DNA from: an uncultured Verrucomicrobiae bacterium
GTDB taxonomy: Bacteria > Verrucomicrobiota > Verrucomicrobiia > Limisphaerales > UBA11358
DNA: 64,000 bases
Reading direction: 5' to 3'
NCBI GenBank assembly: GCA_963830235.1
Contig: CAWHLR010000026.1
Span: 4,792-68,791, forward strand
A model generated the notes under the pieces. That model made no database searches. It had not been told where the DNA came from and saw only the letters and a list, made by a program, of their open reading frames with translations. How positions within the stretch are numbered: the first letter of the stretch is position 1; the number at the start of each line of letters is the position of its first letter. A program made the translations under genes and the position numbers. Positions 1-64,000 of this stretch are shown in pieces.

Positions 1-73
1 CTGTCGCGCGCAGGCATGGCCAGTTCACCCCCGTGAGCGAGCCGGCGCGTTTTCAGGCGGTGACTATCTCAAA

Positions 74-102
74 TTGTCAAAGCCCCAGGTTTCGTCTATT
101 TA
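74..102 (+). promoter_or_regulatory. possible sigma70-type promoter upstream of the tRNA
   Basis: TTGTCA (74-79), 17-nt spacer, TATTTA (97-102), about 16 nt before the tRNA 5' end. Motif match only. Confidence 0.3.
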
Positions 103-118
103 TTAAGGACTATTTTGT

Positions 119-194
119 GGGCCTATAGCTCAGTGGTTAGAGCAGGCGACTCATAATCGCTTGGTCGGGGGTTCAAATCCCTCTGGGCCCACCA
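119..194 (+). tRNA. tRNA with CAU anticodon (Ile2/lysidine type or elongator Met)
   Basis: 76-nt cloverleaf read by eye: acceptor GGGCCTA/TGGGCCC, anticodon loop CTCATAA (CAT at 152-154), T loop TTCAAAT, encoded CCA. The D and anticodon arms resemble the ileX-type tRNA as I remember it. Confidence 0.9.
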
Positions 195-208
195 ATTTTG
201 TTTGGGTC

Positions 209-418
209 ATGGCATGGGTTTACACGTTGCGTGGGTCATCAGGCCCCTACTACCTCGGCTCCACCACCGATCGGCCACGACGGCTGGACCAGCATCGCAA
301 CGGCTACACCTATTTCACCCGGCGCTTGGGCATACACCTTGGTTTGATTCCAGTCTTCCCGCTGCCGGACGATTTGCATCTTGTAAAGATTGTCCCCAAT
401 TTTATCATCGCCGCATGA
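209..418 (+). CDS. short GIY-YIG (URI-domain) nuclease-like protein, C-terminally truncated
   Basis: MAWVYTLRGSSGPYYLGSTTDRPRRLDQHRNG matches the GIY-(x)-YIG-(x)-R-(x)-H-N-G pattern. It is only 69 aa and ends 4 nt into the next gene. Confidence 0.5.
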   Translation: MAWVYTLRGSSGPYYLGSTTDRPRRLDQHRNGYTYFTRRLGIHLGLIPVFPLPDDLHLVKIVPNFIIAA

Positions 419-3165
419 AATCACGTGATTGGGCATGGCTGGTTTTGTGTTTATTCTTTTTTTCGGGCGCAACGGCACTGGTTTACGAAGTCATTTGGTC
501 AAAGTTTCTCTCGCAGATGTTCGGCAGCACGATTTATGCGCAAACCGTCGTGCTGGCTGCTTTCATGGGAGGACTGGCCATCGGCAACCGGATTTTCGGG
601 AGTTGGGCGGGTCGGTTGCAACAGCCCGTCCGGGCCTATGGTTATCTTGAAATCATCATCGGCATTTATGCGTTTTCCTTTCCAATGGTTGAACAGTTGG
701 CTGACCGCGTCTTTGTCGGCATAGGCACCGGCATCGCTCAACACACCGGCTGGCTGCTTGCTTTGAAGGGGATTTTGAGCGCGGTATTGCTGCTTGGCCC
801 GACCATTCTGATGGGCGGCACACTGCCCTTGCTGGCAACGTGGCTGCAACATTTCTCCACGGATGCCGGGCGTTTTTCAGCCCGTTTTTACTCGGTCAAC
901 AGCTTGGGCGCGGTGGCGGGCGCGGGACTCGCCGGTTTCTGGCTCGTCCAAAATCTCGGCATGATTTCAGCGCTGCAAATGACGGCGCTGGTGAATGTGA
1001 TGATTGGCGCAACAGCCATCCTGATCAGCCGCGAGTTCCAAAAACAACCGACCCCGGACGGATCCACGACGGCAACCGAACCGGAGGTCACCCTGCCAGG
1101 CACATTGCGTTGGGCTGGGGCCATCGTCGCCCTGACCGGTGCGGTTTCAATGGGACTTGAGGTGCTGGCCTCGCGTTCGCTGGCCATGATCTTTGGTTCT
1201 TCCCTCCAATCGTTTGCTGTGGTGTTGATGGCCTTCATTCTGGGAATCGGTTTGGGCAGTGCGTGGATTGCCTCGCCCCGCCGCCGCGAACGTTCGAGTG
1301 AGAAGTTAATTGTTCTGTTGTTGTGCCTGGCGGCAGCGTGGGTGATCTTGCTGGTCTTCAACATCGAGCGGTGGGTGGATCTTTATCGCATTGCGCGCAC
1401 CGGTTTGGGCCGGACCAGCGTGGGTTACTTGTATCATGAATTGTTGTCGGCTGGGATTTCGCTTTTTATCTTTGGCCTGCCGGCAGCGTGCATCGGGGCG
1501 GTCCTGCCTTTGATGATCCGAGCCGTGTCGCATGGGGGCGGCGCGTCGCTGGGCTTGAAAGTTGGCACGTTGCTCACGTGGAACACGCTGGGCGCGGTCG
1601 CAGGCACATTGTTGAGCGGATTTGTGCTGATGCCGGTAGTGGGTTTGCGCAACGCTTTTGGCATACTGGCATTGGCTCTCGCTCTGGCGGCCTTTGTTCT
1701 TGCCCGGCGTTGCCGGTGGCGCATCGGTAATGGCCTGGCGACCGGGGTGATTGTGTTTGCCATCAGCTTGTTTATTTTCAGCGATGAAGGTTGGCGAAAT
1801 GTAATCAGTTCCGGTGCGTTTCGTTTGCAGGAGAAAGAATTTGACGCGAAGGCCATGTCGCTGCGGAAGCAGCATGTACATATTCTCTTCTATGAGGACA
1901 CGGCGGATGCGACGGTATCGGTGGAGCAAAGTGACGACATTCCCGAAATCTCCTCCGCAAGCGAACGTTGCTTGCGGGTGAATGGCAAGGCCGACGCGAC
2001 GAGTCATAGTGATCTCAGTACACAATTGCTCCTTGCTCACTTGCCCCTGATCGCAAAGCCCGGAGCCAGGGATGTCTTCTTGTTCGGTCTCGGTTCGGGA
2101 ATAACGGCCGGAGCTGCGCTGTCGTATCCCGTCGAAAAAATCGTGATTGCAGAAAATTGCGACCCGGTTGTCCGGGCCTCGTCGTTTTTCACGAACTGGA
2201 ACCGCTCGGTACTTGACGACCCTCGCACGCGTCTCTGGCACGAGGACGCACGCACTGTGCTCAAATTAAATCCACAACATTACGATGTAATTGTAGCTGA
2301 GCCGTCAAACCCGTGGACAGTTGGCATCGGCAGCGTCTTCAGTCGAGAATTTTATCAACTGGCCGCCAGCCGCCTCAAATCCGGCGGCATCATGGCACAA
2401 TGGTTTCATGTTTACGAAATGCATGATGGCATTGTGGAACTCGTCCTGCGCACTTTTTGTTCCGTATTTCCCCACGTCGAAATCTGGGATTCCTGTAGCG
2501 GTGACATAATCCTGCTCGGCTCGTTTGACCCTTGGCCGGCCGGCCCCGAAATCTACCGGCAAGGTTTCAACCTTCCGGGCGTGCAATCGGACTTGGCACA
2601 AATCGGCATCCGCTCACCCGAAGCCTTGCTCGCCCGTCAACTGGCCTCCCAACGGACGGCCTTCGCCATTGCCGGCGATGGTCCCATTCAAAGCGATCTT
2701 TTCCCGGTGCTGGAATACGCCGCACCACGCGCATTTTATATCGGCACCACCGCCAAAGTGCTGGAAAACTATGACGAACGCACGCGCCAGCAACTGCTCG
2801 CTCCTGCTGCCAAACTGGCAGTGCTCCGCGCTCTGCCGTCCGCGGACATGCAATCGGTTTTTTCCAACTACACGACGATAAACATGGAATTGCTCGTCTG
2901 TGTACGCGGGCTCTCCCGCGACATGAACGTGCCTTGTGTTTTCACCGGCAACCCCCTGCCCGCCATTGGCAAATCCATAAACACGGAAATGTTAACCGGG
3001 GCTGTCACGGCCCTCAATGCCGGGCAGTGGAAGGAAGCTGCCCGGCTGGCGGCGCTCGCGCTGAAACAATCTCCGGATGACCCACTGGCCGGCTACGTGG
3101 CTCGCATCGTGGAAAGGGAATGTCCGCCGCGCCAAACCGGCACCGGCGGACATCAAGCGCCATGA
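415..3165 (+). CDS. fused polytopic membrane / spermidine-synthase-like protein with TPR-like C-terminus
   Basis: The likely start is MKSRDWAWLVLCLFFFSG at 415; the ORF-track start at 202 overlaps the GIY-YIG frame. About 12 hydrophobic segments precede a spermidine-synthase-fold region (FLFGLGSGITAGAAL, YDVIVAEPSNPW). Confidence 0.8.
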   Translation: MKSRDWAWLVLCLFFFSGATALVYEVIWSKFLSQMFGSTIYAQTVVLAAFMGGLAIGNRIFGSWAGRLQQPVRAYGYLEIIIGIYAFSFPMVEQLADRVFVGIGTGIAQHTGWLLALKGILSAVLLLGPTILMGGTLPLLATWLQHFSTDAGRFSARFYSVNSLGAVAGAGLAGFWLVQNLGMISALQMTALVNVMIGATAILISREFQKQPTPDGSTTATEPEVTLPGTLRWAGAIVALTGAVSMGLEVLASRSLAMIFGSSLQSFAVVLMAFILGIGLGSAWIASPRRRERSSEKLIVLLLCLAAAWVILLVFNIERWVDLYRIARTGLGRTSVGYLYHELLSAGISLFIFGLPAACIGAVLPLMIRAVSHGGGASLGLKVGTLLTWNTLGAVAGTLLSGFVLMPVVGLRNAFGILALALALAAFVLARRCRWRIGNGLATGVIVFAISLFIFSDEGWRNVISSGAFRLQEKEFDAKAMSLRKQHVHILFYEDTADATVSVEQSDDIPEISSASERCLRVNGKADATSHSDLSTQLLLAHLPLIAKPGARDVFLFGLGSGITAGAALSYPVEKIVIAENCDPVVRASSFFTNWNRSVLDDPRTRLWHEDARTVLKLNPQHYDVIVAEPSNPWTVGIGSVFSREFYQLAASRLKSGGIMAQWFHVYEMHDGIVELVLRTFCSVFPHVEIWDSCSGDIILLGSFDPWPAGPEIYRQGFNLPGVQSDLAQIGIRSPEALLARQLASQRTAFAIAGDGPIQSDLFPVLEYAAPRAFYIGTTAKVLENYDERTRQQLLAPAAKLAVLRALPSADMQSVFSNYTTINMELLVCVRGLSRDMNVPCVFTGNPLPAIGKSINTEMLTGAVTALNAGQWKEAARLAALALKQSPDDPLAGYVARIVERECPPRQTGTGGHQAP

Positions 3166-3216
3166 TCCGCCCAAACGAAATTCGACGAAAGCCCCGGAAC
3201 GCGATAACCTGTTCGT

Positions 3217-5559
3217 GTGTGCAGCGCCTCGTCGCCATATCAGGTTGAATCGAATGCCGGGCACGGCCCCGGCGCCACGGAATTGCTCGTCGGCGGCATG
3301 AACTGCAACAATTGCGCGCGGCACGTCACCGAGGCGGTTCAGGGCGTGGCCGGAGTGCGCAGCGCCACGGTGTTGCTCGAAGCCGGCCGCGCATCGGTGC
3401 GCTGGAATTCCGGCGCGGAGCAAAACGTTCCCGCCGTCATCGAGGCCGTTCAGAAGGCCGGCTATACGGCAAAACAAATCCAGCCCGGCCCTTCCGCCGG
3501 TGGCGAATCCAGACACGCCGACTGGCAAATCAATCTCTGGCTCGGCATCACCGTTACTGCCGCGCTGATGGTTGGCGAATGGATTTTCCATCTCGCCATG
3601 AAACCGTGGTTTCAGTGGGTTGCCTTTGCGCTGGCCGGACTGGTGCAGGTCTTTGCCGGGGCAAAATTTTATCGCGGCGCATGGAACCAGCTCAAAATCG
3701 GCAACTCGAACATGGATACGCTCGTCGCGCTCGGTTCGACCACCGCGTTTGGCTACAGCGCGTGGGCTTTGCTGAGCGGTGTGGGCGGCCATCTCTATTT
3801 CATGGAAGCCGCCGCCATCATCACGCTCATCAGTTTCGGCCACTGGATCGAGGCTCGCGTGAGCATGCGCGCGTCGGGCGCGCTGGAAAATTTGCTGAAC
3901 CTCGCGCCGCAAACCGCGCGCCGGATTTCTCAATCCGAAATCCGAAATCCGAAATCCGAAATTGAAGTCCCTGTCGCCGAACTGAAAATCGGCGATCTGG
4001 TCGCGTTGCGCCCCGGCGACCGGGTGCCGGTGGATGGCACGGTGGCCGAAGGCGATTCCGCCGTGGACGAGGCGATGCTCACCGGCGAATCGGCGCCGGT
4101 GGACAAAAAAACCGGCGGCGAACTTTACGCCGGCACGGTGAATTTGAATGGCCAGCTCATCATGCGTGTGACCGCCACCGGCGAAAGCACTGCGCTGGCG
4201 CACATCATCGCCGCCGTGCAACGCGCCCAGACCAGCCGCGCCGATATCCAGCGCCTCGGCGACCGCGTGAGCAGCGTCTTCGTACCGGTCGTCGTCGCCA
4301 TCGCCGTCGCTGCTGCTTTGTGGTGGGGATTCATGCCGGAATCGGCGAAACACATTCACGACCTGCTCGCGCCGTTCCTCTGGCACGTCATGTCTCCGAC
4401 CGGCGCGGCGGCGGGTTTCATCATTGCTGCGGCGGTATTAATTGTGGCGTGTCCGTGCGCGATGGGTCTGGCGACGCCCGCCGCCATCATGGCCAGTGCC
4501 AACACCGCCGCGCGCCGCGGCATTCTGATTCGCGACGGTGTGGCGCTGGAGAAGGCCGGGAAAATCACTGCCGTAATTTTCGACAAGACCGGAACCCTCA
4601 CCCTTGGGAAGCCGGAAGTCGCAGTCATTGGAGCGCCGGTCTCCGACCCGGCGCGTTTCGAAACGATTGATCTTCGAGCCGGGTCGGAGACCGGCGTTCC
4701 AATCGCACAAATCGCCGCAGCGTTGGCGCGTTCCTCGAACCACCCCATCAGCCAGGCGATTGCCAAATTGTCTGCTCAGAACATTGACTTGAAAGACTGG
4801 CAGGAAATTCGCGGCTGTGGCGTTGAGGCCAACATTCAACATTCAACATTCAACATTCAACATCCAATGGGCAAAGCCCGGCTCGGTTCGCTCCGGTGGT
4901 TGAAGGAATCCGGCGTGGATTTGGCGGCAGGTGAAAAATTCATTGCCGAGTGGTCGCAACAGGGCGCAACGATTGTCGGGCTGGCGGTGGAGCAATCGCT
5001 CGCCGGGTTGTTCGCCGTCAAGGACACGGTGAAGCCCGGCGCACACACGGTGGTGGAACAATTGCACCGGCAGAATTTGAAGACGTTTTTGGTGACCGGC
5101 GACAACGCGTTGACCGCCGCCAGCATCGCCCGGCAGGCCGGCATCGCGGCGGAGAACGTCGCCGCCGAAGTGCGACCGGAACAAAAGGCGGAGTTTGTGA
5201 AAAAACTCCAGGCGCAAGGCGAGCGCGTGGCGTTCGTGGGCGACGGCATCAACGATGCGCCGGCGCTGGAGCAGGCCGATCTCGGCATCGCCGTGAGCCG
5301 CGCCAGCGACCTCGCGCGCGAGGCGGCGGACATCATTTTGTTGAAATCGGAAATCGAGGCCGTGCCGGAGGCGCTCGGCCTGGCGCGGGTGACGTTGCGG
5401 ACGATCAAACAGAATTTGTTCTGGGCGTTTTTTTACAACGCGCTGGGCGTGCCGCTGGCCGCGCTGGGTTTCATCAGCCCGATTTTATGCGCGGCAGCGA
5501 TGGGCGTGTCGGACTTGATTGTGATTGGCAATGCGCTGCGGCTTTTGCGGTGGCGCTGA
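3217..5559 (+). CDS. copA: copper/heavy-metal translocating P-type ATPase
   Basis: Contains the GMNCNNC metal-binding motif, TGES, CPC, DKTGT and GDGINDAP. Confidence 0.95.
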   Translation: MCSASSPYQVESNAGHGPGATELLVGGMNCNNCARHVTEAVQGVAGVRSATVLLEAGRASVRWNSGAEQNVPAVIEAVQKAGYTAKQIQPGPSAGGESRHADWQINLWLGITVTAALMVGEWIFHLAMKPWFQWVAFALAGLVQVFAGAKFYRGAWNQLKIGNSNMDTLVALGSTTAFGYSAWALLSGVGGHLYFMEAAAIITLISFGHWIEARVSMRASGALENLLNLAPQTARRISQSEIRNPKSEIEVPVAELKIGDLVALRPGDRVPVDGTVAEGDSAVDEAMLTGESAPVDKKTGGELYAGTVNLNGQLIMRVTATGESTALAHIIAAVQRAQTSRADIQRLGDRVSSVFVPVVVAIAVAAALWWGFMPESAKHIHDLLAPFLWHVMSPTGAAAGFIIAAAVLIVACPCAMGLATPAAIMASANTAARRGILIRDGVALEKAGKITAVIFDKTGTLTLGKPEVAVIGAPVSDPARFETIDLRAGSETGVPIAQIAAALARSSNHPISQAIAKLSAQNIDLKDWQEIRGCGVEANIQHSTFNIQHPMGKARLGSLRWLKESGVDLAAGEKFIAEWSQQGATIVGLAVEQSLAGLFAVKDTVKPGAHTVVEQLHRQNLKTFLVTGDNALTAASIARQAGIAAENVAAEVRPEQKAEFVKKLQAQGERVAFVGDGINDAPALEQADLGIAVSRASDLAREAADIILLKSEIEAVPEALGLARVTLRTIKQNLFWAFFYNALGVPLAALGFISPILCAAAMGVSDLIVIGNALRLLRWR
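3932..3963. repeat. heptanucleotide tandem array (AATCCGA x4) inside copA
   Basis: aatccgaaatccgaaatccgaaatccgaaatt, read in-frame as SEIRNPKSEI. A single complementary unit (cggatttc) sits just upstream. Confidence 0.9.
4634..4696. repeat. REPIN-like perfect inverted repeat inside copA (in-frame, 63 nt)
   Basis: cgccggtctccgacccggc (4634-4652) and its exact reverse complement gccgggtcggagaccggcg (4678-4696). Each arm holds a ggtc-tcc-gacc mini-hairpin. Confidence 0.9.
4831..4865. repeat. heptanucleotide tandem array (AACATTC x4 + AACATCC) inside copA
   Basis: aacattcaacattcaacattcaacattcaacatcc, read in-frame as NIQHSTFNIQHP. Confidence 0.9.
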
Positions 5560-5587
5560 TTTTCCCCTTGAACCGTCGCGCGCCGGT

Positions 5588-8500
5588 TTATTCCTCGCCG
5601 TTGCCGGATTCGGCCTTGCGTTCCCAGCGGCGCGGCGCGCGTTCGGGCAGCGAGGTGTCGACCTTGGCGTAATATGTTTCCTCGCCAAAACGCGCGTCGG
5701 CTTCCTGCTGCAATTTCAACGACGGCATGACGCCGAAACGTTCGTTGGTGTCCATGAAGATGACTTCGCCGCCGGGACGCATGAAACACAGCAGCAACGG
5801 GCATTTGCCCGGATGCGCGGCCACGAGTTCGCGCACGGATTCCAGTTGTTCCGGTTTCAGGTGCGCGGTGTGCAGCCGCAAATGAACCTGTTTGGTGAAT
5901 TTTCTGGGCGCGTCCTCCAGCGGCAGGATTTCCTGCGGAAAAATCTTTGGGCGGTCGTCACCGGTGTTCACTTCGCCGATGACCAGGATGGCTTTGTTCG
6001 GCACGAGCAACGCGCGGTATTTGTCGTAGTTCTCGTTCATGCAAAGAATCTGCACGGAGCCTTCGAGGTCTTCGAGCGTGACCATGGAGTAAGGCTTTCC
6101 GCTTTTCTTTGACACGCCGTTTTGCACCGCCGCAATCAATCCGCCGATGGCCGTCTGGCTGCGATTCGGCAGCTCCGCGAGCTTGGCGGTGTTCGCCAGC
6201 GTGTATTTTTCCAAAATCGGCGCAAACGGCGTCAGCGGATGGCCGGTGACGTAAAAGCCGAGCAGCTCCTTTTCGTGTGCGAGCAACTCATGCTGCGGCC
6301 ATTCGGGCAGGTTGCTGATGGCGTCCGGCATGGGCGGCGCTTTTTCCTCCAGCGCGCCAAAGAGCGAGCTTTGTCCCTTCTGCCGGTCGGAAAGAATGCT
6401 CGCGGCGCGGGCCAGGGTGCGTTCGATTTGCGCGGACAACGTGGCACGCGTCTGGCCGAAGCCGTCGCACGCGCCGGTTTTGATGAGCGCCTCAAGTGTT
6501 TTCCGGTTCACCGTGCGGCCATCCGCGCGCTCGCACAGATCCGAAAGCGAGGTGAATTTTCCGCGTTCGTTCCGGGCTTTCAAAATGGATTCCACCGCGA
6601 CTTCGCCCACGCCCTTGATCGCGGCGAGGCCGAAGCGGATGGCCTTGCCGTCGCGCGCCGGGGCGAAGTGGACCAGGCTCTCGTTCACATCGGGGCCGAG
6701 GACCTCGATGCCGAACGCCCGCGCCTCGTTGATGTACTGGCTCAACTTGGCGGTATCCGCCATGTCGTTGGTCATCATCGCGCAGAAAAATTCGACGGGA
6801 TAATTGGCCTTCAGATAGGCGGTCTGATACGCGACGATGGCGTAGGCGGCGGCGTGCGATTTGTTGAAGCCATAGCCGGCGAACTTTTCCAGCAAATCGA
6901 AAATCTCGTTCGCCTTTTTTTCGGGGATCTGGTTTTTATCCCTGCAGCCCTTGACGAAAATGGCGCGTTGCTTGGCCATTTCCTCCAGCTTCTTTTTGCC
7001 CATGGCGCGCCGGAGCAAATCCGCGCTGCCAAGCGTGAACCCGGCCAGCAACTGGGCGGCCTGCATCACCTGTTCCTGGTAAATCAAAATGCCGTAGGTC
7101 TCGCGCGCAATCGGTTCGAGCAGCGGATGTTCGTATTTGATCTCGATTTCACCGTGGCGACGCTTGATAAATTCAGGAATCAGCTCCATCGGGCCGGGCC
7201 GGTAAAGCGCGACCAAGGCGGTGATGTGTTCAACGGAACTGATTTGAAACTTGCGGCACAAATCGCGCATTCCGCCGGATTCCAACTGGAACACGCCGAG
7301 TGTTTCCGCGCGGTTGAGCAGGTCGTAGGTCTTTTGGTCGTCGAGCGGCAGATGGTCAATCGGCACCTCGATGCCGTGCGTGCGCTTGACCATTTCGCAG
7401 GTGTTGCGGATGACGGTGAGCGTCTTCAGGCCGAGAAAATCCATCTTCAGCAGGCCCAGCTCGCCGACGGGATTCATCGCGTATTGCGTGACGAGCGTGC
7501 CGCTTTCGTCCTGCTTGAGCGGCAGCAAATTCACCAGCGGCTGATCGCCGATGACGACGCCGGCGGCGTGGACGGAGGCGTTGCGCGTGATGTCTTCCAG
7601 GATGAGCGCGGTGTCAATCAATTCGCGCGTGACCTCCTCGGTTTGGTAGGCCTCCTTGAATTCCGGCGACTGCTTGAGCGCCTTCGTCAAATCCATTTTC
7701 AGATCGAACGGAATCATCTTGGCCAGCCGATCGCACTCGCCGTAGCTCAGGCCCATCACGCGGCCCACATCGCGCACGACGGATTTCGCGCCCATCGTGC
7801 CGAACGTGATGATTTGCGCGACGGAATCGCGGCCGTATTTCTCGCGGACATACTCAATGACATCGGCGCGCCGGTCGTCCGCAAAATCAATGTCAATATC
7901 CGGCGGGTTGACGCGCTCGGGATTGAGGAAGCGCTCGAACAGCAGGCCGTAGCGGATCGGGTCCACGTTGGAAATTTCCAGCAGGTAGGTGACGATGGAA
8001 CCGGCGGCGGAACCGCGCGCCACACAAGCAATGCCGTGTTCGTGACCGTACCGGATGAAATCGCCAACAATGAGAAAGTAACTGATGAAACCTGTCTTTT
8101 CGATGACCTTAAGCTCCAGTTGCAGCCGATCCAAAACGGCCTTGATGGCGGCAGCGATGGCGGGGTCTTTTATGTCGTAGCAGCCGACGTGAGGAGGCTC
8201 ATTCTTTTTCTGCCCGGCATCTTCCGAATCTGATTTGAGCCTCGTTACCTCGGCTGCTACGGAAGCATCGAAAGTCGGCAATCGCGTTGGATCGTCAATT
8301 CCCTCGAACGACAAATTCCTTGCCCTCGGCTTTGGCGTGAAGCGTGTAGCGCCGGAGCAATCCTTCCGCAACCAACTTGCGCAAATAACCTTCGCGCGTG
8401 AAATGTTCCGGCGGCGCAAAGACCGGGAAGTGCAATTTGCTGAAATCGATTTCCAGGTTGCACTGCTCAGCGACGGCGAGCGTGTTTTTGACGGCCTCGG

Positions 8501-9287
8501 GCGTTTCGGCGAAGCGCGCCTTCATTTCCTCCGCCGTGCGCAGGTAAAACTGCTCCGGCTCGTAGCGCATCCGTTTCGTCTCGGCCAGTTGCGTCTGCGT
8601 GCCGATGCAAATCAGGCAATCATGCGCGTGCGAATGGCTTTTCTCGATATAATGAACGTCATTCGTTGCGATGAGTTTGAGGCCGAATTCCTTCGCCCAC
8701 AGGATCAAATGCTTGTTGACCTTGGCTTGTTCGGCGATGCCGTGGTTTTGCAGTTCGAGATAAAAATTGTCCGGGCCGAGCGTCTGCTTGAACCAATCCA
8801 CCGCGTCGCGCGCCTTGTCCAACTGGTCCTTGAGGATCCAATCCGGGATTTCGCTCGCAAGGCAGCCGGACATGGCGATCAGGCCTTCCTTGTGCGCGGC
8901 GAGGATTTCCTTGTCAATGCGCGGCTTGTAATAATAACCCTCCAGATGCGCGGCGGTGGTGAGCTTGATGAGGTTTTTGTAGCCGGTCTCGTCCTTGGCC
9001 AGCAAGCCGAGATGATGATAAACATCGCGTCCGCCGCTGCTGGTTTTCTTTTCCAGCCGGCTGCCGGGTGCAACATAAACTTCGCAGCCGATGATGGGTT
9101 TGATGCCCTTTTCGCGCGCCGCCTTGTAAAAATCAATGACGCCATGCATCGCGCCGTGGTCGGTGATGGCGAGCGCGGGGAATTTCAGTTCATGCGCCTT
9201 GTCCACCAGCCGGTCCAGACGGCAGGCGCCATCGAGCAATGAATACTCGGTGTGCAGATGCAAATGGACAAAATCGGCGTGCGACAT
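5588..9287 (-). CDS. dnaE: DNA polymerase III alpha subunit; the reading frame is broken by a one-nt shift near 8300 (true frameshift or sequence error)
   Basis: The N-terminal PHP-domain ORF 8295-9287 (HLHLHTEYSLLDG) is followed by the remainder in ORF 5588-8419 (FLIVGDFI, FERFLNPERVNPPDIDIDF). The two ORFs overlap in different frames. Confidence 0.9.
8177..8260. repeat. REPIN-like inverted doublet inside dnaE (in-frame, 84 nt)
   Basis: GTAGCAGCCGACGTGAGGAGGCTC (8177-8200) faces GAGCCTCGTTACCTCGGCTGCTAC (8237-8260). It belongs to the same family as the solo REP at 34677-34700. Confidence 0.75.
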
Positions 9288-9349
9288 GGGGACAAGTTAC
9301 CGCTCGCCACGGCATCCGCGCAAGGCAGGGATGTTCACAACCGCAAATT

Positions 9350-9652
9350 TCAATCCAACGACCCCAAATCTGGCTCGTTTTGCGCACCATGCCAGTAACG
9401 CAGGATGTCCACGGAATTATCCTGCTTCCGAAACCGGTAGAAAATGATGTAAGGCCGCGAAACCAATTTGCGCACACCGGGACGTTTGGGATAAGGCGAA
9501 CCGAGCAAAGGGAAATTTTCGAGGATGGCCACGCGGTCAATCAGGGCGTTGCCAACGCGCGTGGCGGCATCGGGATTTTCCTCGGCAATGAAGCGAACGG
9601 CGGCTTCCAAATCCGCCAGCGCCTGGGGCGAGAAGATTATTTTGCAGCCCAT
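9350..9652 (-). CDS. type II toxin, RelE/ParE family
   Basis: 100 aa with a typical ParE-like layout (IIFSPQALADLEAAVRFIAEENP ... ILRYWHGAQ). It overlaps the upstream small gene by 16 nt. Confidence 0.8.
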   Translation of the reverse strand: MGCKIIFSPQALADLEAAVRFIAEENPDAATRVGNALIDRVAILENFPLLGSPYPKRPGVRKLVSRPYIIFYRFRKQDNSVDILRYWHGAQNEPDLGSLD

Positions 9653-9861
9653 GTGCCGACCCGCTTGCGAACCTCACCAATGGAAACCCCTTTGCCGGCA
9701 TCAATATCGTGAACGGCTTCATCCAGCGAGCGCAGCAGGCGTTGTTCCTCCAGCGCTGTCAGTTCCGGCTCGCTTTGAGAATTGAGCCAGAGTTGCAAAG
9801 CCTTCCGTTCGCGGTTCGGAAGCTGGGCGACAGCGTCTTGAATTTCAACCAACGTGCTCAT
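9637..9861 (-). CDS. antitoxin partner of the ParE-like toxin
   Basis: 74 aa, overlapping and immediately upstream of the toxin gene, with a helical, charged sequence. Confidence 0.65.
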   Translation of the reverse strand: MSTLVEIQDAVAQLPNRERKALQLWLNSQSEPELTALEEQRLLRSLDEAVHDIDAGKGVSIGEVRKRVGTWAAK

Positions 9862-9885
9862 GGCAATGGAAAACTACCGCGCCGC

Positions 9886-9898
9886 TGCCAATTTGGCA
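9886..9898. promoter_or_regulatory. palindrome upstream of the TA operon (possible operator)
   Basis: tgccaatttggca is a 6-1-6 palindrome located 25 nt upstream of the antitoxin start. Confidence 0.3.
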
Positions 9899-10016
9899 AA
9901 CGGCAATTCAGTCGTGGTTAGCACGTTTTTGTGAGCCACTGCATCCTTTCGCACAGATAATTCCGCACATCTTCGAGACTCGCCTCTTCAAGTCGCCACT
10001 CCTTTACAAGGCTGGC

Positions 10017-10304
10017 TCATGCTGGCCTTTGCCTGCCCCCGAAGGGGGGTCGGCAATCCAGCACGGCTTTGACAAAAACCGTTCCGGATTCTTCGGTGTA
10101 GTAAACGGCATACGGAAGCCGTTTGGAAAGCAGGCGGTGATTGCCAAAAGCTTTCGGGTGAATTCCGGCGTATAACCGCAGCGAGCCGATGTCGGAGAAA
10201 AGCGAATCCAGAAAGTATTCGCCGAGGAATTCCTGCTGGCGTTCGAAATACTGGAAGCCGGCTTCCAGATCGTCCCGGACCGAGGGCAGGATGACGATTT
10301 TCAT
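10017..10304 (-). CDS. type II toxin, RelE/ParE family (second copy, different sequence)
   Basis: MKIVILPSVRDDLEAGFQYFERQQ...VFVKAVLDCR. The start ATG overlaps the upstream gene's stop codon (ATGA). Confidence 0.7.
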   Translation of the reverse strand: MKIVILPSVRDDLEAGFQYFERQQEFLGEYFLDSLFSDIGSLRLYAGIHPKAFGNHRLLSKRLPYAVYYTEESGTVFVKAVLDCRPPFGGRQRPA

Positions 10305-10518
10305 GTGAGCCGTTCGCGCAACTGTTTTTTGGCGGCTTCCCAATCCATGAACGATTCCCGCCGGACTTGATGTGTTCCTCGCGGTCGCGCAGGACATTGC
10401 CGTGCCACGCGGGCGACTCGAATTGCGCCTCGTCACGGCTCGCGCCGGCCCAAAGCGATTCCAGGTCGCGCATTTTTTCCGCGACGCTCGTCTGGTTCGC
10501 TGGCGGTGTGGTTTCCAT
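10301..10518 (-). CDS. addiction-module antitoxin component, apparently frameshifted near 10350
   Basis: METTPPANQTSVAEKMRDLESLWAG...ESPAWHGNVLRDREEHIKSG continues sensibly only after a frame shift, as ESFMDWEAAKKQLRERLT*, ending in ATGA overlap with the toxin. Confidence 0.5.
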
Positions 10519-10530
10519 GTCGCGATTTCA

Positions 10531-11643
10531 TCAACCCTTCTTGAAGAAATCTTTGATGACCGCGGCGACGCGCTGGATTTGCGGGTCGGTCAATTCAGGG
10601 AAAATCGGCAGGCTGAGGCATTCGCGCGCGGCTTTTTCGGCTACGGGAAAATCACCGGGCTTGTGGCCGAGGCTGGCATAGCATTTTTGCAGGTGCAGCG
10701 GCAGCGGGTAATGCAGCGCGCAACCGACGCCATTGGCTTCGAGATGTTTCTTCAAATCATCGCGGCGCGGATGGCGCACGACGTAGAGATGATACGCGCT
10801 TTCGGCCCAGGCGGCTTCGCGCGGCAGTTGCAGCGGGGTGTCCGCCAGCAGTTCATGGTAGCGATGCGCCACGCGGCGGCGTTCCGCCGTCCATTTCACC
10901 AGATGTTTCAGCTTCACGCCGAGCACCGCGCCCTGAATGCCTTCCATCCGGTAATTGTATCCGACTTCGTCGTGATAATAACGCACGGTGGAGCCGTGTT
11001 CGCGGAGGGCGCGGGCGCGTTTGTCGAAAGCCGGGTTGTTGGTCAACAGCGCGCCGCCCTCGCCGCAGGCGCCGAGGTTCTTGCCCGGATAAAAACTGAA
11101 GCAGGAAATTTCGCCGAACGTGCCGACGATTTTGCCCTTGTATTTTGCGCCGTGCGATTGGGCGGTGTCTTCAACGAGCGGCAGCTTGTGTTTGCGGCAA
11201 ATCGCCAGGATCGGATCGAGGTCGAACGGATGGCCGTAGAGATGCACAGGCATGACGGCCTTGGTGCGCGGCGTGATGGCGCGTTCGACCAGTTTGGGGT
11301 CGAGATTGAAGATGGCGTCGTCAACATCCACAAAGACCGGTTTCGCGCCGACGTAGGAAATCGCCCAGCTCGTGGCGACAAACGTGAAGGGCGTGGTGAC
11401 GACCTCGTCGCCAGGGCCGACGCCGAGCAGCAGCATGGCCACGTGCAACGCCGAGGTGCCGCTGTTGAATCCGGCACAGTGTTCCGCGCCGATGAATTTG
11501 GCGAAGTCCTTTTCAAACTGCGCCACGTCGGGGCCGAGGCAAAAGGAGCAGTTGTCAATGGTCCGCGCAACGGCGGCGTCCAGTTCTTTGCGGAGCGGGC
11601 GCAATTGCGCCACCAGGTCGAGATAGGGAATTTTGTCGTCCAT
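10531..11643 (-). CDS. DegT/DnrJ/EryC1/StrS-family sugar aminotransferase
   Basis: IPYLDLVAQLRPLRKELDAAV, GDEVVTTPFTFVATS, and a PLP-type fold pattern. Confidence 0.85.
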   Translation of the reverse strand: MDDKIPYLDLVAQLRPLRKELDAAVARTIDNCSFCLGPDVAQFEKDFAKFIGAEHCAGFNSGTSALHVAMLLLGVGPGDEVVTTPFTFVATSWAISYVGAKPVFVDVDDAIFNLDPKLVERAITPRTKAVMPVHLYGHPFDLDPILAICRKHKLPLVEDTAQSHGAKYKGKIVGTFGEISCFSFYPGKNLGACGEGGALLTNNPAFDKRARALREHGSTVRYYHDEVGYNYRMEGIQGAVLGVKLKHLVKWTAERRRVAHRYHELLADTPLQLPREAAWAESAYHLYVVRHPRRDDLKKHLEANGVGCALHYPLPLHLQKCYASLGHKPGDFPVAEKAARECLSLPIFPELTDPQIQRVAAVIKDFFKKG

Positions 11644-11773
11644 TTCGGCGCTGAAAATAATCCGGTTGCGCGGCAATTAACAATCCAAATATTCCACGGT
11701 GTGTGCGGCGGCGGTCTGCGACCGTCACAATTCGGCCTTTGGAGGAGGCGATGCTCATAGAACGCCGCAACAA

Positions 11774-12769
11774 TTATTTTATGTTTTGCAAGGTGGCCAG
11801 AACCTGTTCCGGCGAAATTGCCGCCAGGCAGAAATTCGCGCTTTGACAAACGCTCCTGCCGGGACCACATGGACACAAACTACCCGTCAGGATGCGGTGG
11901 CGCGAGCCGATCGGCGCCCACCGCGCGGGGTCGCTGGGGCCAAACAGCGCGATGGTCGGCACGCCCGCTCCGGCGGCAAAATGCAGCGGGCCGGTGTCAC
12001 CGGTAATCAAAACTTCCGCCCGTTTCAACAGCGCGAGAAACAAGGCCAGCTCGGGCACGGCCGGCAACACCGTCGCGGCCGGGGCGAGTTTTTTTAATTC
12101 GTCCGTCAAGGATTGTTCCCGCGCGCCGGTCGCGGTGGTAAAGGCAAGCCGTTGCCCGGCGGCAGCGGCCAGGTGATAAAGATCCGCCCATTGCCGGACG
12201 GGCCACTGCCGGTTCGGCTGGCTCGAAGCCATGTGGCAAAGAACGGTTCGCTGCGGTAGCAACTCCGCCGCCAGCGCGTCCTTCGCCGGGTCGGTCCGGA
12301 TTTCCAGCTCCAGCGAAGATGGTGGCGCGATGCCCCACGCGGACAAAGCGTGCGCCATTCGCAGCGACTCGTACTGCGTCACCGGCGCTGTCGGCACGCG
12401 CTGGTTGTAACAAAAGCGCCGGCCCAAAAAACCGCCCGGTTCCAGCAACCCCAGCCGCTGTCGCGCGCCGCAGAGGAAGCTGAGGATGGCACCGCGATCA
12501 TTGCCGGCAAAATCCACGGAGCGGTCAAACCGTTCGCGGCGCAGGGCGCGGATGATGGGCCAGGTTTGGCCCGGCTTTGCGCTTCCGCGCCGGCGCGGCA
12601 TTGGCCACACCCGATTGATCCAGGGCAGGCCGTTGAAAATGGGCGCAACGGCCTCCAACACCAGCACGTGCAATTCGCCGTTCGGAAAATGGCCGCGAAT
12701 TGCCCGCAGCGCCGGGGTCATCAGCACGGCATCGCCGAAGTATTTGAACTGGAGGGCGAGGATTTTCAT
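11774..12769 (-). CDS. glycosyltransferase family 9 (heptosyltransferase-like)
   Basis: MKILALQFKYFGDAVLMTPALRAI and a C-terminal ITGDTGPLHFAAGAGVPTIALFGPS motif. Confidence 0.85.
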   Translation of the reverse strand: MKILALQFKYFGDAVLMTPALRAIRGHFPNGELHVLVLEAVAPIFNGLPWINRVWPMPRRRGSAKPGQTWPIIRALRRERFDRSVDFAGNDRGAILSFLCGARQRLGLLEPGGFLGRRFCYNQRVPTAPVTQYESLRMAHALSAWGIAPPSSLELEIRTDPAKDALAAELLPQRTVLCHMASSQPNRQWPVRQWADLYHLAAAAGQRLAFTTATGAREQSLTDELKKLAPAATVLPAVPELALFLALLKRAEVLITGDTGPLHFAAGAGVPTIALFGPSDPARWAPIGSRHRILTGSLCPCGPGRSVCQSANFCLAAISPEQVLATLQNIK

Positions 12770-12834
12770 AGTGGCACGGGCATCTTGCCCGTGCATTTCA
12801 AATTTTTATCGAACCGGCGGGACGCCTGTGCCAC
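12768..12834. repeat. REPIN doublet (GTGGCAC family)
   Basis: aTAGTGGCACGGGCATCTTGCCCGTGC faces GGCGGGACGCCTGTGCCAC. It has the same two half-types (ATCTT loop and TCC loop) as the element in the kinase gene. Confidence 0.8.
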
Positions 12835-12837
12835 CGT

Positions 12838-14652
12838 TCACGAGGCGAATTGCAATTCGTAAAGTTTTTGATAAACGCCGCCGCGCCGGACCAGTTCCGC
12901 GTGCGTGCCGGTCTCCACAATGCGGCCCTGATCCAGTACCACAATTAAATCCGCGTGCAGAATGGTCGAGAGGCGGTGCGCGATGCAAATCGTGGTGCGG
13001 GCCTTCATCAATCCGTCGAGTGCTTCCTGCACCGCCCGTTCGGACTCGGTGTCGAGCGCGCTGGTGGCCTCGTCGAGAATAAGAATCGGCGCATTGCGCA
13101 GCACGGCGCGGGCGATGGCGAGGCGCTGGCGCTGTCCGCCGGAAAACATGACGCCTTTTTCGCCGATCATGGAATCGTAACCTTTCGGGCTGGCCATGAT
13201 GAAATCGTGCGCGTTCGCGTGCCGGGCGGCGGCGATGATTTCCTCCTGCGTGGCGCCGGGCCGGCCGAGCTCAATGTTCCGGCTGACGGTGTCGTTGAAG
13301 AGGATGATTTCCTGGGTGACGACGGCCATCTGGCTGCGCAGATCGCGCGTGGTCACATCGCGAATGTCCACGCCGCCGATGCGAATGGCGCCGCGCGTGG
13401 GGTCGTAAAAGCGGAGCAGCAGATTGGAAAGGGTCGTTTTGCCGGAGCCGCTGGCGCCGACGAGCGCCACCATGCGGCCGGCGGGAACCGTGAGCTGGAT
13501 GTCCGTCAGCACCTCCTTGTCGCCGTAGGCGAAACAGACATGGTCGAAGCAAACCGCCGCGCCCGCCGCGCGCAGGGGCACGGGTTGGGCCGGTTCGCGC
13601 ACGGAATTTTCCATGGCCAGCAAATCGAAGACGCGCTGGCTGGCGGCGCGCGCCTGTTGCAACTGGCTCTGGACGCGGATGAGATTTTTGATGGGGCGAT
13701 ACATGAAGAACACCCCGATGGCAAAAGGAACAAATTTGACGGCGTGAGAACTCGGCTGAAAGGCGAAGTAGAGGCACATCAGGGCGACGCCGATGGCGGC
13801 GAGAAATTCATTCAGCGGCCCGGGAATTTCCTCCGAGCGGACGATGCGCATGCGGTGGCTGACAAAGCGTTGGGAAACCTCCTTGAATTGTTGAACCGCC
13901 TTTTCTTCGAGGTTGTAGGCCTTGATGATGCGGTTGCCGGTGAAGGATTCATGCATCACCGTTGACAGTTCGGAGTAACTGTTCTGGATGATGGTGCTGG
14001 ATTTGCGCACTTTGCGGCTGTAGATGACGATGGGGATGAGACAAACAGGAAAAATCAGCGCTATGACCAGCATGAGCTTGGCGTCCAAATACAACAAGCC
14101 CGCCAGGCAGCCCATTACCGTCACCGGATCCTTTACCACCACCGCCAGCGGCGCGGTGATGGTGTTCTGCAATGAGATGGTGTCCGAGTTGAGGCGCGAC
14201 ATCAGATCGCCGGTGCGGGACTGGACAAAAAAGCCGACGGAAAGGTTTTGGAGGTGGGCAAACAGCCGGGTGCGCAGGTCGGTGATGGCGCGGATGGCGA
14301 CCCATTGCAGGCAATACACATTCAGATACGCGAACAGGCCGCGCAGGATGAACATGAACGGGATCAGCAAAATCACGAGAATTTTCACCCCGGCAGTGGG
14401 CGCGGAGCCGGCTTGGGTAAACCAATCGGCGATCGTATGCGCAACGGTTTGCAACCAGGGTGACAGATTTTTCAGCACGGTCTCGGCGCTGTCCGCGCCT
14501 CCGCCGGTAAAGACCACCAGCCCCACCAGTGGAATGACCAGCATCAGCAGCGGGTCAACCAGGCCGCTCAGGAATCCAAATAAAATGCCCAAGGCCAGGC
14601 GCAACCGGTACGGCTTGGCCAGTCCCAGCAATCGGTGGAGAAATTCAATCAT
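12838..14652 (-). CDS. msbA: ABC transporter permease/ATPase, MsbA-like lipid exporter
   Basis: Six-TM N-domain, Walker A GASGSGKTT, signature LSGGQRQR, Walker B ILILDEATSALD. Confidence 0.85.
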   Translation of the reverse strand: MIEFLHRLLGLAKPYRLRLALGILFGFLSGLVDPLLMLVIPLVGLVVFTGGGADSAETVLKNLSPWLQTVAHTIADWFTQAGSAPTAGVKILVILLIPFMFILRGLFAYLNVYCLQWVAIRAITDLRTRLFAHLQNLSVGFFVQSRTGDLMSRLNSDTISLQNTITAPLAVVVKDPVTVMGCLAGLLYLDAKLMLVIALIFPVCLIPIVIYSRKVRKSSTIIQNSYSELSTVMHESFTGNRIIKAYNLEEKAVQQFKEVSQRFVSHRMRIVRSEEIPGPLNEFLAAIGVALMCLYFAFQPSSHAVKFVPFAIGVFFMYRPIKNLIRVQSQLQQARAASQRVFDLLAMENSVREPAQPVPLRAAGAAVCFDHVCFAYGDKEVLTDIQLTVPAGRMVALVGASGSGKTTLSNLLLRFYDPTRGAIRIGGVDIRDVTTRDLRSQMAVVTQEIILFNDTVSRNIELGRPGATQEEIIAAARHANAHDFIMASPKGYDSMIGEKGVMFSGGQRQRLAIARAVLRNAPILILDEATSALDTESERAVQEALDGLMKARTTICIAHRLSTILHADLIVVLDQGRIVETGTHAELVRRGGVYQKLYELQFAS

Positions 14653-14715
14653 GCCAACTGCCGGAGTTTGCCGAAAAACCGGCCCGTCTTACCAGACTTT
14701 TTACGGGTTTTGTAT

Positions 14716-15504
14716 TCAACGGGCAACCCGTTTATAAATTTTTTGAAACCATGCCGTTTTGCGCAAACGGCGATAAAGACGGGCGTGAGGCGGCAGCGGC
14801 CAGTTCTTGTGGATGTAATGGGCGTGTTTGTAGGTGGCCCGCAGATGGCCGTGGTTTTGCATCCACGAGTCAACCCGCTTCTCAAAGAGTTCGCCGCCAT
14901 ACTTCGGGTAGCGCGCGGAGGCGGGATGCGATTCGTTGTAGATGCGCTGGCGGAATTCCTCCGTGCGAACGAGGTAACATTGGTCAGAAAAACCGCCGGC
15001 TTCAATATGGAAATCGCCGGTTTCCTCCGCAGCTCCTTTTTTTGCCATACAATGATGTTTTTCCCAGTCAAGGTTGCACACCTTGACCCGCGAATCCTGC
15101 GACATCAATTGCACCGCTCTGGACACCCAGTCATAAGTGGCAGCCGGGATGCAATCGCCGGCGTAATGCAGAAGAAAATCGGAGCGGCACAAAAATATTC
15201 CCACGAGTTCGGCGATGGAATAGGAATAACCGATTCCCAGCGATTCGCGGCTGATGGCGAAGAAATCCAACGCTTCGACGGCGTGTTCCTCCACGAGAAT
15301 GAATTTGGAAATCCAGCCTTGCGCGACGGCGCGATCCGCTTGCCGGCAGACCACAGCGGGATGGGTGACGTTGTTGATCATCAGGATTTTTTCACTGAAG
15401 GGCCATGCGTTCCGTTCCGCCAGCAGGCGCAACCGTTCGCCGTCGAGAACGCGCTGCCAGTCCTGTTCCCAGCATTTCGTTTCGAGGGTAACGGTTGGCG
15501 TCAT
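14716..15504 (-). CDS. hypothetical protein within the glycan cluster
   Basis: Long ORF with coding-like composition on the same strand as its neighbours. I recognise no motif. Confidence 0.5.
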   Translation of the reverse strand: MTPTVTLETKCWEQDWQRVLDGERLRLLAERNAWPFSEKILMINNVTHPAVVCRQADRAVAQGWISKFILVEEHAVEALDFFAISRESLGIGYSYSIAELVGIFLCRSDFLLHYAGDCIPAATYDWVSRAVQLMSQDSRVKVCNLDWEKHHCMAKKGAAEETGDFHIEAGGFSDQCYLVRTEEFRQRIYNESHPASARYPKYGGELFEKRVDSWMQNHGHLRATYKHAHYIHKNWPLPPHARLYRRLRKTAWFQKIYKRVAR

Positions 15505-15520
15505 AAGAAAACCGGGAGAG

Positions 15521-16459
15521 CTAACGCTTGGCTTCTCCGCCGCTTTTGGGGGTTGCGCATGCCAGCTTGAAATCCACCTTGCCATCCCAATAATCGCGCA
15601 GGAACCGTTTCATCTCATCGCGCAGCCAGTCGGCGTCATACATGGAGTCCATTTTGCGGGCCTGTCCGTAAATCTGACCGCTATACCATTGGTGATAGGC
15701 CATCGGGGAGCCGTTGAAATTATAAACATGTCCCAGGCCGTAGCCGGTGTGCGCCGAGTCCAGGGTCAGTACCCCATCCGGCTGGTTGCGACGAACCAGT
15801 TCGGTCATGCCATAATAGCGTTCCAAGGGATGCTTTCCCCATTCGGCGTGCCAGATGAAAGGCTTGTTTGACCAGGCGCGAATGCGTGACACGTCCATCA
15901 CCATCAGGCTGGCATGGACGAATTCCGGTCGCGTGCGGAAGGAATGCCCCGCTGCCTTCGGATACCGCGCGCAGAAGTTGGCGTGAGTGGCAAGAAATTC
16001 GTCGCGCGGGCCCACAAGCATCTTTCCTGATCCAACCAGTTGGATGAGCAGATCCAGACGGGACAGCAGCACGCAATCCTGATCCAGAAAAACAGCCACG
16101 CGGCTGCGGACCTTCCGAAACATATAATTCAACAATCCCGTGTGCCGGTGTTTGCCCACCAGCGGATGCAGCTCGGCGCGATGCCGCCGGCAAACGGCTT
16201 TGGCCGCGACATACTCACGCCACGCCGAGCTGGCGTCAGCGACGATGACCCTTGCTTCGGGATGAAAACGACGCACAGCATGCAGGGTGGCGTCGAGAAA
16301 TTCTGGAGAATTGAAATGAGCGATGCAGAACGTCAGCGAATCCCGATTCGCCGACAGGATATTTCGCGTCAGCATGATCCGGAAACGGACCATTTCGCCG
16401 AATCGCGCAAAGACCCTCCGATCCATGTTGCATTGCAGGCCGCTGTTGGTTGTCGTCAT
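15521..16459 (-). CDS. putative glycosyltransferase (GT-A-like)
   Basis: FCIAHFNSPEFLDATLHAVRRF...VIVADASS...FLDQDCVLL resembles a GT2-type N-terminal pattern. It shares a 4-nt overlap with the upstream gene. Confidence 0.55.
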   Translation of the reverse strand: MTTTNSGLQCNMDRRVFARFGEMVRFRIMLTRNILSANRDSLTFCIAHFNSPEFLDATLHAVRRFHPEARVIVADASSAWREYVAAKAVCRRHRAELHPLVGKHRHTGLLNYMFRKVRSRVAVFLDQDCVLLSRLDLLIQLVGSGKMLVGPRDEFLATHANFCARYPKAAGHSFRTRPEFVHASLMVMDVSRIRAWSNKPFIWHAEWGKHPLERYYGMTELVRRNQPDGVLTLDSAHTGYGLGHVYNFNGSPMAYHQWYSGQIYGQARKMDSMYDADWLRDEMKRFLRDYWDGKVDFKLACATPKSGGEAKR

Positions 16460-17529
16460 GGTTGTTTGCCGCTGGTGCTGCTACAACCCGTCAACATTTG
16501 CCAGCCGATGCCGGCGATGCGAATGGTTCGAAGCAGATAATCTATGGATATTTGTCGTCGTCGCCGCGGCAGTGTGAACAATGCAGCCAGCAGGCAGACA
16601 GCCATGTGAAACGGTGTAATGATAATCCGGCCAAGCCGGTAGGCGGTTCGCGAAAATCTTCCCAGGTTTCCGTGCAAGCGGAGCAGGGCAACTGAGCGGC
16701 CCTCGTCGAAAGCAATTCCCGCCAGCGTGCGAAAATTGAGGCGGCCGGCTGGAAGCAGGTGAGAAATGCGGGCGGCCGGAAGCCACCAGATTTCGTAGCC
16801 CGCCTTGTGCAACCGGATGTTCAAATCGCTGTCTTCGTAACGCATCAGACTGGTATCAAACCCGCCGAAAGAGAGGGCCAGTTTCCGGCGATAGGCACAG
16901 TTGCCGCCGGCCAGATTTGTCCCGCAGGTCAAAATGCGCTTCTCGCCGCCAACATCAAACCCACCGTAATTCGGATTCATCCAAGTCGGCGGCGGAATTT
17001 CATGCTGCGCAATGTAAGGACCGCCTACACAGCCAATTCGGCCGGAAGGCAAATGTTTGAAAAAATCCGCATAAGCCTGCAACCAGCCCGCGTCCGCCAG
17101 TTCGTCGTCATCAAAAAATACGATGTATTCCCCCCTGGCATTGGCAAGCGCAGCATTGCGAGCGAAAGAAATACCAAGTCTTGGCTCGCGCCAGATTTTC
17201 ACACGCGAATCGGCCGCCGCCAGCCGTGCGGTGATCTCCGCCGTTTCGTCCGTTGAAGCGTTGTCCACAATCAGAAGTTCCGCCTCATCCGTTATTTGCG
17301 GCAAAACACTGGCGATGGCGCGTTGCAGGAGATTCGCGCGGTTCCGCGTGCAGATGGCCACCGTAATCAGTGGCGCGGTCGTTGCGGGGGGATTTATCAT
17401 CGGTTTGTTTCCGGTCACGGCGGCGTCCTTTGTCTGGTTTTGATCGTTCATCCTGCGAACACGGCTTTGTTGACATTGATGTTGGAAATACCGCGCCCAG
17501 AAGTTAGAATTTCCCATCTGGTTGTCCAA
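16456..17529 (-). CDS. glycosyltransferase family 2 (start uncertain, possibly 17451)
   Basis: ITVAICTRNRANLLQRAIASVLPQ...LLIVDNASTDETAE...FFDDDE. Confidence 0.8.
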   Translation of the reverse strand: MDNQMGNSNFWARYFQHQCQQSRVRRMNDQNQTKDAAVTGNKPMINPPATTAPLITVAICTRNRANLLQRAIASVLPQITDEAELLIVDNASTDETAEITARLAAADSRVKIWREPRLGISFARNAALANARGEYIVFFDDDELADAGWLQAYADFFKHLPSGRIGCVGGPYIAQHEIPPPTWMNPNYGGFDVGGEKRILTCGTNLAGGNCAYRRKLALSFGGFDTSLMRYEDSDLNIRLHKAGYEIWWLPAARISHLLPAGRLNFRTLAGIAFDEGRSVALLRLHGNLGRFSRTAYRLGRIIITPFHMAVCLLAALFTLPRRRRQISIDYLLRTIRIAGIGWQMLTGCSSTSGKQP

Positions 17530-17631
17530 TGAAATATGTCACATCTGCGCGTCGGAGCGACGGATGTTATCATGCGCACGGCTTTTCGGGTTAATTGGAT
17601 TTCCGCCTGACGCCGGGCTTTTGGAAAAATT

Positions 17632-18441
17632 ATGAGCGTTTCTGTCGAATACAAGGGCAGGTTTGGAAACTGGATGTTTCAATACGCCTGTGCCCGGAGC
17701 TTTGCTTTGCAAAACGGGCTCAAACTGGAAACAAACTTTCCCGATTGCCCAATTTTGTCCGCAACGGCGCATCCGGACGGGCGCTCCATCGCCGGCCAGC
17801 CGCAGGTCATCACCGATGATGACGCCGGCCTCTTTTCTCATCCATACCCGCCTGCCAGATATGTCCTGCGCGGATTTTTCCAGCGGCCGGAATGGTATGA
17901 AAACAGGGCGGAAATAAAAAAATTCTTCCTGCTCAAGGAGGAGCACAGGCAGGAACAAAACAGCACGGACATCGTAATCAATTTGAGGCTGGAGGATTAT
18001 AAACGCGTCCATTGCGTCATCCGTCCGGAATGGTATTTGAACATTCTCAAACAGGAATCGTTCCGCAAGCTGTATATCACCGGGACATACGACCTGTCCC
18101 AGTCCTTTGACCGGAAGTATCTTGGCTTGTTCTCGTCTTATTCGCCCATCCTGATCCCGCCCGACCCGGTTCAGAATTTTTATTTCCTGATGAGCTTCGA
18201 CAAAATCATCTGCTCCAACAGCACCTTCTGCTGGTGGGCGGCTTGGTTTGGCGAAGCGTCCAGAATTTATACGATCAAAAACTGGACCAACAACAGCCTT
18301 CCTTGGGCGAAACCTTCCAATCTTCGGCACGCCATCCAAGTGCCCGGCACGCTCATGACTGGGGCGGCAACGACACCAATCTCATTTGGCGTCCTCCGAC
18401 AATGGGACAGGCTCCGAAATCTGACGAGGCGGTCACGTTAA
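17632..18441 (+). CDS. GT11-like alpha-1,2-fucosyltransferase
   Basis: GRFGNWMFQYACARSFA near the N-terminus and CSNSTFCWWAAWFG near the C-terminus match the GT11 motifs as I recall them. Confidence 0.7.
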   Translation: MSVSVEYKGRFGNWMFQYACARSFALQNGLKLETNFPDCPILSATAHPDGRSIAGQPQVITDDDAGLFSHPYPPARYVLRGFFQRPEWYENRAEIKKFFLLKEEHRQEQNSTDIVINLRLEDYKRVHCVIRPEWYLNILKQESFRKLYITGTYDLSQSFDRKYLGLFSSYSPILIPPDPVQNFYFLMSFDKIICSNSTFCWWAAWFGEASRIYTIKNWTNNSLPWAKPSNLRHAIQVPGTLMTGAATTPISFGVLRQWDRLRNLTRRSR

Positions 18442-18476
18442 TTGTTTAGGGCGATCGGGGCGATCATTTTATCGCA

Positions 18477-19445
18477 CTATCGGGTCCAGATAACCGGCGC
18501 ATTGACATGATGTTTCTTGACCACAATCCAGCGGCGGAACTGGAAAAATTTCCGGCGCGCACCCACGGGCTGGATTGGCGTGGTGAAAATCCTGTCGAAG
18601 AAATCCAAGAACCGCTCGGTGCTGAAAAACTCATTGGGCTGGTCGTTGTGGAAGACGGGTTGCCGCAGGTATTCCAGGTAGAGTCCCGGATTCTTGTCAA
18701 TTTCGGTGATGCGTTCCACGAGCGCCTCTTCATTCGGAAAATCGAAATAGTTCAAGAAACTTTTGGGATTGAATTCCTCGTTAATCCGCGGACTGCCCCA
18801 GTAGATCGGGATGCAGCGCGCCAGCATCGCCTCATAGATTTTTTCCGTTGTGTAACCGGGAATGGATTTATTCTCGAAGCAGATATTGAACTTATATGGA
18901 CGCAGGAAGTTCTGCTTGGCGACCAGGCCGCCGGGAATGGGGCCACCGATATTGTTCAGTGCCCGTCCGCCCGAATCCACCTGCTTGTAGCGGCTCAAGC
19001 GGAGGAAAAAATCAATTCGCTTTTGGGTATTGCGATGGGTGTTGCCGACGACAAACGCGCAGAATTTTGTTTTACGAGCTAGCACCTGTTCGGGCGATTC
19101 CGACGGTGGCATGGGCCTTCGATGGAGTGGAGGAACGCAGGATAGATCATCGAGATCGGCCCAAGGCACGTAGAGCGGCAATCGCAAATAGCGTGGATCG
19201 TCCAGATAGTGAAACGTGAGTGCGTAGTCGCACTCGCGCCAAGGGGGCAGGGCAGACTCTGCAGTGTAGAAAATCCGCGGACAGGTATAAAGCCGATGTT
19301 GATAGCCGTAGTTGGAAAAAATCAGGAGGTCGGGCTGGTCGGTTATTTCAATGTCATACCTGGTCCGCAGAGTTTTCGTGAAGTAATTTGTTTCCTTGGG
19401 AAATCCGGGCCAGAAATCACAAAAATCAATGCGGATTTTTTTCAT
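18477..19445 (-). CDS. GT10-like alpha-1,3/4-fucosyltransferase
   Basis: MKKIRIDFCDFWPGF...CAFVVGN...YKFNICFENKSIPGYTTEKIYEAMLARCIPIYWG resembles FutA-type motifs. Confidence 0.7.
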   Translation of the reverse strand: MKKIRIDFCDFWPGFPKETNYFTKTLRTRYDIEITDQPDLLIFSNYGYQHRLYTCPRIFYTAESALPPWRECDYALTFHYLDDPRYLRLPLYVPWADLDDLSCVPPLHRRPMPPSESPEQVLARKTKFCAFVVGNTHRNTQKRIDFFLRLSRYKQVDSGGRALNNIGGPIPGGLVAKQNFLRPYKFNICFENKSIPGYTTEKIYEAMLARCIPIYWGSPRINEEFNPKSFLNYFDFPNEEALVERITEIDKNPGLYLEYLRQPVFHNDQPNEFFSTERFLDFFDRIFTTPIQPVGARRKFFQFRRWIVVKKHHVNAPVIWTR

Positions 19446-19570
19446 GCTCAACGGGTTCAATCTTATAAACTGGAGGCCGCTGAAAGCCACACAATAATTT
19501 GGATGTCCGTGCCGAACATTTCAATGAGACTTTGACTTGCTTTGGGCGTCCGTGTCAAGCTGACGCCGGT

Positions 19571-20332
19571 ATGCCGACAGCACAACCGGTCAGCCTTTAC
19601 ATCATTACGTTCAACGACGCCGACAATCTGCGCGCCGTGTTGCCGACGGTTTCGTGGGCGGACGAGGTGGTGGTGGCGGACTCGTTCAGCACGGACGACA
19701 CGGCGGCGGTCTGCGCGCAGTTCGGCGCGCGGCACGTGAACATCAAATTCGAGGGCTTCGGCAAATTGCGCAACGATGCGCTCGCGCTGCTCAAGCACAA
19801 CTGGGTCGTGAGCATTGATTCGGACGAGCGCAGCACGCCGGAATTTGCCGACGAGGTCCGCCGCACGCTCGCCGCGCCGCAGCACGCGGCGTATTTCGTC
19901 CCGCGGCGCAACACCTTTCTGGGGCATCCGATGCGATTCAGCGGCATGTATCCCGACTACCGCCAGCCGCAGGTTTTCGACCGGCGGAAATTCAAATACC
20001 GCGAAGACGCCGTGCATGAAGGTTTTGAATGCTCCGGCAGCACCGGCTATTTCAAAAATTTCATCTGGCAGCATCCGTGGCCGACGCTGGCGGTGATTTT
20101 TGCCAAGGGCGAACGCTATTCCACCCTCGTGGCGCAACGCCGGTTTGAACAGGGCCGGCGCGCCGGATTTGCCCAGCTGCTTTTCAATCCGCCCGCCGCG
20201 TTCGTGAAAAAATTCATCTTCGAGCAGGGCTTCCGCGACGGCACGTACGGCCTGGTGATCTCCCTGCAGCACGCCTGCTACACATTTCAAAAATACGCCA
20301 AACTTTGGGAGCTTGGCCGGAAACGCCAATGA
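19571..20332 (+). CDS. glycosyltransferase family 2
   Basis: VSLYIITFNDADNLRAVLPTVSWADEVVVADSFSTDDT. Confidence 0.8.
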   Translation: MPTAQPVSLYIITFNDADNLRAVLPTVSWADEVVVADSFSTDDTAAVCAQFGARHVNIKFEGFGKLRNDALALLKHNWVVSIDSDERSTPEFADEVRRTLAAPQHAAYFVPRRNTFLGHPMRFSGMYPDYRQPQVFDRRKFKYREDAVHEGFECSGSTGYFKNFIWQHPWPTLAVIFAKGERYSTLVAQRRFEQGRRAGFAQLLFNPPAAFVKKFIFEQGFRDGTYGLVISLQHACYTFQKYAKLWELGRKRQ

Positions 20333-21135
20333 AGCCCGCCGTTTCAGTTTCGCTGGTCATCAGCACGTTTAACCAACCGCGCGTGTTGGCAAAAGCGCTG
20401 GACAGTCTGCCGTTGCAAACGCGCCCGCCGGAGGAAATTTTGATTTCCGACGACGGCTCCGACGAACCCACGCGCGACCTCGTCAGAAAATTTTCCGAAC
20501 GTTCGTCCGTGCCGGTCAAACACATCTGGCATCCGCACGACGGCTTCCGCAAAACCGTCATCCTGAACCAAACCGTCCTCGCGGCCGGCGGCAATTATCT
20601 GGTTTTCACCGATGGCGATTGCGTGCCGCATCCGAAATTTGTCGCCGATCACGCGGCCCTGGCCGAGGCGGGCTGCTGGGTGCAGGGCCGGCGTTGTTTT
20701 GTCCGCGAAGAATTTGTCGCCGAATTTGAGCCAGGCCGGACTCCGGTATGGCGCTGGATGCTCGCCGGAAAAATCACCGGCGTGGTCAAGGGCTTTCGCT
20801 GGCCGGTTCCAGTCATTCGTCATGACACCAAACAGCGTGGCATCATCGGTTGCAACATGGCGTTCTGGCGCGAGGATATTCTGGCCGTAAACGGCTTCGA
20901 CGAAGATTATACCGGCTGGGGCACGGGCGAAGATTCCGACATCGGCACCCGGCTTTATCATCTGGGCCGCCGGCGCAAATTGGTCCATGGCCGCGCCATC
21001 ACGTTTCATCTGAACCATCCGCCCGTGTCGCGCGAACATCACGCCGCCAGCCTCGCGCGGCTCGCTGAAACCATCGCCAGCCGGAAAATTGCCTGCGTCA
21101 ACGGCCTCAACCGGCATCTGACGGCGGCCCGGTGA
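20329..21135 (+). CDS. glycosyltransferase family 2
   Basis: VSVSLVISTFNQPRVLAKALDSL...ILISDDGSDE...FTDGDC. ATGA overlap with the previous gene. Confidence 0.8.
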   Translation: MKPAVSVSLVISTFNQPRVLAKALDSLPLQTRPPEEILISDDGSDEPTRDLVRKFSERSSVPVKHIWHPHDGFRKTVILNQTVLAAGGNYLVFTDGDCVPHPKFVADHAALAEAGCWVQGRRCFVREEFVAEFEPGRTPVWRWMLAGKITGVVKGFRWPVPVIRHDTKQRGIIGCNMAFWREDILAVNGFDEDYTGWGTGEDSDIGTRLYHLGRRRKLVHGRAITFHLNHPPVSREHHAASLARLAETIASRKIACVNGLNRHLTAAR

Positions 21136-21139
21136 ATAT

Positions 21140-21218
21140 GGAGTGCGCGGACACGTCCGCGCTTTGGTTCGTCGCGACATGTCGCGTCGGGGAAAGCGGC
21201 GACGTGTCGCCGCACTCC
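21140..21218. repeat. REPIN-like triple-hairpin palindrome between convergent genes
   Basis: ggagtgcgcggacacgtccgcgc ... cgcgacatgtcgcg ... gcggcgacgtgtcgccgcactcc. The outer arms ggagtgcg/cgcactcc pair with each other. Confidence 0.8.
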
Positions 21219-21228
21219 AAATCAAAAA

Positions 21229-22104
21229 TTACCGCACGAGCCGGTAATGCTTCTTGCTGAATTGCACGCCGAATATTTTTTCCAGCTTCAGCATGAGGCG
21301 ATGCTTCTTTTCGCGGGAAGTGGGCCGGTGATTCGGGTCGGTTGGAAACAAGCCGCCGGCCGGCGGCAGCCAGTCCTGGACAATTTTCGGGTGCGTGCCG
21401 GTGAAAAGTTTCAACGCCGCCGGGTCAATTTTTGAGTAATCCACCTTCGCCGCCGGCTGGTCGTCCCAGTATTTGTGAACGGCGGCGGACTTCAAATTCA
21501 TCTGCGCCTCGCTCCGCACCCAGCCGTAATGATAAATCGTCGCGCCGGCGCTCGCCGCGCGCGGGTAGCGCGATTTTTTGTGGCCGACAACGACGTTGAA
21601 AAACAGCGCCTCGCTCGACCAGGCGGGAATCGTGTTGCGGATGACGCGGACTTCGCTACGATACCAGCCCGGCGACCAGACCAAAGTGTTCGCGTTGCCG
21701 TAAAAATGCAGGTAGTCGAACGCCAGCGCCTCAACCCGCCCGTCGTCCAGATGTTTTTCCATCGCCGCGCGGATTGTGGGCAGGTCGTTTTCGTGAACCA
21801 CTTCGTCGGCTTCGAGATAAAACGCCCAGTCGCCGGTGCAGTTGAACAAGGCCATGGATTTCTGCTGGCCATAGACAAAACCTTTGACGCTGTAATCGGG
21901 CTGGATTCGTTCGTTCCATTGCGTCGGGAGGATGCGGATTTTGGGATCGCCGATGGCGCGCAGCATTTTATCCGTGTCGTCATCACACGGACCGAGTGCC
22001 ACGACGAATTCATCCACGATTGGCAAAATGGAGCGGATGGATTCAACAAACGGATAGCCGAGCTTCTGCCCGTTGCGCAAAAAAGTGAACCCGCTGACTT
22101 TCAT
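21229..22104 (-). CDS. putative glycosyltransferase (GT-A-like)
   Basis: MKVSGFTFLRNGQKLGYPFVESIRSILPIVDEFVVALGPCDDDT...EADE. Confidence 0.6.
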   Translation of the reverse strand: MKVSGFTFLRNGQKLGYPFVESIRSILPIVDEFVVALGPCDDDTDKMLRAIGDPKIRILPTQWNERIQPDYSVKGFVYGQQKSMALFNCTGDWAFYLEADEVVHENDLPTIRAAMEKHLDDGRVEALAFDYLHFYGNANTLVWSPGWYRSEVRVIRNTIPAWSSEALFFNVVVGHKKSRYPRAASAGATIYHYGWVRSEAQMNLKSAAVHKYWDDQPAAKVDYSKIDPAALKLFTGTHPKIVQDWLPPAGGLFPTDPNHRPTSREKKHRLMLKLEKIFGVQFSKKHYRLVR

Positions 22105-22148
22105 GAGGTGATGATAACCGGCGACAGGGAAGTTGAACAGCCAACAAG

Positions 22149-23083
22149 TCAAACTTTCGTGGCGTGCCGGCGATTCCCCAAAATTGATCCGCGCAATTTT
22201 CGGAACGGCTGCATGATTTTCCGCTGGCACCAAAGAAAGGCATACCGGTCCCGGCCCAGAGCGCCCATCATCTCTTTGAGAGAGCTTTCGGCTTCCGCGC
22301 CGGAATTTTTCCGCAGTTCGTAAATTTGATCAAACAGCGCCTGCTGCCACTTGGATTCCGGCAAACCCAGCCGTTCAAACCAATGCTTGAACAGCGCCAG
22401 ACTTTCCGCTGAAGCCACGCCGCAGCGGCGGTCGGTCTCGCTTTGCTGCGCCCCATGCCGCCGGAAGGCGCTCAACGGCTCCGCCACATACGCAAACCGC
22501 CCCTGCTCCAACAGGTGAAACCACAAATCCAGATCCAGCCAGTGACAGAGTTGCTCATCGTAACCTCGCGCCGCCTGCTCCCGCCGGAACATCACCACCG
22601 ATGGTTCCCCAATCAGGTTCGACAGCCGGTCCAGACACTGCACCATCACCCGCCGCCGTCCACGATCCCCGGTTCAAAATATTCGCGCAACTCAATCACC
22701 CGCGAACCCTCGTCCAAAACCTGCAACATCGAACTGACCAGGGAAACTTCTGGGTGATGATCCAGCACCTCCGCCATTTTTAGGATGGCCAGCGGGGAAA
22801 TCAGTTTGTCGTCCTGCAAAACGTATTTGATGTATTCCCCCTTTGCCGCCCGCAGACAACAGTTGAAATTCCGTGCCAGACCCAGATTGGCCGGATTCTT
22901 CCACCACCGGATGCGGGAATCCCTGGTCGCATAACGTTCCACCAATGCCACCGAGCCATCCGTTGAGGCGTCGTCAGCGATCAGAATTTCCATATCCGCA
23001 AAATCCTGGGCCAGAATGGACTCCAGACACTCCGCCAGGAACGCCTCGCCGTTGCAGACTGGCACCAGAACGCTGACTTTCAT
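22149..23083 (-). pseudogene. glycosyltransferase family 2, frameshifted paralogue of 25035-25973
   Basis: Two ORFs (22646-23083 and 22149-22649) together align with the intact paralogue. One G is missing at about 22651-22657 (cgccgccgtc here, cgccggccgtc in the paralogue). Confidence 0.8.
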
Positions 23084-23108
23084 TCTGCGAGGTTAACGAG
23101 GATGCTTT

Positions 23109-24107
23109 TCATTGGCAGTGCAAAAATCGTTGATCATCCGTGCCGCTCTGCCGCCCGGATGAAAAACTGGCGCCTTGGTTGCGGATAAGCTGAATGGCAT
23201 CCGGATGTTTTGCCCGCATTTGCAGCAGGGGCAGGATTTGGTTAAAAGCCCGATGGCCCCGCCATTTCGCCTGATGGAACCGTTTTTCGCGCCCGAATTT
23301 CCGGATCGAGTCGTAAAAAATGCGGACCCGTTTGTGCAGCGTGAGGCTGGCCGGTGCTGGATTGGGCGAGTTCACCCACTCGAAAAGGAGATTGGAAAAT
23401 TCCATCGCCTCAACCAGTCGCAGCAGGTATGCCTCGCTGAGCCGGTGGGCGGGAATCAAATGCTTCAATTGGAGCGCCGCGAACACGCCCATCTCCAGGC
23501 CAAGGGTTTTTGCGCATCCGGCGAGATCCTTGTCGCCCGCCGAAACCAGACTGCTGCCGACCCGGTCCAACGCCAGTCTTAAGGGAAAAGCATTCACTTG
23601 TTGATAATAATGCCGGGCGACTGGACGGCGGACGCAAAGTCCCGCACCGATGGGCGAGATGCCGATATGATCCCCGGCTACTTCCTTGATGGCCAGCATT
23701 TCCCAGTAACCGCGCGTCCATTCCGGCGGCGGTTGTTCAAACTGCGGATGGACGGCGCCGCTCCACGAGCCGATGTGCGGATGTTTTTCGGCAAGCGCCA
23801 GTGCTTGTTCCAGATAATCCGCGCGGAGAACATTGTCGTCATCCACAAACACGAGCACGTCACCGCTGGTTTCAGCAATGCCACGCAACCGCGCGTGGGT
23901 CAGGCCGAGTTTTTCCTCGCGCACCACGTGCTGATGGGGATGCCAGGCGAGATTCAACCCCGGCGCGAGCGGCATGGTGGAGGCATTATCCACCACCAGA
24001 AGTTCCCACAACGGCTTCGGCAGCGTTTGGGCTTTCAAAGCCCCGATCACCTGAACCAGGAAATCCGGCCGTGGATCATACGTGCAAACTATGACGCTGG
24101 CTTTCAC
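23109..24107 (-). CDS. glycosyltransferase family 2
   Basis: MKASVIVCTYDPRPDFLVQVIGALKAQT...LLVVDNAST...FVDDDN. Confidence 0.8.
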   Translation of the reverse strand: MKASVIVCTYDPRPDFLVQVIGALKAQTLPKPLWELLVVDNASTMPLAPGLNLAWHPHQHVVREEKLGLTHARLRGIAETSGDVLVFVDDDNVLRADYLEQALALAEKHPHIGSWSGAVHPQFEQPPPEWTRGYWEMLAIKEVAGDHIGISPIGAGLCVRRPVARHYYQQVNAFPLRLALDRVGSSLVSAGDKDLAGCAKTLGLEMGVFAALQLKHLIPAHRLSEAYLLRLVEAMEFSNLLFEWVNSPNPAPASLTLHKRVRIFYDSIRKFGREKRFHQAKWRGHRAFNQILPLLQMRAKHPDAIQLIRNQGASFSSGRQSGTDDQRFLHCQ

Positions 24108-24288
24108 CGGGCATTAATCTAAGCGGGATGGCTAGTCTTGCAAATACCGGTTTGGCTTTTTCCTCCTTCACGGGCAATCCACAGCAGACCTTCGATCATT
24201 TTCAGTCACAGTGAATGCTCCAGTTGGCAGGCAAAACGGGGACAACGAATGCCGGAGGATGGCACCGCCTGGAAACCATTGCCGCTGG

Positions 24289-25038
24289 TCAAGGGATGAC
24301 CTTTTCCAGCCGGCTCAATATGTAATTCCTTTTGTCTTGGGCATGTTTAATGCCCGGCTCGAAATTTCCCCAACGATTCTTTTTGTCCACCTCGGACTTT
24401 CTCGCCCGGCGGTCGTCATAGTTTCTGGCTATTTTTTCGATGGGATGGATGTGATGAAAATGCAACAGGTAAGCCGGCGGCTCGGAAAGTTTCGTCGGGT
24501 TGTCCAATCTGGCTCCGGATTTCAGCGTGGCCCGGCATTCATGCGCGCCGGCTGTAAACTCGATGGATTCAATCAATTTCGGACTGAAAATCACCGGCTT
24601 GGCATACCAACGGTCGTCTCTGGCGCCAAATTTGACGACATCATAAATCTGCCCATTGGTGACCGGGTACGTTTCGCTGAACATCTCAAATCCATGCGGC
24701 TTGACCATCGGCAATCCTTGCGCCGAATAGGAATTGAGAGAATCCACCGCGCCCTTGGGGAAATAAATCAGTTCATCGGTGTCAACCACGATAACCCAAT
24801 CAGCATCCGTCCCGCGCCAGGCCTGTTCCTTGATTTGCTTGAGCAACAGGTTGTTGACCTCGTTTTTGCCGTCCACATGGCGAACTTCAATGCCAAATTG
24901 AGCGGCTATGTCCAAAGTGCCGTCCGTGCTGCCCAAATCGTGAAGAATGATACGATGGGCAAAAGTGGCATAGTGGCGGGCGGCGTAAATAAAAATCTCC
25001 GCTCCGTTATAGGCCAAAATGTGGGTTTCGATTTTCAT
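24289..25038 (-). CDS. putative glycosyltransferase (GT-A-like)
   Basis: MKIETHILAYNGAEIF...HDLGSTDGT...VVDTDE. It shares a 4-nt overlap with the upstream gene. Confidence 0.55.
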   Translation of the reverse strand: MKIETHILAYNGAEIFIYAARHYATFAHRIILHDLGSTDGTLDIAAQFGIEVRHVDGKNEVNNLLLKQIKEQAWRGTDADWVIVVDTDELIYFPKGAVDSLNSYSAQGLPMVKPHGFEMFSETYPVTNGQIYDVVKFGARDDRWYAKPVIFSPKLIESIEFTAGAHECRATLKSGARLDNPTKLSEPPAYLLHFHHIHPIEKIARNYDDRRARKSEVDKKNRWGNFEPGIKHAQDKRNYILSRLEKVIP

Positions 25039-25973
25039 TTCTTTTTTGGGCGGTTGTTTGCCAGGCGCAAAGCTTGTCTGCGCAATTCTTGAAACGGCCG
25101 TGTGATTTTCCGGTGCAGCCAAAACAGAACATACCAGCCGGTCCCGAACACCTGTTTCAGCCTCGCGCGCGACGCCTGCGTCCGTGTTCCACGCCGCCGG
25201 CGTGACAAGTAAATCTGCGCGAAGACCGCGCGGCGCGTCATCATCTCCCGCAACCGCGGCCTGGCATAATAATTCGCGAGCAAAATCAAATCTTCGTCTT
25301 CGGTTTCACCGCTCTGGCAGTGGATCTCGCTTTGCTGCGCCCCATGCCGCCGAAAGGCGCTCAACGGCTCCGCCACATACGCAAACCGCCCCTGTTCCAA
25401 CAGGTGAAACCACAAATCCAGATCCAGCAATTGATGGAATTGCTCATCGTAACCTCGCGCCGCCTGCGCCCGCCGGAACATCACCACCGACGGTTCGCCG
25501 ATCAGGTTCGACAGCCGTTCCAGACACTGCACCATCACCCGCCGGCCGTCCTCGATCCCCAATTCAAAATATTCGCGCAACTCAATCACCCGCGAACCCT
25601 CGTCCAAAACCTGCGACATCGAACTGACCAGGGAAACTTCAGGGTGATGGTCCAGCACCTCCGTCATTTTTAGGATTGCCTGCGGGGAAACCAGCTTGTC
25701 GTCCTGCAAAACGTATTTGATGTATTCCCCCTTTGCCGCCCGCAGACAACAGTTGAAATTCCGTGCCAGACCCAGATTGGCCGGATTCTTCCACCACCGG
25801 ATGCGGGAATCCCTGGCCGCGTAACGTTCCACCAATGCCACCGAGCCATCCGTTGAGGCATCGTCGGCGATCAAAATTTCCATGTCCGCAAAATCCTGGG
25901 CCAGAATGGACTCCAGACACTCGGCCAGGAACGCCTCGCCGTTGCAGACTGGCACCAGAACGCTGACTTTCAT
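25035..25973 (-). CDS. glycosyltransferase family 2 (intact paralogue)
   Basis: MKVSVLVPVCNGEAFLAECLESILAQDFADMEILIADDASTDGS. Confidence 0.85.
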   Translation of the reverse strand: MKVSVLVPVCNGEAFLAECLESILAQDFADMEILIADDASTDGSVALVERYAARDSRIRWWKNPANLGLARNFNCCLRAAKGEYIKYVLQDDKLVSPQAILKMTEVLDHHPEVSLVSSMSQVLDEGSRVIELREYFELGIEDGRRVMVQCLERLSNLIGEPSVVMFRRAQAARGYDEQFHQLLDLDLWFHLLEQGRFAYVAEPLSAFRRHGAQQSEIHCQSGETEDEDLILLANYYARPRLREMMTRRAVFAQIYLSRRRRGTRTQASRARLKQVFGTGWYVLFWLHRKITRPFQELRRQALRLANNRPKKK

Positions 25974-26004
25974 ACGCGTACGCGAGGCTAACCCGCACCG
26001 GGCT

Positions 26005-26307
26005 TCAGTCGCCAAACAATTTTTTCAATTGTTCGCGGGCGGCGGCTTCGCGCCGGTTGTCTCCGGCTTTCGGCGTCCAGGCCCGGCGCGCAAATTCAAA
26101 ATACTCGCAGAAATTGCCCAGGTGCTTTTCCATCACCGGCTCGGCCCGCCGTTCGCGGCATTGCTGCGCCACGCGCGGATCGTAATGCGCGCAGTTCAGG
26201 CAGACGCGCAGGTCGGCCCGGCATTTGAAACAGCTTTCGCCGCGTCCGGGCTGGCCGGTCAGCGTCCATTCCTCGCCGCAGTTGTGGCAATGACGGGTCA
26301 AAGACAT
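26005..26307 (-). CDS. zinc-ribbon / Cys-rich small protein
   Basis: CHNCG...CFKC...CLNC...C...FC cysteine pattern in 100 aa. Confidence 0.6.
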   Translation of the reverse strand: MSLTRHCHNCGEEWTLTGQPGRGESCFKCRADLRVCLNCAHYDPRVAQQCRERRAEPVMEKHLGNFCEYFEFARRAWTPKAGDNRREAAAREQLKKLFGD

Positions 26308-26389
26308 TTACGATTTGTGATTTACGATTGACGATGTCACGACACAAAAGATTAACCTCGTAAATCGCCAATCGTAAATCGTAAATTAG
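26305..26389. repeat. heptamer-array hairpin, GATTTAC family
   Basis: catttacgatttgtgatttacgattgacg faces cgtaaatcgccaatcgtaaatcgtaaat. It lies in the divergent intergenic region. Confidence 0.85.
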
Positions 26390-26404
26390 TGCAAACCATC
26401 CGGT

Positions 26405-28771
26405 ATGAAAAGGGTTCTGGCGCCAATCTTCTGGCTGCTGCTTGCACTGGCCGGCGCGGACGCCTATGCCACGCTGGCGTTTCGCCGGAGCGAGCCGGTC
26501 AATTCAGCCTATATTCTCATCGCGGCGGTCTGCACCTATGCCATCGGCTACCGGTTTTATTCCAAATGGATTGCCGCGCGCGTGCTCACGCTCAATGACC
26601 GCCGCGCCACGCCATGCGAAGTCCACGACGACGGCAAGGATTTCGTGAGAACGAACAAATGGGTTGTCTTTGGCCATCATTTCGCGGCCATTGCCGGGCC
26701 GGGACCGCTGGTCGGGCCGGTGCTGGCGGCGCAATTCGGTTACCTGCCTGGCACACTGTGGATTTTAATCGGCGCCGTGCTCGGCGGCACGGTGCAGGAT
26801 TTCGTCATCTTGTTTTGCTCGATGCGGCGGGATGGCAAATCGCTCGGCCAGATGGTCAAGGAGGAATTGAATTCGCCGGTTGGCTTCATCGCGGGGCTGG
26901 CGATCCTGGCCATTCTGGTGATTATGCTCGCAGTCCTCGCACTCGTTGTGGTCAAGGCTCTCGCGGAAAGTCCGTGGGGTATTTTCACCGTTGGCGCAAC
27001 CATTCCCATCGCGTTGTTGATGGGCTGTTACCTGCGTTTCTTGCGCGTCGGAAAGATTCTGGAAGCCTCAGCCTTTGGTGTTACAATGCTGCTGCTCGCG
27101 GTGTGGGGCGGCAAACTGGTCTATGAAAATCCGCACTGGTCGCAGGTCTTTGGACTGCGCGACCTCACGGTTGCCTGGGTCATCATTGGCTACGGCGTCA
27201 TCTCCAGCAGCCTGCCGGTGTGGCTGCTGCTCGCGCCGCGCGATTACCTCAGCACGTTCATGAAACTCGGCACCATCTTCGCGCTCGCCCTCGGCATCCT
27301 GCTGCTCCTGCCCAATTTGCAAATGCCCGCGCTGACGCAATTCATTGACGGTTCCGGCCTGGTCGTGGCCGGAAAGGTTTTTCCGTTCTGCTTCATCACC
27401 ATCGCGTGTGGCGCGATTTCCGGTTTTCACACGCTCATCGCCAGCGGCACGACGCCGAAACTCATCACTCGTGAAGGTTATGCGCGGCCCATCGGTTATG
27501 GCGCGATGTGCTGCGAATCCTTCGTGGCCATCATAGCGATCATTGCCGCCTGCACCCTGGACCCGGGCGTCTATTTCAGCATGAACGTCAAAGGCGATCC
27601 CGCCGCCACCGTGGCCCTGGTCGCCTCGCATGGTTTTCCGGTGACCACCGGCCAGATGGCTGCGCTGGCCCATGAACTCGGCGAGAAAACCCTGTTCGGT
27701 CGCACTGGTGGCGCGGCCACGCTGGCCGTCGGCATGGCGCACATTTTTTCCAAGGCCGTCAACGGCCGCTGGCTCGACCTCTGGTATCACTTCGCCATCA
27801 TGTTTGAGGCGCTGTTCATCCTGACCACGGTGGACGCCGGCACGCGCGTGGGACGTTATCTGATTCAAAGTGTGCTCGGCCGGGTTTGGAAACCCCTGGG
27901 CGACCCGAAATATTTTCTCACCACACCGGTGGCCGCCGCGTTGATGGTAGGCGCGTGGGGATATTTTTTGATTCAAGGCGTGCGTGATCCGCTCGGCGGC
28001 GTCAACTCGCTCTGGCCGCTGTTTGGTATTGCCAACCAGATGCTTGCCGCCATCGCGTTGTGCCTGGCCACAACCGTCATTTTGAAAATGCAGCTTGGAG
28101 CGTCGGCCTCCGGCACGGCACGAATCGAGAAGCCCGCCGTGCCGGAGGCCGACGCTCCAAAACATTTGCCTGCGCTCGCGCTCATCACGTTCATTCCACT
28201 GGTCTGGCTGGCAGCGGTAACATTCACGGCAGGAGTTGAGAAAATTTTCCATCCCGACCCGCGCATCGGATTTCTGGCGCAGGCGCAAAAGCTGGCTGAA
28301 AAAGCACCCGCCTTGCAAAGTGCGCTCACCAACGCGAACGCTGCGGGTGATGCGGCCGCAATTGACACCGCTCAAATAGCATTGCGCGCCAACCGCACGC
28401 TCCGGTTCAACAACCTTCTCGACGCCGCCGTGGCCGGAATTTTTCTGGCTCTGGTCATCGCGATTGTTCTGTTAAGCTTGCGCGAGTGGATTTTGCTGCT
28501 GTCGCGGCGCAAACCGGCGGTGTTGCACGAAACCGGGCCGGTCTGGCTGCCGGATTACGCCGTCGTGGAGGGCGGGCGCAAGTTCAGCGGCGCGGCCGGC
28601 GCCGCCGCCCTGGCCCTGGCGCTGGCGAAGGAATGGTCCGGCGAATCGCATCTGGAACGCGCGCAGCAGCAGCAAACGCAGGCGGTTTGCCAATGCCATT
28701 CCGCGAACGCACAGCAGGTTTACGTCGAAGCCACGGAACAGCGGTTCAACGGTGTGCGGCGGTGTTGTTAA
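26405..28771 (+). CDS. cstA: carbon starvation protein A family transporter with a YbdD/YjiX-like C-terminal tail
   Basis: Polytopic protein with CstA-like blocks (VVFGHHFAAIAGPGPLVGP, ISGFHTLIASGTTPK). The C-terminus ends in ...EQRFNGVRRCC. Confidence 0.85.
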   Translation: MKRVLAPIFWLLLALAGADAYATLAFRRSEPVNSAYILIAAVCTYAIGYRFYSKWIAARVLTLNDRRATPCEVHDDGKDFVRTNKWVVFGHHFAAIAGPGPLVGPVLAAQFGYLPGTLWILIGAVLGGTVQDFVILFCSMRRDGKSLGQMVKEELNSPVGFIAGLAILAILVIMLAVLALVVVKALAESPWGIFTVGATIPIALLMGCYLRFLRVGKILEASAFGVTMLLLAVWGGKLVYENPHWSQVFGLRDLTVAWVIIGYGVISSSLPVWLLLAPRDYLSTFMKLGTIFALALGILLLLPNLQMPALTQFIDGSGLVVAGKVFPFCFITIACGAISGFHTLIASGTTPKLITREGYARPIGYGAMCCESFVAIIAIIAACTLDPGVYFSMNVKGDPAATVALVASHGFPVTTGQMAALAHELGEKTLFGRTGGAATLAVGMAHIFSKAVNGRWLDLWYHFAIMFEALFILTTVDAGTRVGRYLIQSVLGRVWKPLGDPKYFLTTPVAAALMVGAWGYFLIQGVRDPLGGVNSLWPLFGIANQMLAAIALCLATTVILKMQLGASASGTARIEKPAVPEADAPKHLPALALITFIPLVWLAAVTFTAGVEKIFHPDPRIGFLAQAQKLAEKAPALQSALTNANAAGDAAAIDTAQIALRANRTLRFNNLLDAAVAGIFLALVIAIVLLSLREWILLLSRRKPAVLHETGPVWLPDYAVVEGGRKFSGAAGAAALALALAKEWSGESHLERAQQQQTQAVCQCHSANAQQVYVEATEQRFNGVRRCC

Positions 28772-28778
28772 AAAATTT

Positions 28779-29341
28779 GGAGGGCACTGCTTCGTCAGTG
28801 CCCCAACTAAATTAAATTGATGCGGGAATTGCAATCAAACGGAGAAATCGGGCGTAAACATCCCGTTCACCAGCCCGTTTTTCAACAGGGCAATCAAGCG
28901 GTTATTGTCTTTGTCACAGTCAATGCCCACCAACGAAAACCCATCCTTGCCAAAACAGATGTGGCAAACATTGTTCTCACCACGTGGGAGCAGGCTGACA
29001 CGTGGCTGGTTGGACGTTATGTCATCATGCCCGACCACATTCACTTTTTTTGCGCACCGCGTGATGTGTCGGTAAACTTGAAGCGTTGGATGAAGTTCTG
29101 GAAGAGCCAGGTTTCTTTGCGCTGGCCGCGATCCGCCGAACAGCCCGTCTGGCAGCTTGATTTTTGGGACACGCAATTGCGTCGCGGCGAGAGTTATTCG
29201 GAGAAATGGGATTATGTTTGTCGAAACCCCGTGCGAAAAGGCCTTGCGGCAAGGCCGAAAGATTGGCCTTATGCAGGCGAATTGAATGTCCTGTCCTGGC
29301 ACGACAAATGAAATTAGGGCACTGACGAAGCAGTGCCCTCC
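28779..29341 (+). mobile_element. RAYT-like unit: Y1/HUH transposase gene bracketed by perfect inverted hairpin REPs
   Basis: ggagggcactgcttcgtcagtgccc (28779-28803) and its exact reverse complement (29317-29341). Each is itself a hairpin (gggcactg/cagtgccc). Confidence 0.85.
28817..29311 (+). CDS. IS200/Y1-type (REP-associated-like) tyrosine transposase
   Basis: HUH motif MPDHIHFFCAP and Tyr motif WDYVCRNPVRKGL. About 160 aa. Confidence 0.75.
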   Translation: MMRELQSNGEIGRKHPVHQPVFQQGNQAVIVFVTVNAHQRKPILAKTDVANIVLTTWEQADTWLVGRYVIMPDHIHFFCAPRDVSVNLKRWMKFWKSQVSLRWPRSAEQPVWQLDFWDTQLRRGESYSEKWDYVCRNPVRKGLAARPKDWPYAGELNVLSWHDK

Positions 29342-29346
29342 AAAAT

Positions 29347-29919
29347 ATGAAGCTTGGAATTTTTGGCGGCTCGTTTGACCCGGTTCACCTGGGACACCTG
29401 CTCGTCGCGCAGGCGGCGATGGAGGAACTGGGTCTGGACCGGCTGTTTTTCATTCCGGCGGCGCAATCGCCGTTCAAGCCGGAAAACCAGCCTGCGTCCG
29501 CATCCGTCCGGTTGCAATGGCTCCGGCTCGCCCTCGCCGGTAAAACGAATTGTGAAGTGGACGATCAGGAAATCCGCCGGGGCGGTGTTTCCTACACCAT
29601 CGACACCCTGCGTGATTATGCAAGACGATTTCCCAACGCGCATTTGTTTTGCCTCATCGGCGCCGACAACGCGGCCAAGCTCAACGAATGGCGGGAGGCC
29701 GGCGAACTGGCGAAGCTCGCGGAATTTGTCGCGATTCCGCGCCCGGGCGGGGCAACGGCAAACTTCCCGCCGCCGTTTCACGGACGGATGTTGAAAGGTT
29801 TTCCGCTGGGCGTGTCTTCGTCGGAAATCCGCGCGCGGGTGAAGGCCGGTTTGCCGATTGATCATCTTGTGCCGCCGCTGGTGGCCGAGGCGATTGGCAA
29901 TAACCGGCTTTATGTCTGA
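29347..29919 (+). CDS. nadD: nicotinate-nucleotide adenylyltransferase
   Basis: MKLGIFGGSFDPVHLGHL and ISSSEIR-like VSSSEIRARV. Confidence 0.9.
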   Translation: MKLGIFGGSFDPVHLGHLLVAQAAMEELGLDRLFFIPAAQSPFKPENQPASASVRLQWLRLALAGKTNCEVDDQEIRRGGVSYTIDTLRDYARRFPNAHLFCLIGADNAAKLNEWREAGELAKLAEFVAIPRPGGATANFPPPFHGRMLKGFPLGVSSSEIRARVKAGLPIDHLVPPLVAEAIGNNRLYV

Positions 29920-29923
29920 ACTA

Positions 29924-30003
29924 TCGTCCTCCTCCTCGTCCTCGTTCTCGTAATCGAAATTGAACAATCGAGGACGATGGACGAGGACGAGAACGAGGAG
30001 GAT
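29924..30003. repeat. GAGGACG-type periodic repeat with partially complementary arms
   Basis: tcgtcctcctcctcgtcctcgttctcgtaatcg ... atcgaggacgatggacgaggacgagaacgaggaggat. The arm register is imperfect. Confidence 0.6.
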
Positions 30004-30066
30004 TCAGCCCCAAAAATTTATTCGTGTCCATCCGTGTCCATTCGTGGTTATATTCTCCCGGCAACT

Positions 30067-30435
30067 ATGGATTCAAAGAAACTCGCCAAACTCTGCCGCG
30101 ATTATGCGGACAACAAAAAGGCCGAAAACATTGTCATCCTTGACGTGCGTGATTTGTCGTCGGTGACGGATTATTTTGTGATTGCGTCCGGCACGAGCGA
30201 ACCGCATTTGCGCGCCATTGTGGACGAAATCACGGATCGGTTGCGCGACGATCATGGGGTGCGTCCGCGCGCGGTGGATGGCACGGTGCATGGCGCGTGG
30301 GTGGTGCTGGATTTCTTTGACGTGATTGTCCACGTCATGCGGCAGGAGGCGCGCGAGCGTTACGACCTGGAAAGCCTCTGGGGCGACGCGGCGCGGGTGA
30401 AATTGAGGAAGAAATCCAGCCGTAAAAACCTGTAA
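30067..30435 (+). CDS. rsfS: ribosome silencing factor (iojap family)
   Basis: ENIVILDVRDLSSVTDYFVIASGTSEPHLRAI...WVVLDFFDVIVHVM. Confidence 0.9.
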   Translation: MDSKKLAKLCRDYADNKKAENIVILDVRDLSSVTDYFVIASGTSEPHLRAIVDEITDRLRDDHGVRPRAVDGTVHGAWVVLDFFDVIVHVMRQEARERYDLESLWGDAARVKLRKKSSRKNL

Positions 30436-30487
30436 AAGCCGCCGGCAAAAGGCTCGCTTGTGCCGGTGCCAGAAAATCAGAGACGCC

Positions 30488-30790
30488 TCAGGGCATCTCC
30501 GGCGGCGGGGCGCTTTTCATCGGTATTTCGTTCGACGCCTTCACCATGTCTTCGAGGAGCTTTTTGAAATCATCCAATCCCGTGGACGGGATGATGATGG
30601 TGTCGCGTCGTCCGCCGACATCTTCGGTGATGCGCAGGAACCGGCCGCGCGGGTTTTCCTTGAGCGTGAACACAAAGGTTTTGCGCTCGATTTGAATCTT
30701 GTCGCTCTTCAGGGTGTCTTCCTGAACCGGCGGCTTGGGCTGGCTGTAAGGCCGAAACCCAAATGGTGATGGTCGTTCGTTTGATATCAT
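30488..30790 (-). CDS. bacterial PUR-alpha-like nucleic-acid-binding protein (DUF3276-like)
   Basis: LKSDKIQIERKTFVFTLKENPRGRFLRITEDVGGRRDTIIIPSTGLDDF fits the PUR repeat pattern as I recall it. Confidence 0.6.
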   Translation of the reverse strand: MISNERPSPFGFRPYSQPKPPVQEDTLKSDKIQIERKTFVFTLKENPRGRFLRITEDVGGRRDTIIIPSTGLDDFKKLLEDMVKASNEIPMKSAPPPEMP

Positions 30791-30891
30791 ACTACTTGCT
30801 ACTTTTCCCGCTGAAGACGCCCTAAGCGCACAATCCAGCTTTGACAATAATTTCAACCGAAATGGTTATTTGTCAAATGGGAAATTTTAAC

Positions 30892-32202
30892 CTACAAAAT
30901 GTTCGCCGCCAGCTCGGCCAGCTCGGATCGCTCGCCCTTTTGCAATTCAATATGCGCCGCAATGGCTTCGGAACGGAACCGGCTGACGATGTAATTGAAT
31001 CCGTTTGACGATGAATCCACGTAGGGATTGTCAATCTGATAGGGGTCGCCGGTGAAGATGATCTTCGTGCCGTTGCCGACGCGGGTGATGATGGTCTTGG
31101 TTTCAAGCGGCGTGAGGTTTTGCGCTTCGTCAATGATCATGAACTGATTCGCAATGCTGCGTCCGCGAATGTAGCTGAGCGCCTCCACCACGATGCTGCC
31201 GGAACGCATCAGGTCGGCGCTGCGGCGATGGTCATGCCCCATGTTGAGGTCGCTGAGCATTTCCAGCGCGTCGTGGATCGGCTGCATCCACGGCGCCAGT
31301 TTTTCTTCGAGCGATCCCGGCAAAAAGCCCAGTTCCTTGCCCATCGAAATCGTCGGGCGGGCGACAACCAGCCGGCGGAATTCACGGTCGTTGACGACCC
31401 GCTTGAGTCCGGCGGCCATGGCGAGCAGCGTTTTGCCGGTGCCGGCCTTGCCCATGAGCGTGACCAGCTTGACGCGGTCATCGAGCAGCGCGTCCAGGGC
31501 GAAATGCTGTTCGCGGTTGCGCGGTTTGATGCCCCAGATGCCTTCGCGGCAGTCAATGATGGGAATCAGCTTGGTGCCGGTGGCGTCCACCTTGGTGAGC
31601 GCGGTGCGTTTGGGATTCGCTTCGTCAGTGAGCGTGCAGTATTCGTTCGGAAAATATTTCTTGCCGGCGGCCAGGGCGAGTTCGCCGTTGGTTCGGAACG
31701 CGGCCATTTTGTCCGGGGCCACGGCCATGGCCATCACGCCGGTGTAAAGGTCGGTGATGAACACCCGGTCGGTCTCGTAATCCTCGGCCTGCAAACCCAG
31801 CGCGTCGGCTTTGATGCGCAGATTGATGTCCTTGCTGACCAAAATCGTCGGGTTTTTTGGCTGCGACTTTTGAATGCTCGCGGCGAGCGAAAGAATCCGA
31901 TTGTCCACGCTGTTGCCATTGACGTGAACGTCACCGTTGACCTGTCCGTTTTTTTGAAAGGCGATTTGCAACTGGCCGCCGTTGGGCAATTTCACGCCCT
32001 CGCTCAGGTGCCCAGCGCCGCGGAAACTGTCGAGCATCCGGGACACGCTGCGCGCGTTCTGGCCCAGTTCGCTGGACTCGCGTTTGAAATGGTCAATTTC
32101 CTCGATGACTTCAATGGGAATCAGGACATGGTTGTCCGCAAAGTTCAGCAGCGAGTTGGGGTCGTGGAGCAGAACGTTGGTGTCAATGATGTAATTTTTC
32201 AA
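30892..32202 (-). CDS. PhoH-family ATPase with N-terminal PIN domain (YlaK-like)
   Basis: MKNYIIDTNVLLHDP (PIN) and Walker A GKAGTGKTLLA. Confidence 0.85.
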   Translation of the reverse strand: MKNYIIDTNVLLHDPNSLLNFADNHVLIPIEVIEEIDHFKRESSELGQNARSVSRMLDSFRGAGHLSEGVKLPNGGQLQIAFQKNGQVNGDVHVNGNSVDNRILSLAASIQKSQPKNPTILVSKDINLRIKADALGLQAEDYETDRVFITDLYTGVMAMAVAPDKMAAFRTNGELALAAGKKYFPNEYCTLTDEANPKRTALTKVDATGTKLIPIIDCREGIWGIKPRNREQHFALDALLDDRVKLVTLMGKAGTGKTLLAMAAGLKRVVNDREFRRLVVARPTISMGKELGFLPGSLEEKLAPWMQPIHDALEMLSDLNMGHDHRRSADLMRSGSIVVEALSYIRGRSIANQFMIIDEAQNLTPLETKTIITRVGNGTKIIFTGDPYQIDNPYVDSSSNGFNYIVSRFRSEAIAAHIELQKGERSELAELAANIL

Positions 32203-32863
32203 GGCGTTGGGCGTGTTTCAAAGTTTTCATCCGGCGATGCCAGGCGATGATTTGCGGGTGGGCGGCGGGCAGCCGGTGGTGGCCGGAGTAAAGAAAATTC
32301 CCAAGCATCCCGAACAAATCGAAATCCACAAACCGCGGCTGCGCGCCGAGCAAAAACGGCTGGTGCGCGAGCATTTCCTCAAAGGGAACCAGTTTTTGTT
32401 CCAGTTGTTTGAGCCATTCGCCCCGTTGCGCACGCCATTGGTCAAAGCAGCCACGGCCAAACTTGCGCTCCTTGAACCGCAGACATTGCAGTTGATCGGA
32501 TGCCGGCACGTTTTCCTTCCAGTAAATGTCGTTCAGCCGGAACGTCGCGCCCTCGATGTCGTTTTCAATGAACTGCCAGAGAATGGACTGGACGCCTTCA
32601 ATGTTGGCGGGGAAAAGTCCGAGCTGCAATTCTTCGTCGAGGTATTTCGCGATGACCTGCGTCTCATCGCCGACTTCAAACAGCACGTTTTTGCCGTCCC
32701 GGATGATCGGCACGTTGTAATAGCGCTGCTTCGTCAACTTCCAAACCAGCGAGCGGTCCTGGCTGGGAATGTTGATGATTTTGAAGCGGACGCCGGCAAA
32801 TTCCAAAATACGCCGTTGAACAATGCAAAACGGACTCCACGGAATCTGGATCAGTTCAATCAT
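32183..32863 (-). CDS. glutathione S-transferase / glutaredoxin-like protein
   Basis: The N-terminal thioredoxin-like segment IQIPWSPFCIVQRRILEFAGV...VPIIRDG is followed by a helical C-domain. Confidence 0.6.
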   Translation of the reverse strand: MIELIQIPWSPFCIVQRRILEFAGVRFKIINIPSQDRSLVWKLTKQRYYNVPIIRDGKNVLFEVGDETQVIAKYLDEELQLGLFPANIEGVQSILWQFIENDIEGATFRLNDIYWKENVPASDQLQCLRFKERKFGRGCFDQWRAQRGEWLKQLEQKLVPFEEMLAHQPFLLGAQPRFVDFDLFGMLGNFLYSGHHRLPAAHPQIIAWHRRMKTLKHAQRLEKLHH

Positions 32864-32971
32864 GTCAAAAATTCACCGCGTCACCAACCAGTGCAATTTA
32901 GGTCCCGAACGGCGGGGTGACAAGTGCAAACACCACTTTACACTTTCGCGCGGCGGGACTAAAGTCGCCAC

Positions 32972-33641
32972 ATGGCTTCTGATTATGATGCAACGGAGTT
33001 TGTGGACACCGACTTTCAAGCGCACAAATCGCCCTACGGCACGCCCGCGCCCAACGACCCGCTCCGCGCGCCCACGCGCGACGAGGTGGACCGCAAGGTC
33101 GTCGAGGCGCAGCAAAAACTCGCCGAGCTGAAACGGGCGCAGGATGACCTGGAGCGCGAACGCGCCGCGCTCGAGGAATTGCGCCGCCGCCAGACGGAAT
33201 TTCAAACCGGCCGCCAGGAAATGATCCATCACCTCACGCGCGGCCTCGGCCTGCTCGAAGAGGCCGAGTTCAATGCCCGCCGCGACGCCGAGCAAATGGT
33301 CAAGACCGTGGCCGATTTTCGCGACGCGCTCGATAAAATCCAGGCCATCCACGATGAAACCTGGACCGAAGGACAATTTCAGCATCGAACTCACCCGCGG
33401 CCTCACCACCATCGAAAACGCGCGCATGGAATGGAATTCCGCCCGGCTCAAATTTCCCGTCCTGGAAGGCGAGGCAAAGAAAGGAGCCGAAGCGGAAGAA
33501 GCTCCGGCGCCCGCCATATCGCCGTTTGCCAGCCTAAGCGTGGGAGAACTCTGTAAAATTGGTTTTGCGATGACCTGGCCGCTGGCTTTGGTGGCGCTGG
33601 TCGCCTTGGGCGTGTTCCTCGCCATTTTGTTGCGCCACTGA
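32972..33641 (+). CDS. coiled-coil protein with C-terminal TM anchor; frame break near 33368
   Basis: ORF 32972 reads sensibly up to ...IHDETWTE. The sequence then continues in the frame of ORF 33273 as DNFSIELTRGLTTIENARMEW...WPLALVALVALGVFLAILL. Confidence 0.5.
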
Positions 33642-33651
33642 AATTTGTCGT

Positions 33652-34164
33652 ATGGCGTTCGCGAAGAAAAAAATTGACCCGATTTCCGACCGTTCGCGCG
33701 CACTCAACGACCAGATTGCCGCCCTCGAAACCGAAATCAAAAAGCTCGACGCGCAGCTTCAGCGCGCGCCCGCTCCCAAATTTCGTTCCACCGCCATTCC
33801 ACACGCCGCGACCGTTGCCCGCGCACACGAGGCTCCGCCTCCAACACCGCCGGTGCAGGAGCCGGTTTTTGAAGAGATAAAACCATTGTCCGACACCGAG
33901 GAAATTGCCGCGCCCGAACAGTTCAACGATCTCGGCGTGCGCAAATACGATTTGCCCGCGCTGTTCCACCGCATCCGGACCCATTTCCGCCGGCCGACCA
34001 CGAACAATCCGCGGCTCGTCGCCTATCTGGCCGCCGGCGGCGTGCATGGCCTGCGCCCGATGCGCTACGAGAAACGCGTCGCGCGCAACCGCTTCATCTT
34101 TTTCGCCGCCGCGCTGTTTTTGTTGCTGCTTGGCCTGATCCTGATGTATGCCCACAACCATTAA
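33652..34164 (+). CDS. hypothetical protein with coiled-coil N-terminus and C-terminal TM anchor
   Basis: ORF with coding-like composition and the hydrophobic tail FIFFAAALFLLLLGLILMY. Confidence 0.55.
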   Translation: MAFAKKKIDPISDRSRALNDQIAALETEIKKLDAQLQRAPAPKFRSTAIPHAATVARAHEAPPPTPPVQEPVFEEIKPLSDTEEIAAPEQFNDLGVRKYDLPALFHRIRTHFRRPTTNNPRLVAYLAAGGVHGLRPMRYEKRVARNRFIFFAAALFLLLLGLILMYAHNH

Positions 34165-34174
34165 CCATCTGCGC

Positions 34175-34681
34175 ATGAAAACCCCATTCGTCGAACTGCC
34201 GGTTTCCACGCGTGACGGTCAATTCGTCGCCCGTTATTCGGAAAAAGGACTGGCGGAACTGGATTTCCCCGCCAGTGGCAGGGCGGGGCTGCCGCCCCGC
34301 CAGGACGCGCGGCAGCGCGTCCCTGCCAAAATATCCCGCTGGCATCGCGCAACCGCCGCCGCGTTGAAGGCGGTTCTCGCCGGGCGCGCGGCGAAAACAC
34401 TGCCGCCGCTCGATTGGTCCGGCAAAACGGAATTTCAGAAAAGCGTCTGGCGCGCGCTGCGCAAAATCCGCCGCGGCCAGACCAAAAGCTACGGCGAAAT
34501 TGCCCGTGCCATTGGCAAACCGAAGGCCGTTCGCGCCGTGGGCGGCGCATGCGGCGCGAATCCAATCCCGGTTTTAATTCCGTGTCACCGCGTGCTCGCC
34601 GCGAATGGAAAAATTGGCGGTTTCTCCGGCGGATTAAATCGGAAGCGCGAACTGCTCGCGCGCGAAGGGGTTTTCTTGTAG
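34175..34681 (+). CDS. ogt: methylated-DNA-protein-cysteine methyltransferase
   Basis: IPCHRV active-site motif and GEIARAIGKPKAVRAVGGACGANP. Confidence 0.9.
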   Translation: MKTPFVELPVSTRDGQFVARYSEKGLAELDFPASGRAGLPPRQDARQRVPAKISRWHRATAAALKAVLAGRAAKTLPPLDWSGKTEFQKSVWRALRKIRRGQTKSYGEIARAIGKPKAVRAVGGACGANPIPVLIPCHRVLAANGKIGGFSGGLNRKRELLAREGVFL

Positions 34682-34700
34682 CAGCCGACGTCAGTCGGCT
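34677..34700 (+). repeat. solo REP hairpin (GTAGCAGCCGAC family) overlapping the ogt stop codon
   Basis: GTAGCAGCCGACGTCAGTCGGCT has stem agccgac/gtcggct. The TAG of GTAG serves as the ogt stop codon. Confidence 0.75.
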
Positions 34701-34716
34701 CAAAAATCACGTGGTT

Positions 34717-35316
34717 ATGATAGAAGCACTAAATTCAGACAAAGCTATGGCATTTCGCTTTTTGTTCAGCGTTTTTATATGTTTAATGCTGCCATTTGCG
34801 AGCTTCTTTCTCTCTGCCAGAGTACGAACCAAACTCGGAAAACGTAAAGTCATCACAGGATTGATTCTACTTCTAGTCATCTTCCCGGTTGCGCTCGCAG
34901 TCGTTGCACCATATTTGCTCAAGTCGCCCTATATTCGTTTCACGGAGAAAGACCAACACTATTATGCCGAGATCGCCAAAGCTTCTGATTTGCTGCTACA
35001 GCAACACACGATTTTCTCTAAGCATTCAGAGCCACTTTCGCAACAGCACCCAAAAACTGATTTCTTTTGGATGGATACCAACAACAATGTCTGGGATATG
35101 ATTAACATTTCAGGGCAAGATCCGACGCTTCCCAAAGCCATCCAAGCACTGCATCCCCACCAAATCCTCATTGCGCCAAATCGTGTTTGTATTTGTATCG
35201 GTGTAAGACCTGACTACACGATAATTTGGGCACAAGATGAGATGCAAACTAACTCTTGGACTCTAACGTGCGGCGGTGAAGGCGTGGGGGAAAGCCTTTA
35301 CGCAGAGAAGCGGTAA
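34717..35316 (+). CDS. ORFan membrane protein in a visibly AT-richer segment
   Basis: 199-aa ORF with two hydrophobic segments. Its composition is clearly AT-richer than the flanking sequence. Confidence 0.5.
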   Translation: MIEALNSDKAMAFRFLFSVFICLMLPFASFFLSARVRTKLGKRKVITGLILLLVIFPVALAVVAPYLLKSPYIRFTEKDQHYYAEIAKASDLLLQQHTIFSKHSEPLSQQHPKTDFFWMDTNNNVWDMINISGQDPTLPKAIQALHPHQILIAPNRVCICIGVRPDYTIIWAQDEMQTNSWTLTCGGEGVGESLYAEKR

Positions 35317-35361
35317 TAAACCACAACGACAAGCCGCCAATTCTCTCCGTTACCTACTGCT

Positions 35362-35461
35362 CACCCTGCCGTCAGCCGGATGATCTCGCGCAGCGTCGTG
35401 CGCGGGCGGAATTTCACGAAGCGTTCGAGCTTTTTCACCAGTGGCTTGCGCCGGCGGGGTT
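35362..35461 (-). pseudogene. relic copy of the 3' end of the epimerase gene
   Basis: About 85 percent identical by eye to 35661-35757, the C-terminal ~31 codons of the gene at 35659-36669. No upstream coding part is present. Confidence 0.7.
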
Positions 35462-35483
35462 TCGTCCCGCAGGGACAACCGAG

Positions 35484-35632
35484 AATAGCCCGCAGTTTCA
35501 ACTGCGGGTTTTGATGCCATAAAAATCACAAGCCCCGGAGGGGCGGATCGAATCTGCAACGATTTTGTCTGCCGCCCCTCCGGGGCTTGATTGATATTGG
35601 GCTGTTACCCGGCGTTGAAACGCCGGGCTATT
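35484..35632. repeat. three-hairpin structured element, copy 1
   Basis: agcccgcag-tttcaa-ctgcgggtt; agccccggaggggcgg...ccgcccctccggggct; tacccggcg-ttgaaa-cgccgggcta. Confidence 0.8.
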
Positions 35633-35658
35633 GTCGGTCGTCGCTCTGCGACTACAAT

Positions 35659-36669
35659 TCAACCCGCCGTCAGCCGGATGATTTCACGCAATGGCGTGCG
35701 CGGGCGGAACTTCACGCAGCGTTCCAGCTTTTTCACCAGCGGTTTGCGGCGGCGCATGTCGTCAAATTCCGGCGCACCGGTGACCCCGGAGCTTTTTGGC
35801 ACCGGCCCATAAGCTTTGGCATACGGCACGAGTTGAATCTTCGATTTTGAATCCAGCGTTTTCACCACGAGCCGGCCCAGTTTGAGGATGCTGACTTCCT
35901 CCGTGCCGCCCACATTGAAAATTTCGCCGCGCGCCTTCGGACAATTTTGCAGCCGCACCAGCGCCTCCACCGCGTCGCCGACGTGGCAGAAACACCGCGT
36001 TTGCGCGCCGTCGCCGAAAACTTTGAGCGGTTCGCCCTTTTTCGCCGCTGCGATGAACCGGGGCAGCACCATGCCGTAGCGGCCGGTCTGGCGCGGGCCG
36101 ACGGTGTTGAACAGCCGCGCGATGATGACCGGCAGCGACTTTTCCCGCGCATAAGCCAGCGCCAGAAATTCGTCGGTGAGCTTCGAGCACGCGTAGCTCC
36201 AGCGCGATTGTCCGGGCGGCCCAATGAGCAAATCATCATCCTCGCCGAACGCCGGCTTCGCGCTCTTGCCATAGACCTCCGAAGTTGAAGTCAACAGCAG
36301 CGGTGTGCGTCTGGTCGTGGCGGCCCGCAACAAGATTTGGGTCTCGTGAAAACTAGATTCCAAAACGCTCAACGCCGATTTCACCACCAGTTCAACGCCC
36401 ACCGTCGCTGCCAGATGAAAGATGAACTCCGCGTTCGCCGCCAGCTTCGGCAGTTCACGGCACGCGGATATTTTCGATTGAATCACGAGCAGCCGCCGAT
36501 GCGATTTGACCGCGCGCAAATTTTCCAGGCTGCCCGTGGAAAGATCGTCAATGACGACAACCGTTTTGCCATCGGCCAGCAATCGTTCGACGAGGTGCGA
36601 CCCGATGAAACCCGCGCCGCCGGTGACAAGGATGTGCGAGGATGAAGGATGGAGGATGGAGGATGGCAT
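35659..36669 (-). CDS. NAD-dependent sugar epimerase/dehydratase (SDR family)
   Basis: VTGGAGFIGSHL Rossmann motif and the YACSK catalytic motif. Confidence 0.85.
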   Translation of the reverse strand: MPSSILHPSSSHILVTGGAGFIGSHLVERLLADGKTVVVIDDLSTGSLENLRAVKSHRRLLVIQSKISACRELPKLAANAEFIFHLAATVGVELVVKSALSVLESSFHETQILLRAATTRRTPLLLTSTSEVYGKSAKPAFGEDDDLLIGPPGQSRWSYACSKLTDEFLALAYAREKSLPVIIARLFNTVGPRQTGRYGMVLPRFIAAAKKGEPLKVFGDGAQTRCFCHVGDAVEALVRLQNCPKARGEIFNVGGTEEVSILKLGRLVVKTLDSKSKIQLVPYAKAYGPVPKSSGVTGAPEFDDMRRRKPLVKKLERCVKFRPRTPLREIIRLTAG

Positions 36670-36681
36670 TCTCGTTTTGTT

Positions 36682-37785
36682 TCACCGCAGCGCGTCCGCG
36701 ACGGCTTCCGCGAGTTTCTGGCGGAAATCCGGGCTTTCGATCAACTTGGCCTCGCGGGGATTGGACATGAAGCCGCCTTCAATCAAAATCGCCGGGCGGT
36801 TTTGTCCGCGCAGAACCGTATCGAATCGCGAATGGCTGACGCCGCGATCGTCCAAGCCCGTTGCGCGTGACAATGCGCTTTGGACGCGGACGGCGAGTTG
36901 AAGGTTTTGCGCGTCATAAGTGTTGTTGGGAAAAACCAGCGACCAGCTATCGGGATAACCGCGCGTCAACGTGGACGGCATGCCGGCGGGCGTAATGCAA
37001 TAGGTTTCCAGGCCGCCGGGCTTTTTATCGCGATCAGACGTGGAATTGAAATGCAGGCTGATGAACAGATCAGCGTGATGCGCCTCGGCGAAAACGACCC
37101 GGTCCAGATTCGACACGGTTATATCGCTGGTGCGCGTCAAAAACACCTGCCAGCCCTCCTGTTCGAGCAGCGGCGCGAGCCGTTTCGCCCAGTCGAGCGT
37201 GAATTCTTTTTCAAACCGGCCGTCGAGAACGCTGTGGGTGCCGACGTTGGAGCCGCCATGGCCGGGATCAATCACGATGACGCGATTGCCAAAGGTCAGC
37301 GGCGGCCCGAGCAGCAGCGGCTCAATATTCTTCTGCAAATCCACGCCATGAACGAAAACCTGGTCGTCAATGAATTCCGGGGCGAAACCAAGATTGACCA
37401 CCGTGTCGTTCCAGGCCGCTTCGCGGCTGCCGATTTCCAAAGCCATCGTGCCGTTCGGCGAACTCACCGCATACGCGGCCACGGGCGTGTCGGACAACCG
37501 CTGCGGCGCGCTGATTTTGTTTTCGGCGGCCCAGCGGTTGAGTGAAGTCCACGTCGTCACCGGCGCGGCGGACGTTGGATTGGATCCTGGCGGTATGGTG
37601 TCACCGGCCCGAATGACCGTGCGCGCGGGGAATTTTTTAGCGGCGTTGGTGTCCGTCCAGTTGAACGAGGACGCTCCAGCGGACCGGGCGGCGACGAAAT
37701 GGTTTCTTTCCGGAATGGTGGGTGTGGAGGAACACCCCGCCAGGAGAATCGCCGCGCCGACAATGATGGCCGCTCGTTTGAACAT
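36682..37785 (-). CDS. N-acetylmuramoyl-L-alanine amidase (Amidase_3 type)
   Basis: Signal/lipobox-like N-terminus (LLAGCSS) and VIVIDPGHGG...DLFISLHFNS...IEGGFMSNPRE. Confidence 0.85.
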   Translation of the reverse strand: MFKRAAIIVGAAILLAGCSSTPTIPERNHFVAARSAGASSFNWTDTNAAKKFPARTVIRAGDTIPPGSNPTSAAPVTTWTSLNRWAAENKISAPQRLSDTPVAAYAVSSPNGTMALEIGSREAAWNDTVVNLGFAPEFIDDQVFVHGVDLQKNIEPLLLGPPLTFGNRVIVIDPGHGGSNVGTHSVLDGRFEKEFTLDWAKRLAPLLEQEGWQVFLTRTSDITVSNLDRVVFAEAHHADLFISLHFNSTSDRDKKPGGLETYCITPAGMPSTLTRGYPDSWSLVFPNNTYDAQNLQLAVRVQSALSRATGLDDRGVSHSRFDTVLRGQNRPAILIEGGFMSNPREAKLIESPDFRQKLAEAVADALR

Positions 37786-37830
37786 CCGGTCATTGTGCGG
37801 ATGCGGAAACCGGACTTAAGCTGTTTCATG

Positions 37831-37902
37831 CATTTGCGATTTACGATTTGCGATTGACGCGTCCTCTGCCATTTACTCGTAAATCGTATATCGTGAATCG
37901 CC
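37831..37902. repeat. heptamer-array hairpin, GATTTAC family
   Basis: catttgcgatttacgatttgcgattgacg faces tttactcgtaaatcgtatatcgtgaatcgcc. Confidence 0.85.
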
Positions 37903-37967
37903 AGTTGCCGGTTCGGAAATTTTGTTGCGCTTGCCGCAATCGCCCTGGAACGCCATCATTTGCTTGC

Positions 37968-38525
37968 TTGAAAATTTTGATTGCCATTACCGGGGCCAGC
38001 GGCGCGCTTTATGCCCAGCGCCTGCTCGACAATCTCGACCCGAGCACGCACGAAATCCACGTCGTGCTCAGCAACTACGCGCCGCAGGTCATCGCCGGGG
38101 AACTGCCCGGCGGCCTGCGCCTGCCCGATGGCGTCAAGACGCACAGCATCAAAAGCATGAACGCGCCGTTCGCCAGCGGCTCGAACCCGCCGGATGCCAT
38201 GGTGGTCATTCCCTGCACGATGGGCACGATGGGCCGCATTGCGCATGGTTACAGCGAGGATGTTTTGCTGCGCGCGGCGGACGTGGTGCTGAAGGAGCGG
38301 AAAAAACTGATTTTGGTCCCGCGCGAGACGCCGCTCAGTCTGGTGCATGTCAAAAACATGGAACTGCTGCTGCTGGCGGGCGCGGTGATTCTGCCGGCGA
38401 ACCCAAGTTTTTATGCGGGTCCCAAAACGATCCAGGAAGTGGTGGATACCGTGGTCGCCCGTGTGCTGGATCATCTCGGCGTGCCGAACCAGCTCGCGCC
38501 GCGCTGGAGTGAGGAAAAGGAGTAA
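37968..38525 (+). CDS. ubiX: flavin prenyltransferase UbiX family (TTG start inferred)
   Basis: (M)KILIAITGASGALYAQRLL...VIPCTMGTMGRIAHG...LILVPRETPL. Confidence 0.85.
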   Translation: MKILIAITGASGALYAQRLLDNLDPSTHEIHVVLSNYAPQVIAGELPGGLRLPDGVKTHSIKSMNAPFASGSNPPDAMVVIPCTMGTMGRIAHGYSEDVLLRAADVVLKERKKLILVPRETPLSLVHVKNMELLLLAGAVILPANPSFYAGPKTIQEVVDTVVARVLDHLGVPNQLAPRWSEEKE

Positions 38526-38538
38526 AATGCGAAAAAGG

Positions 38539-39066
<528 letters not shown>

Positions 39067-39073
<7 letters not shown>

Positions 39074-39963
39074 TCTTAATTAAAAAGTGGGCTTCCTTCG
39101 TGCGCTTCCCGCACACGGTCTTCGCGCTGCCGTTCGCGCTGGCGGCGATGGCTGTGGCGGCGCGGGACAATCGCGGCTGGCCGGGTTGGAAAACTTTCGC
39201 GCTGATCCTCGCGGCCATGGTCTGCGCGCGCACCTGTGCCATGGCATTCAACCGAATCGCCGATCGCAAATTCGACGCGTTGAATCCGCGCACGGCCAGC
39301 CGCCACCTGCCCACCGGCCAGATTTCTTTGTTCAGCGCCTGGCTGCTTTGCCTGTTGAGCGGCGTCGGTTTGATAGCGGCCAGCTTCTTTCTGAATCCGC
39401 TGTGTTTTTACCTCTCGCCCGTTGCGCTGGTGGTGATTTGTTTTTATTCACTGACGAAGCGGTTCACGGATTACACGCACGTTTTTCTCGGCCTCGCGCT
39501 CGCGCTCGCGCCCGTGGGCGCGTGGCTGGCGGTGAAAGGAACGAATGTTTCGATATTGGAAATCTTGCAAATGACCATGCTCGCGCTGGCGGTTATGCTG
39601 TGGCTCGTCGGCTTCGACATCATTTACTCGCTACAGGATTACGAGTTCGACAAATCGCATGGCCTGCATTCGCTCGTCGTGGCGTGGGGACAAAAGAATG
39701 CTCTCCAAGCGGCGTTTCTCGCGCATATGGTCATGTGCGGCCTGCTGCTGGCGTTCGGTTTGCTCTGCCGGTTTCGCATCGCGTATCTCGTCGGCTGGAT
39801 GATCATCGTCGGCTGCCTGGTGCTGGAACATTGGATTGCCCGCCGCCGCAGCCTGAACTGGATCAACGTCGCGTTCTTCCGGCTCAACGCCGTTGTGAGC
39901 GCCGTTTTTTTAATCGTGACGGTGGCGGAAGTGGTGTTTCAGGGTGGGTTTCGGCTGCGTTGA
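39067..39963 (+). CDS. ubiA: UbiA-family aromatic prenyltransferase
   Basis: Polytopic protein with the NRIADRKFD Asp-rich motif and a second DxxxD-like motif (DIIYSLQDYEFD). Confidence 0.8.
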
Positions 39964-39965
39964 TT

Positions 39966-40070
39966 GGGGCAAAACATCGAACATCCAACATCGAACGCTG
40001 AACATCGAACGCTTGTTGAAAATGCCCCGATTCGATGTTGGGAGTTCGATGTTCGATGTTCAGCGTTTCC
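39966..40070. repeat. GAACATC-heptamer inverted pair without cargo
   Basis: ggggcaaaacatcgaacatccaacatcgaacgctgaacatcgaacgc ... gccccgattcgatgttgggagttcgatgttcgatgttcagcgtttcc. Confidence 0.8.
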
Positions 40071-40529
40071 GATTAAGTATTTTGGTAACATCCGTCGTGA
40101 TTTGCTTCTGAGTTGGGTGTATGAGTGGCATCCAAGTGACCCCGTCAGACAACCCGAAATGTCCGCAATGCGGCACGCCGCTGCCGGCCGGCGCGCTCGC
40201 CGGCCTTTGCCCCGCCTGCCTGCTGAAACAGGGCGCGGCCGACGAAACCGCCACGGGCGGGCAGACGCCGCCGTTCCAGCCGCCATCCATCGCCGAACTG
40301 GCGCCGTTGTTCCCGCAGCTCGAAATTCTTGAACTCATTGGCAAGGGCGGCATGGGCGCGGTCTATAAGGCGCGGCAAAAGGAACTGGATCGCTTTGTCG
40401 CGCTGAAAATTCTTCCGCCGGGCATCGGCCGCGACGCCGCCTTCGCCGGGCGTTTCGCGCGCGAAGCCAGGGCGCTCGCGAAGCTGAATCACCCGGGCAT
40501 CGTCACGCTTTACGAGTTTGGGCAGGTCG

Positions 40530-40610
40530 GTAGTGGCACAGGCGTCCCGCCTGTGAGTGTCGGAGAAACCGCAAACGAGAAACTCACAGGCAAGATGCCT
40601 GTGCCACTAT
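40530..40610. repeat. REPIN doublet (GTGGCAC family) in-frame inside the kinase (81 nt)
   Basis: GTAGTGGCACAGGCGTCCCGCCTGTGAGT faces ACTCACAGGCAAGATGCCTGTGCCACTAT. It is translated as GSGTGVPPVSVGETANEKLTGKMPVPL. Confidence 0.85.
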
Positions 40611-40848
40611 TTTATTTCCTCATGGAATTCGTGGATGGCGTGAACCTGCGGCAATTGCTTCACGCCGGCCGCATCGCGCCGCGCGAGGCGCTGGCCATTG
40701 TGCCGCAAATTTGCGACGCGCTTCAGTTCGCGCATGATCAGGGCATCGTCCATCGCGACATCAAGCCGGAAAATATTTTGCTGGACTGCCGCGGCCGCGT
40801 GAAGGTGGCGGATTTTGGGCTGGCAAAACTGGTGGGGGTAGATGCGTT

Positions 40849-40909
40849 GGAGTTCCGCCTTCAGGCGGTTCCGACGCGACAAACCCGGACCGGCTGAAGC
40901 CGGAACTCC
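40849..40909. repeat. 61-nt palindromic element that disrupts the kinase frame
   Basis: ggagttccg-ccttcagg-cgg...ccggctgaagccggaactcc. The outer 9-bp arms are ggagttccg/cggaactcc, and there is an in-frame TGA inside. Confidence 0.85.
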
Positions 40910-42434
40910 AAACCCCCGCCTTGACCGCCGCCGGCAAGGTCATGGGCACGCCGAATTACATGGCGCCGGAACAGATGGAACATCCGGATGCCGTGGACAA
41001 TCGCGCGGACATTTACGCGCTGGGCGTGGTGTTTTACCAGATGCTCACCGGCGAACTGCCCGGCAAACAACTCCAGCCGCCGTCGTCGAAAGTTCAAATT
41101 GACGTGCGGCTGGATGAAGTCGTGCTGCGCGCGTTGGAAAAGAAACCTGAACTTCGCTACCAACAGGTCAGCGTGTTCAAGACGCAAATCGAAACGATCT
41201 CCCAAACTTCGCCGGCGGGAAATGCGCCGACAATTTCAGAAAAGCATCATCCAGCGCCCTGGAGCCAAGGGCTTGTTCTCGCGTCATTGTTGTGCATGGG
41301 TGCGTGCCTGTGGCCGGCGTTTGAGTTGTTCAAGCAGGGCGGCGGCTCCTCACTTCTGGTGGGATCGCTGTTGGTGGCGTTAACCATCGTGTGCGCTCTT
41401 TTTGCCATCCGTGGTTACACCATCACAGCCGATGCCATTCTCATTCACCGCTTGTTTTGGGCGACCCGACTGCCGCTCGCCGGACTGAAGTCTGCCCGTT
41501 TCGAAATAGCTGCCACGCGATGGGGCATTCGCGCCGGCAACGGCGGTTTCTTTTCCTGCACCGGATTCCGTTATAACCGACTGCTGGGTTTTCACCGTGT
41601 GTTTGTTACCGACGGAGCTCGAACCGTGGTGCTGCGCTACGCCAACCGCACCGTGGTCATTTCACCCGCCGACCCCGAAGCCTTTGTCCGCGACCTCGCC
41701 ATTCCAATGAAGGCAATGACGTGGGATGAGCAAGCACGCGTCAACGAAGCGGAGTGGCAAAACCCGGTCAATTGGACCGGACCGAAATGGCTGTCGGTTT
41801 ATTTCAGCAAACGCGATTCGCGCGCGTGGGTGCCGAAACAAATTCCCGCTTTGGGCTCGACGGTAAACCTGGGAAATCCGCAAGGCGCGTTCGCGCTGCT
41901 GGCCATCGTCAGCGCAATCATCATTGCCTTGGTTGTCCTGGCCGTTGTGCTGCTGGCGGTTTTCAAACCTGTCCACCCCAATTCGATCAGGTCGGATTAC
42001 ATCGGCCAAACCTGGTTTCCCAAAGGCGATTCCATTGAAATAACCTCGGTTGAGCGGACCGAGAAGCGGATGGTGGTCAAAGGCCATTACAATCTGGTAA
42101 GCCATGATCAGGCGACGCTGGCGCTTTACATCACTTCGACCAATAAAAATCTTCCAGAAGACAAGGAACAGCGGATGCAAATTTCCAAAGGACGCGGCGA
42201 TTTTGAATTGGTTCATTCCCATGTTATTCCCGGTCTTCCGCATGTGGTGATGGATGCCAACGGAGAAAATATTGCCAACCTGTATTTTGGAACCCAGGCC
42301 GAATCGCTGGAAGAAAGCAAGGCCAGTTGGAACTCGGGTGCCAACCAAATTGGTGAGGAGCCGGGCAAAATGGCGGCGCCCCTCAAATTCCCCCGCCGAT
42401 CAAAACCATTGTCCTGACGCGGGCGACGAATCAG

Positions 42435-43262
42435 GTGGTCGGTGCATCGAATGATGTGCGAACCGTGACTCTGTGGACCGATTCGATGGTTCAGCCGGGT
42501 GAAACTTTTTCGGCTCTGGTGAAACTTGGCGACGGACAACAGATTGACATGGGCTCGGAGTTATTCATCAACTGGGAGCCGGATACCATCGGGACTTCTT
42601 CTGCTTTTACATGGTGGTTTGGCAACCCCAGTTTTGCACAGGGATTCGGCCAGAATGAAGCCGAAGCCGCAGTCGCCCAATTGCGCGACTGGAGTGAAAA
42701 GCCACTCACACTTGGTTCCGGAAATCCGCTGGAATTGTTTTCGGTAACGAACAAGTCCGGCGAAATCATGGCCGGGTATCTTGAGTTCAAGCGCAACATG
42801 CCGACCCCGCCGGTGGATTCGCCTGCCGCAAAAGTTCAGGCCATCGTTCACATCCGCGGATTCTCCACATTTTTTCCAACTCTTAATTACAGCGTTAAAT
42901 TGCCACCAGGCTATGCTTTGCGGGCAACTGCCAATCGGGGTCGGGTTCAGACAAGCGTTGCTAAAAGGCCTCCGATGATCGGTGATTATCGTTCTGACTG
43001 GTCGGATGTCTCCCGGCCCAAGCCATCATTTCTGCAACCCGGTCAACGCCCTCAACTTCAACCTCAAAGAATGGAAACGTTCGCAGAGCGCGAAGCACAA
43101 CGCGCAGCTTTGGAGTCGCAGTTTCAAGCACTGCAAGACCAGGGTCCGATTCCGGTTTTCCTCGGCGAACCAAAATTATTATTCTCAACCACCAACAACA
43201 CAGGCGAGGTATATCAGGGCTTCCTTGAACTGGTCGGTCCACCCACTCCGACAAATAACTGA
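42435..43262 (+). CDS. hypothetical protein with an internal two-fold repeat
   Basis: PLELFSVTNKSGEIMAGYLEFK and PKLLFSTTNNTGEVYQGFLELV repeat motifs. GTG start taken from the ORF track. Confidence 0.5.
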   Translation: MVGASNDVRTVTLWTDSMVQPGETFSALVKLGDGQQIDMGSELFINWEPDTIGTSSAFTWWFGNPSFAQGFGQNEAEAAVAQLRDWSEKPLTLGSGNPLELFSVTNKSGEIMAGYLEFKRNMPTPPVDSPAAKVQAIVHIRGFSTFFPTLNYSVKLPPGYALRATANRGRVQTSVAKRPPMIGDYRSDWSDVSRPKPSFLQPGQRPQLQPQRMETFAEREAQRAALESQFQALQDQGPIPVFLGEPKLLFSTTNNTGEVYQGFLELVGPPTPTNN

Positions 43263-43263
43263 T

Positions 43264-44013
43264 TTGACCTCCGAACATTCAACACCAGCCTCGACCGCGC
43301 CGGGCGACATTTTCGCCACGACGCACTGGACGGTCGTCCTCGCGGCGGGTAAGCGTTCGACGCCCCAATCCGATTTGGCGCTGGAGGAATTGTGCCGTGC
43401 CTACTGGTTTCCGCTTTACGCCTACGTCCGCCGGCGTGGGCACAACAAGGAGGACGCGGAGGATTTGACCCAGGCTTTTTTCGCACGATTCCTGGAGAAA
43501 AATTATCTCGCCGGCCTGAGCGCTGAGCGCGGACGTTTCCGCGCCTTTCTGCTCGCGTCGCTGAAACATTTTCTCGCCAACGAATGGGACAAATCGCGCC
43601 GCCAGAAACGCGGCGGCGGCATGACGCCGCTGTCCCTGGACTGGCAGACCGCCGACACGCAATTTCAAATCGCCGCCACCGCCGGGCCGAGTCCCGACAA
43701 GGCGTTCGACCGCGAATGGGCCGTGACCCTGCTCGCCAAGGTCATCGAACGGCTACAGGCCGAGTGCGAGACTGATGGTCGGGGGAAACAGTTCGCGGAG
43801 TTGAAAATCTTTCTCACCGCCGGCAAGGGCGAGTTGTCCCACACTGACGCCGCCAAAGCACTGGATATGGATGAAGGCGCGATCCGCGTGGCGGTGCATC
43901 GCCTGCGAAAGCGCTACCGGCAACTGCTCCGGGACGAAATCGCGCAAACCCTGGCTGATTCGGCGGACGTGGATGAAGAGATGCGCGCGCTGTTCGGCGC
44001 GTTTGCTCAATAA
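43264..44013 (+). CDS. ECF-type RNA polymerase sigma factor (kinase-associated type; TTG start inferred)
   Basis: TTHWTVVLAAG...LCRAYWFPLYAYVRRRGHNKEDAEDLTQAFF...AIRVAVHRLRKRYRQLL. Confidence 0.75.
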   Translation: MTSEHSTPASTAPGDIFATTHWTVVLAAGKRSTPQSDLALEELCRAYWFPLYAYVRRRGHNKEDAEDLTQAFFARFLEKNYLAGLSAERGRFRAFLLASLKHFLANEWDKSRRQKRGGGMTPLSLDWQTADTQFQIAATAGPSPDKAFDREWAVTLLAKVIERLQAECETDGRGKQFAELKIFLTAGKGELSHTDAAKALDMDEGAIRVAVHRLRKRYRQLLRDEIAQTLADSADVDEEMRALFGAFAQ

Positions 44014-44081
44014 ATTTCTTTTGTCAAAGACGTGCGTGCGAACATTTGTGAAACGATTTAAATCGCGGAGCGACGGACGAT

Positions 44082-44232
44082 AATAGCCCACGGTAAAACC
44101 GTGGGTTCAACGAACAAAATAAAACCAGCCCCGGCAGGGGCGGCAGAAAACATACGAACGGTTTTATCTGTCGCCCCTGCCGGGGCTTGTGATTTTTGTC
44201 CGACCAACCCACGGCTGACGCCGTGGGCTACT
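44082..44232. repeat. three-hairpin structured element, copy 2
   Basis: agcccacgg-taaaa-ccgtgggtt; agccccggcaggggcggcaga...tctgtcgcccctgccggggct; aacccacggc-tgac-gccgtgggcta. Confidence 0.8.
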
Positions 44233-44370
44233 TTCTGCCGCCTCCGGCGCTGAACGCGCAATTTGCCAAGCGGCAACTGACTTGGTTCCGCGCCCGGAAA
44301 ATCCAGAGTGGATTGAATTGAAGCCGGAGGAATCGCTGGAAAGATGTGCGCAGAAAATTTGTGAAACGAT

Positions 44371-44907
44371 TTAACCTTGTTTCTCTTGTGCATCGTCTCC
44401 TGAAAGAAAATGAGGATTAAGCTCGTTCAGGATTTCTTCCCGTATTTGTTTGATATTTACCTTCAAATTCTTGAGAACCATTGTGGCCACACCTTTACCT
44501 TCAAGCAGTATTCCAAGAAGAAGATGTTCAGTTCCGATGTAAGTGTGATTAAGCAACTTGGCATCGTTTCTCGCCATTTTGAATACTTCTTTCGCTCGCG
44601 GCGTAAATGGAAGAGTGAAAGTCACTTTTCGATCTGGTCCGCGCCCGTCTATTTTTTCAACCCCAATGCGAACTTTTTCAAGATTTAACCCTAATTTGAT
44701 AAGCACATTGGCGGCTACGCCATTTCCCAATTTAACAAGGCCAAGCAAAATATGTTCAGTACCAATAAAATTGTGATTCAAACGCAGCGCCTCTTCGTTT
44801 GCAAAAACAATTGTTTGTTTTGCGCGTGGCGTAAAATTTTCCAAAAGTTCATGCGAATTTGATTTGCGAGTTTTTAACTTCGCCAAAAATTTTCTGAACC
44901 AATTCAT
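44371..44907 (-). CDS. stand-alone Clp N-terminal (double Clp_N repeat) domain protein in an AT-richer segment
   Basis: Two repeats: FTPRAKQTIVFANEEALRLNHNFIGTEHILLGL and FTPRAKEVFKMARNDAKLLNHTYIGTEHLLLGI. No ATPase domain is present. Confidence 0.75.
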   Translation of the reverse strand: MNWFRKFLAKLKTRKSNSHELLENFTPRAKQTIVFANEEALRLNHNFIGTEHILLGLVKLGNGVAANVLIKLGLNLEKVRIGVEKIDGRGPDRKVTFTLPFTPRAKEVFKMARNDAKLLNHTYIGTEHLLLGILLEGKGVATMVLKNLKVNIKQIREEILNELNPHFLSGDDAQEKQG

Positions 44908-44923
44908 CGGAAAAAATTTGATT

Positions 44924-45609
44924 TTAACTTTCCCTCGGTCGTTTGACGACGACGTCAATTTCCGCCTTGTTCTTGGCGATCATGTTCGCGGGCAGGATGC
45001 CGCGCCAGAAGACATTCGGGTAAACCACCGCGCCGCGCCCGAGGATGCTGCCGGGGTTCAGCACGGCGTTGCAGCCAACTTCCGCGCCGTCGCCGAGCAG
45101 CGCGCCGAACTTCCGCAGGCCGGTGTCGAATGGCACGCCGTCCACTTCCACCTCAATGTTGCCGGGGAACAGTTTGTAGTTGGAAATTTTCACCCCCGCG
45201 CCGAGATGCGCCTTGTGGCCGAGAATCGAGTCGCCCACGTAATTGAAATGCGGCACCTGCGCGTTGTTGAACAGCAGCGAGTTTTTCAGCTCGCTGGAAT
45301 TGCCGACAACGCAGCCGTCGCCGATGATGACGTTTTCGCGGATGTAGGCGTTGTGGCGAATCTGGCAGCCCGGCCGATGATGGCCGGGCCTTTGATCATG
45401 GCGCCGTCCTCGACGACCGTGTCCGGGCCGATGAAAACCTGTTCGCCGATGAAGGCCCGTCCCTCGCAGCGGTTGTGCAGGGCGGGTTTCAAATTGGCGG
45501 CGAGGTAGCTCTTGATTTTTTTGAGCGCGTCCCAGGCGAATTTGCCGCCGTCGAAAATGGCGGCGTGTTCGGTCTGGCCCAGGTCAAACAAGTCGGCTGG
45601 CGTGAACAT
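44924..45609 (-). CDS. left-handed beta-helix (hexapeptide-repeat) transferase; frame break near 45370
   Basis: ORF 45286-45609 ends junk-like after GPAIIG. The third frame continues PGCQIRHNAYIRENVIIGDGCVVGNSSELKNSLLFNNAQVPHFNYVGDS and joins ORF 44924-45256. Confidence 0.65.
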
Positions 45610-45657
45610 GGCGGCAGGCTAGGCGAAACGGCGGCGGCGGAAAAGCGAAATGGGCAT

Positions 45658-45695
45658 GGGAATTTAGTCATTAGGGTTTGGGAATTAGTCATTCC
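45658..45695. repeat. ATGACTA-family repeat units (TTAGTCATT x2)
   Basis: gggaatttagtcattagggtttgggaattagtcattcc. Confidence 0.7.
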
Positions 45696-45751
45696 GCAGG
45701 GCGGCATGGGCTTGCCATTCGTTGCGGCGGGGGTATTTTTGCGGCGGGCGC

Positions 45752-45827
45752 GCCCCCATAGCTCAAATGGATAGAGCAGCGGTTTCCTAAACCGTGGATT
45801 CCCGTTCAATTCGGGATGGGGGTACCA
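45752..45827 (+). tRNA. tRNA-Arg (CCU)
   Basis: 76-nt cloverleaf: acceptor GCCCCCA/TGGGGGT, anticodon loop TTCCTAA, T arm TCCCG-TTCAATT-CGGGA, encoded CCA. Confidence 0.85.
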
Positions 45828-45983
45828 AACCGAGGGCTCCGGCTCCCTTCCGGGCGGAGGGAACCCAGCAGTCCTTGGCGCCTCATAATTACAGGGTTGC
45901 ATGGCCAATGAAGATTTGTTGTAACCAAACGGTTACTGTATTGTTCTATTTAAGAGAACAGCAAATTAACAACAACCTTTTTT

Positions 45984-47696
45984 ATGAAAATCAAACTCTT
46001 TCAAAAGCGCATTCTTGGGACGGCCATTACGGTTTTGTTTTTGATGGGCGTCGGTTCAATTATGAATTCCCCGGCGCAGGAACAATCCGCCCCGCCCTCG
46101 CCGGACAGTTCTGTGGAATCCGGCGCGCTGCCGGCGGATATTCTGCCCGCCAGCCCGCTGGCCCAGGTCATCCGGCTGATGCAGGCCGGCGTGAATGAAG
46201 GCGTCATCATGACTTTCGTCACGAATTCCACCAGCACGTTTAATCTTAACCTGGACAAAATCATTTATTTGAAGGACATCGGCCTGCCGGATGAAATCGT
46301 CACCGCCATGATGCAGCGCGACCAGCAGTTGCAGCAGCAAATGACGGCGACGACGTATCCGCCGCCGGCTCAACCCGCTCCCGCAACGACCGATCAGCCG
46401 GAAACCGCGCCGGCGCCGCAGCCGGTGGAACAGCCGGCGGAGGTTACCGTGAATTATTTTTATGACAACCTGACGCCGTATGGCACCTGGGTGGACGTGG
46501 ACGGGTATGGCCGTTGCTGGCGGCCCAGCGTGGTGGTTTACAATCCCAACTGGCAGCCGTATTGCGATCATGGGCACTGGGTCTATACCGATCGCGGCTG
46601 GTATTGGTTCTCGGATTATTCCTGGGGCTGGGCGCCATTTCATTATGGCCGCTGGTTCCGAAATCCGCGCTGGGGCTGGTGCTGGGCGCCGGACACCGTC
46701 TGGGGTCCGTCCTGGGTGACCTGGCGGTACTCCGACACTTACTGCGGCTGGGCGCCGCTGCCGCCGCATGCGGTGTATCGCGAAGGCGTGGGATTCTTTT
46801 ATAACGGGGTTGCCGTCGGCGTTGGATTTGATTTCGGCCTGAGTTGGAATTGTTTCGCGTTTGTGCCGATTGGACATTTTTGTGATCCGCGCCCGTACCG
46901 CTACCGCGTCGCTGTCACGCAGGTAACGCAGATTTATAATCACACCACGGTCATCAACAACTTCAATGTTCATGATCATAACTTTGTCAACCATGGGATT
47001 GATCCGGAACGCATCACCGCTGTTACCCGACAACCCATTCATCCCGTCTCCATCCGGGATAGCGGCTCGCCGTTCGAACGCGGCCAGCGCGGCGATCAAC
47101 TCAGTCACGACGGCAGCACCCTGGTCGTGCATCGCCCTCTGCCGCCGGGGTCTCCGGCACAAAACCATTCTTCGCCACCGAACGGCAATCGGCCGGTGAC
47201 TCCCCCACATCAAACGGGACAGCCGCAGATTCCCAATAGCACTCCCCATGGCCCGCAAGACCGCAATGTTTTGCCACCGAACAGCCATCAACCGGTGCAG
47301 CCAACACAGCAGATGAAACCGGCACAAGTTCCTGTCGTCACCACCCGTGACCCGCAGGAACGCAACATGATCTCCGTCCCGGCGCAACACCCGTCACCGC
47401 CGGCTGTGACGGGACCGAACTATGACAACCGGACTTATTCTCCACGAGCGCAGGAACACCAACCGTCGGGAGCATCACGCGGCAACACGCATGACTCCGA
47501 AGCGCCGGTGGTCATACCACCCTCCAACCAGGGTCAATCCGGCGCATCTGAAGCCAGCCGCCACAGCGCGCCCGTTGCGGCGCCAGCTCAACCACAACCG
47601 CAACATAGCCAGTCGTCATCGTCGCCAAGATCGTCGGGACAAAATCAGAATCAAGGCGGCTCCGGCGACAATTCGGGCAATGGCTCGAAGCATTGA
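45984..47696 (+). CDS. secreted protein with a Trp/Gly-rich repeat core and a Pro/Gln-rich tail
   Basis: Signal peptide MKIKLFQKRILGTAITVLFLMGVG and repeated W-x-x-G-W / YxWGW-type motifs (YSWGWAPFHYGRWF, RWGWCWAPDTVWGPSWVTW). Confidence 0.7.
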   Translation: MKIKLFQKRILGTAITVLFLMGVGSIMNSPAQEQSAPPSPDSSVESGALPADILPASPLAQVIRLMQAGVNEGVIMTFVTNSTSTFNLNLDKIIYLKDIGLPDEIVTAMMQRDQQLQQQMTATTYPPPAQPAPATTDQPETAPAPQPVEQPAEVTVNYFYDNLTPYGTWVDVDGYGRCWRPSVVVYNPNWQPYCDHGHWVYTDRGWYWFSDYSWGWAPFHYGRWFRNPRWGWCWAPDTVWGPSWVTWRYSDTYCGWAPLPPHAVYREGVGFFYNGVAVGVGFDFGLSWNCFAFVPIGHFCDPRPYRYRVAVTQVTQIYNHTTVINNFNVHDHNFVNHGIDPERITAVTRQPIHPVSIRDSGSPFERGQRGDQLSHDGSTLVVHRPLPPGSPAQNHSSPPNGNRPVTPPHQTGQPQIPNSTPHGPQDRNVLPPNSHQPVQPTQQMKPAQVPVVTTRDPQERNMISVPAQHPSPPAVTGPNYDNRTYSPRAQEHQPSGASRGNTHDSEAPVVIPPSNQGQSGASEASRHSAPVAAPAQPQPQHSQSSSSPRSSGQNQNQGGSGDNSGNGSKH

Positions 47697-47821
47697 CCAG
47701 TTGCTGGCTTTATTTGTCAAACGCCGTGGCGTGCCGGTCGCGCCCGGCGTTTTTCCTTTTGCAACACCTCCGCCGCTGGCAAAATCCGCCGGTGAGCATC
47801 ACGCGGCGGCAATTTGAACAA

Positions 47822-48403
47822 ATGCAGGAACGCCTCGGCGGCGCTTCCCCGCGCGCGGTTTCGCCGGTTTTCACATCGGCCTTGCGCGCCGCGCCCAATG
47901 CTCATCGCGTCATTCTCGGCGTGGACCCGTCGCTGCGCGGCACCGGCTTCGGCATCATCAAACTGGCAAAACCGCATCCCGAAACGTTAACCCACGGCAC
48001 GATTTCCTGCCCGGCCGGGTGGGAATGCTCGCGCTGCCTCGTAAAAATTTCCCAAATCCTGCGCGAAGCCATCCAAAAACATGGCCCGACGGTATGTGTC
48101 ATCGAGGGCCTTTTTTACGCGCAAAATTTGCAAACCGCGCTCATCATGGGCGAGGCGCGCGGCGCGGCGATGGCAGCCGTTGCCGAGGCCGGCCTGGAAA
48201 TTTTTGAAATCGCCCCGCGCAAGGTGAAACAAGCCGTGGTCGGCTACGGCGCGGCGCAAAAGTCTGCTGTCGCCAAAATGGTCCAGCGGATGTTGAATCT
48301 GCCCAAGCCGCCCGCGCCCGACGCGGCGGATGCGCTGGCGCTGGCGCTGGCGCACGCGCAGGGAACCAGCCGGTACAATTTGACGCCGGCGAAGACAATT
48401 TAG
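47822..48403 (+). CDS. ruvC: crossover junction endodeoxyribonuclease (start uncertain)
   Basis: ILGVDPSLRGTGFGII...VIEGLFYAQNLQTALIMGEARG...PDAADALALALAH. Confidence 0.85.
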   Translation: MQERLGGASPRAVSPVFTSALRAAPNAHRVILGVDPSLRGTGFGIIKLAKPHPETLTHGTISCPAGWECSRCLVKISQILREAIQKHGPTVCVIEGLFYAQNLQTALIMGEARGAAMAAVAEAGLEIFEIAPRKVKQAVVGYGAAQKSAVAKMVQRMLNLPKPPAPDAADALALALAHAQGTSRYNLTPAKTI

Positions 48404-48407
48404 ATTT

Positions 48408-48638
48408 ATGGAATTTCGTTGTCCATATTGCGACGCGCCAATTTACAGCCGCAAAAATAAAATTTGCGGCGTGTGCGAGAAGCCTTTGCCCAAAGAATTG
48501 CTTTTGTCTGATGAACAGATCGCCGCTTTAAAAAAAGAAACGGATGCGGAAGAAAAAGAGTTGAAACAATTTAAACAACAGATGGACGATGTCGGCCCAC
48601 ACGATGCCCACGGGGGCATCGGTGGTATCGCACGTTAA
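48408..48638 (+). CDS. small zinc-ribbon protein
   Basis: CPYC...CGVC pair in 76 aa with an acidic/coiled tail. AT-richer than its neighbours. Confidence 0.5.
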   Translation: MEFRCPYCDAPIYSRKNKICGVCEKPLPKELLLSDEQIAALKKETDAEEKELKQFKQQMDDVGPHDAHGGIGGIAR

Positions 48639-48643
48639 TAACC

Positions 48644-49249
48644 ATGATCACATTTCTCCACGGCAAACTCGTCGAGGCGCTGCCCACGCAGGTGGTGGTG
48701 GATGTCAACGGCGTCGGCTACGAGGCGCTCATTCCGCTGTCGTCGTTTGACAAGCTGCCGCAGCCGGGCGAGACAGTGAAGCTGCTCACGCAACTGGTCG
48801 TCCGCGAGGACGCGCACATTCTTTACGGCTTCGCGAGCGCGGCGGAACGCGATTTGTTCCGCCTGCTCGTTAACAGCGTCAGCGGCATCGGACCGAAGAC
48901 GGCGCTGAACATTTTGAGCGGCATCAGCGTGACGGCGTTTCGCGGCGCGGTGGCCGGCGGCGATGTGAAAGCACTCTCGCAAATATCCGGCGTCGGCAAA
49001 AAAACCGCCGAGCGCATCATTGTTGAACTGCGTGATAAAATCGGCGCGGCGGGAGCCTGGGAGGCGACGAGCGCGCAGCGGGCGTTGTCGCCGGACGACC
49101 AAAAGGTCAACGACGCCGTGCTGGCCCTGATGGCGCTCGGTTACAAACAGATTGACGCGCACGACGCCGTTCGCACCGCCCAGGCCATGCTCGGCGCGAA
49201 GGCGACGGTCGAAGACTTGGTGCGCGCGTGCCTGAAAAAAGGAGCGTGA
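48644..49249 (+). CDS. ruvA: Holliday junction DNA helicase subunit A
   Basis: MITFLHGKLVE...VVVDVNGVGYE...GIGPKTALNILSG...GVGKKTAERII. Confidence 0.9.
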   Translation: MITFLHGKLVEALPTQVVVDVNGVGYEALIPLSSFDKLPQPGETVKLLTQLVVREDAHILYGFASAAERDLFRLLVNSVSGIGPKTALNILSGISVTAFRGAVAGGDVKALSQISGVGKKTAERIIVELRDKIGAAGAWEATSAQRALSPDDQKVNDAVLALMALGYKQIDAHDAVRTAQAMLGAKATVEDLVRACLKKGA

Positions 49250-49974
49250 TGGCTGAAGCGAGTTCATCACCGGAAAAAACGGGCCCGCCGGCCAGGAAAA
49301 GAAAATCCGGCGTGATTGTGCCGCACCAGGCGAAGTGGCATCAACGCATCGGCGCGTTTTTGGTGTTCATTTCGTTGCGCACGCTCATGGCCACAGTGCG
49401 CTGCCGTCTGCGCAACCCCTCGGAATTCCTGGCGCCCAACGCCCCCGGCCCGGTGATTGTTTGTTTCTGGCACAACCGGCTGGCGTCCTGCATCAAAGTT
49501 TATGAGAGCTTTCGCAAGCCGCACGCGTCCACCAGGGGCATGGCGGCGCTGATCAGCGCCAGCCGGGACGGCGCGTTTCTCACGGGCATTCTGGAATGGT
49601 TTGGCGTGCAGGCGGTGCGCGGATCCAGCAGCCGGCGCGGCCCGCAGGCGTTGCTCGAACTCACCACCTGGGCCGAGCGCAACTATGACCTGACCATCAC
49701 GCCGGACGGCCCGCGGGGGCCGTGCTACCAGTTTCAGGAGGGCGTGATGTCGCTGGCACAGGTAACGGGTTTGCCGGTGATGCCGATTGCGTTCAACGTG
49801 AATTGGAAACTGCGCGTGAAAAGCTGGGACCGGTTTCAGATTCCGCTGCCCTTTGCCTGTTGTGAAGTCGTCGTCGGCAAGGTCATGCGCGTGCCAGCCG
49901 AAGCCACGGACGCCGAACGCGAGTCGCTGCGTCAACAGCTTGAAGCCGACCTGCGCGCCATTTCCGGCGATTGA
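49249..49974 (+). CDS. DUF374-type lysophospholipid acyltransferase family protein
   Basis: CFWHNRL...ISASRDGAFLTGILEWFGVQAVRGSSSRRG...ITPDGPRGP. Confidence 0.7.
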   Translation: MAEASSSPEKTGPPARKRKSGVIVPHQAKWHQRIGAFLVFISLRTLMATVRCRLRNPSEFLAPNAPGPVIVCFWHNRLASCIKVYESFRKPHASTRGMAALISASRDGAFLTGILEWFGVQAVRGSSSRRGPQALLELTTWAERNYDLTITPDGPRGPCYQFQEGVMSLAQVTGLPVMPIAFNVNWKLRVKSWDRFQIPLPFACCEVVVGKVMRVPAEATDAERESLRQQLEADLRAISGD

Positions 49975-50001
49975 AATTCGGAGGGGCGTCACGGTTCTTG
50001 A

Positions 50002-50033
50002 CACTCAACTTCCAACCCTCAACCCTCAACTCC
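50002..50033. repeat. CTCAACC-type heptamer array just upstream of the priA start
   Basis: cactcaacttccaaccctcaaccctcaactcc, preceded by TTGACA at 49998-50003. Confidence 0.6.
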
Positions 50034-50035
50034 GC

Positions 50036-52978
50036 ATGATTGCCCGCGTCAGTCTTGAAATCGCGCTCCGCAAGGAGTTCGATTATTTGATTCCGCCCGG
50101 ATTGGCGGGGCAAATCGAGGTGGGCAGCCGCGTGCAGGTGCCGTTCGGCCCGCGAAAAATTTTAGGCTGCGTCACCGCGCTCGCCGAGGAATCGGCTCAC
50201 ACCAATCTCAAACCCATTTTGAAAGTCATCGGGGCGCAGACGCTTGTCACGCCGAAGGTTCTGAAGCTTGCGCGCTGGATTGCCGAGTACTACTGCTGCG
50301 CACCGGAAACCGCGTTGAAATCCGTCTTGCCCGAGGCCGTGCGCAAGGAGGAATCCGGCTGGCGCGAGCGGCTGTTTGTCCGCGCGCTGCCGGTGAGCGG
50401 CGAATTTCCGAAGCTGCCGAAACGCCAGCAGGAAGTCTGGAACATCATCGAGGAGCGACGCGAGCTGCCATTGTCGGAACTGGTCGAACTGGCCGAAACC
50501 ACCGCCGCCACCATCCGCAAACTCGAAGACCGCGGACTGCTTGAGGTCGCCCCGCAAATTTCCGAACGCGATCCGTACGCCCGCGAACACATCCTGCCGT
50601 CGCAACCGCTCCCGTTGAACCCGGCACAGGCTGCCGCGCTGGAGAAGATTGAGACGGCTATGAATGGCCGTTGTAGCACCCGCGTCCCGCGGGTGGAGGC
50701 GGGCGTCGCGCCCGCCTCTCGTCCGACAGTCAAGCCCGGCCCGATATGGGAAACCACCGCCCGCAAACGCAGCCTGCCGCATTTTGAAATTCCGGGTTTT
50801 ACCTATCACGTCACCTGGCAAACGCAGGACAAACTGATTCTTTCGCCCGAAGCCCGCGCAAAGACTTTGGAAGCCTGCCATTTCTGGCACGGGAACAAAA
50901 TCAAATGTTACGCCGCGTGTGTAATGCCCGACCATGTTCATTTGCTGATTCAACCTTTGCCGGTTCAGGAAGCCGGGAAAGAAGGCGTTCATCCGCTCTC
51001 GGAAATTCTTCACAGCATCAAATCATTTTCCGCCCATGAGGTGAACAAGGCCATGAAACGCAGCGGTCCGGTCTGGATGGATGAATCGTTTGACCGGATG
51101 ATCCGTTCGGAGGCCGACTTGCACAAGACGTGGGATTACATCTGGAACAATCCGCGCAGGATTGGATTGGTTGGACCAATGGAGGAATATCCTTACCTTT
51201 GGACGCCAACCGCACCCGACACACCCCAAGGTGTCCGGCGCGACGCCGGACACGACCCGCGGGACGCGGGTGCTACACCACAGACATCGGACGGCGCAAA
51301 GTCATCTCAAGTTTTCCTGCTTCATGGAGTGACCGGCAGCGGCAAAACCGAGGTTTATCTGCAAGCCCTCGCCCACGCGCTCGAACAGGGCAAGGGCGCC
51401 ATTGTGCTTGTGCCGGAGATTTCGCTCACGCCGCAGACCGTCGAGCGGTTTAAAGCACGTTTCAGCTCCGGCAAACTCCAGACGCTTGTTGCCGTGCTGC
51501 ACAGCCACCTGTCCGCCGGCGAACGTCACGATGAATGGCACAAAATCCGCCAGGGCCGCGCACGCATCGTCATCGGCGCGCGCTCGGCGATTTTTGCGCC
51601 GGTTGAACCGCTCGGCCTCATCATCGTGGACGAGGAACACGAGCACTCTTACAAGCAGGAGGAGGCGCCGCGCTACCACGCCCGCGACGTGGCCATCATG
51701 CGTGGCCAGATGGAAAACGCCGTCGTCGTGCTCGGTTCGGCCACGCCGTCGCTGGAAAGTTATTACAATTGCAAGAAGGGCAAATTCACGCTGCTCGAAC
51801 TGCCGGAGCGCGTGGACGACCAGAAAATGCCGCACGTCCGGGTCGTGGACATGCGGCAAGCCGCGTCCCAGCAGCGCGGAAAGGAAGGCATCCCGATTTT
51901 TTCGCCGCAACTCAAGGAAGCCATCACCCAGCGGCTCGAACGCGGCGAGCAGACGATTTTGTTTTTGAACCGGCGCGGTTATTCGACGTCGCTGCAATGC
52001 CCGAAGTGCGGCGAGGTTGTTCAGTGTCCGAATTGCAGCCTCGCGCTCACGTTTCACCGGCAGGAACAAAAGCTCGCCTGTCACATCTGCGGCCACGTCG
52101 CGCCCGTGCCGTCGGTTTGCCCAAATGCGAAATGCAAAAACCCGGCGATCCGTTTTGCCGGCACGGGCACGCAGCGGGTCGAGGAAACGCTTGCCAAGCT
52201 TTTCCCGCAGGCGCGCATCAAGCGCATGGACGCCGACACGATGAAACGCAAGGACGATTACCGGAAGGTGCTCGGCGATTTCCGCACGGGCAAAACCGAC
52301 ATCCTCGTCGGCACACAGATGATCGCCAAGGGGCTGCATTTCCCGAACGTCACGCTCGTCGGCATCATTTACGCCGACCTCGCGCTGCATCAGCCGGATT
52401 TTCGCGCGGGCGAACGGACCTTCCAACTGCTCACGCAAGTCGCCGGACGGGCCGGGCGCGGGGATGTCGAGGGCGAGGTGTTCGTGCAGGCATTCGCGCC
52501 ATTTCATCCGGCGATTCAATATGCGCGCCGCCACGACTTCACCGGCTTTTATGAACAGGAAATTGAATTCCGCGAGCAACTGAAATATCCGCCCGTCAGC
52601 CGCGTGGCGTTGCTCACGCTCAAGGGCCGCAACGAAGACAAGGTGAAATTTAGCGCCGAACACCTGAAACGGGAGCTGGAGAAAAATCTTGTGGCGGCGG
52701 TCTGTGACCGCCGCCAATCAGATGAAAAGAATGCAACTGCAAAAAACAAGGATAGTGCGGCGGTCACAGACCGCCGCTACAGCTTCGGTGATTTAATCAT
52801 CGCCGGTCCGGCGCCGGCGCCGTTGCTGCGCGCGGAAACTTTTTATCGGTACCAGATCATGCTGCGGACGCGCGCGATGAGCAAATTGAGCCAGGCCCTG
52901 GCAAAAATCATTGGGACGCTTGCCCTACCGGATGACGTGACCCTGGCGGTGGACATTGACCCGGTTAATTTGGGGTAG
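50036..52978 (+). CDS. priA: primosomal protein N' (replication restart helicase) carrying two in-frame insertions
   Basis: N-terminal ARVSLEIALRKEFDYLIP...VQVPFGPRKILG, Walker A HGVTGSGKTEVY, DEEH box IIVDEEHE, and the Cys cluster CPKCGEVVQCPNCSLALTFH...CHICGH. Confidence 0.9.
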   Translation: MIARVSLEIALRKEFDYLIPPGLAGQIEVGSRVQVPFGPRKILGCVTALAEESAHTNLKPILKVIGAQTLVTPKVLKLARWIAEYYCCAPETALKSVLPEAVRKEESGWRERLFVRALPVSGEFPKLPKRQQEVWNIIEERRELPLSELVELAETTAATIRKLEDRGLLEVAPQISERDPYAREHILPSQPLPLNPAQAAALEKIETAMNGRCSTRVPRVEAGVAPASRPTVKPGPIWETTARKRSLPHFEIPGFTYHVTWQTQDKLILSPEARAKTLEACHFWHGNKIKCYAACVMPDHVHLLIQPLPVQEAGKEGVHPLSEILHSIKSFSAHEVNKAMKRSGPVWMDESFDRMIRSEADLHKTWDYIWNNPRRIGLVGPMEEYPYLWTPTAPDTPQGVRRDAGHDPRDAGATPQTSDGAKSSQVFLLHGVTGSGKTEVYLQALAHALEQGKGAIVLVPEISLTPQTVERFKARFSSGKLQTLVAVLHSHLSAGERHDEWHKIRQGRARIVIGARSAIFAPVEPLGLIIVDEEHEHSYKQEEAPRYHARDVAIMRGQMENAVVVLGSATPSLESYYNCKKGKFTLLELPERVDDQKMPHVRVVDMRQAASQQRGKEGIPIFSPQLKEAITQRLERGEQTILFLNRRGYSTSLQCPKCGEVVQCPNCSLALTFHRQEQKLACHICGHVAPVPSVCPNAKCKNPAIRFAGTGTQRVEETLAKLFPQARIKRMDADTMKRKDDYRKVLGDFRTGKTDILVGTQMIAKGLHFPNVTLVGIIYADLALHQPDFRAGERTFQLLTQVAGRAGRGDVEGEVFVQAFAPFHPAIQYARRHDFTGFYEQEIEFREQLKYPPVSRVALLTLKGRNEDKVKFSAEHLKRELEKNLVAAVCDRRQSDEKNATAKNKDSAAVTDRRYSFGDLIIAGPAPAPLLRAETFYRYQIMLRTRAMSKLSQALAKIIGTLALPDDVTLAVDIDPVNLG
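50673..51276 (+). mobile_element. RAYT-like Y1/HUH transposase module with inverted GTAG-REP flanks, embedded in-frame in priA
   Basis: GTAGCACCCGCGTCCCGCGGGTG (50673-50695) faces ACCCGCGGGACGCGGGTGCTAC (51255-51276). Inner hairpins sit at 50696-50718 and 51231-51253. The segment encodes PDHVHLLIQP and WDYIWNNPRRIGL. Confidence 0.8.
52691..52780. repeat. REPIN doublet (GCGGCGGTC-TGT-GACCGCCGC family) in-frame inside priA (90 nt)
   Basis: GTGGCGGCGGTCTGTGACCGCCGCC faces GCGGCGGTCACAGACCGCCGCTAC. It is translated as VAAVCDRRQSDEKNATAKNKDSAAVTDRRYS. Confidence 0.85.
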
Positions 52979-53082
52979 CACAGGCCTCCGGCCTGTTGTT
53001 TCGTGCGTCGCGCCCGAAACCGTCGCGGGACGAACGCCTATTTCACATTTGCCCGATTGCCTGCAACCTGTGTCGCCCAACG

Positions 53083-53128
53083 GAATTCGGCGGGACGCCG
53101 AATTCAACCCGCGAGACGCGGGTGCTAC
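53083..53128. repeat. bipartite REP, same family as the priA RAYT flank
   Basis: gaattcggcg-gga-cgccgaattc followed by ACCCGCGAGACGCGGGTGCTAC. It overlaps the 3' end of the gene at 53125-53520. Confidence 0.8.
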
Positions 53129-53520
53129 CGCATAATTTCCGAGGTGCTTGCGTTGCCGGTCAATTTGATTTGAGCGATGCGGCGTTCGTATTCCTCGGCG
53201 CTGACTTCGCGTGGGATCGCGTGGCAAACTTTTTCAAAGCCGGGGAATTTCCAGAGGTTCGGAAAATCGCGGCACTGCTGGGGTTTCACGGATTGCACGG
53301 CGCAGTCGTTGCCCTCCAGGAAAATGCATCCGCCATCCGGCTTTTCCTGCAAGGCCAGGCCGCCGCGATCCCAGCGCAGCCGCGTGAATTGCTGGATGAA
53401 ATCGGATTCGCTCAAGCCCTTGAACGCGGCGAGCCGGGTGATTTCCGCCTCCGTCAAACGCACCTGCCCCGGCCAGCGGCAGCAGGCCGTGCAACGTTGA
53501 CATTCAAGAAAAATCGGCAC
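53125..53520 (-). CDS. YkgJ-family (CxxCxxCC) cysteine-cluster protein
   Basis: CQRCTACCRWPG ... GGCIFLEGNDCAV ... PQQCRDFP. Confidence 0.75.
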   Translation of the reverse strand: MPIFLECQRCTACCRWPGQVRLTEAEITRLAAFKGLSESDFIQQFTRLRWDRGGLALQEKPDGGCIFLEGNDCAVQSVKPQQCRDFPNLWKFPGFEKVCHAIPREVSAEEYERRIAQIKLTGNASTSEIMR

Positions 53521-53537
53521 GCGAACCAGCTTGGCAA

Positions 53538-54095
53538 TTACGCCATTTTAATTCCCCTTTGCCACAGATCGAAGTGATATAGCGCAACGACGACAAGGGG
53601 GTGGCTGATTTTTTCGTCAGCGACGAGTTTCGTCACTTCCGACACCGGCACGAGGCGCGTTGACAGATCCTCGCCGTGATCGAATTCCACGCCGTGCTTC
53701 AAGCGGCAGTTTTCAATCAGCACGGTGTAAGTTTTGTTGCTCAAGATGGCCGGGTTTGACCAGATCTGTCCAAGCAGGCGCGCGTTCCCGCCTTCGTAGC
53801 CGGTCTCCTCGCGCAACTCGCGCACGGCGGTCGCCACCGGGTCGGTCTCGCCCGGGTCCATCATGCCGCCGGGAATTTCGAGTTCCACTGTGTTCGAGCC
53901 GTGGCGGTATTGCTCCACCATCACCAGTTTTTGGTCGGGCGTCACGGCGACGACGTTGACCCAGTTGACGCTTTCAAGGACGTAAAAATCATGTTCCTTG
54001 CCGGTGCGCGGCGAGATTTTTACATCCGAGCGCAGCTTGAAGATGCGGAAATCGCCGACGAGCTTCGAACTGATTTGTTTCCAGGGCTTAACCAT
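53538..54095 (-). CDS. NUDIX hydrolase (ADP-ribose pyrophosphatase-like)
   Basis: Nudix box GGMMDPGETDPVATAVRELREETGY. Confidence 0.85.
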   Translation of the reverse strand: MVKPWKQISSKLVGDFRIFKLRSDVKISPRTGKEHDFYVLESVNWVNVVAVTPDQKLVMVEQYRHGSNTVELEIPGGMMDPGETDPVATAVRELREETGYEGGNARLLGQIWSNPAILSNKTYTVLIENCRLKHGVEFDHGEDLSTRLVPVSEVTKLVADEKISHPLVVVALYHFDLWQRGIKMA

Positions 54096-54166
54096 TTTCG
54101 ATTTATGATTTACGATTTACGCGTCCGGCGTATGGGTCGCGTCAATCGTAAATCTTAAATCGAAAA
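54096..54166. repeat. heptamer-array hairpin, GATTTAC family
   Basis: tttcgatttatgatttacgatttacgc faces gcgtcaatcgtaaatcttaaatcgaaaa. It abuts the NUDIX start codon. Confidence 0.85.
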
Positions 54167-54167
54167 T

Positions 54168-54362
54168 TCAAAGTTCTTTTCCCTGAGCCGCCCAGCCTTG
54201 TTTCATCAGGTTGAGCAGGTGTTGCAACGCTTCCTCGTAGCTGCGTCCCTTTTGTTCGGCAAGCTGGCGGGCGCGCTTGTCCAGTTGTGCGGCCATCTCC
54301 GCGGATTTTTCGGCGGGACAGCCAAGCGCCTCCAGGACTTTGGCCAGTTCGGACGTTTCCAT
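54168..54362 (-). CDS. small helical hypothetical protein
   Basis: 64-aa ORF with coding-like composition and no motif I recognise. Confidence 0.45.
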   Translation of the reverse strand: METSELAKVLEALGCPAEKSAEMAAQLDKRARQLAEQKGRSYEEALQHLLNLMKQGWAAQGKEL

Positions 54363-54369
54363 TTGCTTC

Positions 54370-54427
54370 GTAGCCGCGTTTGTAAAAACGCGGAAAATAG
54401 CGCCGCGCTCTTACGAGACGCGGCTAC
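54370..54427. repeat. REPIN doublet (GTAGCCGCG family)
   Basis: GTAGCCGCGTTTGTAAAAACGCGG faces GCCGCGCTCTTACGAGACGCGGCTAC. Confidence 0.8.
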
Positions 54428-54428
54428 A

Positions 54429-54929
54429 TCATTTGACCGCGTCACGCGGAACGATTTTAATGCTGACGATGCCCATGCGTTTGTCGGGCCGGTCCTGCGG
54501 ATGCGTGGGCGTGGTGCCGATTTTTTCCAAAACGTCATCGCCTTTGATCAGCTTGCCGAACGTGGTGTATTGACGGTCGAGAAATGTCGGGTCGCCGTGG
54601 CAGATGAAAAACTGGCTGCCGGCGGAATCAGGATGGTTGGAGCGCGCCATGGAAATGACGCCGCGCGTGTGCGAACGGTCGTTGAACTCGGCCTTGATGG
54701 TATGGCCCGGCCCGCCCGTGCCCCACATGCTTTCCTTGGCCGGATCCTTGGTCAGCGGGTCGCCGCCTTGAATCATGAATCCCGGAATCACGCGGTGGAA
54801 ACACGTGCCGTCGTAAAAGCCCTTGTTGGCCAGCGTCTTGAAATTCTCGACGGTTTTGGGCGCGACCTCCGGCCAGAATTCGATGACCATTTCGCCTTCG
54901 GTGGTGGTGATGACAGCAACTTCGTTCAT
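54429..54929 (-). CDS. ppiB: cytoplasmic cyclophilin-type peptidyl-prolyl isomerase
   Basis: FHRVIPGFMIQGGDP...SMARSNHPDSAGSQFFI. Confidence 0.9.
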   Translation of the reverse strand: MNEVAVITTTEGEMVIEFWPEVAPKTVENFKTLANKGFYDGTCFHRVIPGFMIQGGDPLTKDPAKESMWGTGGPGHTIKAEFNDRSHTRGVISMARSNHPDSAGSQFFICHGDPTFLDRQYTTFGKLIKGDDVLEKIGTTPTHPQDRPDKRMGIVSIKIVPRDAVK

Positions 54930-54935
54930 AAATAA

Positions 54936-55640
54936 TTATCTGATTATGTCATTCTTTGCAGGCAATTCTACCGACAATATGGTCGCAGACTTGATGTAGT
55001 CAAGGTTCGGGAAATCTTTTTTCAAGTAGGTGTTGCCTTCCATCTGCACGCGGCCTTGATCCGGCCCGCGACCGCGGGGAGCGCCTTCGCCATACTCGCC
55101 GTTTATTTTGTCCACCACGTCCATTCCCTCGGTCACTTTGCCGAACGGCGAGAACCCCATGCTGTCGAGATTGATGTTATCGGCGAAGTTGATGAACAAT
55201 TGCGTGGTGCGCGTGTTGGGACCGGCGGTGGCGAAGGTGATCGTGCCGCGCGTGTTGCTGCCTTTGACAGGATCGTCGGCAATCGCCGCCGCGCGCCACT
55301 TGGCGGAAACATTCGGGTCGCCGTGGATGCCGAACTGGCACATGAAACCGGGAATCACGCGGAAGAAGGCGAGGTCCTTGAAGTAGCCGGATCGAACGAG
55401 GTTGTAAAAGCGGTCCGCGCCGTTGGGCGAGAGCGACCGGGTGACTTCAATCGTGAACTTTCCTTTGGTCGTGTCGAACTGAGCCTTGAAGGTCTCGGGC
55501 GCCTGCCCGGTGAGTTTGGCGGGATCCGTAAAGCCCGGCGAAGCCGTCGAAGGTTTCTCCTCCTTTTTGGCATCTTCGGCCTGAACCGTCGCCACGGCGG
55601 CAAAAAGGCCGAGCGCACACAGTAAATGAATTGTTTTCAT
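54936..55640 (-). CDS. ppiA: secreted cyclophilin-type peptidyl-prolyl isomerase
   Basis: Signal peptide MKTIHLLCALGLFAAVATVQA and FFRVIPGFMCQFG...TFATAGPNTRTTQLFIN. Confidence 0.85.
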   Translation of the reverse strand: MKTIHLLCALGLFAAVATVQAEDAKKEEKPSTASPGFTDPAKLTGQAPETFKAQFDTTKGKFTIEVTRSLSPNGADRFYNLVRSGYFKDLAFFRVIPGFMCQFGIHGDPNVSAKWRAAAIADDPVKGSNTRGTITFATAGPNTRTTQLFINFADNINLDSMGFSPFGKVTEGMDVVDKINGEYGEGAPRGRGPDQGRVQMEGNTYLKKDFPNLDYIKSATILSVELPAKNDIIR

Positions 55641-55648
55641 GGACGCGA

Positions 55649-55687
55649 AATTTTCCAGACCCGCAGCCAAAAGTCACGCGCGGAATT
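55649..55687 (-). promoter_or_regulatory. conserved 39-nt upstream motif, copy A (possible promoter)
   Basis: Identical at 37 of 39 positions to 56308-56346. On the coding strand it reads AATTCCGCGCGTGACTTTTGGCTGCGGGTCTGGAAAATT and ends 8 nt before the ppiA ATG. Confidence 0.45.
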
Positions 55688-55694
55688 TGCCATT

Positions 55695-56300
55695 TCAAGC
55701 CATCGGCGGCGGCGCGTTTTTGTCTTCGTGCGATTTTTGGTCCTCGTTCAACGCGCTCGTGATCAAGCTCCCTTGCGACGCGATGTGGGAACGCCACCAC
55801 ATTAAAATCGCCAGAGCAACCACCAAAACAACCACGCCACCAGCCAAAATACCCTTGCGACCGGCCCAGGAACTTTCGGTCGGTGGAGCAGCGGCATTTG
55901 CTGGTGTCAGCGGCTTGATGGTGGATTCAGTTTGAGCGGGAACAGCGCTGGTTTGCGCCGATGGCTCGATGACCGGTGGTTTCACCTCGTTGACCGCCGC
56001 GGGTGCGGGCGCCGAGGTTGCGGTCATGGTTGCCGGGGCAACGGCCTTGGGCGATGTGCGCGGCGCAGCGGGGACACGGGGTTGAGCGGGAACGGCACTG
56101 GTTGGCGCCGATGGCACAACGGCCGGTGGTTTTGCCTCGTTGGCTGCTGCGGGCACCGGGGTTGCGGCCGGCGGCGGGACGGCAACTTCGCCGGCGTTGG
56201 GGATGGCGCTGGTTGGCGTGTTGGTTTTGGTTTCCTGACCCAAAGCCGTAACCATTCCGGCGGCAAGGACGACGGTGTAAATGTAAATCCAAGCTTTCAT
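55695..56300 (-). CDS. proline-rich repeat protein with signal peptide and C-terminal TM anchor
   Basis: MKAWIYIYTVVLAAGMV signal, repeated modules (AANEAKPPAVVPSAPTSAVPAQ / AAVNEVKPPVIEPSAQTSAVPAQ), and TM segment ILAGGVVVLVVALAILMWW. Confidence 0.65.
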   Translation of the reverse strand: MKAWIYIYTVVLAAGMVTALGQETKTNTPTSAIPNAGEVAVPPPAATPVPAAANEAKPPAVVPSAPTSAVPAQPRVPAAPRTSPKAVAPATMTATSAPAPAAVNEVKPPVIEPSAQTSAVPAQTESTIKPLTPANAAAPPTESSWAGRKGILAGGVVVLVVALAILMWWRSHIASQGSLITSALNEDQKSHEDKNAPPPMA

Positions 56301-56307
56301 ATAAGTG

Positions 56308-56346
56308 AATTTTCCAGACCCGCGGCCAAAAGTCACGGGCGGAATT
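56308..56346 (-). promoter_or_regulatory. conserved 39-nt upstream motif, copy B
   Basis: AATTCCGCCCGTGACTTTTGGCCGCGGGTCTGGAAAATT ends 7 nt before the ATG at 56300. Confidence 0.45.
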
Positions 56347-56387
56347 AAACCTTTTTTCGTTGAACCAGCCATAAAGCTGCCACCCGG

Positions 56388-57419
56388 CTAACGGGTGCGG
56401 CGCAACAGGAAAACCACCAGACCACCCGCCAGAAATGCCACGCCAATGGCCAGGACGTTTTTAAAGCTCATCCCGGAACTTTCAGGCGGTGGGGCGGGGG
56501 CTTTTGCCGGCGTCGGTGGCGCGGCGGTGATATTGGTTTGAACGGGAATGGGGCTGGTTGGCGCCAACGGCACTACATCTGGCCGTTTCACCTCGTTGAC
56601 TACCGCGGGTGCGGGCGCTGATGTTGCAGCCATCGGCGGCGGATTGGTCGGTGCCGGTTTCGGCGCCGACGGCACGCGATTGGTGCGGGGCGTGCCGATA
56701 ATGATGAGTGACGGGACGGTGGATCGTGGCGGTGCGGACACAGCCGCAACCGACGGCGCGTGGGTAACCTCGGGCAGGGCAGGAAACTCCGGAAGGCTCA
56801 CCGGCTCGGGCGGGAAACTCACCATGCACCCGGCGTATTGGCCGCGTTGCGAGCGCAACGCTATCACGACGGGCAGCCGCTCCTTCTGCCGTTCTTTCTG
56901 GCGTTGCTGTAAAATTTGATTGATGCCGGCATCGAATGGTGTTCCGTGAATTCCCCCCCTGCCGTCGCAAAAAATCAGCACCGTCAGCCGCTCGGAACGC
57001 TGCACGACCTGATTCAGCAGCGGTTGCAGCGCGGCCAAACCCGTTTCGTTCAAGTAGTGCTGTTTTTTGACAAACTTGACGATGTTCGACGCAATCACCG
57101 GCGCATCCTCCGGCTTCCAGTATTGCAACGGAAACTGTCCGGTGTGCAAACTCTGGTCGAACGTCCACACGCCAACGCTGTCCCCCGGATGCAACTGCCC
57201 GCCCGCACCGGTCGCCAGCAGGGCGTCGAGCGCGCTTTGCACCGCCGGCAAACGCGCTCTCATGTCCGACGAAGTGTCAAAGATGAGCAGAAATCGGTTG
57301 TCCACCTTCCGCTCCGCCGGTTGCGCGTGCAATGCCGTAACCCAAAGAACTCCGGCGAACAGCACCGCGAGAACCAACGCCTGGCGGACCATCCGATTTT
57401 GGTGCGTTCGTGTCTTCAT
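56388..57419 (-). CDS. VWA-like domain protein with a proline-rich linker and C-terminal TM anchor
   Basis: Signal peptide, then FLLIFDTSSDM (MIDAS-like DxSxS) ... LTVLIFCDG. The Pro-rich module ATSAPAPAVVNEVKRPDVVPLAPTS is shared with the neighbouring gene. Confidence 0.6.
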   Translation of the reverse strand: MKTRTHQNRMVRQALVLAVLFAGVLWVTALHAQPAERKVDNRFLLIFDTSSDMRARLPAVQSALDALLATGAGGQLHPGDSVGVWTFDQSLHTGQFPLQYWKPEDAPVIASNIVKFVKKQHYLNETGLAALQPLLNQVVQRSERLTVLIFCDGRGGIHGTPFDAGINQILQQRQKERQKERLPVVIALRSQRGQYAGCMVSFPPEPVSLPEFPALPEVTHAPSVAAVSAPPRSTVPSLIIIGTPRTNRVPSAPKPAPTNPPPMAATSAPAPAVVNEVKRPDVVPLAPTSPIPVQTNITAAPPTPAKAPAPPPESSGMSFKNVLAIGVAFLAGGLVVFLLRRTR

Positions 57420-57901
57420 TTTAATTTGTGCGGCTGACTTCGGTTGAACCGGTTCCGTTCCGTGCGATTGTAATCCCGCAATTCATCCTGCAATTCCGTC
57501 AGCGCGCTTTCCACCATGCGGATGAAATTCGCGCAGCTCGACGCCAGGCCGCCCATGCCCGTCACCGTTTCGCGCTCGGCAATATCGTCCGTGACCGCCA
57601 GAACCTCGCCATAAGCGCTGAACCGGTGCGCCGCGCGCTCGATCATTTGATCGGCGGTCTGCCCCGCGCGCGAAAACAAAACCTCAACGGCCGGATTCGA
57701 TTCGGGCGGCGGTGTTCCCGCCGGCGCTCCGGAACCATCAAAAAAAATGGTGACCGGCGTGCCCGTCGCGTCGTGATAACGCGTGAGAATGTAAATCAAT
57801 TCCTCGCGCGCGCGGGCCGCATGACGCGGTTGGCCGGGAGCCAGTTCCGGCCAGTTGTGCAACAGGCTGTAGCCATCCACCAAAATGCGCGCCAGCGCCA
57901 T
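57416..57901 (-). CDS. NYN/PIN-like YacP-family predicted RNase
   Basis: MALARILVDGYSLLHNW...VTIFFDG...VEVLFSRAGQTADQMIE...VTDD. Confidence 0.7.
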   Translation of the reverse strand: MALARILVDGYSLLHNWPELAPGQPRHAARAREELIYILTRYHDATGTPVTIFFDGSGAPAGTPPPESNPAVEVLFSRAGQTADQMIERAAHRFSAYGEVLAVTDDIAERETVTGMGGLASSCANFIRMVESALTELQDELRDYNRTERNRFNRSQPHKLK

Positions 57902-57964
57902 GAACGGAGCATAATCATTCCCGCCCCGAGTCCAAAGGCCAAAGTTGGCGCGACTTTGGACATC

Positions 57965-58028
57965 GGGCTTCGGACTTCGGACTTCGGACTTCATTCGGGC
58001 TTGAATCTTGAAACCTGAGGCTTGAAAC
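57965..58028. repeat. GGACTTC / CTTGAAA heptamer arrays in a divergent intergenic region
   Basis: gggcttcggacttcggacttcggacttcattcgggcttgaatcttgaaacctgaggcttgaaac. Confidence 0.8.
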
Positions 58029-58036
58029 TGTCCTTC

Positions 58037-58561
58037 ATGGCTGCTGCCAACACCATCTTTCAAAAATCCAATCGCGGGATTGCCGCGCTCGCGCTGGTTG
58101 TGTTCGCCCTCGACCAGTTCACCAAATGGCTGGTGCTGCGCACGCTCAACATGGGCGACGACAGGATTGTCATCCCCGGTTTCTTCAAACTGGTTCATTG
58201 GGGCAACACCGGCGCGGCATGGAGCCTCTTCAGCGGCAACAACGCCGCGCTCGCCCTGGTCGCCCTGTTCGCGCTCATCGCGCTGTTTCTCACGCGCCAC
58301 CATTTCAATTCCGAAACTCTCTCCGGCCAGATTGCTTTCGGCCTGATTTTTGGCGGCATCGCCGGCAACCTCACCGACCGCCTCCTGCCCAGCCGCCACG
58401 CCGTCGTGGATTTTCTCTACTTCTACCTGCAACAGCGCGGCGGCCGCGTCATTGATTTTCCCGCCTTCAACGTCGCCGACACCGCCATCTGCACCGGCGT
58501 GGGGCTGATTTTTCTCATCACCTGGAAAACCGAGCATACTCCCAAACCCGCGTCTGATTGA
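58037..58561 (+). CDS. lspA: lipoprotein signal peptidase II
   Basis: DQFTKWLV...VHWGNTGAAWSLF...GGIAGNLTDRL...VVDFL...FNVADTAICTG. Confidence 0.9.
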   Translation: MAAANTIFQKSNRGIAALALVVFALDQFTKWLVLRTLNMGDDRIVIPGFFKLVHWGNTGAAWSLFSGNNAALALVALFALIALFLTRHHFNSETLSGQIAFGLIFGGIAGNLTDRLLPSRHAVVDFLYFYLQQRGGRVIDFPAFNVADTAICTGVGLIFLITWKTEHTPKPASD

Positions 58562-58567
58562 TGCGCC

Positions 58568-59512
58568 ATGCCCACGCGCACGGAAAATTTAATCGTCGAA
58601 AAATCGATCCCGTACGGGCGGATGGACACCTATTTGCGCGAAAAATTTCCCGCCGCCTCGCGCGGCGCGTTGCAACGGCTGATGGAACAGGGCCATATCC
58701 TCGTCAATGGTCACACAGTCAAACCCACGCACAGCCCGCGCGCCGGCGAAAAAATTGAAGTCCGTTGGCCGGAGGCAATACCCGCCGAAGCCCAACCGGA
58801 GGAAATCCCGCTCGCCATTCTTTTTGAGGACCAGTCGCTGCTCGTGCTGAACAAACCCGCCGGAATTGTCGTGCATCCCGGCGCCGGACACGAGGAACAC
58901 ACGCTCGTCAACGCCCTGCTGCACCATTGCCAGGGTTCGCTCAGCGGCATCGGCGGCGTCGCGCGGCCCGGCATCGTACACCGGCTCGACAAGGATACCA
59001 GCGGCTGCCTCGTCGTTGCCAAGAATGACGAAACCCATCTCGCGCTTTCCACGCAGTTCGCCAAACGGCAGGTCGGTAAAATTTACAATGCGATTGTGTG
59101 CGGCGAACTCGCCCGCGAATCCGGCGAAATCCGCGCCGCCATCGCCCGGCATCCGTCGCACCGCAAGCGCATGGCGGCGCGCGACGACGATTCCGGCCGC
59201 GCCGCCCACACGAGTTACCGCGTGCTCGAACGGCTGAACGCCGCGACGCTCGTTGAGGCGCAAATCCATACCGGCCGCACCCACCAGGTCCGCGTGCATT
59301 TTCAATTCATCGGCCACCCGCTCGTTGGCGATGAAACCTACGGCGCGCGGCAGAATGCGCGGTTGAAGGAGTTGACGGACTACGCCGCGCCGCGGGTGAT
59401 GCTGCACGCGCGCGAGCTTTCGTTCATCCATCCGCGCACGGAGGAGCAGATGAGCTTTGAAGCGCCGCTGCCTAAGGATTTCCGCGAAGCGTTGAAATTA
59501 TTGCGCGTTTGA
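58568..59512 (+). CDS. rluD: RluA-family 23S rRNA pseudouridine synthase
   Basis: S4-like N-terminus, then LLVLNKPAGIVVHPG and HRLDKDTSG. Confidence 0.9.
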   Translation: MPTRTENLIVEKSIPYGRMDTYLREKFPAASRGALQRLMEQGHILVNGHTVKPTHSPRAGEKIEVRWPEAIPAEAQPEEIPLAILFEDQSLLVLNKPAGIVVHPGAGHEEHTLVNALLHHCQGSLSGIGGVARPGIVHRLDKDTSGCLVVAKNDETHLALSTQFAKRQVGKIYNAIVCGELARESGEIRAAIARHPSHRKRMAARDDDSGRAAHTSYRVLERLNAATLVEAQIHTGRTHQVRVHFQFIGHPLVGDETYGARQNARLKELTDYAAPRVMLHARELSFIHPRTEEQMSFEAPLPKDFREALKLLRV

Positions 59513-60061
59513 AACCTGCTGCCATTCCGTTTCCAAACCCTGCCGCTGAATCCATTCATTCAAGGCTGGACGATCCAGTTGTTCACCCGACACGGCCAGC
59601 ATGGCGCGGATGTCGCGCAGATGTTTTTCTGCGTGGCCTTCGCGATAGTATTCCAATTTCCGCACGATAACGTATTCCGGCGGCGCGAGCAGGACCGTTT
59701 CGCCCTCAAACTCGACCGCGCGTTTGCCGCGAAACGCCCAAGCGTTCAATTCATCGCGTCCGGTCGGATACAGGTCCGCTTTGAAGCCGGTGTCGCGGTG
59801 AATGAGGTTGAAGTGGCCGCGATGTTCACGGGCGGTTTCTGCCAGAATGGTCTCCTGCGGCGGCAGATAAAATTCCGTTGCCGGAAAAACGGCAAACAGC
59901 TTTTGAATGTCGTTGGTGTTGAGAAACACGACGAAGTCCACGTCATGGGTGAGGCGCGGTTCGCCGTAGAAAATGGCGGCCACGCTGCCGCTGACGACAT
60001 AGCGGATGCCCGCGCGATTCAGCGGACGCACGAAGAGCAGAAAGAGTTCAGGTTCGGGCAT
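59498..60061 (-). CDS. minimal nucleotidyltransferase-fold protein
   Basis: GS-x10-DxD pattern: VVSGSVAAIFYGEPRLTHDVDFVV. Confidence 0.6.
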   Translation of the reverse strand: MPEPELFLLFVRPLNRAGIRYVVSGSVAAIFYGEPRLTHDVDFVVFLNTNDIQKLFAVFPATEFYLPPQETILAETAREHRGHFNLIHRDTGFKADLYPTGRDELNAWAFRGKRAVEFEGETVLLAPPEYVIVRKLEYYREGHAEKHLRDIRAMLAVSGEQLDRPALNEWIQRQGLETEWQQVSNAQ

Positions 60062-60251
60062 GGCTGAAAATCCGGCGCACTTCGTCGGTGAGACGTTGTT
60101 CCGGCCAGTCGGGATGCTGGCTGCGCAAGCCCGCCGCCTTCATTTTGCGCGCCGACCAGTAAAGCTGCTCGGCCAGACGCAGCCGTCGCGCGCCGGTCAT
60201 CGCGCGCAACGCGGCGAACTGCTCGGGGCTGGTTTGCTCATCCGTCAGCAT
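60048..60251 (-). CDS. small helical protein overlapping the nucleotidyltransferase gene (possible partner)
   Basis: 67 aa with a 14-nt overlap with the downstream gene. Confidence 0.45.
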   Translation of the reverse strand: MLTDEQTSPEQFAALRAMTGARRLRLAEQLYWSARKMKAAGLRSQHPDWPEQRLTDEVRRIFSHART

Positions 60252-60429
60252 GGATTAAACATGAGCCAAAGGAATGGTCCGTGCAAGTCCGGGCTTTCAT
60301 TCATCCGCGCGCAGGCGGTGGTGTTGAACCTTCCCCACTTGACGAACGACCGCCGCCGGACCAAGACCTTTCCCGACGTGGACTTCGAGTTTGTTTGAAC
60401 CGGCAATTGGGGGAGGCTCTGAAATTTTT

Positions 60430-61191
60430 CTACGGCACGATATTGGTTGATGTCGTAGTTCCAGAAAGCACACCAAACCTGACTAATGCTTGCCTCGCAG
60501 CTTTTCTTGGAGACGCACCAGCATTTTTGTCATTCATGAGTCGGGTTAGCGCTGGAATCACAATGTCAAGCTCTTGGTGAATACACATCAAACTGAATGC
60601 GGCATGATGTGCGATATGAGGATTTGGGTCTCGTAATTCCGCTACCAATGCTGGGACAGCTACTTCTGCGTCACGCTGAAACTGAAGAACAGCATCGTTG
60701 GTTGCCTCCAATGCCTCTGGAAACCCAAGCATTGAGACCGACCAGAAGCGAACTTCGGAGTCGGTGTTAGTAAAACCATTTGTGAGAGCCTGAAAACCAG
60801 CACGGCCAAGAAATCGAAGGGCGTCAGAAACCGCTATGACGTGCTTTCGATCCTGCAACAGCTTAATCAACGCTGGGATGGCTGGTTCGGCTTTGCCTTC
60901 TAAACAAATAAGGCCATCTCTGCCGCGCCACGGCAAGATATTGTTCGTGTCGGTGGAGTCTGTAGCCAACATTTTAAGTAAATATGGCAAGGCATTTGTG
61001 CCGATGCTCCTGATGGCAACGGTTGCTTCATTGGTACGATTGCCAATCGCCGGGTATTCTGGCAAACGCTCGATCCATGAACTTAATGAAACAGCATCAT
61101 AGCTTGGTTCTTTTAAGGGTTGTGTTTGAGCAAAAACACCAACAGCTAAAACTTCAACAAAAGCCAGCGCAAAAATAATTCTTTTATTCAT
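60430..61191 (-). CDS. secreted HEAT/ARM-like repeat protein in an AT-richer segment
   Basis: Signal peptide MNKRIIFALAFVEVLAVGVFA and repeated helical units with AIPALIKLL / AVPALVAELRDPN motifs. Confidence 0.6.
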   Translation of the reverse strand: MNKRIIFALAFVEVLAVGVFAQTQPLKEPSYDAVSLSSWIERLPEYPAIGNRTNEATVAIRSIGTNALPYLLKMLATDSTDTNNILPWRGRDGLICLEGKAEPAIPALIKLLQDRKHVIAVSDALRFLGRAGFQALTNGFTNTDSEVRFWSVSMLGFPEALEATNDAVLQFQRDAEVAVPALVAELRDPNPHIAHHAAFSLMCIHQELDIVIPALTRLMNDKNAGASPRKAARQALVRFGVLSGTTTSTNIVP

Positions 61192-61363
61192 TCAAACTAT
61201 TGAATTATCCAAACGCTAAACCTTCATTTTCGCCGCGTCCAGTTTGATTTCTCGGAGGGGCGAGTTTCACGAGACCCTGAAATTTGGGACTTGCAGAGCT
61301 CGCCCCTCCGAAAATGGAAAATTTGTTCGCCTGACGCACGGGATTTTTGCATATTCCACCCCA

Positions 61364-62245
61364 ATGAAATCCATGACGGGCTACGGCCGGGGCGAGAGTG
61401 CGCGGGACGGCTTCAAAATCACCGTGGAACTCAGCGCGGTGAACCGACGGCAAACGGAAATTTCCGTGAACCTGCCGCGCGAACTGGAAATGCTTGAGGC
61501 GCCCATCCGCGACGCCATTAACGCCCGGGTCGCGCGCGGTCGCGTCACAGCGCGCATCACCCTCCACGCCGCCAATGGCAAGTCGGCGGCCCGCGCCCAC
61601 ATCAACCTCCCGCTCGCCAAAGCTTACGCGACGGAACTGGCGCGGCTGGCCAAGCAGTTGAAACTGTCCGGCGAAATATCGCTGGATCAAATCGTCCGCG
61701 CGCCGGGGGTTTTCCAGACGGATGAGGAGCTGGTGGACGCGGAAAACATCTGGCCGGTCGTCGAAAAGGCGTTGAAGCAGGCGCTGGCCGCGCTGGTAAA
61801 GATGCGCGAACGCGAAGGCGCACATCTGGCGCAGGACCTGGCCGCGCGCGTCAGTTTTATGCGCCAATGCGCCGGACGCGTCCAGAAACAGGCGCCCCAG
61901 ACGGCGGAGCGTTACTGCCAGCAACTCATCGAGCGCATCAAGAATGCCGGGCTGGAATCGCCCGCGCCGGATGACGAGCGGCTGTTGAAGGAAATCGTTT
62001 TGTTCGCCGACCGTTCGGATATTTCGGAGGAGCTGACGCGGCTGCAAAGCCATTTCCAGCAGTTTGAGGATTGCGGCAAGTCGAAGGAGCCGGTGGGCCG
62101 CACGCTGGATTTTCTCGCGCAGGAAATGAACCGCGAAATCAACACCATCGGCTCCAAGGCGAATGACGCGCTGATTGCGCGCGAGGTGGTGGCGCTGAAG
62201 GCGGAGTTGGAAAAATTCCGCGAACAGGCGCAGAATGTGGAATGA
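61364..62245 (+). CDS. yicC: YicC-family stress-induced protein
   Basis: MKSMTGYGRGE...VELSAVNRR... C-terminal DISEELTRLQSH...GRTLDFLAQEMNREINTIGSKAN. Confidence 0.9.
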   Translation: MKSMTGYGRGESARDGFKITVELSAVNRRQTEISVNLPRELEMLEAPIRDAINARVARGRVTARITLHAANGKSAARAHINLPLAKAYATELARLAKQLKLSGEISLDQIVRAPGVFQTDEELVDAENIWPVVEKALKQALAALVKMREREGAHLAQDLAARVSFMRQCAGRVQKQAPQTAERYCQQLIERIKNAGLESPAPDDERLLKEIVLFADRSDISEELTRLQSHFQQFEDCGKSKEPVGRTLDFLAQEMNREINTIGSKANDALIAREVVALKAELEKFREQAQNVE

Positions 62246-62389
62246 CACTTGGAATGACTAATGACTAAACCATAATGACTAAAGAATGCCCAATGACTAA
62301 TCCTGACAATTCCGCGACCAACGCCGGAGACGTTTTGTCATTCGAGCTTCGTCATTATTTAGTCATTAGGATTTAGCAATTAGTCATTT
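62241..62389. repeat. ATGACTA-family periodic repeat with inverted arms
   Basis: aatgacacttggaatgactaatgactaaaccataatgactaaagaatgcccaatgactaatcc ... gtcattcgagcttcgtcattatttagtcattaggatttagcaattagtcatt. Confidence 0.85.
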
Positions 62390-62395
62390 TTTACA

Positions 62396-63013
62396 ATGCC
62401 AGACGCCAGTCCATTGCTCATCCTGATCTCCGCCCCGTCCGGCGGCGGGAAGACGACGTTGTGCCAGCAGTTGCTCGCCGCGCGGCCGGACATGACGCGC
62501 GCCGTCACCTGCACGACGCGCGCGCCGCGGCCGGGCGAGAAAAACGGCGTGGATTATTATTTTCTGGACCCGGCGGATTTTCAACGGAGCGTGCAGGCGG
62601 GCGAATTCATCGAACACGCCACGGTTTTTGGCCGCGGTTACGGCCTTTTGCGCTCCGAGCTGCTGGACAAGTTGCGGCGCGGCCAGGATGTGCTGCTGAA
62701 CGTGGACGTGCAGGGCGCGGCGACAATTCGCGGCCGGGCGCTGGCGGATCCGGAATTGAAACACGCGCTGGTGACGGTGTTTTTGACTCCGCCGTCCATC
62801 ACCGTACTGGAAGCGCGGTTGAAAAAACGCGCGTCGGACGCGCCGGAAGAAATCCAAAAGCGGCTGGGCATCGCGCGGAAGGAAATCGCGCAGTGGGAAA
62901 ATTTCGATTACCTTTTGATCAGCACGAGCATCCCGGAGGATTTGCGGCGGATGCTGGCGATTGTTGAGGCGGAAAAGATGCGCGCCGCGCGGGCGCCGGC
63001 GCCGGAGTTTTAA
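62396..63013 (+). CDS. gmk: guanylate kinase
   Basis: ISAPSGGGKTTL P-loop, GVDYYF, and EHATVFGRGYG. Confidence 0.9.
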   Translation: MPDASPLLILISAPSGGGKTTLCQQLLAARPDMTRAVTCTTRAPRPGEKNGVDYYFLDPADFQRSVQAGEFIEHATVFGRGYGLLRSELLDKLRRGQDVLLNVDVQGAATIRGRALADPELKHALVTVFLTPPSITVLEARLKKRASDAPEEIQKRLGIARKEIAQWENFDYLLISTSIPEDLRRMLAIVEAEKMRAARAPAPEF

Positions 63014-63099
63014 GCGGGCGGGTTTTGTATTACGTGTTGCGTCGAGCCGCATTCACGGCCATTACTTGACGCAGCACGCAACCCGCAACACGGTTGACT

Positions 63100-63642
63100 A
63101 TGAACAAGAACATCATTTTAGGCGTGACCGGCTCGATTGCCGTGCACAAGGCGGCGGACCTGGCCAGCCTGCTGACCAAACAAAAATGCAGCGTGCGCGT
63201 GGTGATGACCGCCGACGCGCAGCGGTTCATCACGCCGCTGCCGTTCCAGGTGCTTTCGCGCCAGCCGGTCGTGACCGATCTCTTCGACGCGGAGGAAGGC
63301 TGGAAACCAACGCACATTGAAATGGCCGATCAAGCCGGCCTGCTGCTCATCGCCCCGGCCACGGCCAATGTCATCGCGAAACTGGCGCACGGCCTGGCGG
63401 ATGACGCGCTGACGTGCATGGCGCTGGCGTTGAATCCCAAGGCGGACATTTTGATCGCGCCGGCCATGAACGGCAAAATGTGGTTGCACCCGGCCACGCA
63501 GCAGAATGTGAAAATGCTGAAGGCGCGAGGCGTGGAATTCATCGGGCCGGACGAGGGAATGCTTTCCTGCGGTTACGAAGGCATTGGCCGCATGTGGCCG
63601 GTGGAGGCGATTGCACAACGCGCGTTGAAATTGTTGAGCTGA
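63100..63642 (+). CDS. coaC: phosphopantothenoylcysteine decarboxylase-type flavoprotein (stand-alone CoaC half)
   Basis: ILGVTGSIAVHKAADL...PATANVIAKLAHGLADD...APAMNGKMW. No CoaB domain follows it. Confidence 0.8.
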   Translation: MNKNIILGVTGSIAVHKAADLASLLTKQKCSVRVVMTADAQRFITPLPFQVLSRQPVVTDLFDAEEGWKPTHIEMADQAGLLLIAPATANVIAKLAHGLADDALTCMALALNPKADILIAPAMNGKMWLHPATQQNVKMLKARGVEFIGPDEGMLSCGYEGIGRMWPVEAIAQRALKLLS

Positions 63643-63671
63643 GATATTTTCCGGCCGACCGCGAGCTTTTT

Positions 63672-64000
63672 ATGAAACCAAGCCATGCCCAGTGGCTGAA
63701 ACGGCTGTTTACCGCGCTGGAAATCCCGGCGCCCGACCCATCGCAGTTGCTCCATCGCATTGCCAGCATGGAGCGGAACATCATGCTGCCGGTCCGGGCG
63801 GTCTCCATCGGCGCCATTTTTTATTCATTTGTTTCGACGCCGTGGTTCGGAATGGCATTAAGCACGCTGGATGTGGCGGTTGAAACCGTTCAGTATATTT
63901 TCTGGTTTTACGCGCTCGCCAGCGTCGCGCTGGCAATCCTGCTGCTGAACATGGGACGGCTGCCGCTGGCGGTTGTGCAATGGACGGTGGTTACGAGCAG
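63672..64000 (+). CDS. partial ORF running off the window end; membrane protein N-terminus
   Basis: My own translation from the ATG at 63672 (MKPSHAQWLKRLFTALEIP...) has no stop codon up to position 64000 and includes two hydrophobic segments. Confidence 0.45.
   Translation, partial: MKPSHAQWLKRLFTALEIPAPDPSQLLHRIASMERNIMLPVRAVSIGAIFYSFVSTPWFGMALSTLDVAVETVQYIFWFYALASVALAILLLNMGRLPLAVVQWTVVTS

Follow-up and report, generated by a model that had tools for sequence, protein, structure and literature searches.

A REPIN-like dimer of GTAG-tagged REPs lies in frame in a variable linker of dnaE in a soil Verrucomicrobium

The dnaE gene of a soil Verrucomicrobium carries, in frame and on the minus strand, an 84-nt pair of inverted repeats whose translation reads VAAEVTRLKSDSEDAGQKKNEPPHVGCY. 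The element is a head-to-head heterodimer of GTAG-tagged REPs with a REPIN-like arrangement, and its family is widespread among Verrucomicrobiota of the Limisphaerales/Pedosphaera group. We read it as a mobile GTAG-REP dimer, presumably moved by a RAYT, that persists as a tolerated passenger in a permissive linker of DnaE and has nothing to do with the nearby break in the reading frame (a reading to which we assign a probability of roughly 0.85). Coordinates are collected in Table 1 and refer to the window, that is, the whole 64-kb stretch of DNA that was analysed.

Table 1 Features of the dnaE element, the surrounding gene and the solo REP (positions in the window)
Feature	Position	Strand	Details
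Whole head-to-head REP dimer (REPIN-like), 84 nt	8177..8260	.	Minus-strand translation gives 28 DnaE codons
REP arm, 'GACGTNAGGAG' type (GTAGCAGCCGACGTGAGGAGGCTC)	8177..8200	+	GTAG head at 8177; coding-strand peptide EPPHVGCY
Spacer, 36 nt	8201..8236	.	Coding strand KSDSEDAGQKKN
REP arm, 'GAGGTNACGAG' type (GTAGCAGCCGAGGTAACGAGGCTC, minus strand)	8237..8260	-	GTAG head at 8260; peptide VAAEVTRL
dnaE N-terminal ORF, PHP domain, 330 aa	8295..9287	-	Ends ...EFVVRGN*
Rest of dnaE in another frame (linker, palm, fingers, HhH, OB)	5588..8305	-	
Premature TGA from the frame shift, end of the N-terminal dnaE ORF	8295..8297	-	35 nt from the element
Extra C (G on the plus strand) shifting the dnaE frame	8306..8306	-	Minus strand gtcgttCgaggg
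Solo REP of the same family (GTAGCAGCCGACGTCAGTCGGCTC)	34678..34701	+	7-bp stem AGCCGAC/GTCGGCT, 4-nt loop

A repeat search recovered two 26-nt arms (8176-8201 and 8236-8261) that are 88% complementary and lie 34 nt apart, and the 24-nt arms proposed in an earlier, sequence-only reading of this DNA (8177-8200 and 8237-8260) fall within them. Scanning the 64-kb window for the 24-mer with up to three mismatches gave three sites (8177 on the plus strand, 8237 on the minus strand and 34678 on the plus strand), against 0.00 expected from 100 shuffles. GTAG starts both dnaE arms as well as the solo copy. The 98 nt around the element fold at -24.9 kcal/mol as single-stranded DNA (z of -5.98 against shuffles) and at -44.3 kcal/mol as RNA (z of -5.81), and the minimum-free-energy fold of the dimer is a single long hairpin (z about -6); together with the shuffle expectation, these scores rule out a chance palindrome. 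Each dnaE arm has in addition a 4-5 bp stem of its own, (G)AGNC/GNCT(C), with a 10-nt loop. Across 10 lineages the 5-bp stems within the arms show 95% pairing and covariation (AU 6/CG 4), with a score of 0.18 versus 0.04 when shuffled (1/500 shuffles), while a test of the helix between the two arms revealed no excess covariation. An Rfam search of the element returned no family, giving just a sub-threshold miRNA-precursor match (25 bits, the gathering score being 90) of the kind that is usual for any long hairpin, and a terminator search found no terminator-like site at the element, so that a known RNA family or terminator is ruled out. The units thus formed carry a GT[A/G]G tag at one end and an adjoining short imperfect palindrome, as GTAG-type REPs do (by definition with a stem of 5-13 bp and a loop of 2-20 nt), and the two inverted REPs with their short spacer and one long hairpin have the make-up of a REPIN.

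The same family is dispersed well beyond dnaE. The window holds three copies, and among GTDB species genomes the exact 24-mer of the solo one is found in at least 119 stretches, almost all of them from Verrucomicrobiota. The doublet inferred by the sequence-only reading is real, with its GTAG heads pointing outward, and comes from a genuine dispersed family. That reading had also held that both arms match a solo REP at the stop codon of ogt: the TAG of the solo GTAG head (34679-34681) is indeed the stop of an ogt-like ORF (34148..34681) containing the Ogt active-site motif PCHRV, but the word "match" was slightly generous, the solo copy being identical to the two dnaE arms at 21/24 and 19/24 positions. 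This solo REP is kept in the syntenic locus of a relative (L106). The census loci, which were chosen for containing the 24-mer and whose counts are consequently biased, include 45 head-to-head dimers of 65-125 nt in which the arm subtypes are mixed as in the dnaE dimer; at 84 nt, the latter falls within the size range of the family, and its spacer resembles those of other dimers of the family (GGCTCAAATCA...). Of 78 close pairs, 46 are head-to-head, more than in any other arrangement, and the spacers have common end motifs. The dimers are flanked as YY/GTAG...CTAC/RR, position -1 being a pyrimidine in 40 of the 45, and no target duplication was found at the flanks of these 45 dimers. The family also lies in frame in many further genes, including uvrA, recF, polA, aroA and argJ, and 54 of 268 sampled heads fall within long high-GC3 ORFs (a biased sample with crude ORF calls).

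In relatives, the family is tied to a RAYT-like transposase gene. Such a gene is bracketed by these REPs in all seven loci inspected (L037, L093 and L204-L208). The probe used for the tblastn search was an approximate E. coli RayT sequence and served as a lead only, each match being re-tested by NCBIfam or Pfam. The L037 and L093 ORFs match the NCBIfam model NF047646, 'REP-associated tyrosine transposase' (E of 1e-11, below cutoff, the clade scoring 44 bits versus a cutoff of 80), and a Pfam search of these two proteins gave no match; at least 1445 homologues belong to the clade, many of them annotated as RayT by JGI. In five of the five further loci (L204-L208) the gene sits between arrays of GTAGGAGnCGACGTnAGGAGnCTC and GTAGGAGnCGAGGTnACGAGnCTC, which correspond exactly in type to the two arms in dnaE, and the dimers that they form in these loci measure 72-90 nt: the 'GACGTNAGGAG' type brackets the RAYT-like genes in L204-L208, and the 'GAGGTNACGAG' type adjoins them in L093 and L205-L208. 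Since no RAYT of the matching clade lies within the 64-kb window, we infer mobilisation in this genome from the relatives. The window does contain two RAYT sequences, one at 28817-29311 and one inside priA, both bracketed by other repeats; as their flanking inverted repeats are unrelated to the dnaE element, neither encodes its cognate enzyme and both are ruled out as its mobilisers. The copy in priA is part of a whole REP-RAYT-REP unit that lies in frame within that gene.

The minus-strand translation (...TFDAS VAAEVTRLKSDSEDAGQKKNEPPHVGCY DIKDPAIAAAIK...) is stop-free through the 28 codons, in agreement with the sequence-only reading, which had counted 28 codons in frame with dnaE and placed them in the variable linker that joins the PHP domain to the polymerase core. 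That placement is borne out: the insert maps between about residues 306 and 324 of E. coli Pol III alpha, at the PHP-palm junction, and an alignment of 69 relatives shows this stretch to be the only long region of variable length in the first 655 residues of DnaE. An AlphaFold model that is moderate overall (mean pLDDT 71), and that supports only a low-confidence loop between confident segments, gives the insert a pLDDT of about 50-59 and the flanking blocks 85 and 87. Could the 28 residues instead be a feature of the protein, a selected linker or interaction motif in which the DNA symmetry is incidental? The peptide VAAEV.RL...EPPHVG.Y does recur in several DnaE relatives, and its N-terminal part is modelled, at low confidence, as a short helix. 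Conservation, however, reaches synonymous sites, the peptide is missing or replaced in most relatives (the nearest ones included), and the same DNA turns up in several reading frames in unrelated proteins as well as in intergenic DNA; with the low model confidence across the insert, this makes a protein-level feature most improbable and already largely refuted. Nor was a linker found that is conserved as protein where the inverted symmetry of the DNA is gone, the case that would have told against the sequence-only reading: relatives that keep the peptide keep the symmetry, symmetry and peptide have decayed together in L128, and many relatives do without the peptide altogether. The 28 residues are best read as a repeat-derived, low-complexity loop, a tolerated passenger rather than a functional part of DnaE, and the insert is probably neutral for the enzyme.

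Among relatives, the linker is occupied by the same element, by a 72-nt variant, by a GTGG-headed variant (L123, L126 and L127), by at least eight other inverted-repeat families, or by no insert at all. The same element stands at the same codon position in the independent assemblies L121, L201 and P0001 (of these, P0001 is the DnaE nearest to that of the window), the 72-nt variant is present at the dnaE linker in seven more, and the frame is open through the element in ten relatives. Misassembly is possible at repeats, and the window contains two frame breaks; given these recurrences and flanks that form a continuous dnaE, we attach a negligible likelihood to the repeat having been misjoined into the gene. 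The nearest relatives (L120 and L130, at about 92% nucleotide identity) bear a different element at the linker, from which it follows that the site turns over quickly. Presence/absence polymorphism at orthologous DnaE linkers, the mark of mobility for REPINs, is observed, and the distribution of the element disagrees with the tree of the flanking gene.

The arms and the spacer differ in how well they are kept. Third-codon identity over ten lineages is 86% in the arms versus 60% in flanking dnaE, and the spacer, 63% identical overall, drifts at about the neutral rate. Because a pure passenger should decay, the conservation of the arms calls for DNA-level constraint, gene conversion or repeated fresh insertion. 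The near-neutral divergence of the spacers favours inheritance of the insert, and the conflict with the gene tree favours turnover or recombination; a single origin and repeated insertion are both compatible with these data. One form of constraint would be co-option, with the REP arms selected at the DNA or RNA level, for instance as an mRNA structure tuning DnaE translation or stability or as a binding site for RAYT or a nucleoid protein. This would account for the excess of synonymous-site identity in the arms over the drifting spacer, the covarying within-arm stems and the strong hairpin, yet we regard it as distinctly unlikely: the closest relatives have an unrelated element in place of this one and others are insert-free, the family recurs at dozens of sites, both within unrelated genes and between genes, the Rfam and terminator searches were negative, and the arms could equally well be kept alike through conversion by other copies or through fresh copies that insert repeatedly.

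More tentatively, and as a reading that we consider possible though unlikely, the linker may be an actively targeted landing pad into which the hairpin REP/REPIN families, at least eight of them, insert preferentially (into or beside a resident palindrome, or into exposed single-stranded DNA), replacing each other in situ while DNA-level selection or gene conversion preserves the synonymous sites of the resident arms. Replacement on short timescales is suggested by the two occupants found within lineages that are about 92% identical. If such targeting does take place, an essential replication gene would serve as a natural recorder of REPIN-RAYT activity, and there would be a hint that RAYT action is linked to replication genes.

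As to the break in the reading frame, which the sequence-only reading had put about 40 nt away and had not blamed on the repeat, the repeat does leave the frame intact and dnaE is broken by a separate 1-nt insertion at 8306: the extra C lies 46 nt, and the resulting TGA 35 nt, from the edge of the element. Relatives read GTCGTT-GAGGGAATTGA (EFVVEGIDDP) at this site, the extra C is absent from the 16 relatives aligned there, and the frame is intact there in each of the 62 short-read loci that yielded a linker. The break is an event separate from the element, and the extra C most likely reflects a mistake in assembly or sequencing, or else a mutation that is very recent; the nearest related contig, that of L120, is itself riddled with frameshifts, as is common among long-read assemblies. 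It is hard to believe that hairpin and frame break together make up a programmed ribosomal frameshift (or other recoding) site controlling the synthesis of DnaE, even if a very stable RNA hairpin starts 35 nt downstream of the in-frame TGA and a Shine-Dalgarno-like GAGGG precedes AAU UGA C, in faint likeness to the prfB +1 site. The conserved EFVVEGIDDP returns once a single C is removed, no slippery sequence or heptamer was found, the shift occurs in none of the 62 short-read relatives (among them L121, with the same element), and a spacing of 35-46 nt far exceeds the 5-9 nt that is typical of frameshift-stimulatory structures. The second frame break of the window likewise falls within a palindromic insert, which would fit recoding.

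Taken together, a mobile dimer tolerated in the linker may have arisen as follows. Two GTAG-tagged REP hairpins with their GTAG ends outward form a non-autonomous dimer, the architecture of a REPIN, and a dedicated RAYT-like transposase of the HUH/Y1 type would excise such dimers and reinsert them in the form of single-stranded hairpins. The element would then have landed in, or been inherited within, the one length-tolerant part of DnaE, the surface linker at the PHP-palm junction, where a length that is a multiple of three and a stop-free frame would allow the 28-residue loop to be translated and the polymerase to survive. For annotation, the 28 residues are repeat-derived and not to be mistaken for a motif of DnaE, and the reads need checking before the split gene is labelled a pseudogene. 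More broadly, these results describe a well-defined REP/RAYT-like system in an under-studied phylum, in which two complementary REP types pair as heterodimers and the single permissive loop of an essential gene is occupied in turn by many repeat families, and they offer a convenient natural setting in which to date insertions, to measure turnover and to ask what keeps REP arms unchanged at synonymous sites.

The RAYT association, the turnover of the site and the prior publication of intragenic REP dimers (PMC3733652) all go beyond the sequence-only reading. Di Nocera, De Gregorio & Rocco (2013, BMC Genomics 14:522; PMC3733652) reported intragenic GTAG-REP dimers that encode 20-30 amino acids, are enriched in replication and repair genes (uvrA, polA and dnaE2, as well as dnaE in R. 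conorii) and extend to the PVC superphylum, where the verrucomicrobium Opitutus terrae has the most intragenic copies. Such insertions in replication and repair genes are therefore already published, and the dnaE element adds another. It shares with those REPs the GTAG end tag, the short stem-loop and the head-to-head dimers, often heterodimers, with spacers of 20-100 bp, but its REP sequence family is another one, as is the order that harbours it (the Limisphaerales/Pedosphaera group), and the succession of many unrelated repeat families at one homologous site seen here is absent from that study.

The inverted REPs with a spacer and a long hairpin, the family-specific RAYT gene flanked by the same REPs (here in relatives only) and the dispersed copies likewise recall REPIN-RAYT systems (Bertels & Rainey 2011, PMC3116915; Nunvar et al. 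2010, PMC2817692). Classical REPINs lie outside genes, but about a fifth of the copies in our biased sample are in long ORFs; the RAYT-like clade is also divergent, dimer length varies (65-125 nt) and the family's RAYT is not in the window. Rickettsia palindromic elements (RPEs), one of which lies in R. conorii dnaE (as cited in PMC3733652), resemble the present element in being palindromes that sit in frame in essential genes and are translated and tolerated in surface loops. RPEs are, however, CGTC-tagged or longer unrelated sequences of Alphaproteobacteria with no dedicated RAYT known, and the tag of the dnaE element, GTAG rather than CGTC, rules out membership: it is an analogue of the RPEs, not one of them.

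The second of the two reading frames over which dnaE is divided carries an inverted repeat, and the 24-mer GTAGCAGCCGACGTGAGGAGGCTC occurs with at most three mismatches at three sites in the window (8177+, 8237- and 34678+), against 0.00 expected. The 98 nt around the element are predicted to fold into a single long hairpin, at -24.9 kcal/mol for single-stranded DNA (z -5.98) and -44.3 kcal/mol for RNA (z -5.81), with no shuffled sequence equal to either. These results bear out the sequence-only reading of a REPIN-like doublet in dnaE that leaves the frame unbroken: the 84 nt, translated from the coding strand, are stop-free and give VAAEVTRLKSDSEDAGQKKNEPPHVGCY, and the frame break is a separate extra C. 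The arms had also been said to match the solo REP at the ogt stop codon; membership of one family stood, but identity to the solo copy is only 21/24 and 19/24 positions.

Coordinates of the features discussed, as window positions
Feature	Position	Strand	Details
dnaE N-terminal ORF	8295..9287	minus	ends in ...EGKEFVVRGN and a stop
dnaE remainder, different frame	down to 5588	minus	contains the dnaE element
Inverted repeat in the dnaE remainder	8176-8201 and 8236-8261		arms of 26 nt, 88% complementary, 34 nt between (repeat search)
Bona fide RAYT gene unit	28776-29344		ORF 28817..29311; bracketing 38-nt inverted repeats 28776-28813 and 29307-29344
Palindromic insert in Ser/Thr kinase gene	40847-40911		65 nt; arms 23 nt, 91% complementary; peptides EFRLQAVP / DRLKPELQ
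PriA helicase ORF	49853-52978	+	1041 aa, open throughout
REP-RAYT-REP unit within PriA ORF	50672-51277		in frame; 606 nt = 202 codons; 41-nt GTAG-headed inverted repeats 50672-50712 and 51237-51277, 90% complementary

Each dnaE arm starts with GTAG and has a short stem of its own, and the solo REP at 34678-34701 (GTAGC-AGCCGAC-GTCA-GTCGGCT-C) has a 4-nt loop on a 7-bp stem. An Ogt-like ORF (PCHRV motif) takes its stop codon from this REP, ending at the TAG of the GTAG head, an arrangement kept in a syntenic locus from a relative (L106, 86% identity); the RAYT-like genes of loci L207 and L208 end in a similar way, at the TAG in the head of a flanking REP. Exact matches to the 24-mer of the solo REP were found in at least 119 stretches from GTDB species-representative genomes; among the matches listed, nearly all bearers carry the label Verrucomicrobiota, Verrucomicrobiae, Limisphaerales or subdivision 3, and many of them are from peat or bog samples. 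In 815 kb of such loci we counted 268 family heads, including the dnaE subtypes GACGT.AGGAG and GAGGT.ACGAG, and 45 dimers with outward GTAG ends (65-125 nt, often with two differing arm subtypes). The dimers are flanked as YY/GTAG...CTAC/RR, with a pyrimidine at position -1 in 40/45, and no target-site duplication was found at the flanks of the 45. Their length is divisible by three in 13/45, showing no preference, which fits a filter whereby, inside genes, only copies inserted in frame by chance survive. Direct tandem arrays of this REP occur as well (L063 951-1174, six copies with a 40-nt period; L020 2557-2802, three copies with a 111-nt period), and so do long same-strand clusters (L026 3187-7166); both differ from the head-to-head dimers.

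An approximate E. coli RayT sequence, used as a tblastn probe for leads only, pointed to HUH/Y1-like ORFs in L026, L037 and L093 and to two in the window. The REP family of the dnaE element lies on both sides of the L037 and L093 genes, whose proteins reach 44 bits (E 1e-11) with the NCBIfam model NF047646 'REP-associated tyrosine transposase', below its cutoff of 80, and gave no match in a Pfam search; their clade numbers 1445 or more homologues, and JGI has named many of them 'REP element-mobilizing transposase RayT'. Arrays in which two REP types alternate, GTAGGAGnCGACGTnAGGAGnCTC on one strand and GTAGGAGnCGAGGTnACGAGnCTC on the opposite strand, bracket the RAYT-like gene in all five of the further loci (L204-L208), and there the two types form head-to-head dimers of 72-90 nt. 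Since the dnaE arms are exactly those two types (8177-8200 of the GTAGGAGnCGACGTnAGGAGnCTC type, 8237-8260 of the GTAGGAGnCGAGGTnACGAGnCTC type), the insert is a canonical heterodimer of this REP/RAYT-like system. No cognate RAYT for the family was found within the 64-kb window, and its two RAYT sequences are ruled out as the cognate enzyme because unrelated inverted repeats bracket both. One of them, the bona fide RAYT of the table, scores 99 bits with NF047646; its repeats belong to another family (GGGCACTG....CAGTGCCC, peptide 'EGTASSVP'), which is also found in the DnaE linker elsewhere (proteins P0063 and P0117).

The insert lies between two blocks matched to E. coli Pol III alpha, the first reaching residue ~306 and the second beginning at residue 324, and it maps into the variable segment ~320-385 of Thermus aquaticus DnaE, placing the insertion point, as judged from these alignments, at the PHP-palm junction. 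As the sequence-only reading had proposed, this is a variable linker ahead of the polymerase core: in the first 655 residues of a 69-relative alignment the site is the only long region of variable length. In an AlphaFold model of P0001, a DnaE protein with the same insert and 90% identity to the 462-aa window query, pLDDT across the insert is ~59, 50 and 49, against 85 and 87 in the neighbouring blocks; the model, of only moderate quality (mean pLDDT 71), is consistent with a surface loop.

Protein matches and 64 orthologous DNA loci showed that DnaE is hypervariable between LPT[YF] and DPAVAAAIK. The 84-nt element recurs in L121, L201 and P0001, a 72-nt variant (VGDDVRSL...EPPHVGSY) in L122, L124, L125, L128, L136, L202 and L203, and a GTGG-headed variant in L123, L126 and L127, while other lineages carry unrelated palindromes, including GTAGGACAGGCG... 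(VGQASRLS...DACPT), CCCCTCACCCCGGCCCTCTCCC..., GTGGCACGGGCG... and GTCGAGAGACGAGAG.../CTCGACCCTCGAC. In total, the repeat families found in this linker across Limisphaerales-like relatives (L121-L203), palindromic or tandem, number at least eight and are unrelated to one another. The linkers of L141, L153, L162 and L135 are insert-free; that of L135 (GSASGTLKDP) resembles a deletion remnant of the 'RRDAGATLKDP' type of L131. An inverted repeat scoring 12 or more is present in 17/64 linkers, and for control windows in flanking dnaE the mean score is 7.2 and the highest 13. The distribution of the elements is at odds with dnaE gene relationships: the nearest relatives of the window, L120 (92.4% identity over 3.8 kb) and L130 (92.0% over 1.5 kb), both have a GTCGAGAG-type element, whereas L121, which shares the window's element, matches the window at only ~85% identity, and among the close sisters L134, L124 and L141 no two have the linker in the same state. 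Occupancy of the linker thus changes fast, whether elements are inserted repeatedly, replaced, lost or exchanged by recombination.

Across ten dnaE copies of the element, third-codon identity is 86% in the arms versus 60% in flanking dnaE, and overall identity in the spacer is 63%. Pairing reaches 95% in the stems within arms, where one base pair covaries (AU in 6, CG in 4, unpaired in 0), with a covariation score of 0.18 versus 0.04 in shuffled alignments (1/500 shuffles). The arm-to-arm helix is 85% paired and shows no excess covariation in these copies, and its mismatches fall on precisely those positions where the within-arm stems covary. This pattern points to the single REP hairpin as the conserved unit, at the DNA rather than the protein level, although a small sample of related sequences makes it suggestive only. 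The conservation may stem from selection, from gene conversion by other copies or from fresh insertions of family variants.

The family is also found in frame in many real genes of the fetched loci, read in several frames (VAADVSRL, SRLTSAAT, EPTDVGCY). Hosts include AroA (L013), an AcrB-like pump (L012) and ArgJ (L112), and in-frame dimers of this and related families lie in the replication and repair genes for RecF (L015, L094), UvrA (L099) and DNA polymerase I (L049). As the recF insert occupies one and the same site in two distinct genomes, inserts of this sort can be inherited. In the window itself, the PriA ORF encloses an entire unit whose Y1_Tnp domain (Pfam PF01797, 26.8 bits; HUH 'MPDHVHLL', 'YIWNNP') lies between the 3'-DNA-binding domain and the DEAD helicase domain of PriA; an in-frame transposase gene within a replication-restart helicase is unusual.

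Relative to 16 aligned relatives, the window dnaE has an extra C at 8306 (minus strand GTCGTT-C-GAGGGAATTGAC), without which the protein reads as the conserved EFVVEGIDDP; the linker measures 316 nt, compared with 315 nt in L121. A programmed frameshift is very unlikely, because the shift is not conserved in relatives, no slippery site is present at the break and the hairpin is too far away (the indel and the resulting TGA lie 46 and 35 nt from the element). Genes split by frameshifts are frequent in error-prone long-read assemblies, and L120 (ENA contig_87694), the closest relative of the window dnaE, has dnaE as three called ORFs with a frame error within its own repeat insert, which suggests that the sample set includes such assemblies and is relevant to weighing the window's breaks. 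Given the single extra C, the split L120 gene and a linker in frame at the indel site in 62/62 short-read loci where it was recovered, we take the dnaE break to be an indel error or very recent mutation, probably artefactual and unconnected with the element. A second split gene encodes a Ser/Thr kinase, with its Pkinase profile shared out over two frames; palindromic inserts lie at or near both frame breaks found in the window. The kinase frame switches inside its insert, between DFG and APE, because 65 is not divisible by 3; either the insertion inactivates the gene or the repeat contains an indel error.

Overall, both the observation and the interpretation of the sequence-only reading hold. 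We favour, at a probability of roughly 85%, a RAYT-mobilised REP heterodimer that would have inserted into the PHP-palm linker of dnaE and been tolerated there, being in frame and in a permissive linker. The classic in-frame analogue is the Rickettsia RPEs, from which the dnaE element departs in sequence family only. This kind of element, the intragenic GTAG-REP dimer, is already published: Di Nocera et al. 2013 (PMC3733652) defined GTAG-tagged REPs and head-to-head dimers with GTAG outside, described them in the PVC superphylum (Opitutus terrae being richest in intragenic copies), and found that intragenic dimers code for 20-30 aa, with a concentration in genes for replication and repair, dnaE2 and also R. 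conorii dnaE being among the hosts. The dnaE element has the structural features of such dimers and of REPINs and, in relatives, its family shows the RAYT association of REPIN-RAYT systems, the source of the mobility model (PMC3116915, PMC2817692). What goes beyond the published picture is a single homologous loop of an essential gene occupied successively by many repeat families, with differing occupants between ~92% identical lineages and arms conserved at synonymous sites.

Follow-up and report, generated by a model that had tools for sequence, protein, structure and literature searches.

We analysed a 64,000-nucleotide stretch of DNA from an uncultured Verrucomicrobiae bacterium (hereafter the window) and found that hairpins flagged in a preliminary description are true mobile repeats of the REP/REPIN kind, accompanied by two cognate RAYTs, which is known biology. 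About half of the doublets and one entire RAYT gene lie in frame within essential genes, among them priA. The new finding is that one of these RAYTs lies with its two REPs in frame inside PriA, as a REP–RAYT–REP element that lacks its own start and stop codons, for which no description was found in the literature searched. Taken as a whole, it is highly probable that the window comes from a peat-soil Verrucomicrobium dense in REP/REPIN elements, in which two RAYTs recognize foot and loop, insertions are tolerated, and one RAYT is a guest domain of PriA.

Perfect GC-rich hairpins (perfect stem of at least 7, loop of 3–7) numbered 59 in the window, compared with 30.0±4.6 (maximum 41) in the 30 dinucleotide shuffles used as the null. 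A GTAGC/GTGGC foot was present on 12 of the 59, the shuffle mean being 0.73 (maximum 3), and TAGC and GTAG were among the most frequent 4-mers adjoining the stems. One of the 12 foot-tagged hairpins, at 49706, was rejected as a false positive; it codes for PDGPRGP, a conserved motif of a DUF374 protein. Each unit opens with a short 5′ foot that is left unpaired and reads GTAG/GTGG or GGAG; a GC-rich stem of 7–10 bp with a small conserved loop follows. These features, together with the inverted doublets and the presence of the same units beside RAYT genes, agree with the earlier identification of these hairpins as REPs. The feet had been described as mostly GTAG or GTGG, which holds for the 12 hairpins against 0.73 expected, but the GGAG foot, a further variant of GTAG at position 2, had been missed, and the doublet carrying it at 4629–4701 had been listed untagged. 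The census of the window comprised ten inverted doublets, singletons and two RAYT genes; the orientation of the doublets, proposed as a check, was uniform, with outward feet in 10/10. Folded as single-stranded DNA, the doublets give long hairpins; free energies range from −17 to −38 kcal/mol and z-scores from −3 to −11.

Several stem types occur in only one to three copies in the 64-kb window, and the type at 54370 is a singleton, such that their status as families rests on relatives and other genomes and not on copy numbers in the source genome. The preliminary description had reckoned with the possibility that the families are unique to this window. Units of these types were seen again in relatives, and other genomes hold them in at least 120 contig stretches. 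A degenerate REP pattern scanned across genome contigs revealed this cross-phylum spread as well as the relative L095: the GT[AG]GCAC..GCGTC.CGC unit was detected in at least 120 contig stretches of Planctomycetota, Verrucomicrobiota, Acidobacteriota and other phyla, and its free stem positions were complementary in 117 of 137 cross-genome matches, compared with 1/16 by chance.

The REP doublet at 12768–12834 occupies the whole 67-bp intergenic gap between the stop codon of an msbA-like gene and the start of a heptosyltransferase gene. It reads aGTGGCACGGGCatcttGCCCGTGC, 17 nt and GGCGGGACGCCTGTGCCAC, forming two oppositely oriented units with GTGGCAC feet outward: the left unit (12771–12793, plus strand) has the loop ATCTT, and the right unit (12812–12834, minus strand) has the loop GTCCC and a degenerate 3′ arm. 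This doublet and all other elements located in the preliminary description were found at their places as described. A doublet of the same type, with GTGGCACAGGC-GTCCC and -ATCTT arms, lies at 40533–40607 in a kinase gene. Between convergent genes, a GGAG-foot doublet, TGGAGTGC(GCGGA/GGCGA)-CACG, was located at 21139–21219, with arms that differ by compensatory stem changes and an extra hairpin at the centre. The single REP GTAGCAGCCGAC-GTCA-GTCGGCT (34678–34700, plus strand) contributes the TAG of its foot as the stop codon of an ogt-like gene. A single GTAG-foot hairpin, GTAGCCGCGTT-TGTAAA-AACGCGG, is intergenic at 54370–54393 (plus strand) and is the sole copy in the window, and a degenerate GCGGCGGTC unit, also intergenic, at 11705–11728 (plus strand) corresponds to the possible degenerate copy suspected near 11700.

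Extragenic location is a criterion for REPs, and here about half of the doublets (6/10) were found in frame inside ORFs, a location absent from the preliminary description. The hosts of in-frame doublets in the window are CopA, DnaE, CstA, a Ser/Thr kinase and PriA, and the inserts were seen relative to solved homologues of PriA, the copper P-type ATPase and the kinase. In the copper P-type ATPase gene, the GGAG-foot doublet TGGAGCGCCGGTC-TCC-GACCCGGC at 4629–4701 codes for APVSDPARFETIDLRAGSETGV; in the minus-strand dnaE gene, the GTAGCAGCC doublet at 8177–8260 is in frame with the downstream part and codes for VAAEVTRLKSDSEDAGQKKNEPPHVGCY; and the doublet at 40533–40607 codes for GSGTGVPPVS...LTGKMPVPL in an N-lobe loop of the Ser/Thr kinase. 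The in-frame GGAG-foot doublet of cstA at 28096–28159, likewise not previously listed, is a 25-bp perfect inverted repeat with a 16-nt spacer, and three different REP doublet types were found at this site among relatives. More generally, close relatives showed presence/absence variation of REPs, and different REP types were found at one site; such turnover at one protein loop (cstA and priA) offers a tractable system for selfish DNA remodelling protein surfaces. The dnaE and kinase genes carry one frameshift each, at about 8295–8330 and about 40900, respectively, near but outside the REP doublets. These frameshifts are either assembly indel errors or signs of decaying host genes, and they make the interpretation as tolerated insertions weaker for those two cases.

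Two nested palindromic elements of about 190 bp, which the preliminary description did not contain, were also observed. In the first (35463–35653), a long inner inverted repeat, AGCCCCGGAGGGGCGG, is enclosed by outer hairpins whose feet read (A/G)TAGCCC and whose stems co-vary; the second (44082–44251) has a GTAG foot on one arm. Covariance-model matches to Rfam Acido-Lenti-1 (RF01687; threshold 37) were obtained at 35608–35653 (plus strand, 49.9 bits), 35463–35508 (minus strand, 37.7 bits) and 44208–44251 (plus strand, 42.5 bits). In the first element, the matches are thus the outer arms on opposite strands, with (A/G)TAG feet, and in the second, one arm is matched. A REP-like DNA repeat appears to fit these matches better than an sRNA gene. 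No further copies of Acido-Lenti-1 were detected in an Rfam scan of the loci of 18 relatives.

A tblastn search detected exactly two RAYT-like ORFs in the window, the number given previously. Both exceeded the cut-off of 80 bits for NCBIfam NF047646 (REP-tyrosine-transposase equivalog), with 99.4 bits for RAYT-A and 87.0 bits for RAYT-B, and both contain HUH and Tyr motifs (PDHIHFF and WDYVCRNP in RAYT-A; PDHVHLL and WDYIWNNP in RAYT-B). Among 41 homologues, both His residues were invariant and the Tyr nearly so (90% or more), and among 56 embedded homologues all three were invariant. A profile of RAYT-B homologues matched Escherichia coli TnpAREP (4er8) with E=3e-12 and with the HUH and Tyr motifs aligned; a phmmer search of PDB sequences with the single RAYT-B sequence gave no match. 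Each RAYT gene is flanked by two cognate inverted REPs, at 28778 and 29317 for RAYT-A and at 50673 and 51254 for RAYT-B, and the same holds in relatives. REPtron A (28778–29342, plus strand) is intergenic between cstA and nadD, and RAYT-A itself (28817–29311, plus strand) lies between identical inverted TGGAGGGCACTG-CTTCGT-CAGTGCCC units at 28778–28803 (plus strand) and 29317–29342 (minus strand). The order cstA-RAYT-nadD was found in at least 16 relatives at 67–94% identity, and 62 of 80 RAYT-A relatives have hairpins in which the foot is GGA, the stem GG..CC and the loop either CTYCGT or TTCY; behind this conserved foot and loop, 29 distinct, perfectly complementary stems were counted. RAYT-B relatives are flanked by GT[AG]GCAC..GCGTC.CGC units, and in one case (L123) this unit is paired with a GCATCTTGC-loop arm, the arm pair of the doublets at 12768 and 40533. 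Both RAYTs are single-locus and vertically inherited, RAYT-A by its place between cstA and nadD and RAYT-B by its priA site, which is shared with the relatives L122 and L204 but empty in L095.

The preliminary description had set at least eight stem families against only two RAYTs. This mismatch disappears on closer reading: splitting by stem over-counts, and the stem families reduce to two foot types, GT[AG]GC and GGAG, with one RAYT clade each. GT[AG]GC-foot units flank members of the RAYT-B clade and GGAG-foot units flank members of the RAYT-A clade, and the left and right REPs of a single RAYT are frequently unlike in stem or loop. The RAYT clade is tracked by foot and loop, not by stem, across 46–94% identity, and orthologous copies show compensatory stem changes. 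Together with the 117 of 137 complementary matches (1/16 expected) and the 29 stems in the RAYT-A clade, these changes bear out the earlier proposal of selection on structure rather than on stem sequence. A genome in this group measures ~5.9 Mb, of which the window covers about 1%, so further RAYTs are expected elsewhere; given also the two foot types and the unlike stems at one RAYT, eight families and two RAYTs present no paradox.

The principal alternative is that each of the approximately eight stem variants has a dedicated RAYT elsewhere and that the two RAYTs seen here serve only their own flanks. Repeat-specific REPtrons have been reported for the multi-family genomes of Opitutus terrae, R. 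baltica and S. maltophilia (PMC3733652, PMC2817692), and so small a share of the genome leaves room for such genes. Moreover, the GGAG-foot units at 4629, 21139 and 28096 read GGAG[CT]GC, unlike the GGAGGG of RAYT-A's own REPs, and may be owned by an unseen RAYT. A strict correspondence of one RAYT per stem is nevertheless a tentative and rather doubtful proposition, as single RAYTs are bordered by REPs with unlike stems or loops, it is the foot and loop that follow the RAYT clade, and orthologous copies swap stems by compensatory substitutions while the RAYT is unchanged.

A mechanism for the spread of these elements can be modelled on E. coli TnpAREP and IS200/IS605. The RAYT would bind the hairpin folded in single-stranded DNA, reading its foot, loop and shape rather than the letters of the stem, and its tyrosine would cut beside the foot; the nuclease activity and the mobilization are predicted by homology. 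A doublet (REPIN), whose two outward-foot units reproduce both ends of a REPtron (REP-RAYT-REP), would be moved in trans. Under such recognition, stems may drift freely as long as pairing is kept, leading to many apparent families but few foot and loop types. Insertions would land anywhere, and the survivors would be those that are intergenic, or stop-free and in frame within tolerant protein loops.

It is unlikely that the hairpins are instead host regulatory elements (terminators, mRNA stabilizers or protein-binding sites) maintained by selection and not mobile DNA. REPs of other bacteria are known to serve in such ways (PMC3733652), and the elements at 21139, 34678 and 52975 are located just 3′ of stop codons or between convergent genes, with a few sites meeting a loose terminator pattern. 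Terminator-like sites were not enriched, however, with 44 sites against 35±6.9 expected (40–60 kb), few REP arms matched the pattern, and many REPs are intragenic; intrinsic terminators, the ordinary explanation envisaged in the preliminary description, were rejected on these grounds. Furthermore, six doublets lie within ORFs, where termination would harm, close relatives differ in the presence of REPs and carry different REP types at one site, and RAYT genes are bounded at their ends by these very units.

The second RAYT lies within priA, a position that the preliminary description did not mention. The priA gene extends from 50036 to 52978 on the plus strand (the listed ORF begins at 49853, the likely start Met being at 50036), and REPtron B (50673–51276, plus strand) is embedded in its reading frame: a left REP (50673–50695), an accessory hairpin (50696–50718), the RAYT-B coding part (approximately 50720–51230, plus strand), a second accessory hairpin (51231–51253) and a right REP (51254–51276). 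RAYT-B has neither a start nor a stop codon of its own and is placed, together with its REPs, in the linker between the winged-helix and helicase parts of PriA. On the listed ORF of 1041 aa, Pfam detected nothing but PriA domains and Y1_Tnp; all PriA domains are present and the RAYT catalytic residues are intact. Compared with Klebsiella PriA, two inserts were recognized, at aa 271–484 and aa 944–980 of the listed ORF. A further REP doublet, GTRGCGGCGGTC-TGT-GACCGCCGC (52691–52780), codes in frame for VAAVCDRRQ...SAAVTDRRY in the C-terminal linker of PriA. For its TAG stop codon, priA relies on the GTAG foot belonging to the REP at 52975, which is the left unit (GTAGCACAGGCC-TCC-GGCCTGT, 52975–52996, plus strand) of a hetero-doublet 3′ of priA (52975–53128); its right unit is GTAGCACCCGCG-TCT-CGCGGGT (53106–53128, minus strand), with an accessory hairpin at 53083–53105, and the hetero-doublet is kept at the orthologous place in L204.

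The RAYT insert is missing from priA in the relative L095 (84% nucleotide identity), which is too diverged at the insertion for reading a target-site signature, and is present, stop-free and at the same site, in L122 and L204 (85–86% nucleotide identity). Substitutions in the RAYT part were distributed 17/15/52 over the three codon positions, and third-position bias was found in both the PriA part and the RAYT part; this pattern indicates that embedded RAYT-B is under purifying selection. Between orthologues, the left REP of REPtron B showed 1 change in 46 nt and the accessory hairpin showed two compensatory pairs. The index of the assembly collection lists an identical PriA::RAYT protein of 979 aa in 70 blocks; of the contigs with it, 25 were read, and the three shown stem from separate JGI metagenome samples. 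Identical PriA::RAYT is thus present across many peat assemblies. AlphaFold, run on the 1041-aa PriA::RAYT sequence alone, gave a mean pLDDT of 34, too low for the model to be of use. Because it uses the host frame without a start or stop codon, RAYT-B is in all likelihood translated together with PriA, as a guest domain. Embedding would protect it from loss, since only a precise deletion leaves priA intact.

That errors of assembly or gene calling produced the in-frame PriA::RAYT ORF, or that it is a dead priA pseudogene and not a translated chimera, is very unlikely. Quentin et al. 2018 set such long proteins aside as 'gene fusions or annotation errors' (PMC6006769), and frameshifts do occur, both in the dnaE and kinase genes of the window and in the long-read relatives L095 and L122, the latter being a fold-back contig. 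On the other hand, dozens of independent assemblies contain the same 979-aa ORF in intact form, third-position bias extends over the PriA and RAYT parts, the PriA domains and the RAYT catalytic residues are all intact, and, of the best 150 RAYT-B representatives, 56 lie within other conserved proteins, where the insertion sites recur. An intein reading of the PriA insert was also rejected: Pfam detected no Hint domain, and the junctions are REP-encoded and vary by host. Removal of the embedded element, by precise RAYT-mediated DNA excision in part of the population, by RNA-level REP pairing or by protein splicing, is likewise very unlikely. IS200/IS605 relatives do excise precisely from single-stranded DNA, the inverted flanking REPs could pair, and the host spectrum (replication/repair proteins and aminoacyl-tRNA synthetases) is intein-like. 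Yet none of the cases examined has a stop or a shift of phase in the frame, which a removed insert would not require; no intein/Hint domain was detected, and the junction residues are REP-encoded peptides unlike between hosts.

Translation as a guest domain may extend beyond PriA. The 56 internal sequences among the best 150 RAYT-B representatives lie in AlaRS, ValRS, RecG, PurH, RdgB and PriA, at recurrent sites and with catalytic residues intact, and DnaK is a further host of an embedded RAYT of the RAYT-B clade. In the open-access literature searched, no relevant description of embedded or fused RAYTs was found. These observations raise the evenly balanced prospect that a large RAYT-B clade persists as in-frame guest domains with their REPs, startless and stopless, in linkers of essential proteins and translated with the host. 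Were this the case, the arrangement would be an intein-like refuge without splicing, in which a single-copy transposase depends on an indispensable gene for being expressed and retained, and it would give a concrete answer to the long persistence of non-replicating RAYTs. Why single-copy, vertically inherited RAYTs are maintained is an open question (PMC5581495; preprint 10.1101/2021.07.10.451892), and embedded RAYTs bear on it because their loss would be lethal unless the deletion is precise. If translated, they are natural domain insertions of an active-looking ssDNA nuclease in PriA, RecG and aminoacyl-tRNA synthetases. They also explain the 'unexpectedly long' Y1 proteins dropped from earlier surveys, and they call for caution in annotation, as pipelines name RAYT chimeras after either partner.

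The multi-family REPs described here add members to a kind already established by Di Nocera 2013, Nunvar 2010 and Bertels & Rainey. In Verrucomicrobia, GTAG REPs of several families and GTGG variants are known, as are REPs lying in frame within genes and the donation of TAG stops (Di Nocera 2013, PMC3733652), and intragenic REPs are documented for O. terrae and others (PMC3733652). The elements of the window resemble GTAG REPs and REPtrons (PMC2817692, PMC3116915, PMC3733652; GTAG-17 to -20 of O. terrae) in the GTAG/GTGG foot, GC-rich stems of 6–9 bp, sub-families with alternative complementary bases, inverted dimers, several families per genome, RAYTs between inverted REPs, in-frame intragenic dimers of 20–30 aa that are enriched in replication/repair genes, and a foot TAG that serves as a stop codon. 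They differ in that units with a GGAG foot form a group with a separate RAYT clade, in the intragenic location of about half of the doublets (6/10), and in the entire REPtron in frame inside a host gene, of which the same three papers report none.

With E. coli TnpAREP and its REPs (4er8; PMC3479197, PMC3333891, PMC8266576), RAYT-B shares the DHVH and Y..NNP motifs and, as suggested by the profile match of E=3e-12, the HUH and single-Tyr fold; its substrate would likewise be a foot plus hairpin. Sequence similarity is only distant, the palindromes of the window are perfect and have no bulge, and RAYT-B is a startless and stopless internal segment of PriA. IS200/IS605 elements (IS608, ISDra2), with a Y1 HUH transposase and subterminal hairpins on single-stranded DNA, are the likely mechanistic model, but the profile match of RAYT-B to them was weaker (E=4e-6) than that to TnpAREP, and, unlike them, the RAYTs are single-locus, vertically inherited genes that would mobilize short doublets in trans. 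The Rickettsia RPE (Ogata et al. 2000), as summarized in PMC3733652, are also in-frame palindromes tolerated in loops of functional genes; in that account they have a CGTC tag and no dedicated transposase, whereas the window has GTAG/GTGG/GGAG feet and cognate RAYTs, one of which is itself embedded in a gene. Inteins and homing elements share with the embedded RAYTs a residence at recurrent sites inside conserved essential genes (PriA, RecG, aminoacyl-tRNA synthetases and DnaK), from which imprecise loss would be lethal. Unlike inteins, the PriA insert has neither a Hint domain nor splicing junction residues, and the RAYT appears to be retained in the mature protein, in variable linkers and not in catalytic motifs.

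The site 12768–12834, singled out in the preliminary description, consists of two facing hairpin units with GTGGCAC feet directed outward and loops of ATCTT and GTCCC, and this doublet occupies all of the space separating an msbA-like gene from a heptosyltransferase gene. Across the window, 59 perfect hairpins (perfect pairing, stem of at least 7, loop of 3–7) were detected against 30.0±4.6 in dinucleotide shuffles, and 12 of these 59 carried a GTAGC or GTGGC foot (0.73 expected). One of these twelve, a GTAGCAC-footed perfect hairpin at 49706–49723, was rejected as probably not a REP; it coincides with the codons of the conserved PDGPRGP motif in a DUF374 gene and is a reminder that coding coincidences enter such foot-plus-hairpin counts.

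By sequence reading and fuzzy matching, every REP site listed in that description was found as described, and ten inverted doublets were identified. Five lie within genes: CopA (4629–4701), DnaE (8177–8260), CstA (28096–28159, previously overlooked), a Ser/Thr kinase (40533–40607) and PriA (52691–52780). Two flank the REP-tyrosine transposases (RAYTs), namely RAYT-A (28778–29342) and RAYT-B (50673–51276), the latter again within priA, which brings the intragenic doublets to six, and the others are intergenic (12771–12834), between convergent genes (21139–21219) or after priA (52975–53128). All ten have outward feet, the same layout as that of the two REP-RAYT-REP units (REPtrons), and the doublets fold into long single-strand hairpins with z-scores of −3 to −11. 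Singletons were found at 34678, 54370 and 11705. The unit at 4629, previously untagged, has a TGGAG foot as at 21139, 28096 and 28778, and the window thus contains two foot types, GT[AG]GC and GGAG. A second hairpin, at 50696–50718, 51231–51253 and 53083–53105, adjoins each GTAGCACCCGCG unit; its loop is conserved (CGTCGCG or CGTCCCG) and its stems are unrelated (GAGGCGGG, GTGTCCGG and GAATTCGG), and the functional unit of the GTAGCACCCGCG family is therefore a two-hairpin module.

A third kind of foot, (A/G)TAGCCC, occurs on the outer hairpins of two nested palindromes of approximately 190 bp (35463–35653 and 44082–44251), the stems of which co-vary. Three matches to the Rfam sRNA entry Acido-Lenti-1 (RF01687) correspond to their outer arms, on opposite strands, and what this entry describes may be a DNA repeat of REP-like kind and not an RNA gene. 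The 145 kb of loci examined from relatives yielded no additional copies.

The two transposases, RAYT-A (28817–29311, between cstA and nadD) and RAYT-B (about 50720–51230, within priA), scored 99.4 and 87.0 bits, respectively, against NCBIfam NF047646 (‘REP-associated tyrosine transposase’), both above the curated cut-off of 80 bits, and share 29% identity. No third RAYT copy was detected within the window.

A metagenome scan yielded 80 relatives of RAYT-A (46–94% identity), at least 16 of which share the cstA-RAYT-nadD synteny. In 62 of the 80, the flanking hairpins had a GGA foot, a GG..CC stem and a CTYCGT or TTCY loop, with 29 distinct stems, each perfectly complementary; a given RAYT often had unlike stems on its left and right. 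The units flanking the RAYT-B relatives L084 and L092 were GT[AG]GCAC..GCGTC.CGC..GTG, and in the relative L123 this unit was partnered with a GCATCTTGC-loop arm, a two-arm design identical in kind to the 12768 and 40533 doublets. A degenerate pattern for the GT[AG]GCAC unit matched in at least 120 contig stretches of GTDB species genomes (Planctomycetota, Verrucomicrobiota, Acidobacteriota, Armatimonadota and others), and the four free stem positions were complementary in 117 of the 137 matches. Between the window and an orthologous RAYT-B copy (85% identity), the left REP differed by one change in 46 nt and the accessory hairpin by two compensatory pairs. RAYT clade corresponds to foot type, and the anatomy and covariation of the REP units are likewise shown. 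The earlier inference of selection on structure is borne out by this covariation and by the variety of stems behind a fixed foot and loop. The proposed eight families, however, over-split elements whose stems drift while foot and loop follow the RAYT clade. Neither is the presence of only two RAYTs a puzzle, because the window covers about 1% of a genome of its group (5.9 Mb) and one RAYT can own several stems. For the GGAG[CT]GC units, each stem family may have a RAYT to itself.

The ORF at 49853–52978 (1041 aa) contains all PriA domains and a Y1_Tnp domain at residues 317–404. Compared with Klebsiella PriA, residues 271–484 form an insert at the winged-helix/helicase junction, in the order left REP, accessory hairpin, RAYT-B, accessory hairpin and right REP, and RAYT-B itself lacks both a start and a stop codon. 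The insert is absent from priA of a related Verrucomicrobiae MAG (OY969416.1, 84% nucleotide identity) and present, at the same position and with an open frame, in L122 and L204 (85–86% identity). Counted by codon position, substitutions between the window and an orthologue numbered 17/15/52 in the RAYT segment and 26/7/62 in that of PriA. These frames are open under purifying selection, and the insertion is polymorphic. For priA an assembly artefact is unlikely, although dnaE and the kinase gene each have a frameshift near their doublets. The 979-aa chimera, which NCBI lists as MGA2802410.1 under the name ‘primosomal protein N'’, recurs without change in 70 indexed blocks of the assembly collection; 25 contigs carrying it were read, three of these coming from separate JGI samples. 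An intein was excluded by the Pfam domains of the ORF (PriA and Y1_Tnp) and the REP-encoded junction peptides. We infer that the PriA::RAYT frame is translated through, and embedding may protect a single-copy RAYT from deletion. In the L122 contig (ENA), the 5′ part of priA with the RAYT occurs twice, inverted, at 1–1468 and 4629–6025, probably a long-read fold-back artefact, and the one-base deletion it shows at the site equivalent to window 50986 is thus not trustworthy.

Embedding was also observed in other host genes. Two of the three RAYTs in REP-sampled loci lie in frame within ValRS (L084 and L092), and the protein P0080 is a RecG::RAYT. With the RAYT-B domain as query, an exhaustive HMMER search retrieved 1869 representatives at E≤1e-10; among the best 150, 56 were longer than 350 aa with an internal match. 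Based on their other Pfam domains, the hosts were AlaRS (14 of 56), class I aminoacyl-tRNA synthetases (8), DEAD helicases (7, including 4 RecG and 2 PriA), PurH (6), Ham1/RdgB (5), DNA methylases (2), and DnaK, shikimate kinase and BirA (1 each). The HUH histidines and the tyrosine were invariant in all 56, the flanks were peptides that REPs encode (GTGVPPVS and HRRDACAT, for example), the insertion site was recurrent within each host protein, and neighbour-joining ordering clustered the RAYTs largely by host. One clade member (L208) is free-standing, and another (L207 3001–3714, JGI Ga0451520_0000072) lies between nuoG and nuoH, with stop and start codons overlapping at either junction, in an essential operon and not within a gene. 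In the low-GC genome GCA_900174565.1, a homologue with GC-rich REPs (L123 5001–5762) interrupts a DUF1156-type methyltransferase adjoined by SNF2 and DUF499 genes, surroundings that look like a defence island; DNA methylases also house several other embedded copies. In the library searched, no account of RAYTs lying inside host ORFs was found, and fusions go unmentioned in Bertels et al. 2017. Quentin et al. 2018 (PMC6006769) left overlong proteins of this sort out as ‘gene fusions or annotation errors’.

The intragenic doublets are clean in-frame inserts, as judged by alignment to solved homologues: residues 944–980 of the PriA ORF correspond to 8 residues in Klebsiella PriA, the kinase insert lies in the β4–β5 loop, and that of CopA lies between the GKP.V motif and the nucleotide-domain SEHP region; those of DnaE and CstA were read from translation. 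The TAG of the GTAG foot is the stop codon of an ogt-like gene (34679–34681) and of priA (52976–52978). Among the at least 120 loci, 28 of the 137 REP matches were intragenic, against 60% of random positions in a crude test. Terminators are not supported: 44 terminator-like sites were counted where 35±6.9 were expected, and many REPs lie within ORFs.

On the minus strand, a one-base frame change (in the region 8295–8419), about 35 nt upstream of the doublet, divides dnaE between a PHP-domain ORF (8295–9287) and a remainder (5588–8419). It reflects an indel in the assembly or, alternatively, a genuine frameshift of this essential gene. The kinase ORF ends at 40897, past the DFG motif, and is probably continued in a different frame by the ORF at 40921–42417, so that another gene bearing a REP has a frameshift close by (40850–40925).

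One cstA site carries three different doublet types among close relatives. This loop after ILKMQL (28096–28159 in the window; L125, L126, L128, L129 and L134) holds a doublet of the GGAGCG, GGAGGG or GTAG type, with a short non-REP stretch in L133, and is either a hot spot or a place of serial replacement. Where the type is shared, a compensatory T>C/A>G change separates the window from L134/L126. The C-terminal PriA site of L204 has a palindrome different from that of the window, and intergenic GGTAGGG-foot doublets in L204 (14114–14172 and 18013–18058) stand at spots that in the window are empty or hold other REPs. REP content thus turns over fast between genomes about 80–86% identical.

By homology with TnpAREP and IS200/IS605 (PMC8266576, PMC3479197), a RAYT would bind folded REPs on single-stranded DNA, its tyrosine would cut beside the foot, and doublets would be mobilised in trans. 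The RAYT-B homologue profile matched E. coli TnpAREP (4er8) at E=3e-12 with the HUH and Tyr motifs aligned, more closely than it matched IS200/IS605 transposases. In Opitutus terrae and others, Di Nocera et al. 2013 (PMC3733652) reported multiple GTAG families, the GTGG variant, repeat-specific REPtrons, in-frame dimers of 20–30 aa concentrated in replication and repair genes, and TAG stop donation; the intragenic REPs and stop donation in the window match all of these.

Follow-up and report, generated by a model that had tools for sequence, protein, structure and literature searches.

Three hairpins, each with two arms built from inverted arrays of a GATTTAC-type heptamer, are located in a 64-kb stretch of DNA (the window, at its full length) from a bacterium whose nearest relatives are Verrucomicrobiae MAGs. 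All three sites were confirmed as genuine inverted arrays with about four heptamers per arm. We put at roughly even the chance that they are cargo-less members of an IVS-like, probably selfish stem-loop family, the full-length form of which brackets a gene of the PF05635 family. Members of this family would have arms made of a short tandem repeat, mostly of 7 nt, arrayed in inverted orientation. The three hairpins are the following:

26305..26387, no strand: site 1, GATTTAC hairpin in a 97-nt gap between divergent start codons, of which it takes up 83 nt
37831..37900, no strand: site 2, GATTTRC hairpin within the 182-nt divergent spacer between an amidase gene and ubiX
54093..54168, no strand: site 3, GATTTAC hairpin with inverted-repeat arms at 54094-54126 and 54135-54167

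Read directly from the sequence, the left arm of site 1 (26305-26333) consists of the units CATTTAC, GATTTGT, GATTTAC and GATTGAC plus a final G, and is separated by a 25-nt spacer (26334-26358) from a right arm (26359-26387) composed of an initial C followed by GTAAATC, GCCAATC, GTAAATC and GTAAAT. The left arm of site 2 (37831-37859) reads CATTTGC, GATTTAC, GATTTGC, GATTGAC and G, while its right arm (37877-37900), following a spacer of ∼18 nt, reads C, GTAAATC, GTATATC and GTGAATC. At site 3, the left arm (54093-54121) is made up of CATTTTC, GATTTAT, GATTTAC, GATTTAC and G, and the right arm (54140-54168) of GTCAATC, GTAAATC, TTAAATC and GAAAAT. TRF assigned period 7 to the arms of all three sites, with 3.4-4.3 copies each, and the arms are 81-91% complementary over 32-33 nt, giving stems of 25-33 bp and loops of 8-25 nt. 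When up to three mismatches to GATTTACGATTTACG were allowed, the 64-kb window contained 19 matches against 1.26 expected; none of 100 shuffles had as many, and 17 of the 19 fell inside the three sites. Folding of both strands of the three sites yielded −24 to −39 kcal/mol (z −3.2 to −9.2), a stability that none of 200 shuffles reached. Direct reading, TRF, the near-match count and folding were all in agreement with the hairpin anatomy that a preliminary description had claimed for these loci. The loops contain no ORF and are mutually unrelated, and the three sites are therefore not copies of one mobile sequence.

The genes beside the three sites are arranged as follows:

26005..26307, minus strand: Cys-rich conserved protein of 100 aa, its ATG being the last triplet of the site 1 hairpin
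26405..28771, plus strand: cstA (PF02554, E = 7e-223), 17 nt beyond the right end of the site 1 hairpin
36682..37785, minus strand: N-acetylmuramoyl-L-alanine amidase, left of site 2, its start (37785) lying 45 nt from the hairpin
37968..38525, plus strand: UbiX-type flavoprotein (PF02441), right neighbour of site 2
53538..54095, minus strand: NUDIX hydrolase, its ATG (CAT 54093-54095) flush with the site 3 hairpin
54168..54362, minus strand: conserved 64-aa ORF, its stop codon overlapping the far end of the site 3 hairpin

The two Pfam matches agree with cstA and ubiX as the plus-strand neighbours named previously. The left arms had also been described as starting at the CAT of a minus-strand start codon. 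This was verified at sites 1 and 3: 1082 homologues of the 100-aa protein, mostly 98-100 aa long, support the start at CAT 26305-26307, and NUDIX homologues of 185-187 aa support the start at CAT 54093-54095, although the position given for the latter site (54096) was 3 nt off (54093). The broader statement that all three sites abut start codons broke down at site 2, where the CAT at 37831 opens a 5-codon ORF only; site 2 therefore abuts no real start codon. The site 3 hairpin takes up the whole 72-nt gap from the stop codon of the 64-aa ORF to the NUDIX ATG. Shine-Dalgarno (SD) motifs are nearly absent from this genome (2 of 44 genes).

The heptamer class extends well beyond GATTTAC. Across the window and its relatives, period 7 was dominant, with 79 arrays against 3, 12, 17 and 21 for periods 5, 8, 9 and 10, and in the window alone 9 period-7 runs were found versus 0-4 for the compared periods. 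The 64 kb hold 14-18 period-7 arrays of 9 unit types, typically 4-5 units long, as expected for STRR-like tandem heptamers dispersed over many loci, and at least seven repeat-armed hairpins. The additional features are:

3932..3962, plus strand: (AATCCGA)4.4 array, in frame within a P-type ATPase ORF
4830..4867, plus strand: (CAACATT)5.4 array, in frame within a P-type ATPase ORF
29924..30003, no strand: hexamer-armed hairpin TCGTCC/CGAGGA, −51 kcal/mol
36638..36666, minus strand: (CCATCCT)n array in codons 2-10 of an epimerase gene, right after the ATG
38535..39077, plus strand: full-length element, inverted heptamer arrays around the PF05635 ORF 38600-39031
39972..40068, no strand: cargo-less AACATCG/CGATGTT hairpin between ubiA and a kinase gene
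57926..57992, no strand: hairpin of degenerate GACTTCG units, upstream of where yacP probably starts
62253..62388, no strand: AATGACT-unit heptamer hairpin in an intergenic gap, −48.5 kcal/mol

Accordingly, arrays also occur in frame within ORFs and just downstream of a start codon. In the orthologous ATPase of locus L118, (ATCGGCA)4 takes the codon position of (AATCCGA)4.4 and (AACTCCG)5 that of (CAACATT)5.4, and the epimerase array is missing in six relatives that start ATGAAA..KHILVTGG. The 98-100% identity to locus L120 at the hairpin between ubiA and the kinase gene was considered as a hairpin-specific signal and discarded, since the identity peak covers both flanking genes. As a separate observation, adjacent starts are unevenly split between the left and right sides of the hairpins (14 to 3), though the hairpin itself is symmetric.

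The full-length element provides the connection to the IVS family. Its ORF matches PF05635, '23S rRNA IVS / four-helix-bundle' (4HB), with E = 5.7e-11, and 2RLD is the closest solved structure. Its arms, (AACATCG)n at 38535-38578 and (CGATGTT)n at 39034-39077, are 97% complementary over a 30-nt core and 82% over the full 44 nt, and the variant unit AACGCTG is common to this element and the cargo-less hairpin at 39972..40068. The arms co-vary around the 4HB gene: the element was found in 12 relatives with three unit classes, and over these 12 loci arm matches amounted to 21.5-21.75 of 24 within a unit class versus 18.7 of 24 between classes. Furthermore, an inverted repeat of at least 17/20 was present in the flanks of 13 of 19 cargo genes versus none of 300 random segments.

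The association of heptamer arrays with 4HB genes also holds across phyla. 4HB genes lie between GATTTAC arms in Armatimonadota (L003), Anaerolineales (L077) and Planktothrix (L158), and next to such arms in Bacteroidota (L084, L100). The 4HB genes of Nostoc, Aulosira and Anabaena carry heptamer arrays in their flanks, as do all eight plasmid 4HB genes sampled, and in four 40-kb neighbourhoods (160 kb) 9 of 21 arrays were concentrated in the ∼2% of sequence that adjoins a 4HB gene. In this genome and its verrucomicrobial relatives, none of the 4HB genes seen had GATTTAC arms, so that the link for the GATTTAC unit rests on the other phyla. Pairs with cargo were rare among the multi-phylum loci, for which a strict detector returned 2 long-gap pairs versus 39 hairpins, with recognisable cargo in neither pair; the 4HB cases were recovered by the profile search. 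In the genome scan only tandem or inverted multi-match loci were used, and lone 15-mer matches were set aside because chance alone would produce ∼2,000 of them in 596 Gb.

In relatives, elements at gene boundaries change in 7-nt steps, lose arms, or are themselves replaced or missing. Their position is kept at orthologous loci, yet 7-nt indels, the unit-number variation that the preliminary description had proposed to look for, are accompanied by arm decay, empty sites and swaps to hairpins with other units. At site 1, the hairpin is still flush with the ATG of the small gene in L152 and L153, the latter of which lacks cstA, while L149 and L150 have lost one arm. The site 2 hairpin is flanked by two nearly invariant start-proximal blocks and evolves faster than any other part of the spacer. 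Three of five relatives show an eroded right arm, in L124, L133 and L141 the GATTTRC hairpin has given way to a hexamer-armed one of the type at 29924..30003, and in further relatives the hairpin is of another kind or missing. At site 3, L146 (GATTTAC) and L148 (CCAGAAT/ATTCTGG) display the same geometry, and the same 64-aa gene is called in both. The idea of a three-copy peculiarity tied to cstA and ubiX was thus contradicted by L153, by the variability of site 2 and by the presence of the same class in ORFs and around the 4HB gene, and the data do not support a dedicated regulator of cstA or ubiX. That position is kept across 57-93% protein identity could be a sign of host function. A formal covariation test at site 2 gave nothing above shuffles and one compensatory pair only, and therefore nothing shows RNA-level selection. 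The comparison of strand-specific stability by G.U versus A.C pairs was likewise null, the sense strand being stabler in 13 of 20 cases with a mean difference of −0.9 kcal/mol.

Short ORF-less rRNA IVSs exist beside ORF-bearing ones, and the three GATTTAC sites may stand in the same relation to the element at 38535-39077. As selfish or nearly neutral DNA, such elements would be tolerated wherever they break no gene, and in an SD-less genome this tolerance would reach right up to the ATG. If transcribed, the stems of 25-33 bp could be cut by RNase III, as happens to the 23S IVS of Coxiella and to the heptamer hairpin in the hmw 5′-UTR of Haemophilus. Transcripts would thereby be interrupted at the borders between genes, with a short A/U-rich single-stranded leader remaining in front of the ATG, while slippage within the arms would change the repeat number.

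Conceivably, the hairpins could instead be gene-specific cis-regulatory leaders that hide the start region of the small-protein and NUDIX genes, which we regard as fairly unlikely. Expression would then depend on melting of the stem, on its cleavage by RNase III or, at site 3, on translational coupling, in which a ribosome terminating on the 64-aa ORF might open the stem base and expose the NUDIX ATG; a change in unit number could serve as a tuning or phase-variation knob. This would fit the direct contact of hairpins with verified ATGs, at sites 1 and 3 as well as in L146, L148, L152 and L153, and the stop-to-start geometry of site 3, which is kept in three lineages despite differing hairpin sequences. 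Moreover, 13 of 26 verrucomicrobial hairpins lie within 12 nt of the start of an ATG-ORF versus 15% of random placements, and precedents are provided by hmw1A (PMC12721329) and by start-codon heptamers of the TAACTGA type (PMC4679880) and in Nostoc (bioRxiv 10.1101/2022.06.06.494920). However, any element of 80 nt that lies in a short intergenic gap would to some extent be expected near a start codon, and site 2 abuts no real start codon. The hairpins are borne by unrelated genes, in some relatives the site is empty or retains a single arm, the same arrays are also present within ORFs, and neither covariation nor strand bias was found.

Several of these observations would also suit a by-product of DNA metabolism, functionless and unrelated to 4HB genes, in which slippage in AT-rich start-proximal DNA is followed by quasi-palindrome (template-switch) correction. 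Indels in 7-nt steps, independent decay of each arm, stability without strand bias, a site 2 hairpin less conserved than the rest of its spacer, and units 1-2 substitutions apart at the same codon position in orthologous ATPases are all in agreement with such an origin. Nevertheless, we consider it unlikely, as it leaves unexplained the dominance of 7 nt, the recurrence of the same units at unlinked loci and in distant phyla, the ∼20-fold concentration of arrays beside 4HB genes and the co-variation of arms across 460 nt.

The heptamer could also be the unit bound by a DNA- or RNA-binding protein, either the 4HB/S23p pentamer or, as proposed by MacGregor for TAACTGA (PMC4679880), S1- or cold-shock-type proteins. 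In its favour, the typical array has 4-5 units, 4HB proteins are homopentamers (Lin 2006, as cited in PMC4990558) and kin to the nucleic-acid-handling Avd protein of DGRs (PMC10053308), and arrays and 4HB genes are physically linked. We nonetheless consider this reading improbable, given the many unit sequences in one genome against one 4HB gene in the window and the occurrence of arrays of 16-18 units.

Elements of REP/MITE type moved by a Y1 (IS200/RAYT-like) transposase, or intrinsic terminators, are a very remote prospect and largely refuted: the window does contain two ORFs bracketed by inverted repeats, one Y1_Tnp-like (inside PriA, E = 4.5e-7) and one, at 28817-29311, with only a sub-threshold Y1_Tnp match (E = 0.008), but the inverted repeats there are GC-rich and unrelated to the heptamer arms, and GATTTAC arms were not found beside such ORFs as they would be in a REP/REPIN-RAYT system. 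The GATTTAC copies have no internal sequence in common, no target-site duplication was seen at the one filled/empty pair inspected, and the cargo is a 4HB gene rather than a MITE transposase. The stems are AT-rich without a T-run, and no terminator was predicted at any hairpin. A sigma-70 promoter scan was negative at the three sites, and a candidate promoter within the hairpin, TTGACG-N19-GTAAAT, the spacing of which is kept in five relatives at site 2, was discarded for its poor −10 element and the empty scan. At the same site, the loop CTCCGCCAT was dismissed as a conserved element, being less conserved than its flanks, and a small ORF starting within it was rejected as its frame is shifted by 7-nt indels. 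Rfam gave no match at the gathering threshold, and under permissive settings only a plant miRNA model overlapped (26.7 bits versus a threshold of 80).

The reading as cargo-less IVS-like elements draws its closest parallel from the S23p IVSs of Coxiella burnetii and Leptospira, in which an ORF of the same protein family is likewise closed by terminal inverted repeats. In Coxiella, the S23p ORF is preceded by strain-variable GACAGAT heptamers, and the IVS, which RNase III excises by cutting its 28-bp stem, is regarded as selfish (PMC4990558). Heptamers of variable copy number at the ORF are thus a shared trait, and the cargo-less hairpins parallel ORF-less IVSs. The long stem typical of IVSs (∼28 bp) is matched here by arms of 32-44 nt with 81-97% complementarity, and a PF05635 ORF occupies the loop at 38535-39077 and in GATTTAC-armed elements of other phyla, though not at the three GATTTAC sites. 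Unlike the IVSs that occupy helix 25 or 45 of 23S rRNA, all elements here lie between or inside protein-coding genes, and no rRNA was found in the 64-kb window. Both arms here are wholly heptamer arrays.

The likeness to STRR repeats of heterocystous cyanobacteria that had been put forward also holds, as both are mostly intergenic, dispersed tandem heptamer arrays drawn from a small vocabulary of units. STRR arrays are sometimes found within genes or structured RNAs (Vioque 1997, as cited in PMC2858038), and at Nostoc recO a heptamer repeat overlaps the start codon (bioRxiv 10.1101/2022.06.06.494920). The present arrays differ in their Verrucomicrobiae host, in their units (GATTTAC, AACATCG and others) and in being paired as dyads. 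A link between STRR and 4HB genes was not found in the searchable STRR literature. TAACTGA repeats occur in 2-6 copies a few nt upstream of starts in Beggiatoaceae, Cyanobacteria and Bacteroidetes, mostly without an RBS (132 of 170 sets) and with a patchy phyletic spread, and a post-transcriptional role has been suggested for them (MacGregor 2015, PMC4679880). Sites 1 and 3 share this start-proximal position in an SD-less genome, but TAACTGA repeats are direct and oriented, with only 1 of 170 sets inverted (PMC4679880), whereas the arrays here are inverted pairs with dyad symmetry. An experimental precedent for a heptamer-armed hairpin in a 5′-UTR is H. influenzae hmw1A, where an (ATCTTTC)n array forms one arm, RNase III cleavage alters expression, and changes in repeat number require both the hairpin and RNase III (PMC12721329). 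It is, however, a single contingency locus for adhesin phase variation, with at least 11 repeats and a G-rich non-repeat right arm. REP/BIME, Correia and Rickettsia palindromic elements (RPEs) are also small scattered intergenic palindromes, often acting as RNase III or stability determinants, and RPEs additionally occur in frame in ORFs; in these families the whole element is conserved, whereas here only the repeat unit is, with loops and unit order varying.

A wider version of the IVS-like reading can be put forward tentatively. Heptamer stem-loops and PF05635 (S23p/Avd-like) genes might together form one widespread IVS-like composite element in mRNA space, which may be the source of STRR repeats, with the 4HB pentamer binding the arrays or helping to generate and spread them, and the solo hairpins as footprints of the element. 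It would span at least seven sampled phyla, including Verrucomicrobiota, Cyanobacteriota, Bacteroidota, Chloroflexota, Armatimonadota and Spirochaetota, and such a heptamer array-4HB composite would be previously unrecognised. In practical terms, heptamer elements change the calling of start codons, insert in-frame peptides into enzymes, and likely fragment operon transcripts in Shine-Dalgarno-poor bacteria. Heptanucleotide repeats of the STRR and TAACTGA types have been known for decades with no agreed origin or function, and the S23p/four-helix-bundle proteins of rRNA IVSs are equally unexplained. If the coupling of arrays to 4HB genes is general across phyla, both puzzles would become one testable system.

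The GATTTAC hairpins are most likely the ORF-less form of IVS-like stem-loops with heptamer arms (IVS, intervening sequence), a reading to which we give about an even chance. They share architecture and units with this class, whose dynamics, link to cargo genes (genes enclosed by inverted repeat arms) and tolerance inside ORFs were observed directly. As in the preliminary description, arrays, spacers and complementary arms could be read at all three sites.

26305-26387: site 1; CAT at 26305-26307 is the start codon of a conserved 100-aa protein (1082 homologues, mostly 98-100 aa)
37831-37900: site 2; CAT at 37831 opens a 5-codon ORF, and the amidase start lies 45 nt off
54093-54168: site 3; CAT at 54093-54095 is the start codon of a NUDIX protein (homologues 185-187 aa)

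By direct reading, each left arm consists of about four (N)ATTTRC-type heptamers with GATTKACG at the end, separated by a 17-25 nt spacer from a right arm of complementary CGTAAAT units. All six arms were recognised by TRF as period-7 repeats of 3.4-4.3 copies. The 15-mer GATTTACGATTTACG, searched with a tolerance of 3 mismatches, matched the window 19 times where 1.26 matches were expected, and 0 of 100 shuffles gave as many; 17 of these matches fell within the three sites. Folding, which had been proposed as a check, gave stems of 25-33 bp on either strand (-24 to -39 kcal/mol; z = -3.2 to -9.2). The nearest DNA match to the window was a Verrucomicrobiae MAG at ~80% nucleotide identity, and its protein relatives were Verrucomicrobiota known from metagenomes of soil, peat and freshwater.

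The claimed contact with start codons held at sites 1 and 3, the latter hairpin exactly filling the 72-nt gap that separates the NUDIX ATG from the stop codon of a conserved 64-aa ORF; site 2 touches no real start codon. The plus-strand neighbours were indeed the cstA gene and a UbiX-type flavoprotein gene, but a leader hairpin linked to these two genes as its specific function was not supported. At site 1, the GATTTAC hairpin of two relatives (L152, L153) directly abuts the ATG of the small gene (…ATCGTAA|ATG); since L153 lacks cstA and still has the hairpin, the latter goes with the small gene. Shine-Dalgarno motifs are all but missing from this genome, with such 4-mers at -20 to -4 in 2 of 44 confident window genes, and start regions are simply A/T-rich. 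Several genes seem leaderless or begin at overlapping ATGA junctions in relatives. That the hairpins are dedicated leader regulators or serve translational coupling is a possibility that we hold to be unlikely.

The analogy with the STRR heptamers of filamentous cyanobacteria was well chosen. Tandem heptamer arrays are numerous in this window of 58% G+C. Further period-7 units were AACATCG, AATCCGA, CAACATT, GAGGATG, GACTTCG and AATGACT, and in the window and its verrucomicrobial relatives 79 period-7 arrays were counted versus 3, 12, 17 and 21 for periods 5, 8, 9 and 10.

3932-3962 and 4830-4867: in-frame arrays inside the P-type ATPase ORF
Codons 2-10 of the epimerase, immediately past the ATG: in-frame array
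29924-30003: hexamer-armed dyad hairpin
38535-38578 and 39034-39077: inverted pair (AACATCG)n / (CGATGTT)n enclosing a 143-aa PF05635 ORF (E = 5.7e-11; nearest solved structure 2RLD)
39972-40068: dyad hairpin of AACATCG units
57926-57992: dyad hairpin of degenerate GACTTCG units
62253-62388: dyad hairpin of AATGACT units

Comparisons of orthologous loci show that position persists, with rapid turnover, loss and replacement. Variation in unit number was seen at site 2, where the window and L120, L121, L123 and L139 share a GATTTRC hairpin with 7-nt indels between them and a right arm cut to 1-2 units in three of the five. Within this spacer the hairpin changes fastest, since the start-proximal blocks on both flanks are nearly invariant. 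At the same position L127 has a direct array only, L124, L133 and L141 a CGTCCT-type hexamer hairpin, and L125 and L126 a third type; in L129, L131 and L135 the spacer is short and empty. In the five-sequence site 2 alignment, 85% of cells pair, with one compensatory pair, which is not above shuffles. At site 3, L146 has a GATTTAC hairpin with different variants and loop and L148 one of CCAGAAT/ATTCTGG units, both spanning exactly from stop codon to ATG. Site 1 retains a single arm in L149 and L150 and a remnant in L151. The comparisons together also show that arrays are tolerated on both sides of a start codon. The epimerase array is absent in six relatives (start ATGAAA…KHILVTGG), while four have (CCATCCT)n after the ATG. 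In the L118 ATPase the same two codon positions are occupied by in-frame arrays (L118 4921-4950 and 5852-5895) of different units (ATCGGCA versus AATCCGA in the window; AACTCCG versus CAACATT). The first of these L118 arrays is embedded in a 108-nt insertion bearing its own flanking inverted repeat. Separately, window 39800-40200 is 98-100% identical to L120 across the ubiA end, the AACATCG hairpin and the kinase start, compared with 85% over the whole 5-kb alignment, and is probably a recent recombination tract. Slippage and template switching as the sole origin of the hairpins, which would make them a by-product, we consider rather improbable.

The reading as ORF-less IVS-like elements draws on genes for the four-helix-bundle (4HB) protein PF05635 (S23p, '23S rRNA IVS protein'). 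The ubiX-ubiA gap holds a 4HB gene in 13 relatives, with inverted heptamer arrays around it wherever these could be examined. Three unit classes (AACATCG/CGATGTT, AACATTC/GAATGTT and AACCTTG/CAAGGTT) change jointly on left and right; arms of own or same-class pairs match at 21.5-21.75 of 24, those of different classes at 18.7 of 24. Where relatives lack the gene, this gap contains different hairpins with repeat arms (10-mer, 8-mer and AATCCGA units). In the ubiA-kinase gap, L121 has a PF13366 PD-(D/E)XK gene between inverted arrays, L132 an empty hairpin of the L121 type, and the window the cargo-less AACATCG hairpin. Inverted repeats of at least 17/20 flanked 13 of 19 cargo genes versus 0 of 300 random segments. 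The PF13366 (GxxExxY) genes (L147 1464-1901, adjoining a ubiX-type gene; L121 2232-2603) look like another type of cargo: they are small, lie tightly between host genes and have inverted arms of short repeats on either side.

Outside the lineage, scanning genomes for the 15-mer gave mostly single matches at chance level and, besides these, numerous loci with tandem or inverted matches in Acidobacteriota, Bacteroidota, Chloroflexota, Armatimonadota, Desulfobacterota and cyanobacteria. Among 119 loci there were 38-39 heptamer hairpins and five 4HB genes, four of them (L003, L077, L084, L100) directly against GATTTAC/CGTAAAT-type arrays. Long ATG-ORFs adjoin these multi-phylum hairpins on the right in 14 cases and on the left in 3, an imbalance that may be due to chance, the hairpin itself being symmetric. 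Eight plasmid-borne 4HB genes, chosen independently of repeats (Anabaena, Nostoc, Aulosira, Planktothrix, Pseudanabaena, Chlorohelix, Bernardetia, Treponema), all had short tandem arrays on their flanks, with heptamer units in seven and clear inversion across the gene in six; the Planktothrix units are GATTTAC/GATTTGG. In four 40-kb neighbourhoods, 9 of 21 period-7 arrays lay in the ~2% of sequence adjoining the 4HB gene. Some plasmid-borne 4HB genes and their arrays sit inside defence operons: between cas2 and cas1 or beside cas1 (L154, L160), and between helicase and DNA methylase (L155, L158).

The window also holds palindromic and inserted elements of other kinds.

4627-4703, 8176-8261, 28095-28160, 40531-40609, 40847-40911 and 52690-52781: GC-rich palindromes within coding genes (ATPase, cstA, kinase, PriA, others), several of the form TTGGAGCG…CGCTCCAA
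28776-29344: ORF 28817-29311 (164 aa, atypical codon usage, weak Y1_Tnp match, E = 0.008) within 38-nt inverted repeats, each with its own palindrome GGGCACTG…CAGTGCCC
35463-35508 (-) and 35608-35653 (+): Rfam Acido-Lenti-1 RNA matches, inverted pair (35463-35653), arms 78% complementary
44061-44105 (-, sub-threshold) and 44208-44251 (+): second Acido-Lenti-1 pair (44061-44251)
50672-51277: in-frame insert of ~200 aa in PriA (49940-52978) with a Y1_Tnp (IS200/RAYT-like) domain (E = 4.5e-7), enclosed by 41-nt inverted repeats (TGTAGCACCCGCG…)

The PriA orthologue of L146 (808 aa) lacks the insert, and that of L148 (1030 aa) has a faint Y1_Tnp match. Alignment to relatives is interrupted at 4619-4741 and near 40500-40600, which suggests palindromic insertions in frame, comparable to the RPEs of Rickettsia. 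The Acido-Lenti-1 'sRNA' motif may represent the end of a further palindromic element.

Known systems offer parallels. The Coxiella 23S IVS, described as a selfish element, has 2-3 strain-variable GACAGAT heptamers ahead of the S23p ORF and a terminal 28-bp stem that RNase III cleaves; the S23p protein is a four-helix bundle and forms pentamers (PMC4990558), and PF05635 is similar to Avd, a protein of DGRs (PMC10053308). In H. influenzae, (ATCTTTC)n upstream of hmw1A is transcribed and makes up one side of a long hairpin in the 5'-UTR; cleavage of this hairpin by RNase III increases expression, and changes in repeat number depend on it (PMC12721329). Direct repeats of TAACTGA occur immediately ahead of start codons, in most cases with no RBS, in Beggiatoaceae, cyanobacteria and Bacteroidetes, with only 1 of 170 sets inverted (PMC4679880), and a heptamer array overlaps the Nostoc recO start codon (bioRxiv 10.1101/2022.06.06.494920). 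As IVS-like elements, the GATTTAC hairpins would be selfish or nearly neutral, with 7-nt changes arising by slippage; where the stem is transcribed, RNase III would cleave it, which would leave behind a leader rich in A/U and suitable for initiation without an SD motif. This reading is limited because a strand test on hairpin stability was null, site 2 covariation was not significant and the loops of the three sites are unrelated to one another, and because this lineage yielded no 4HB gene with GATTTAC arms. We give little credence to the arrays being protein-binding sites, and REP/MITE elements or terminators are largely excluded. In the literature searched, no general statement of heptamer arrays bracketing 4HB genes was found, and their coupling across phyla appears to be undescribed in general form. 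The feature itself belongs with the STRR and IVS-type repeats.
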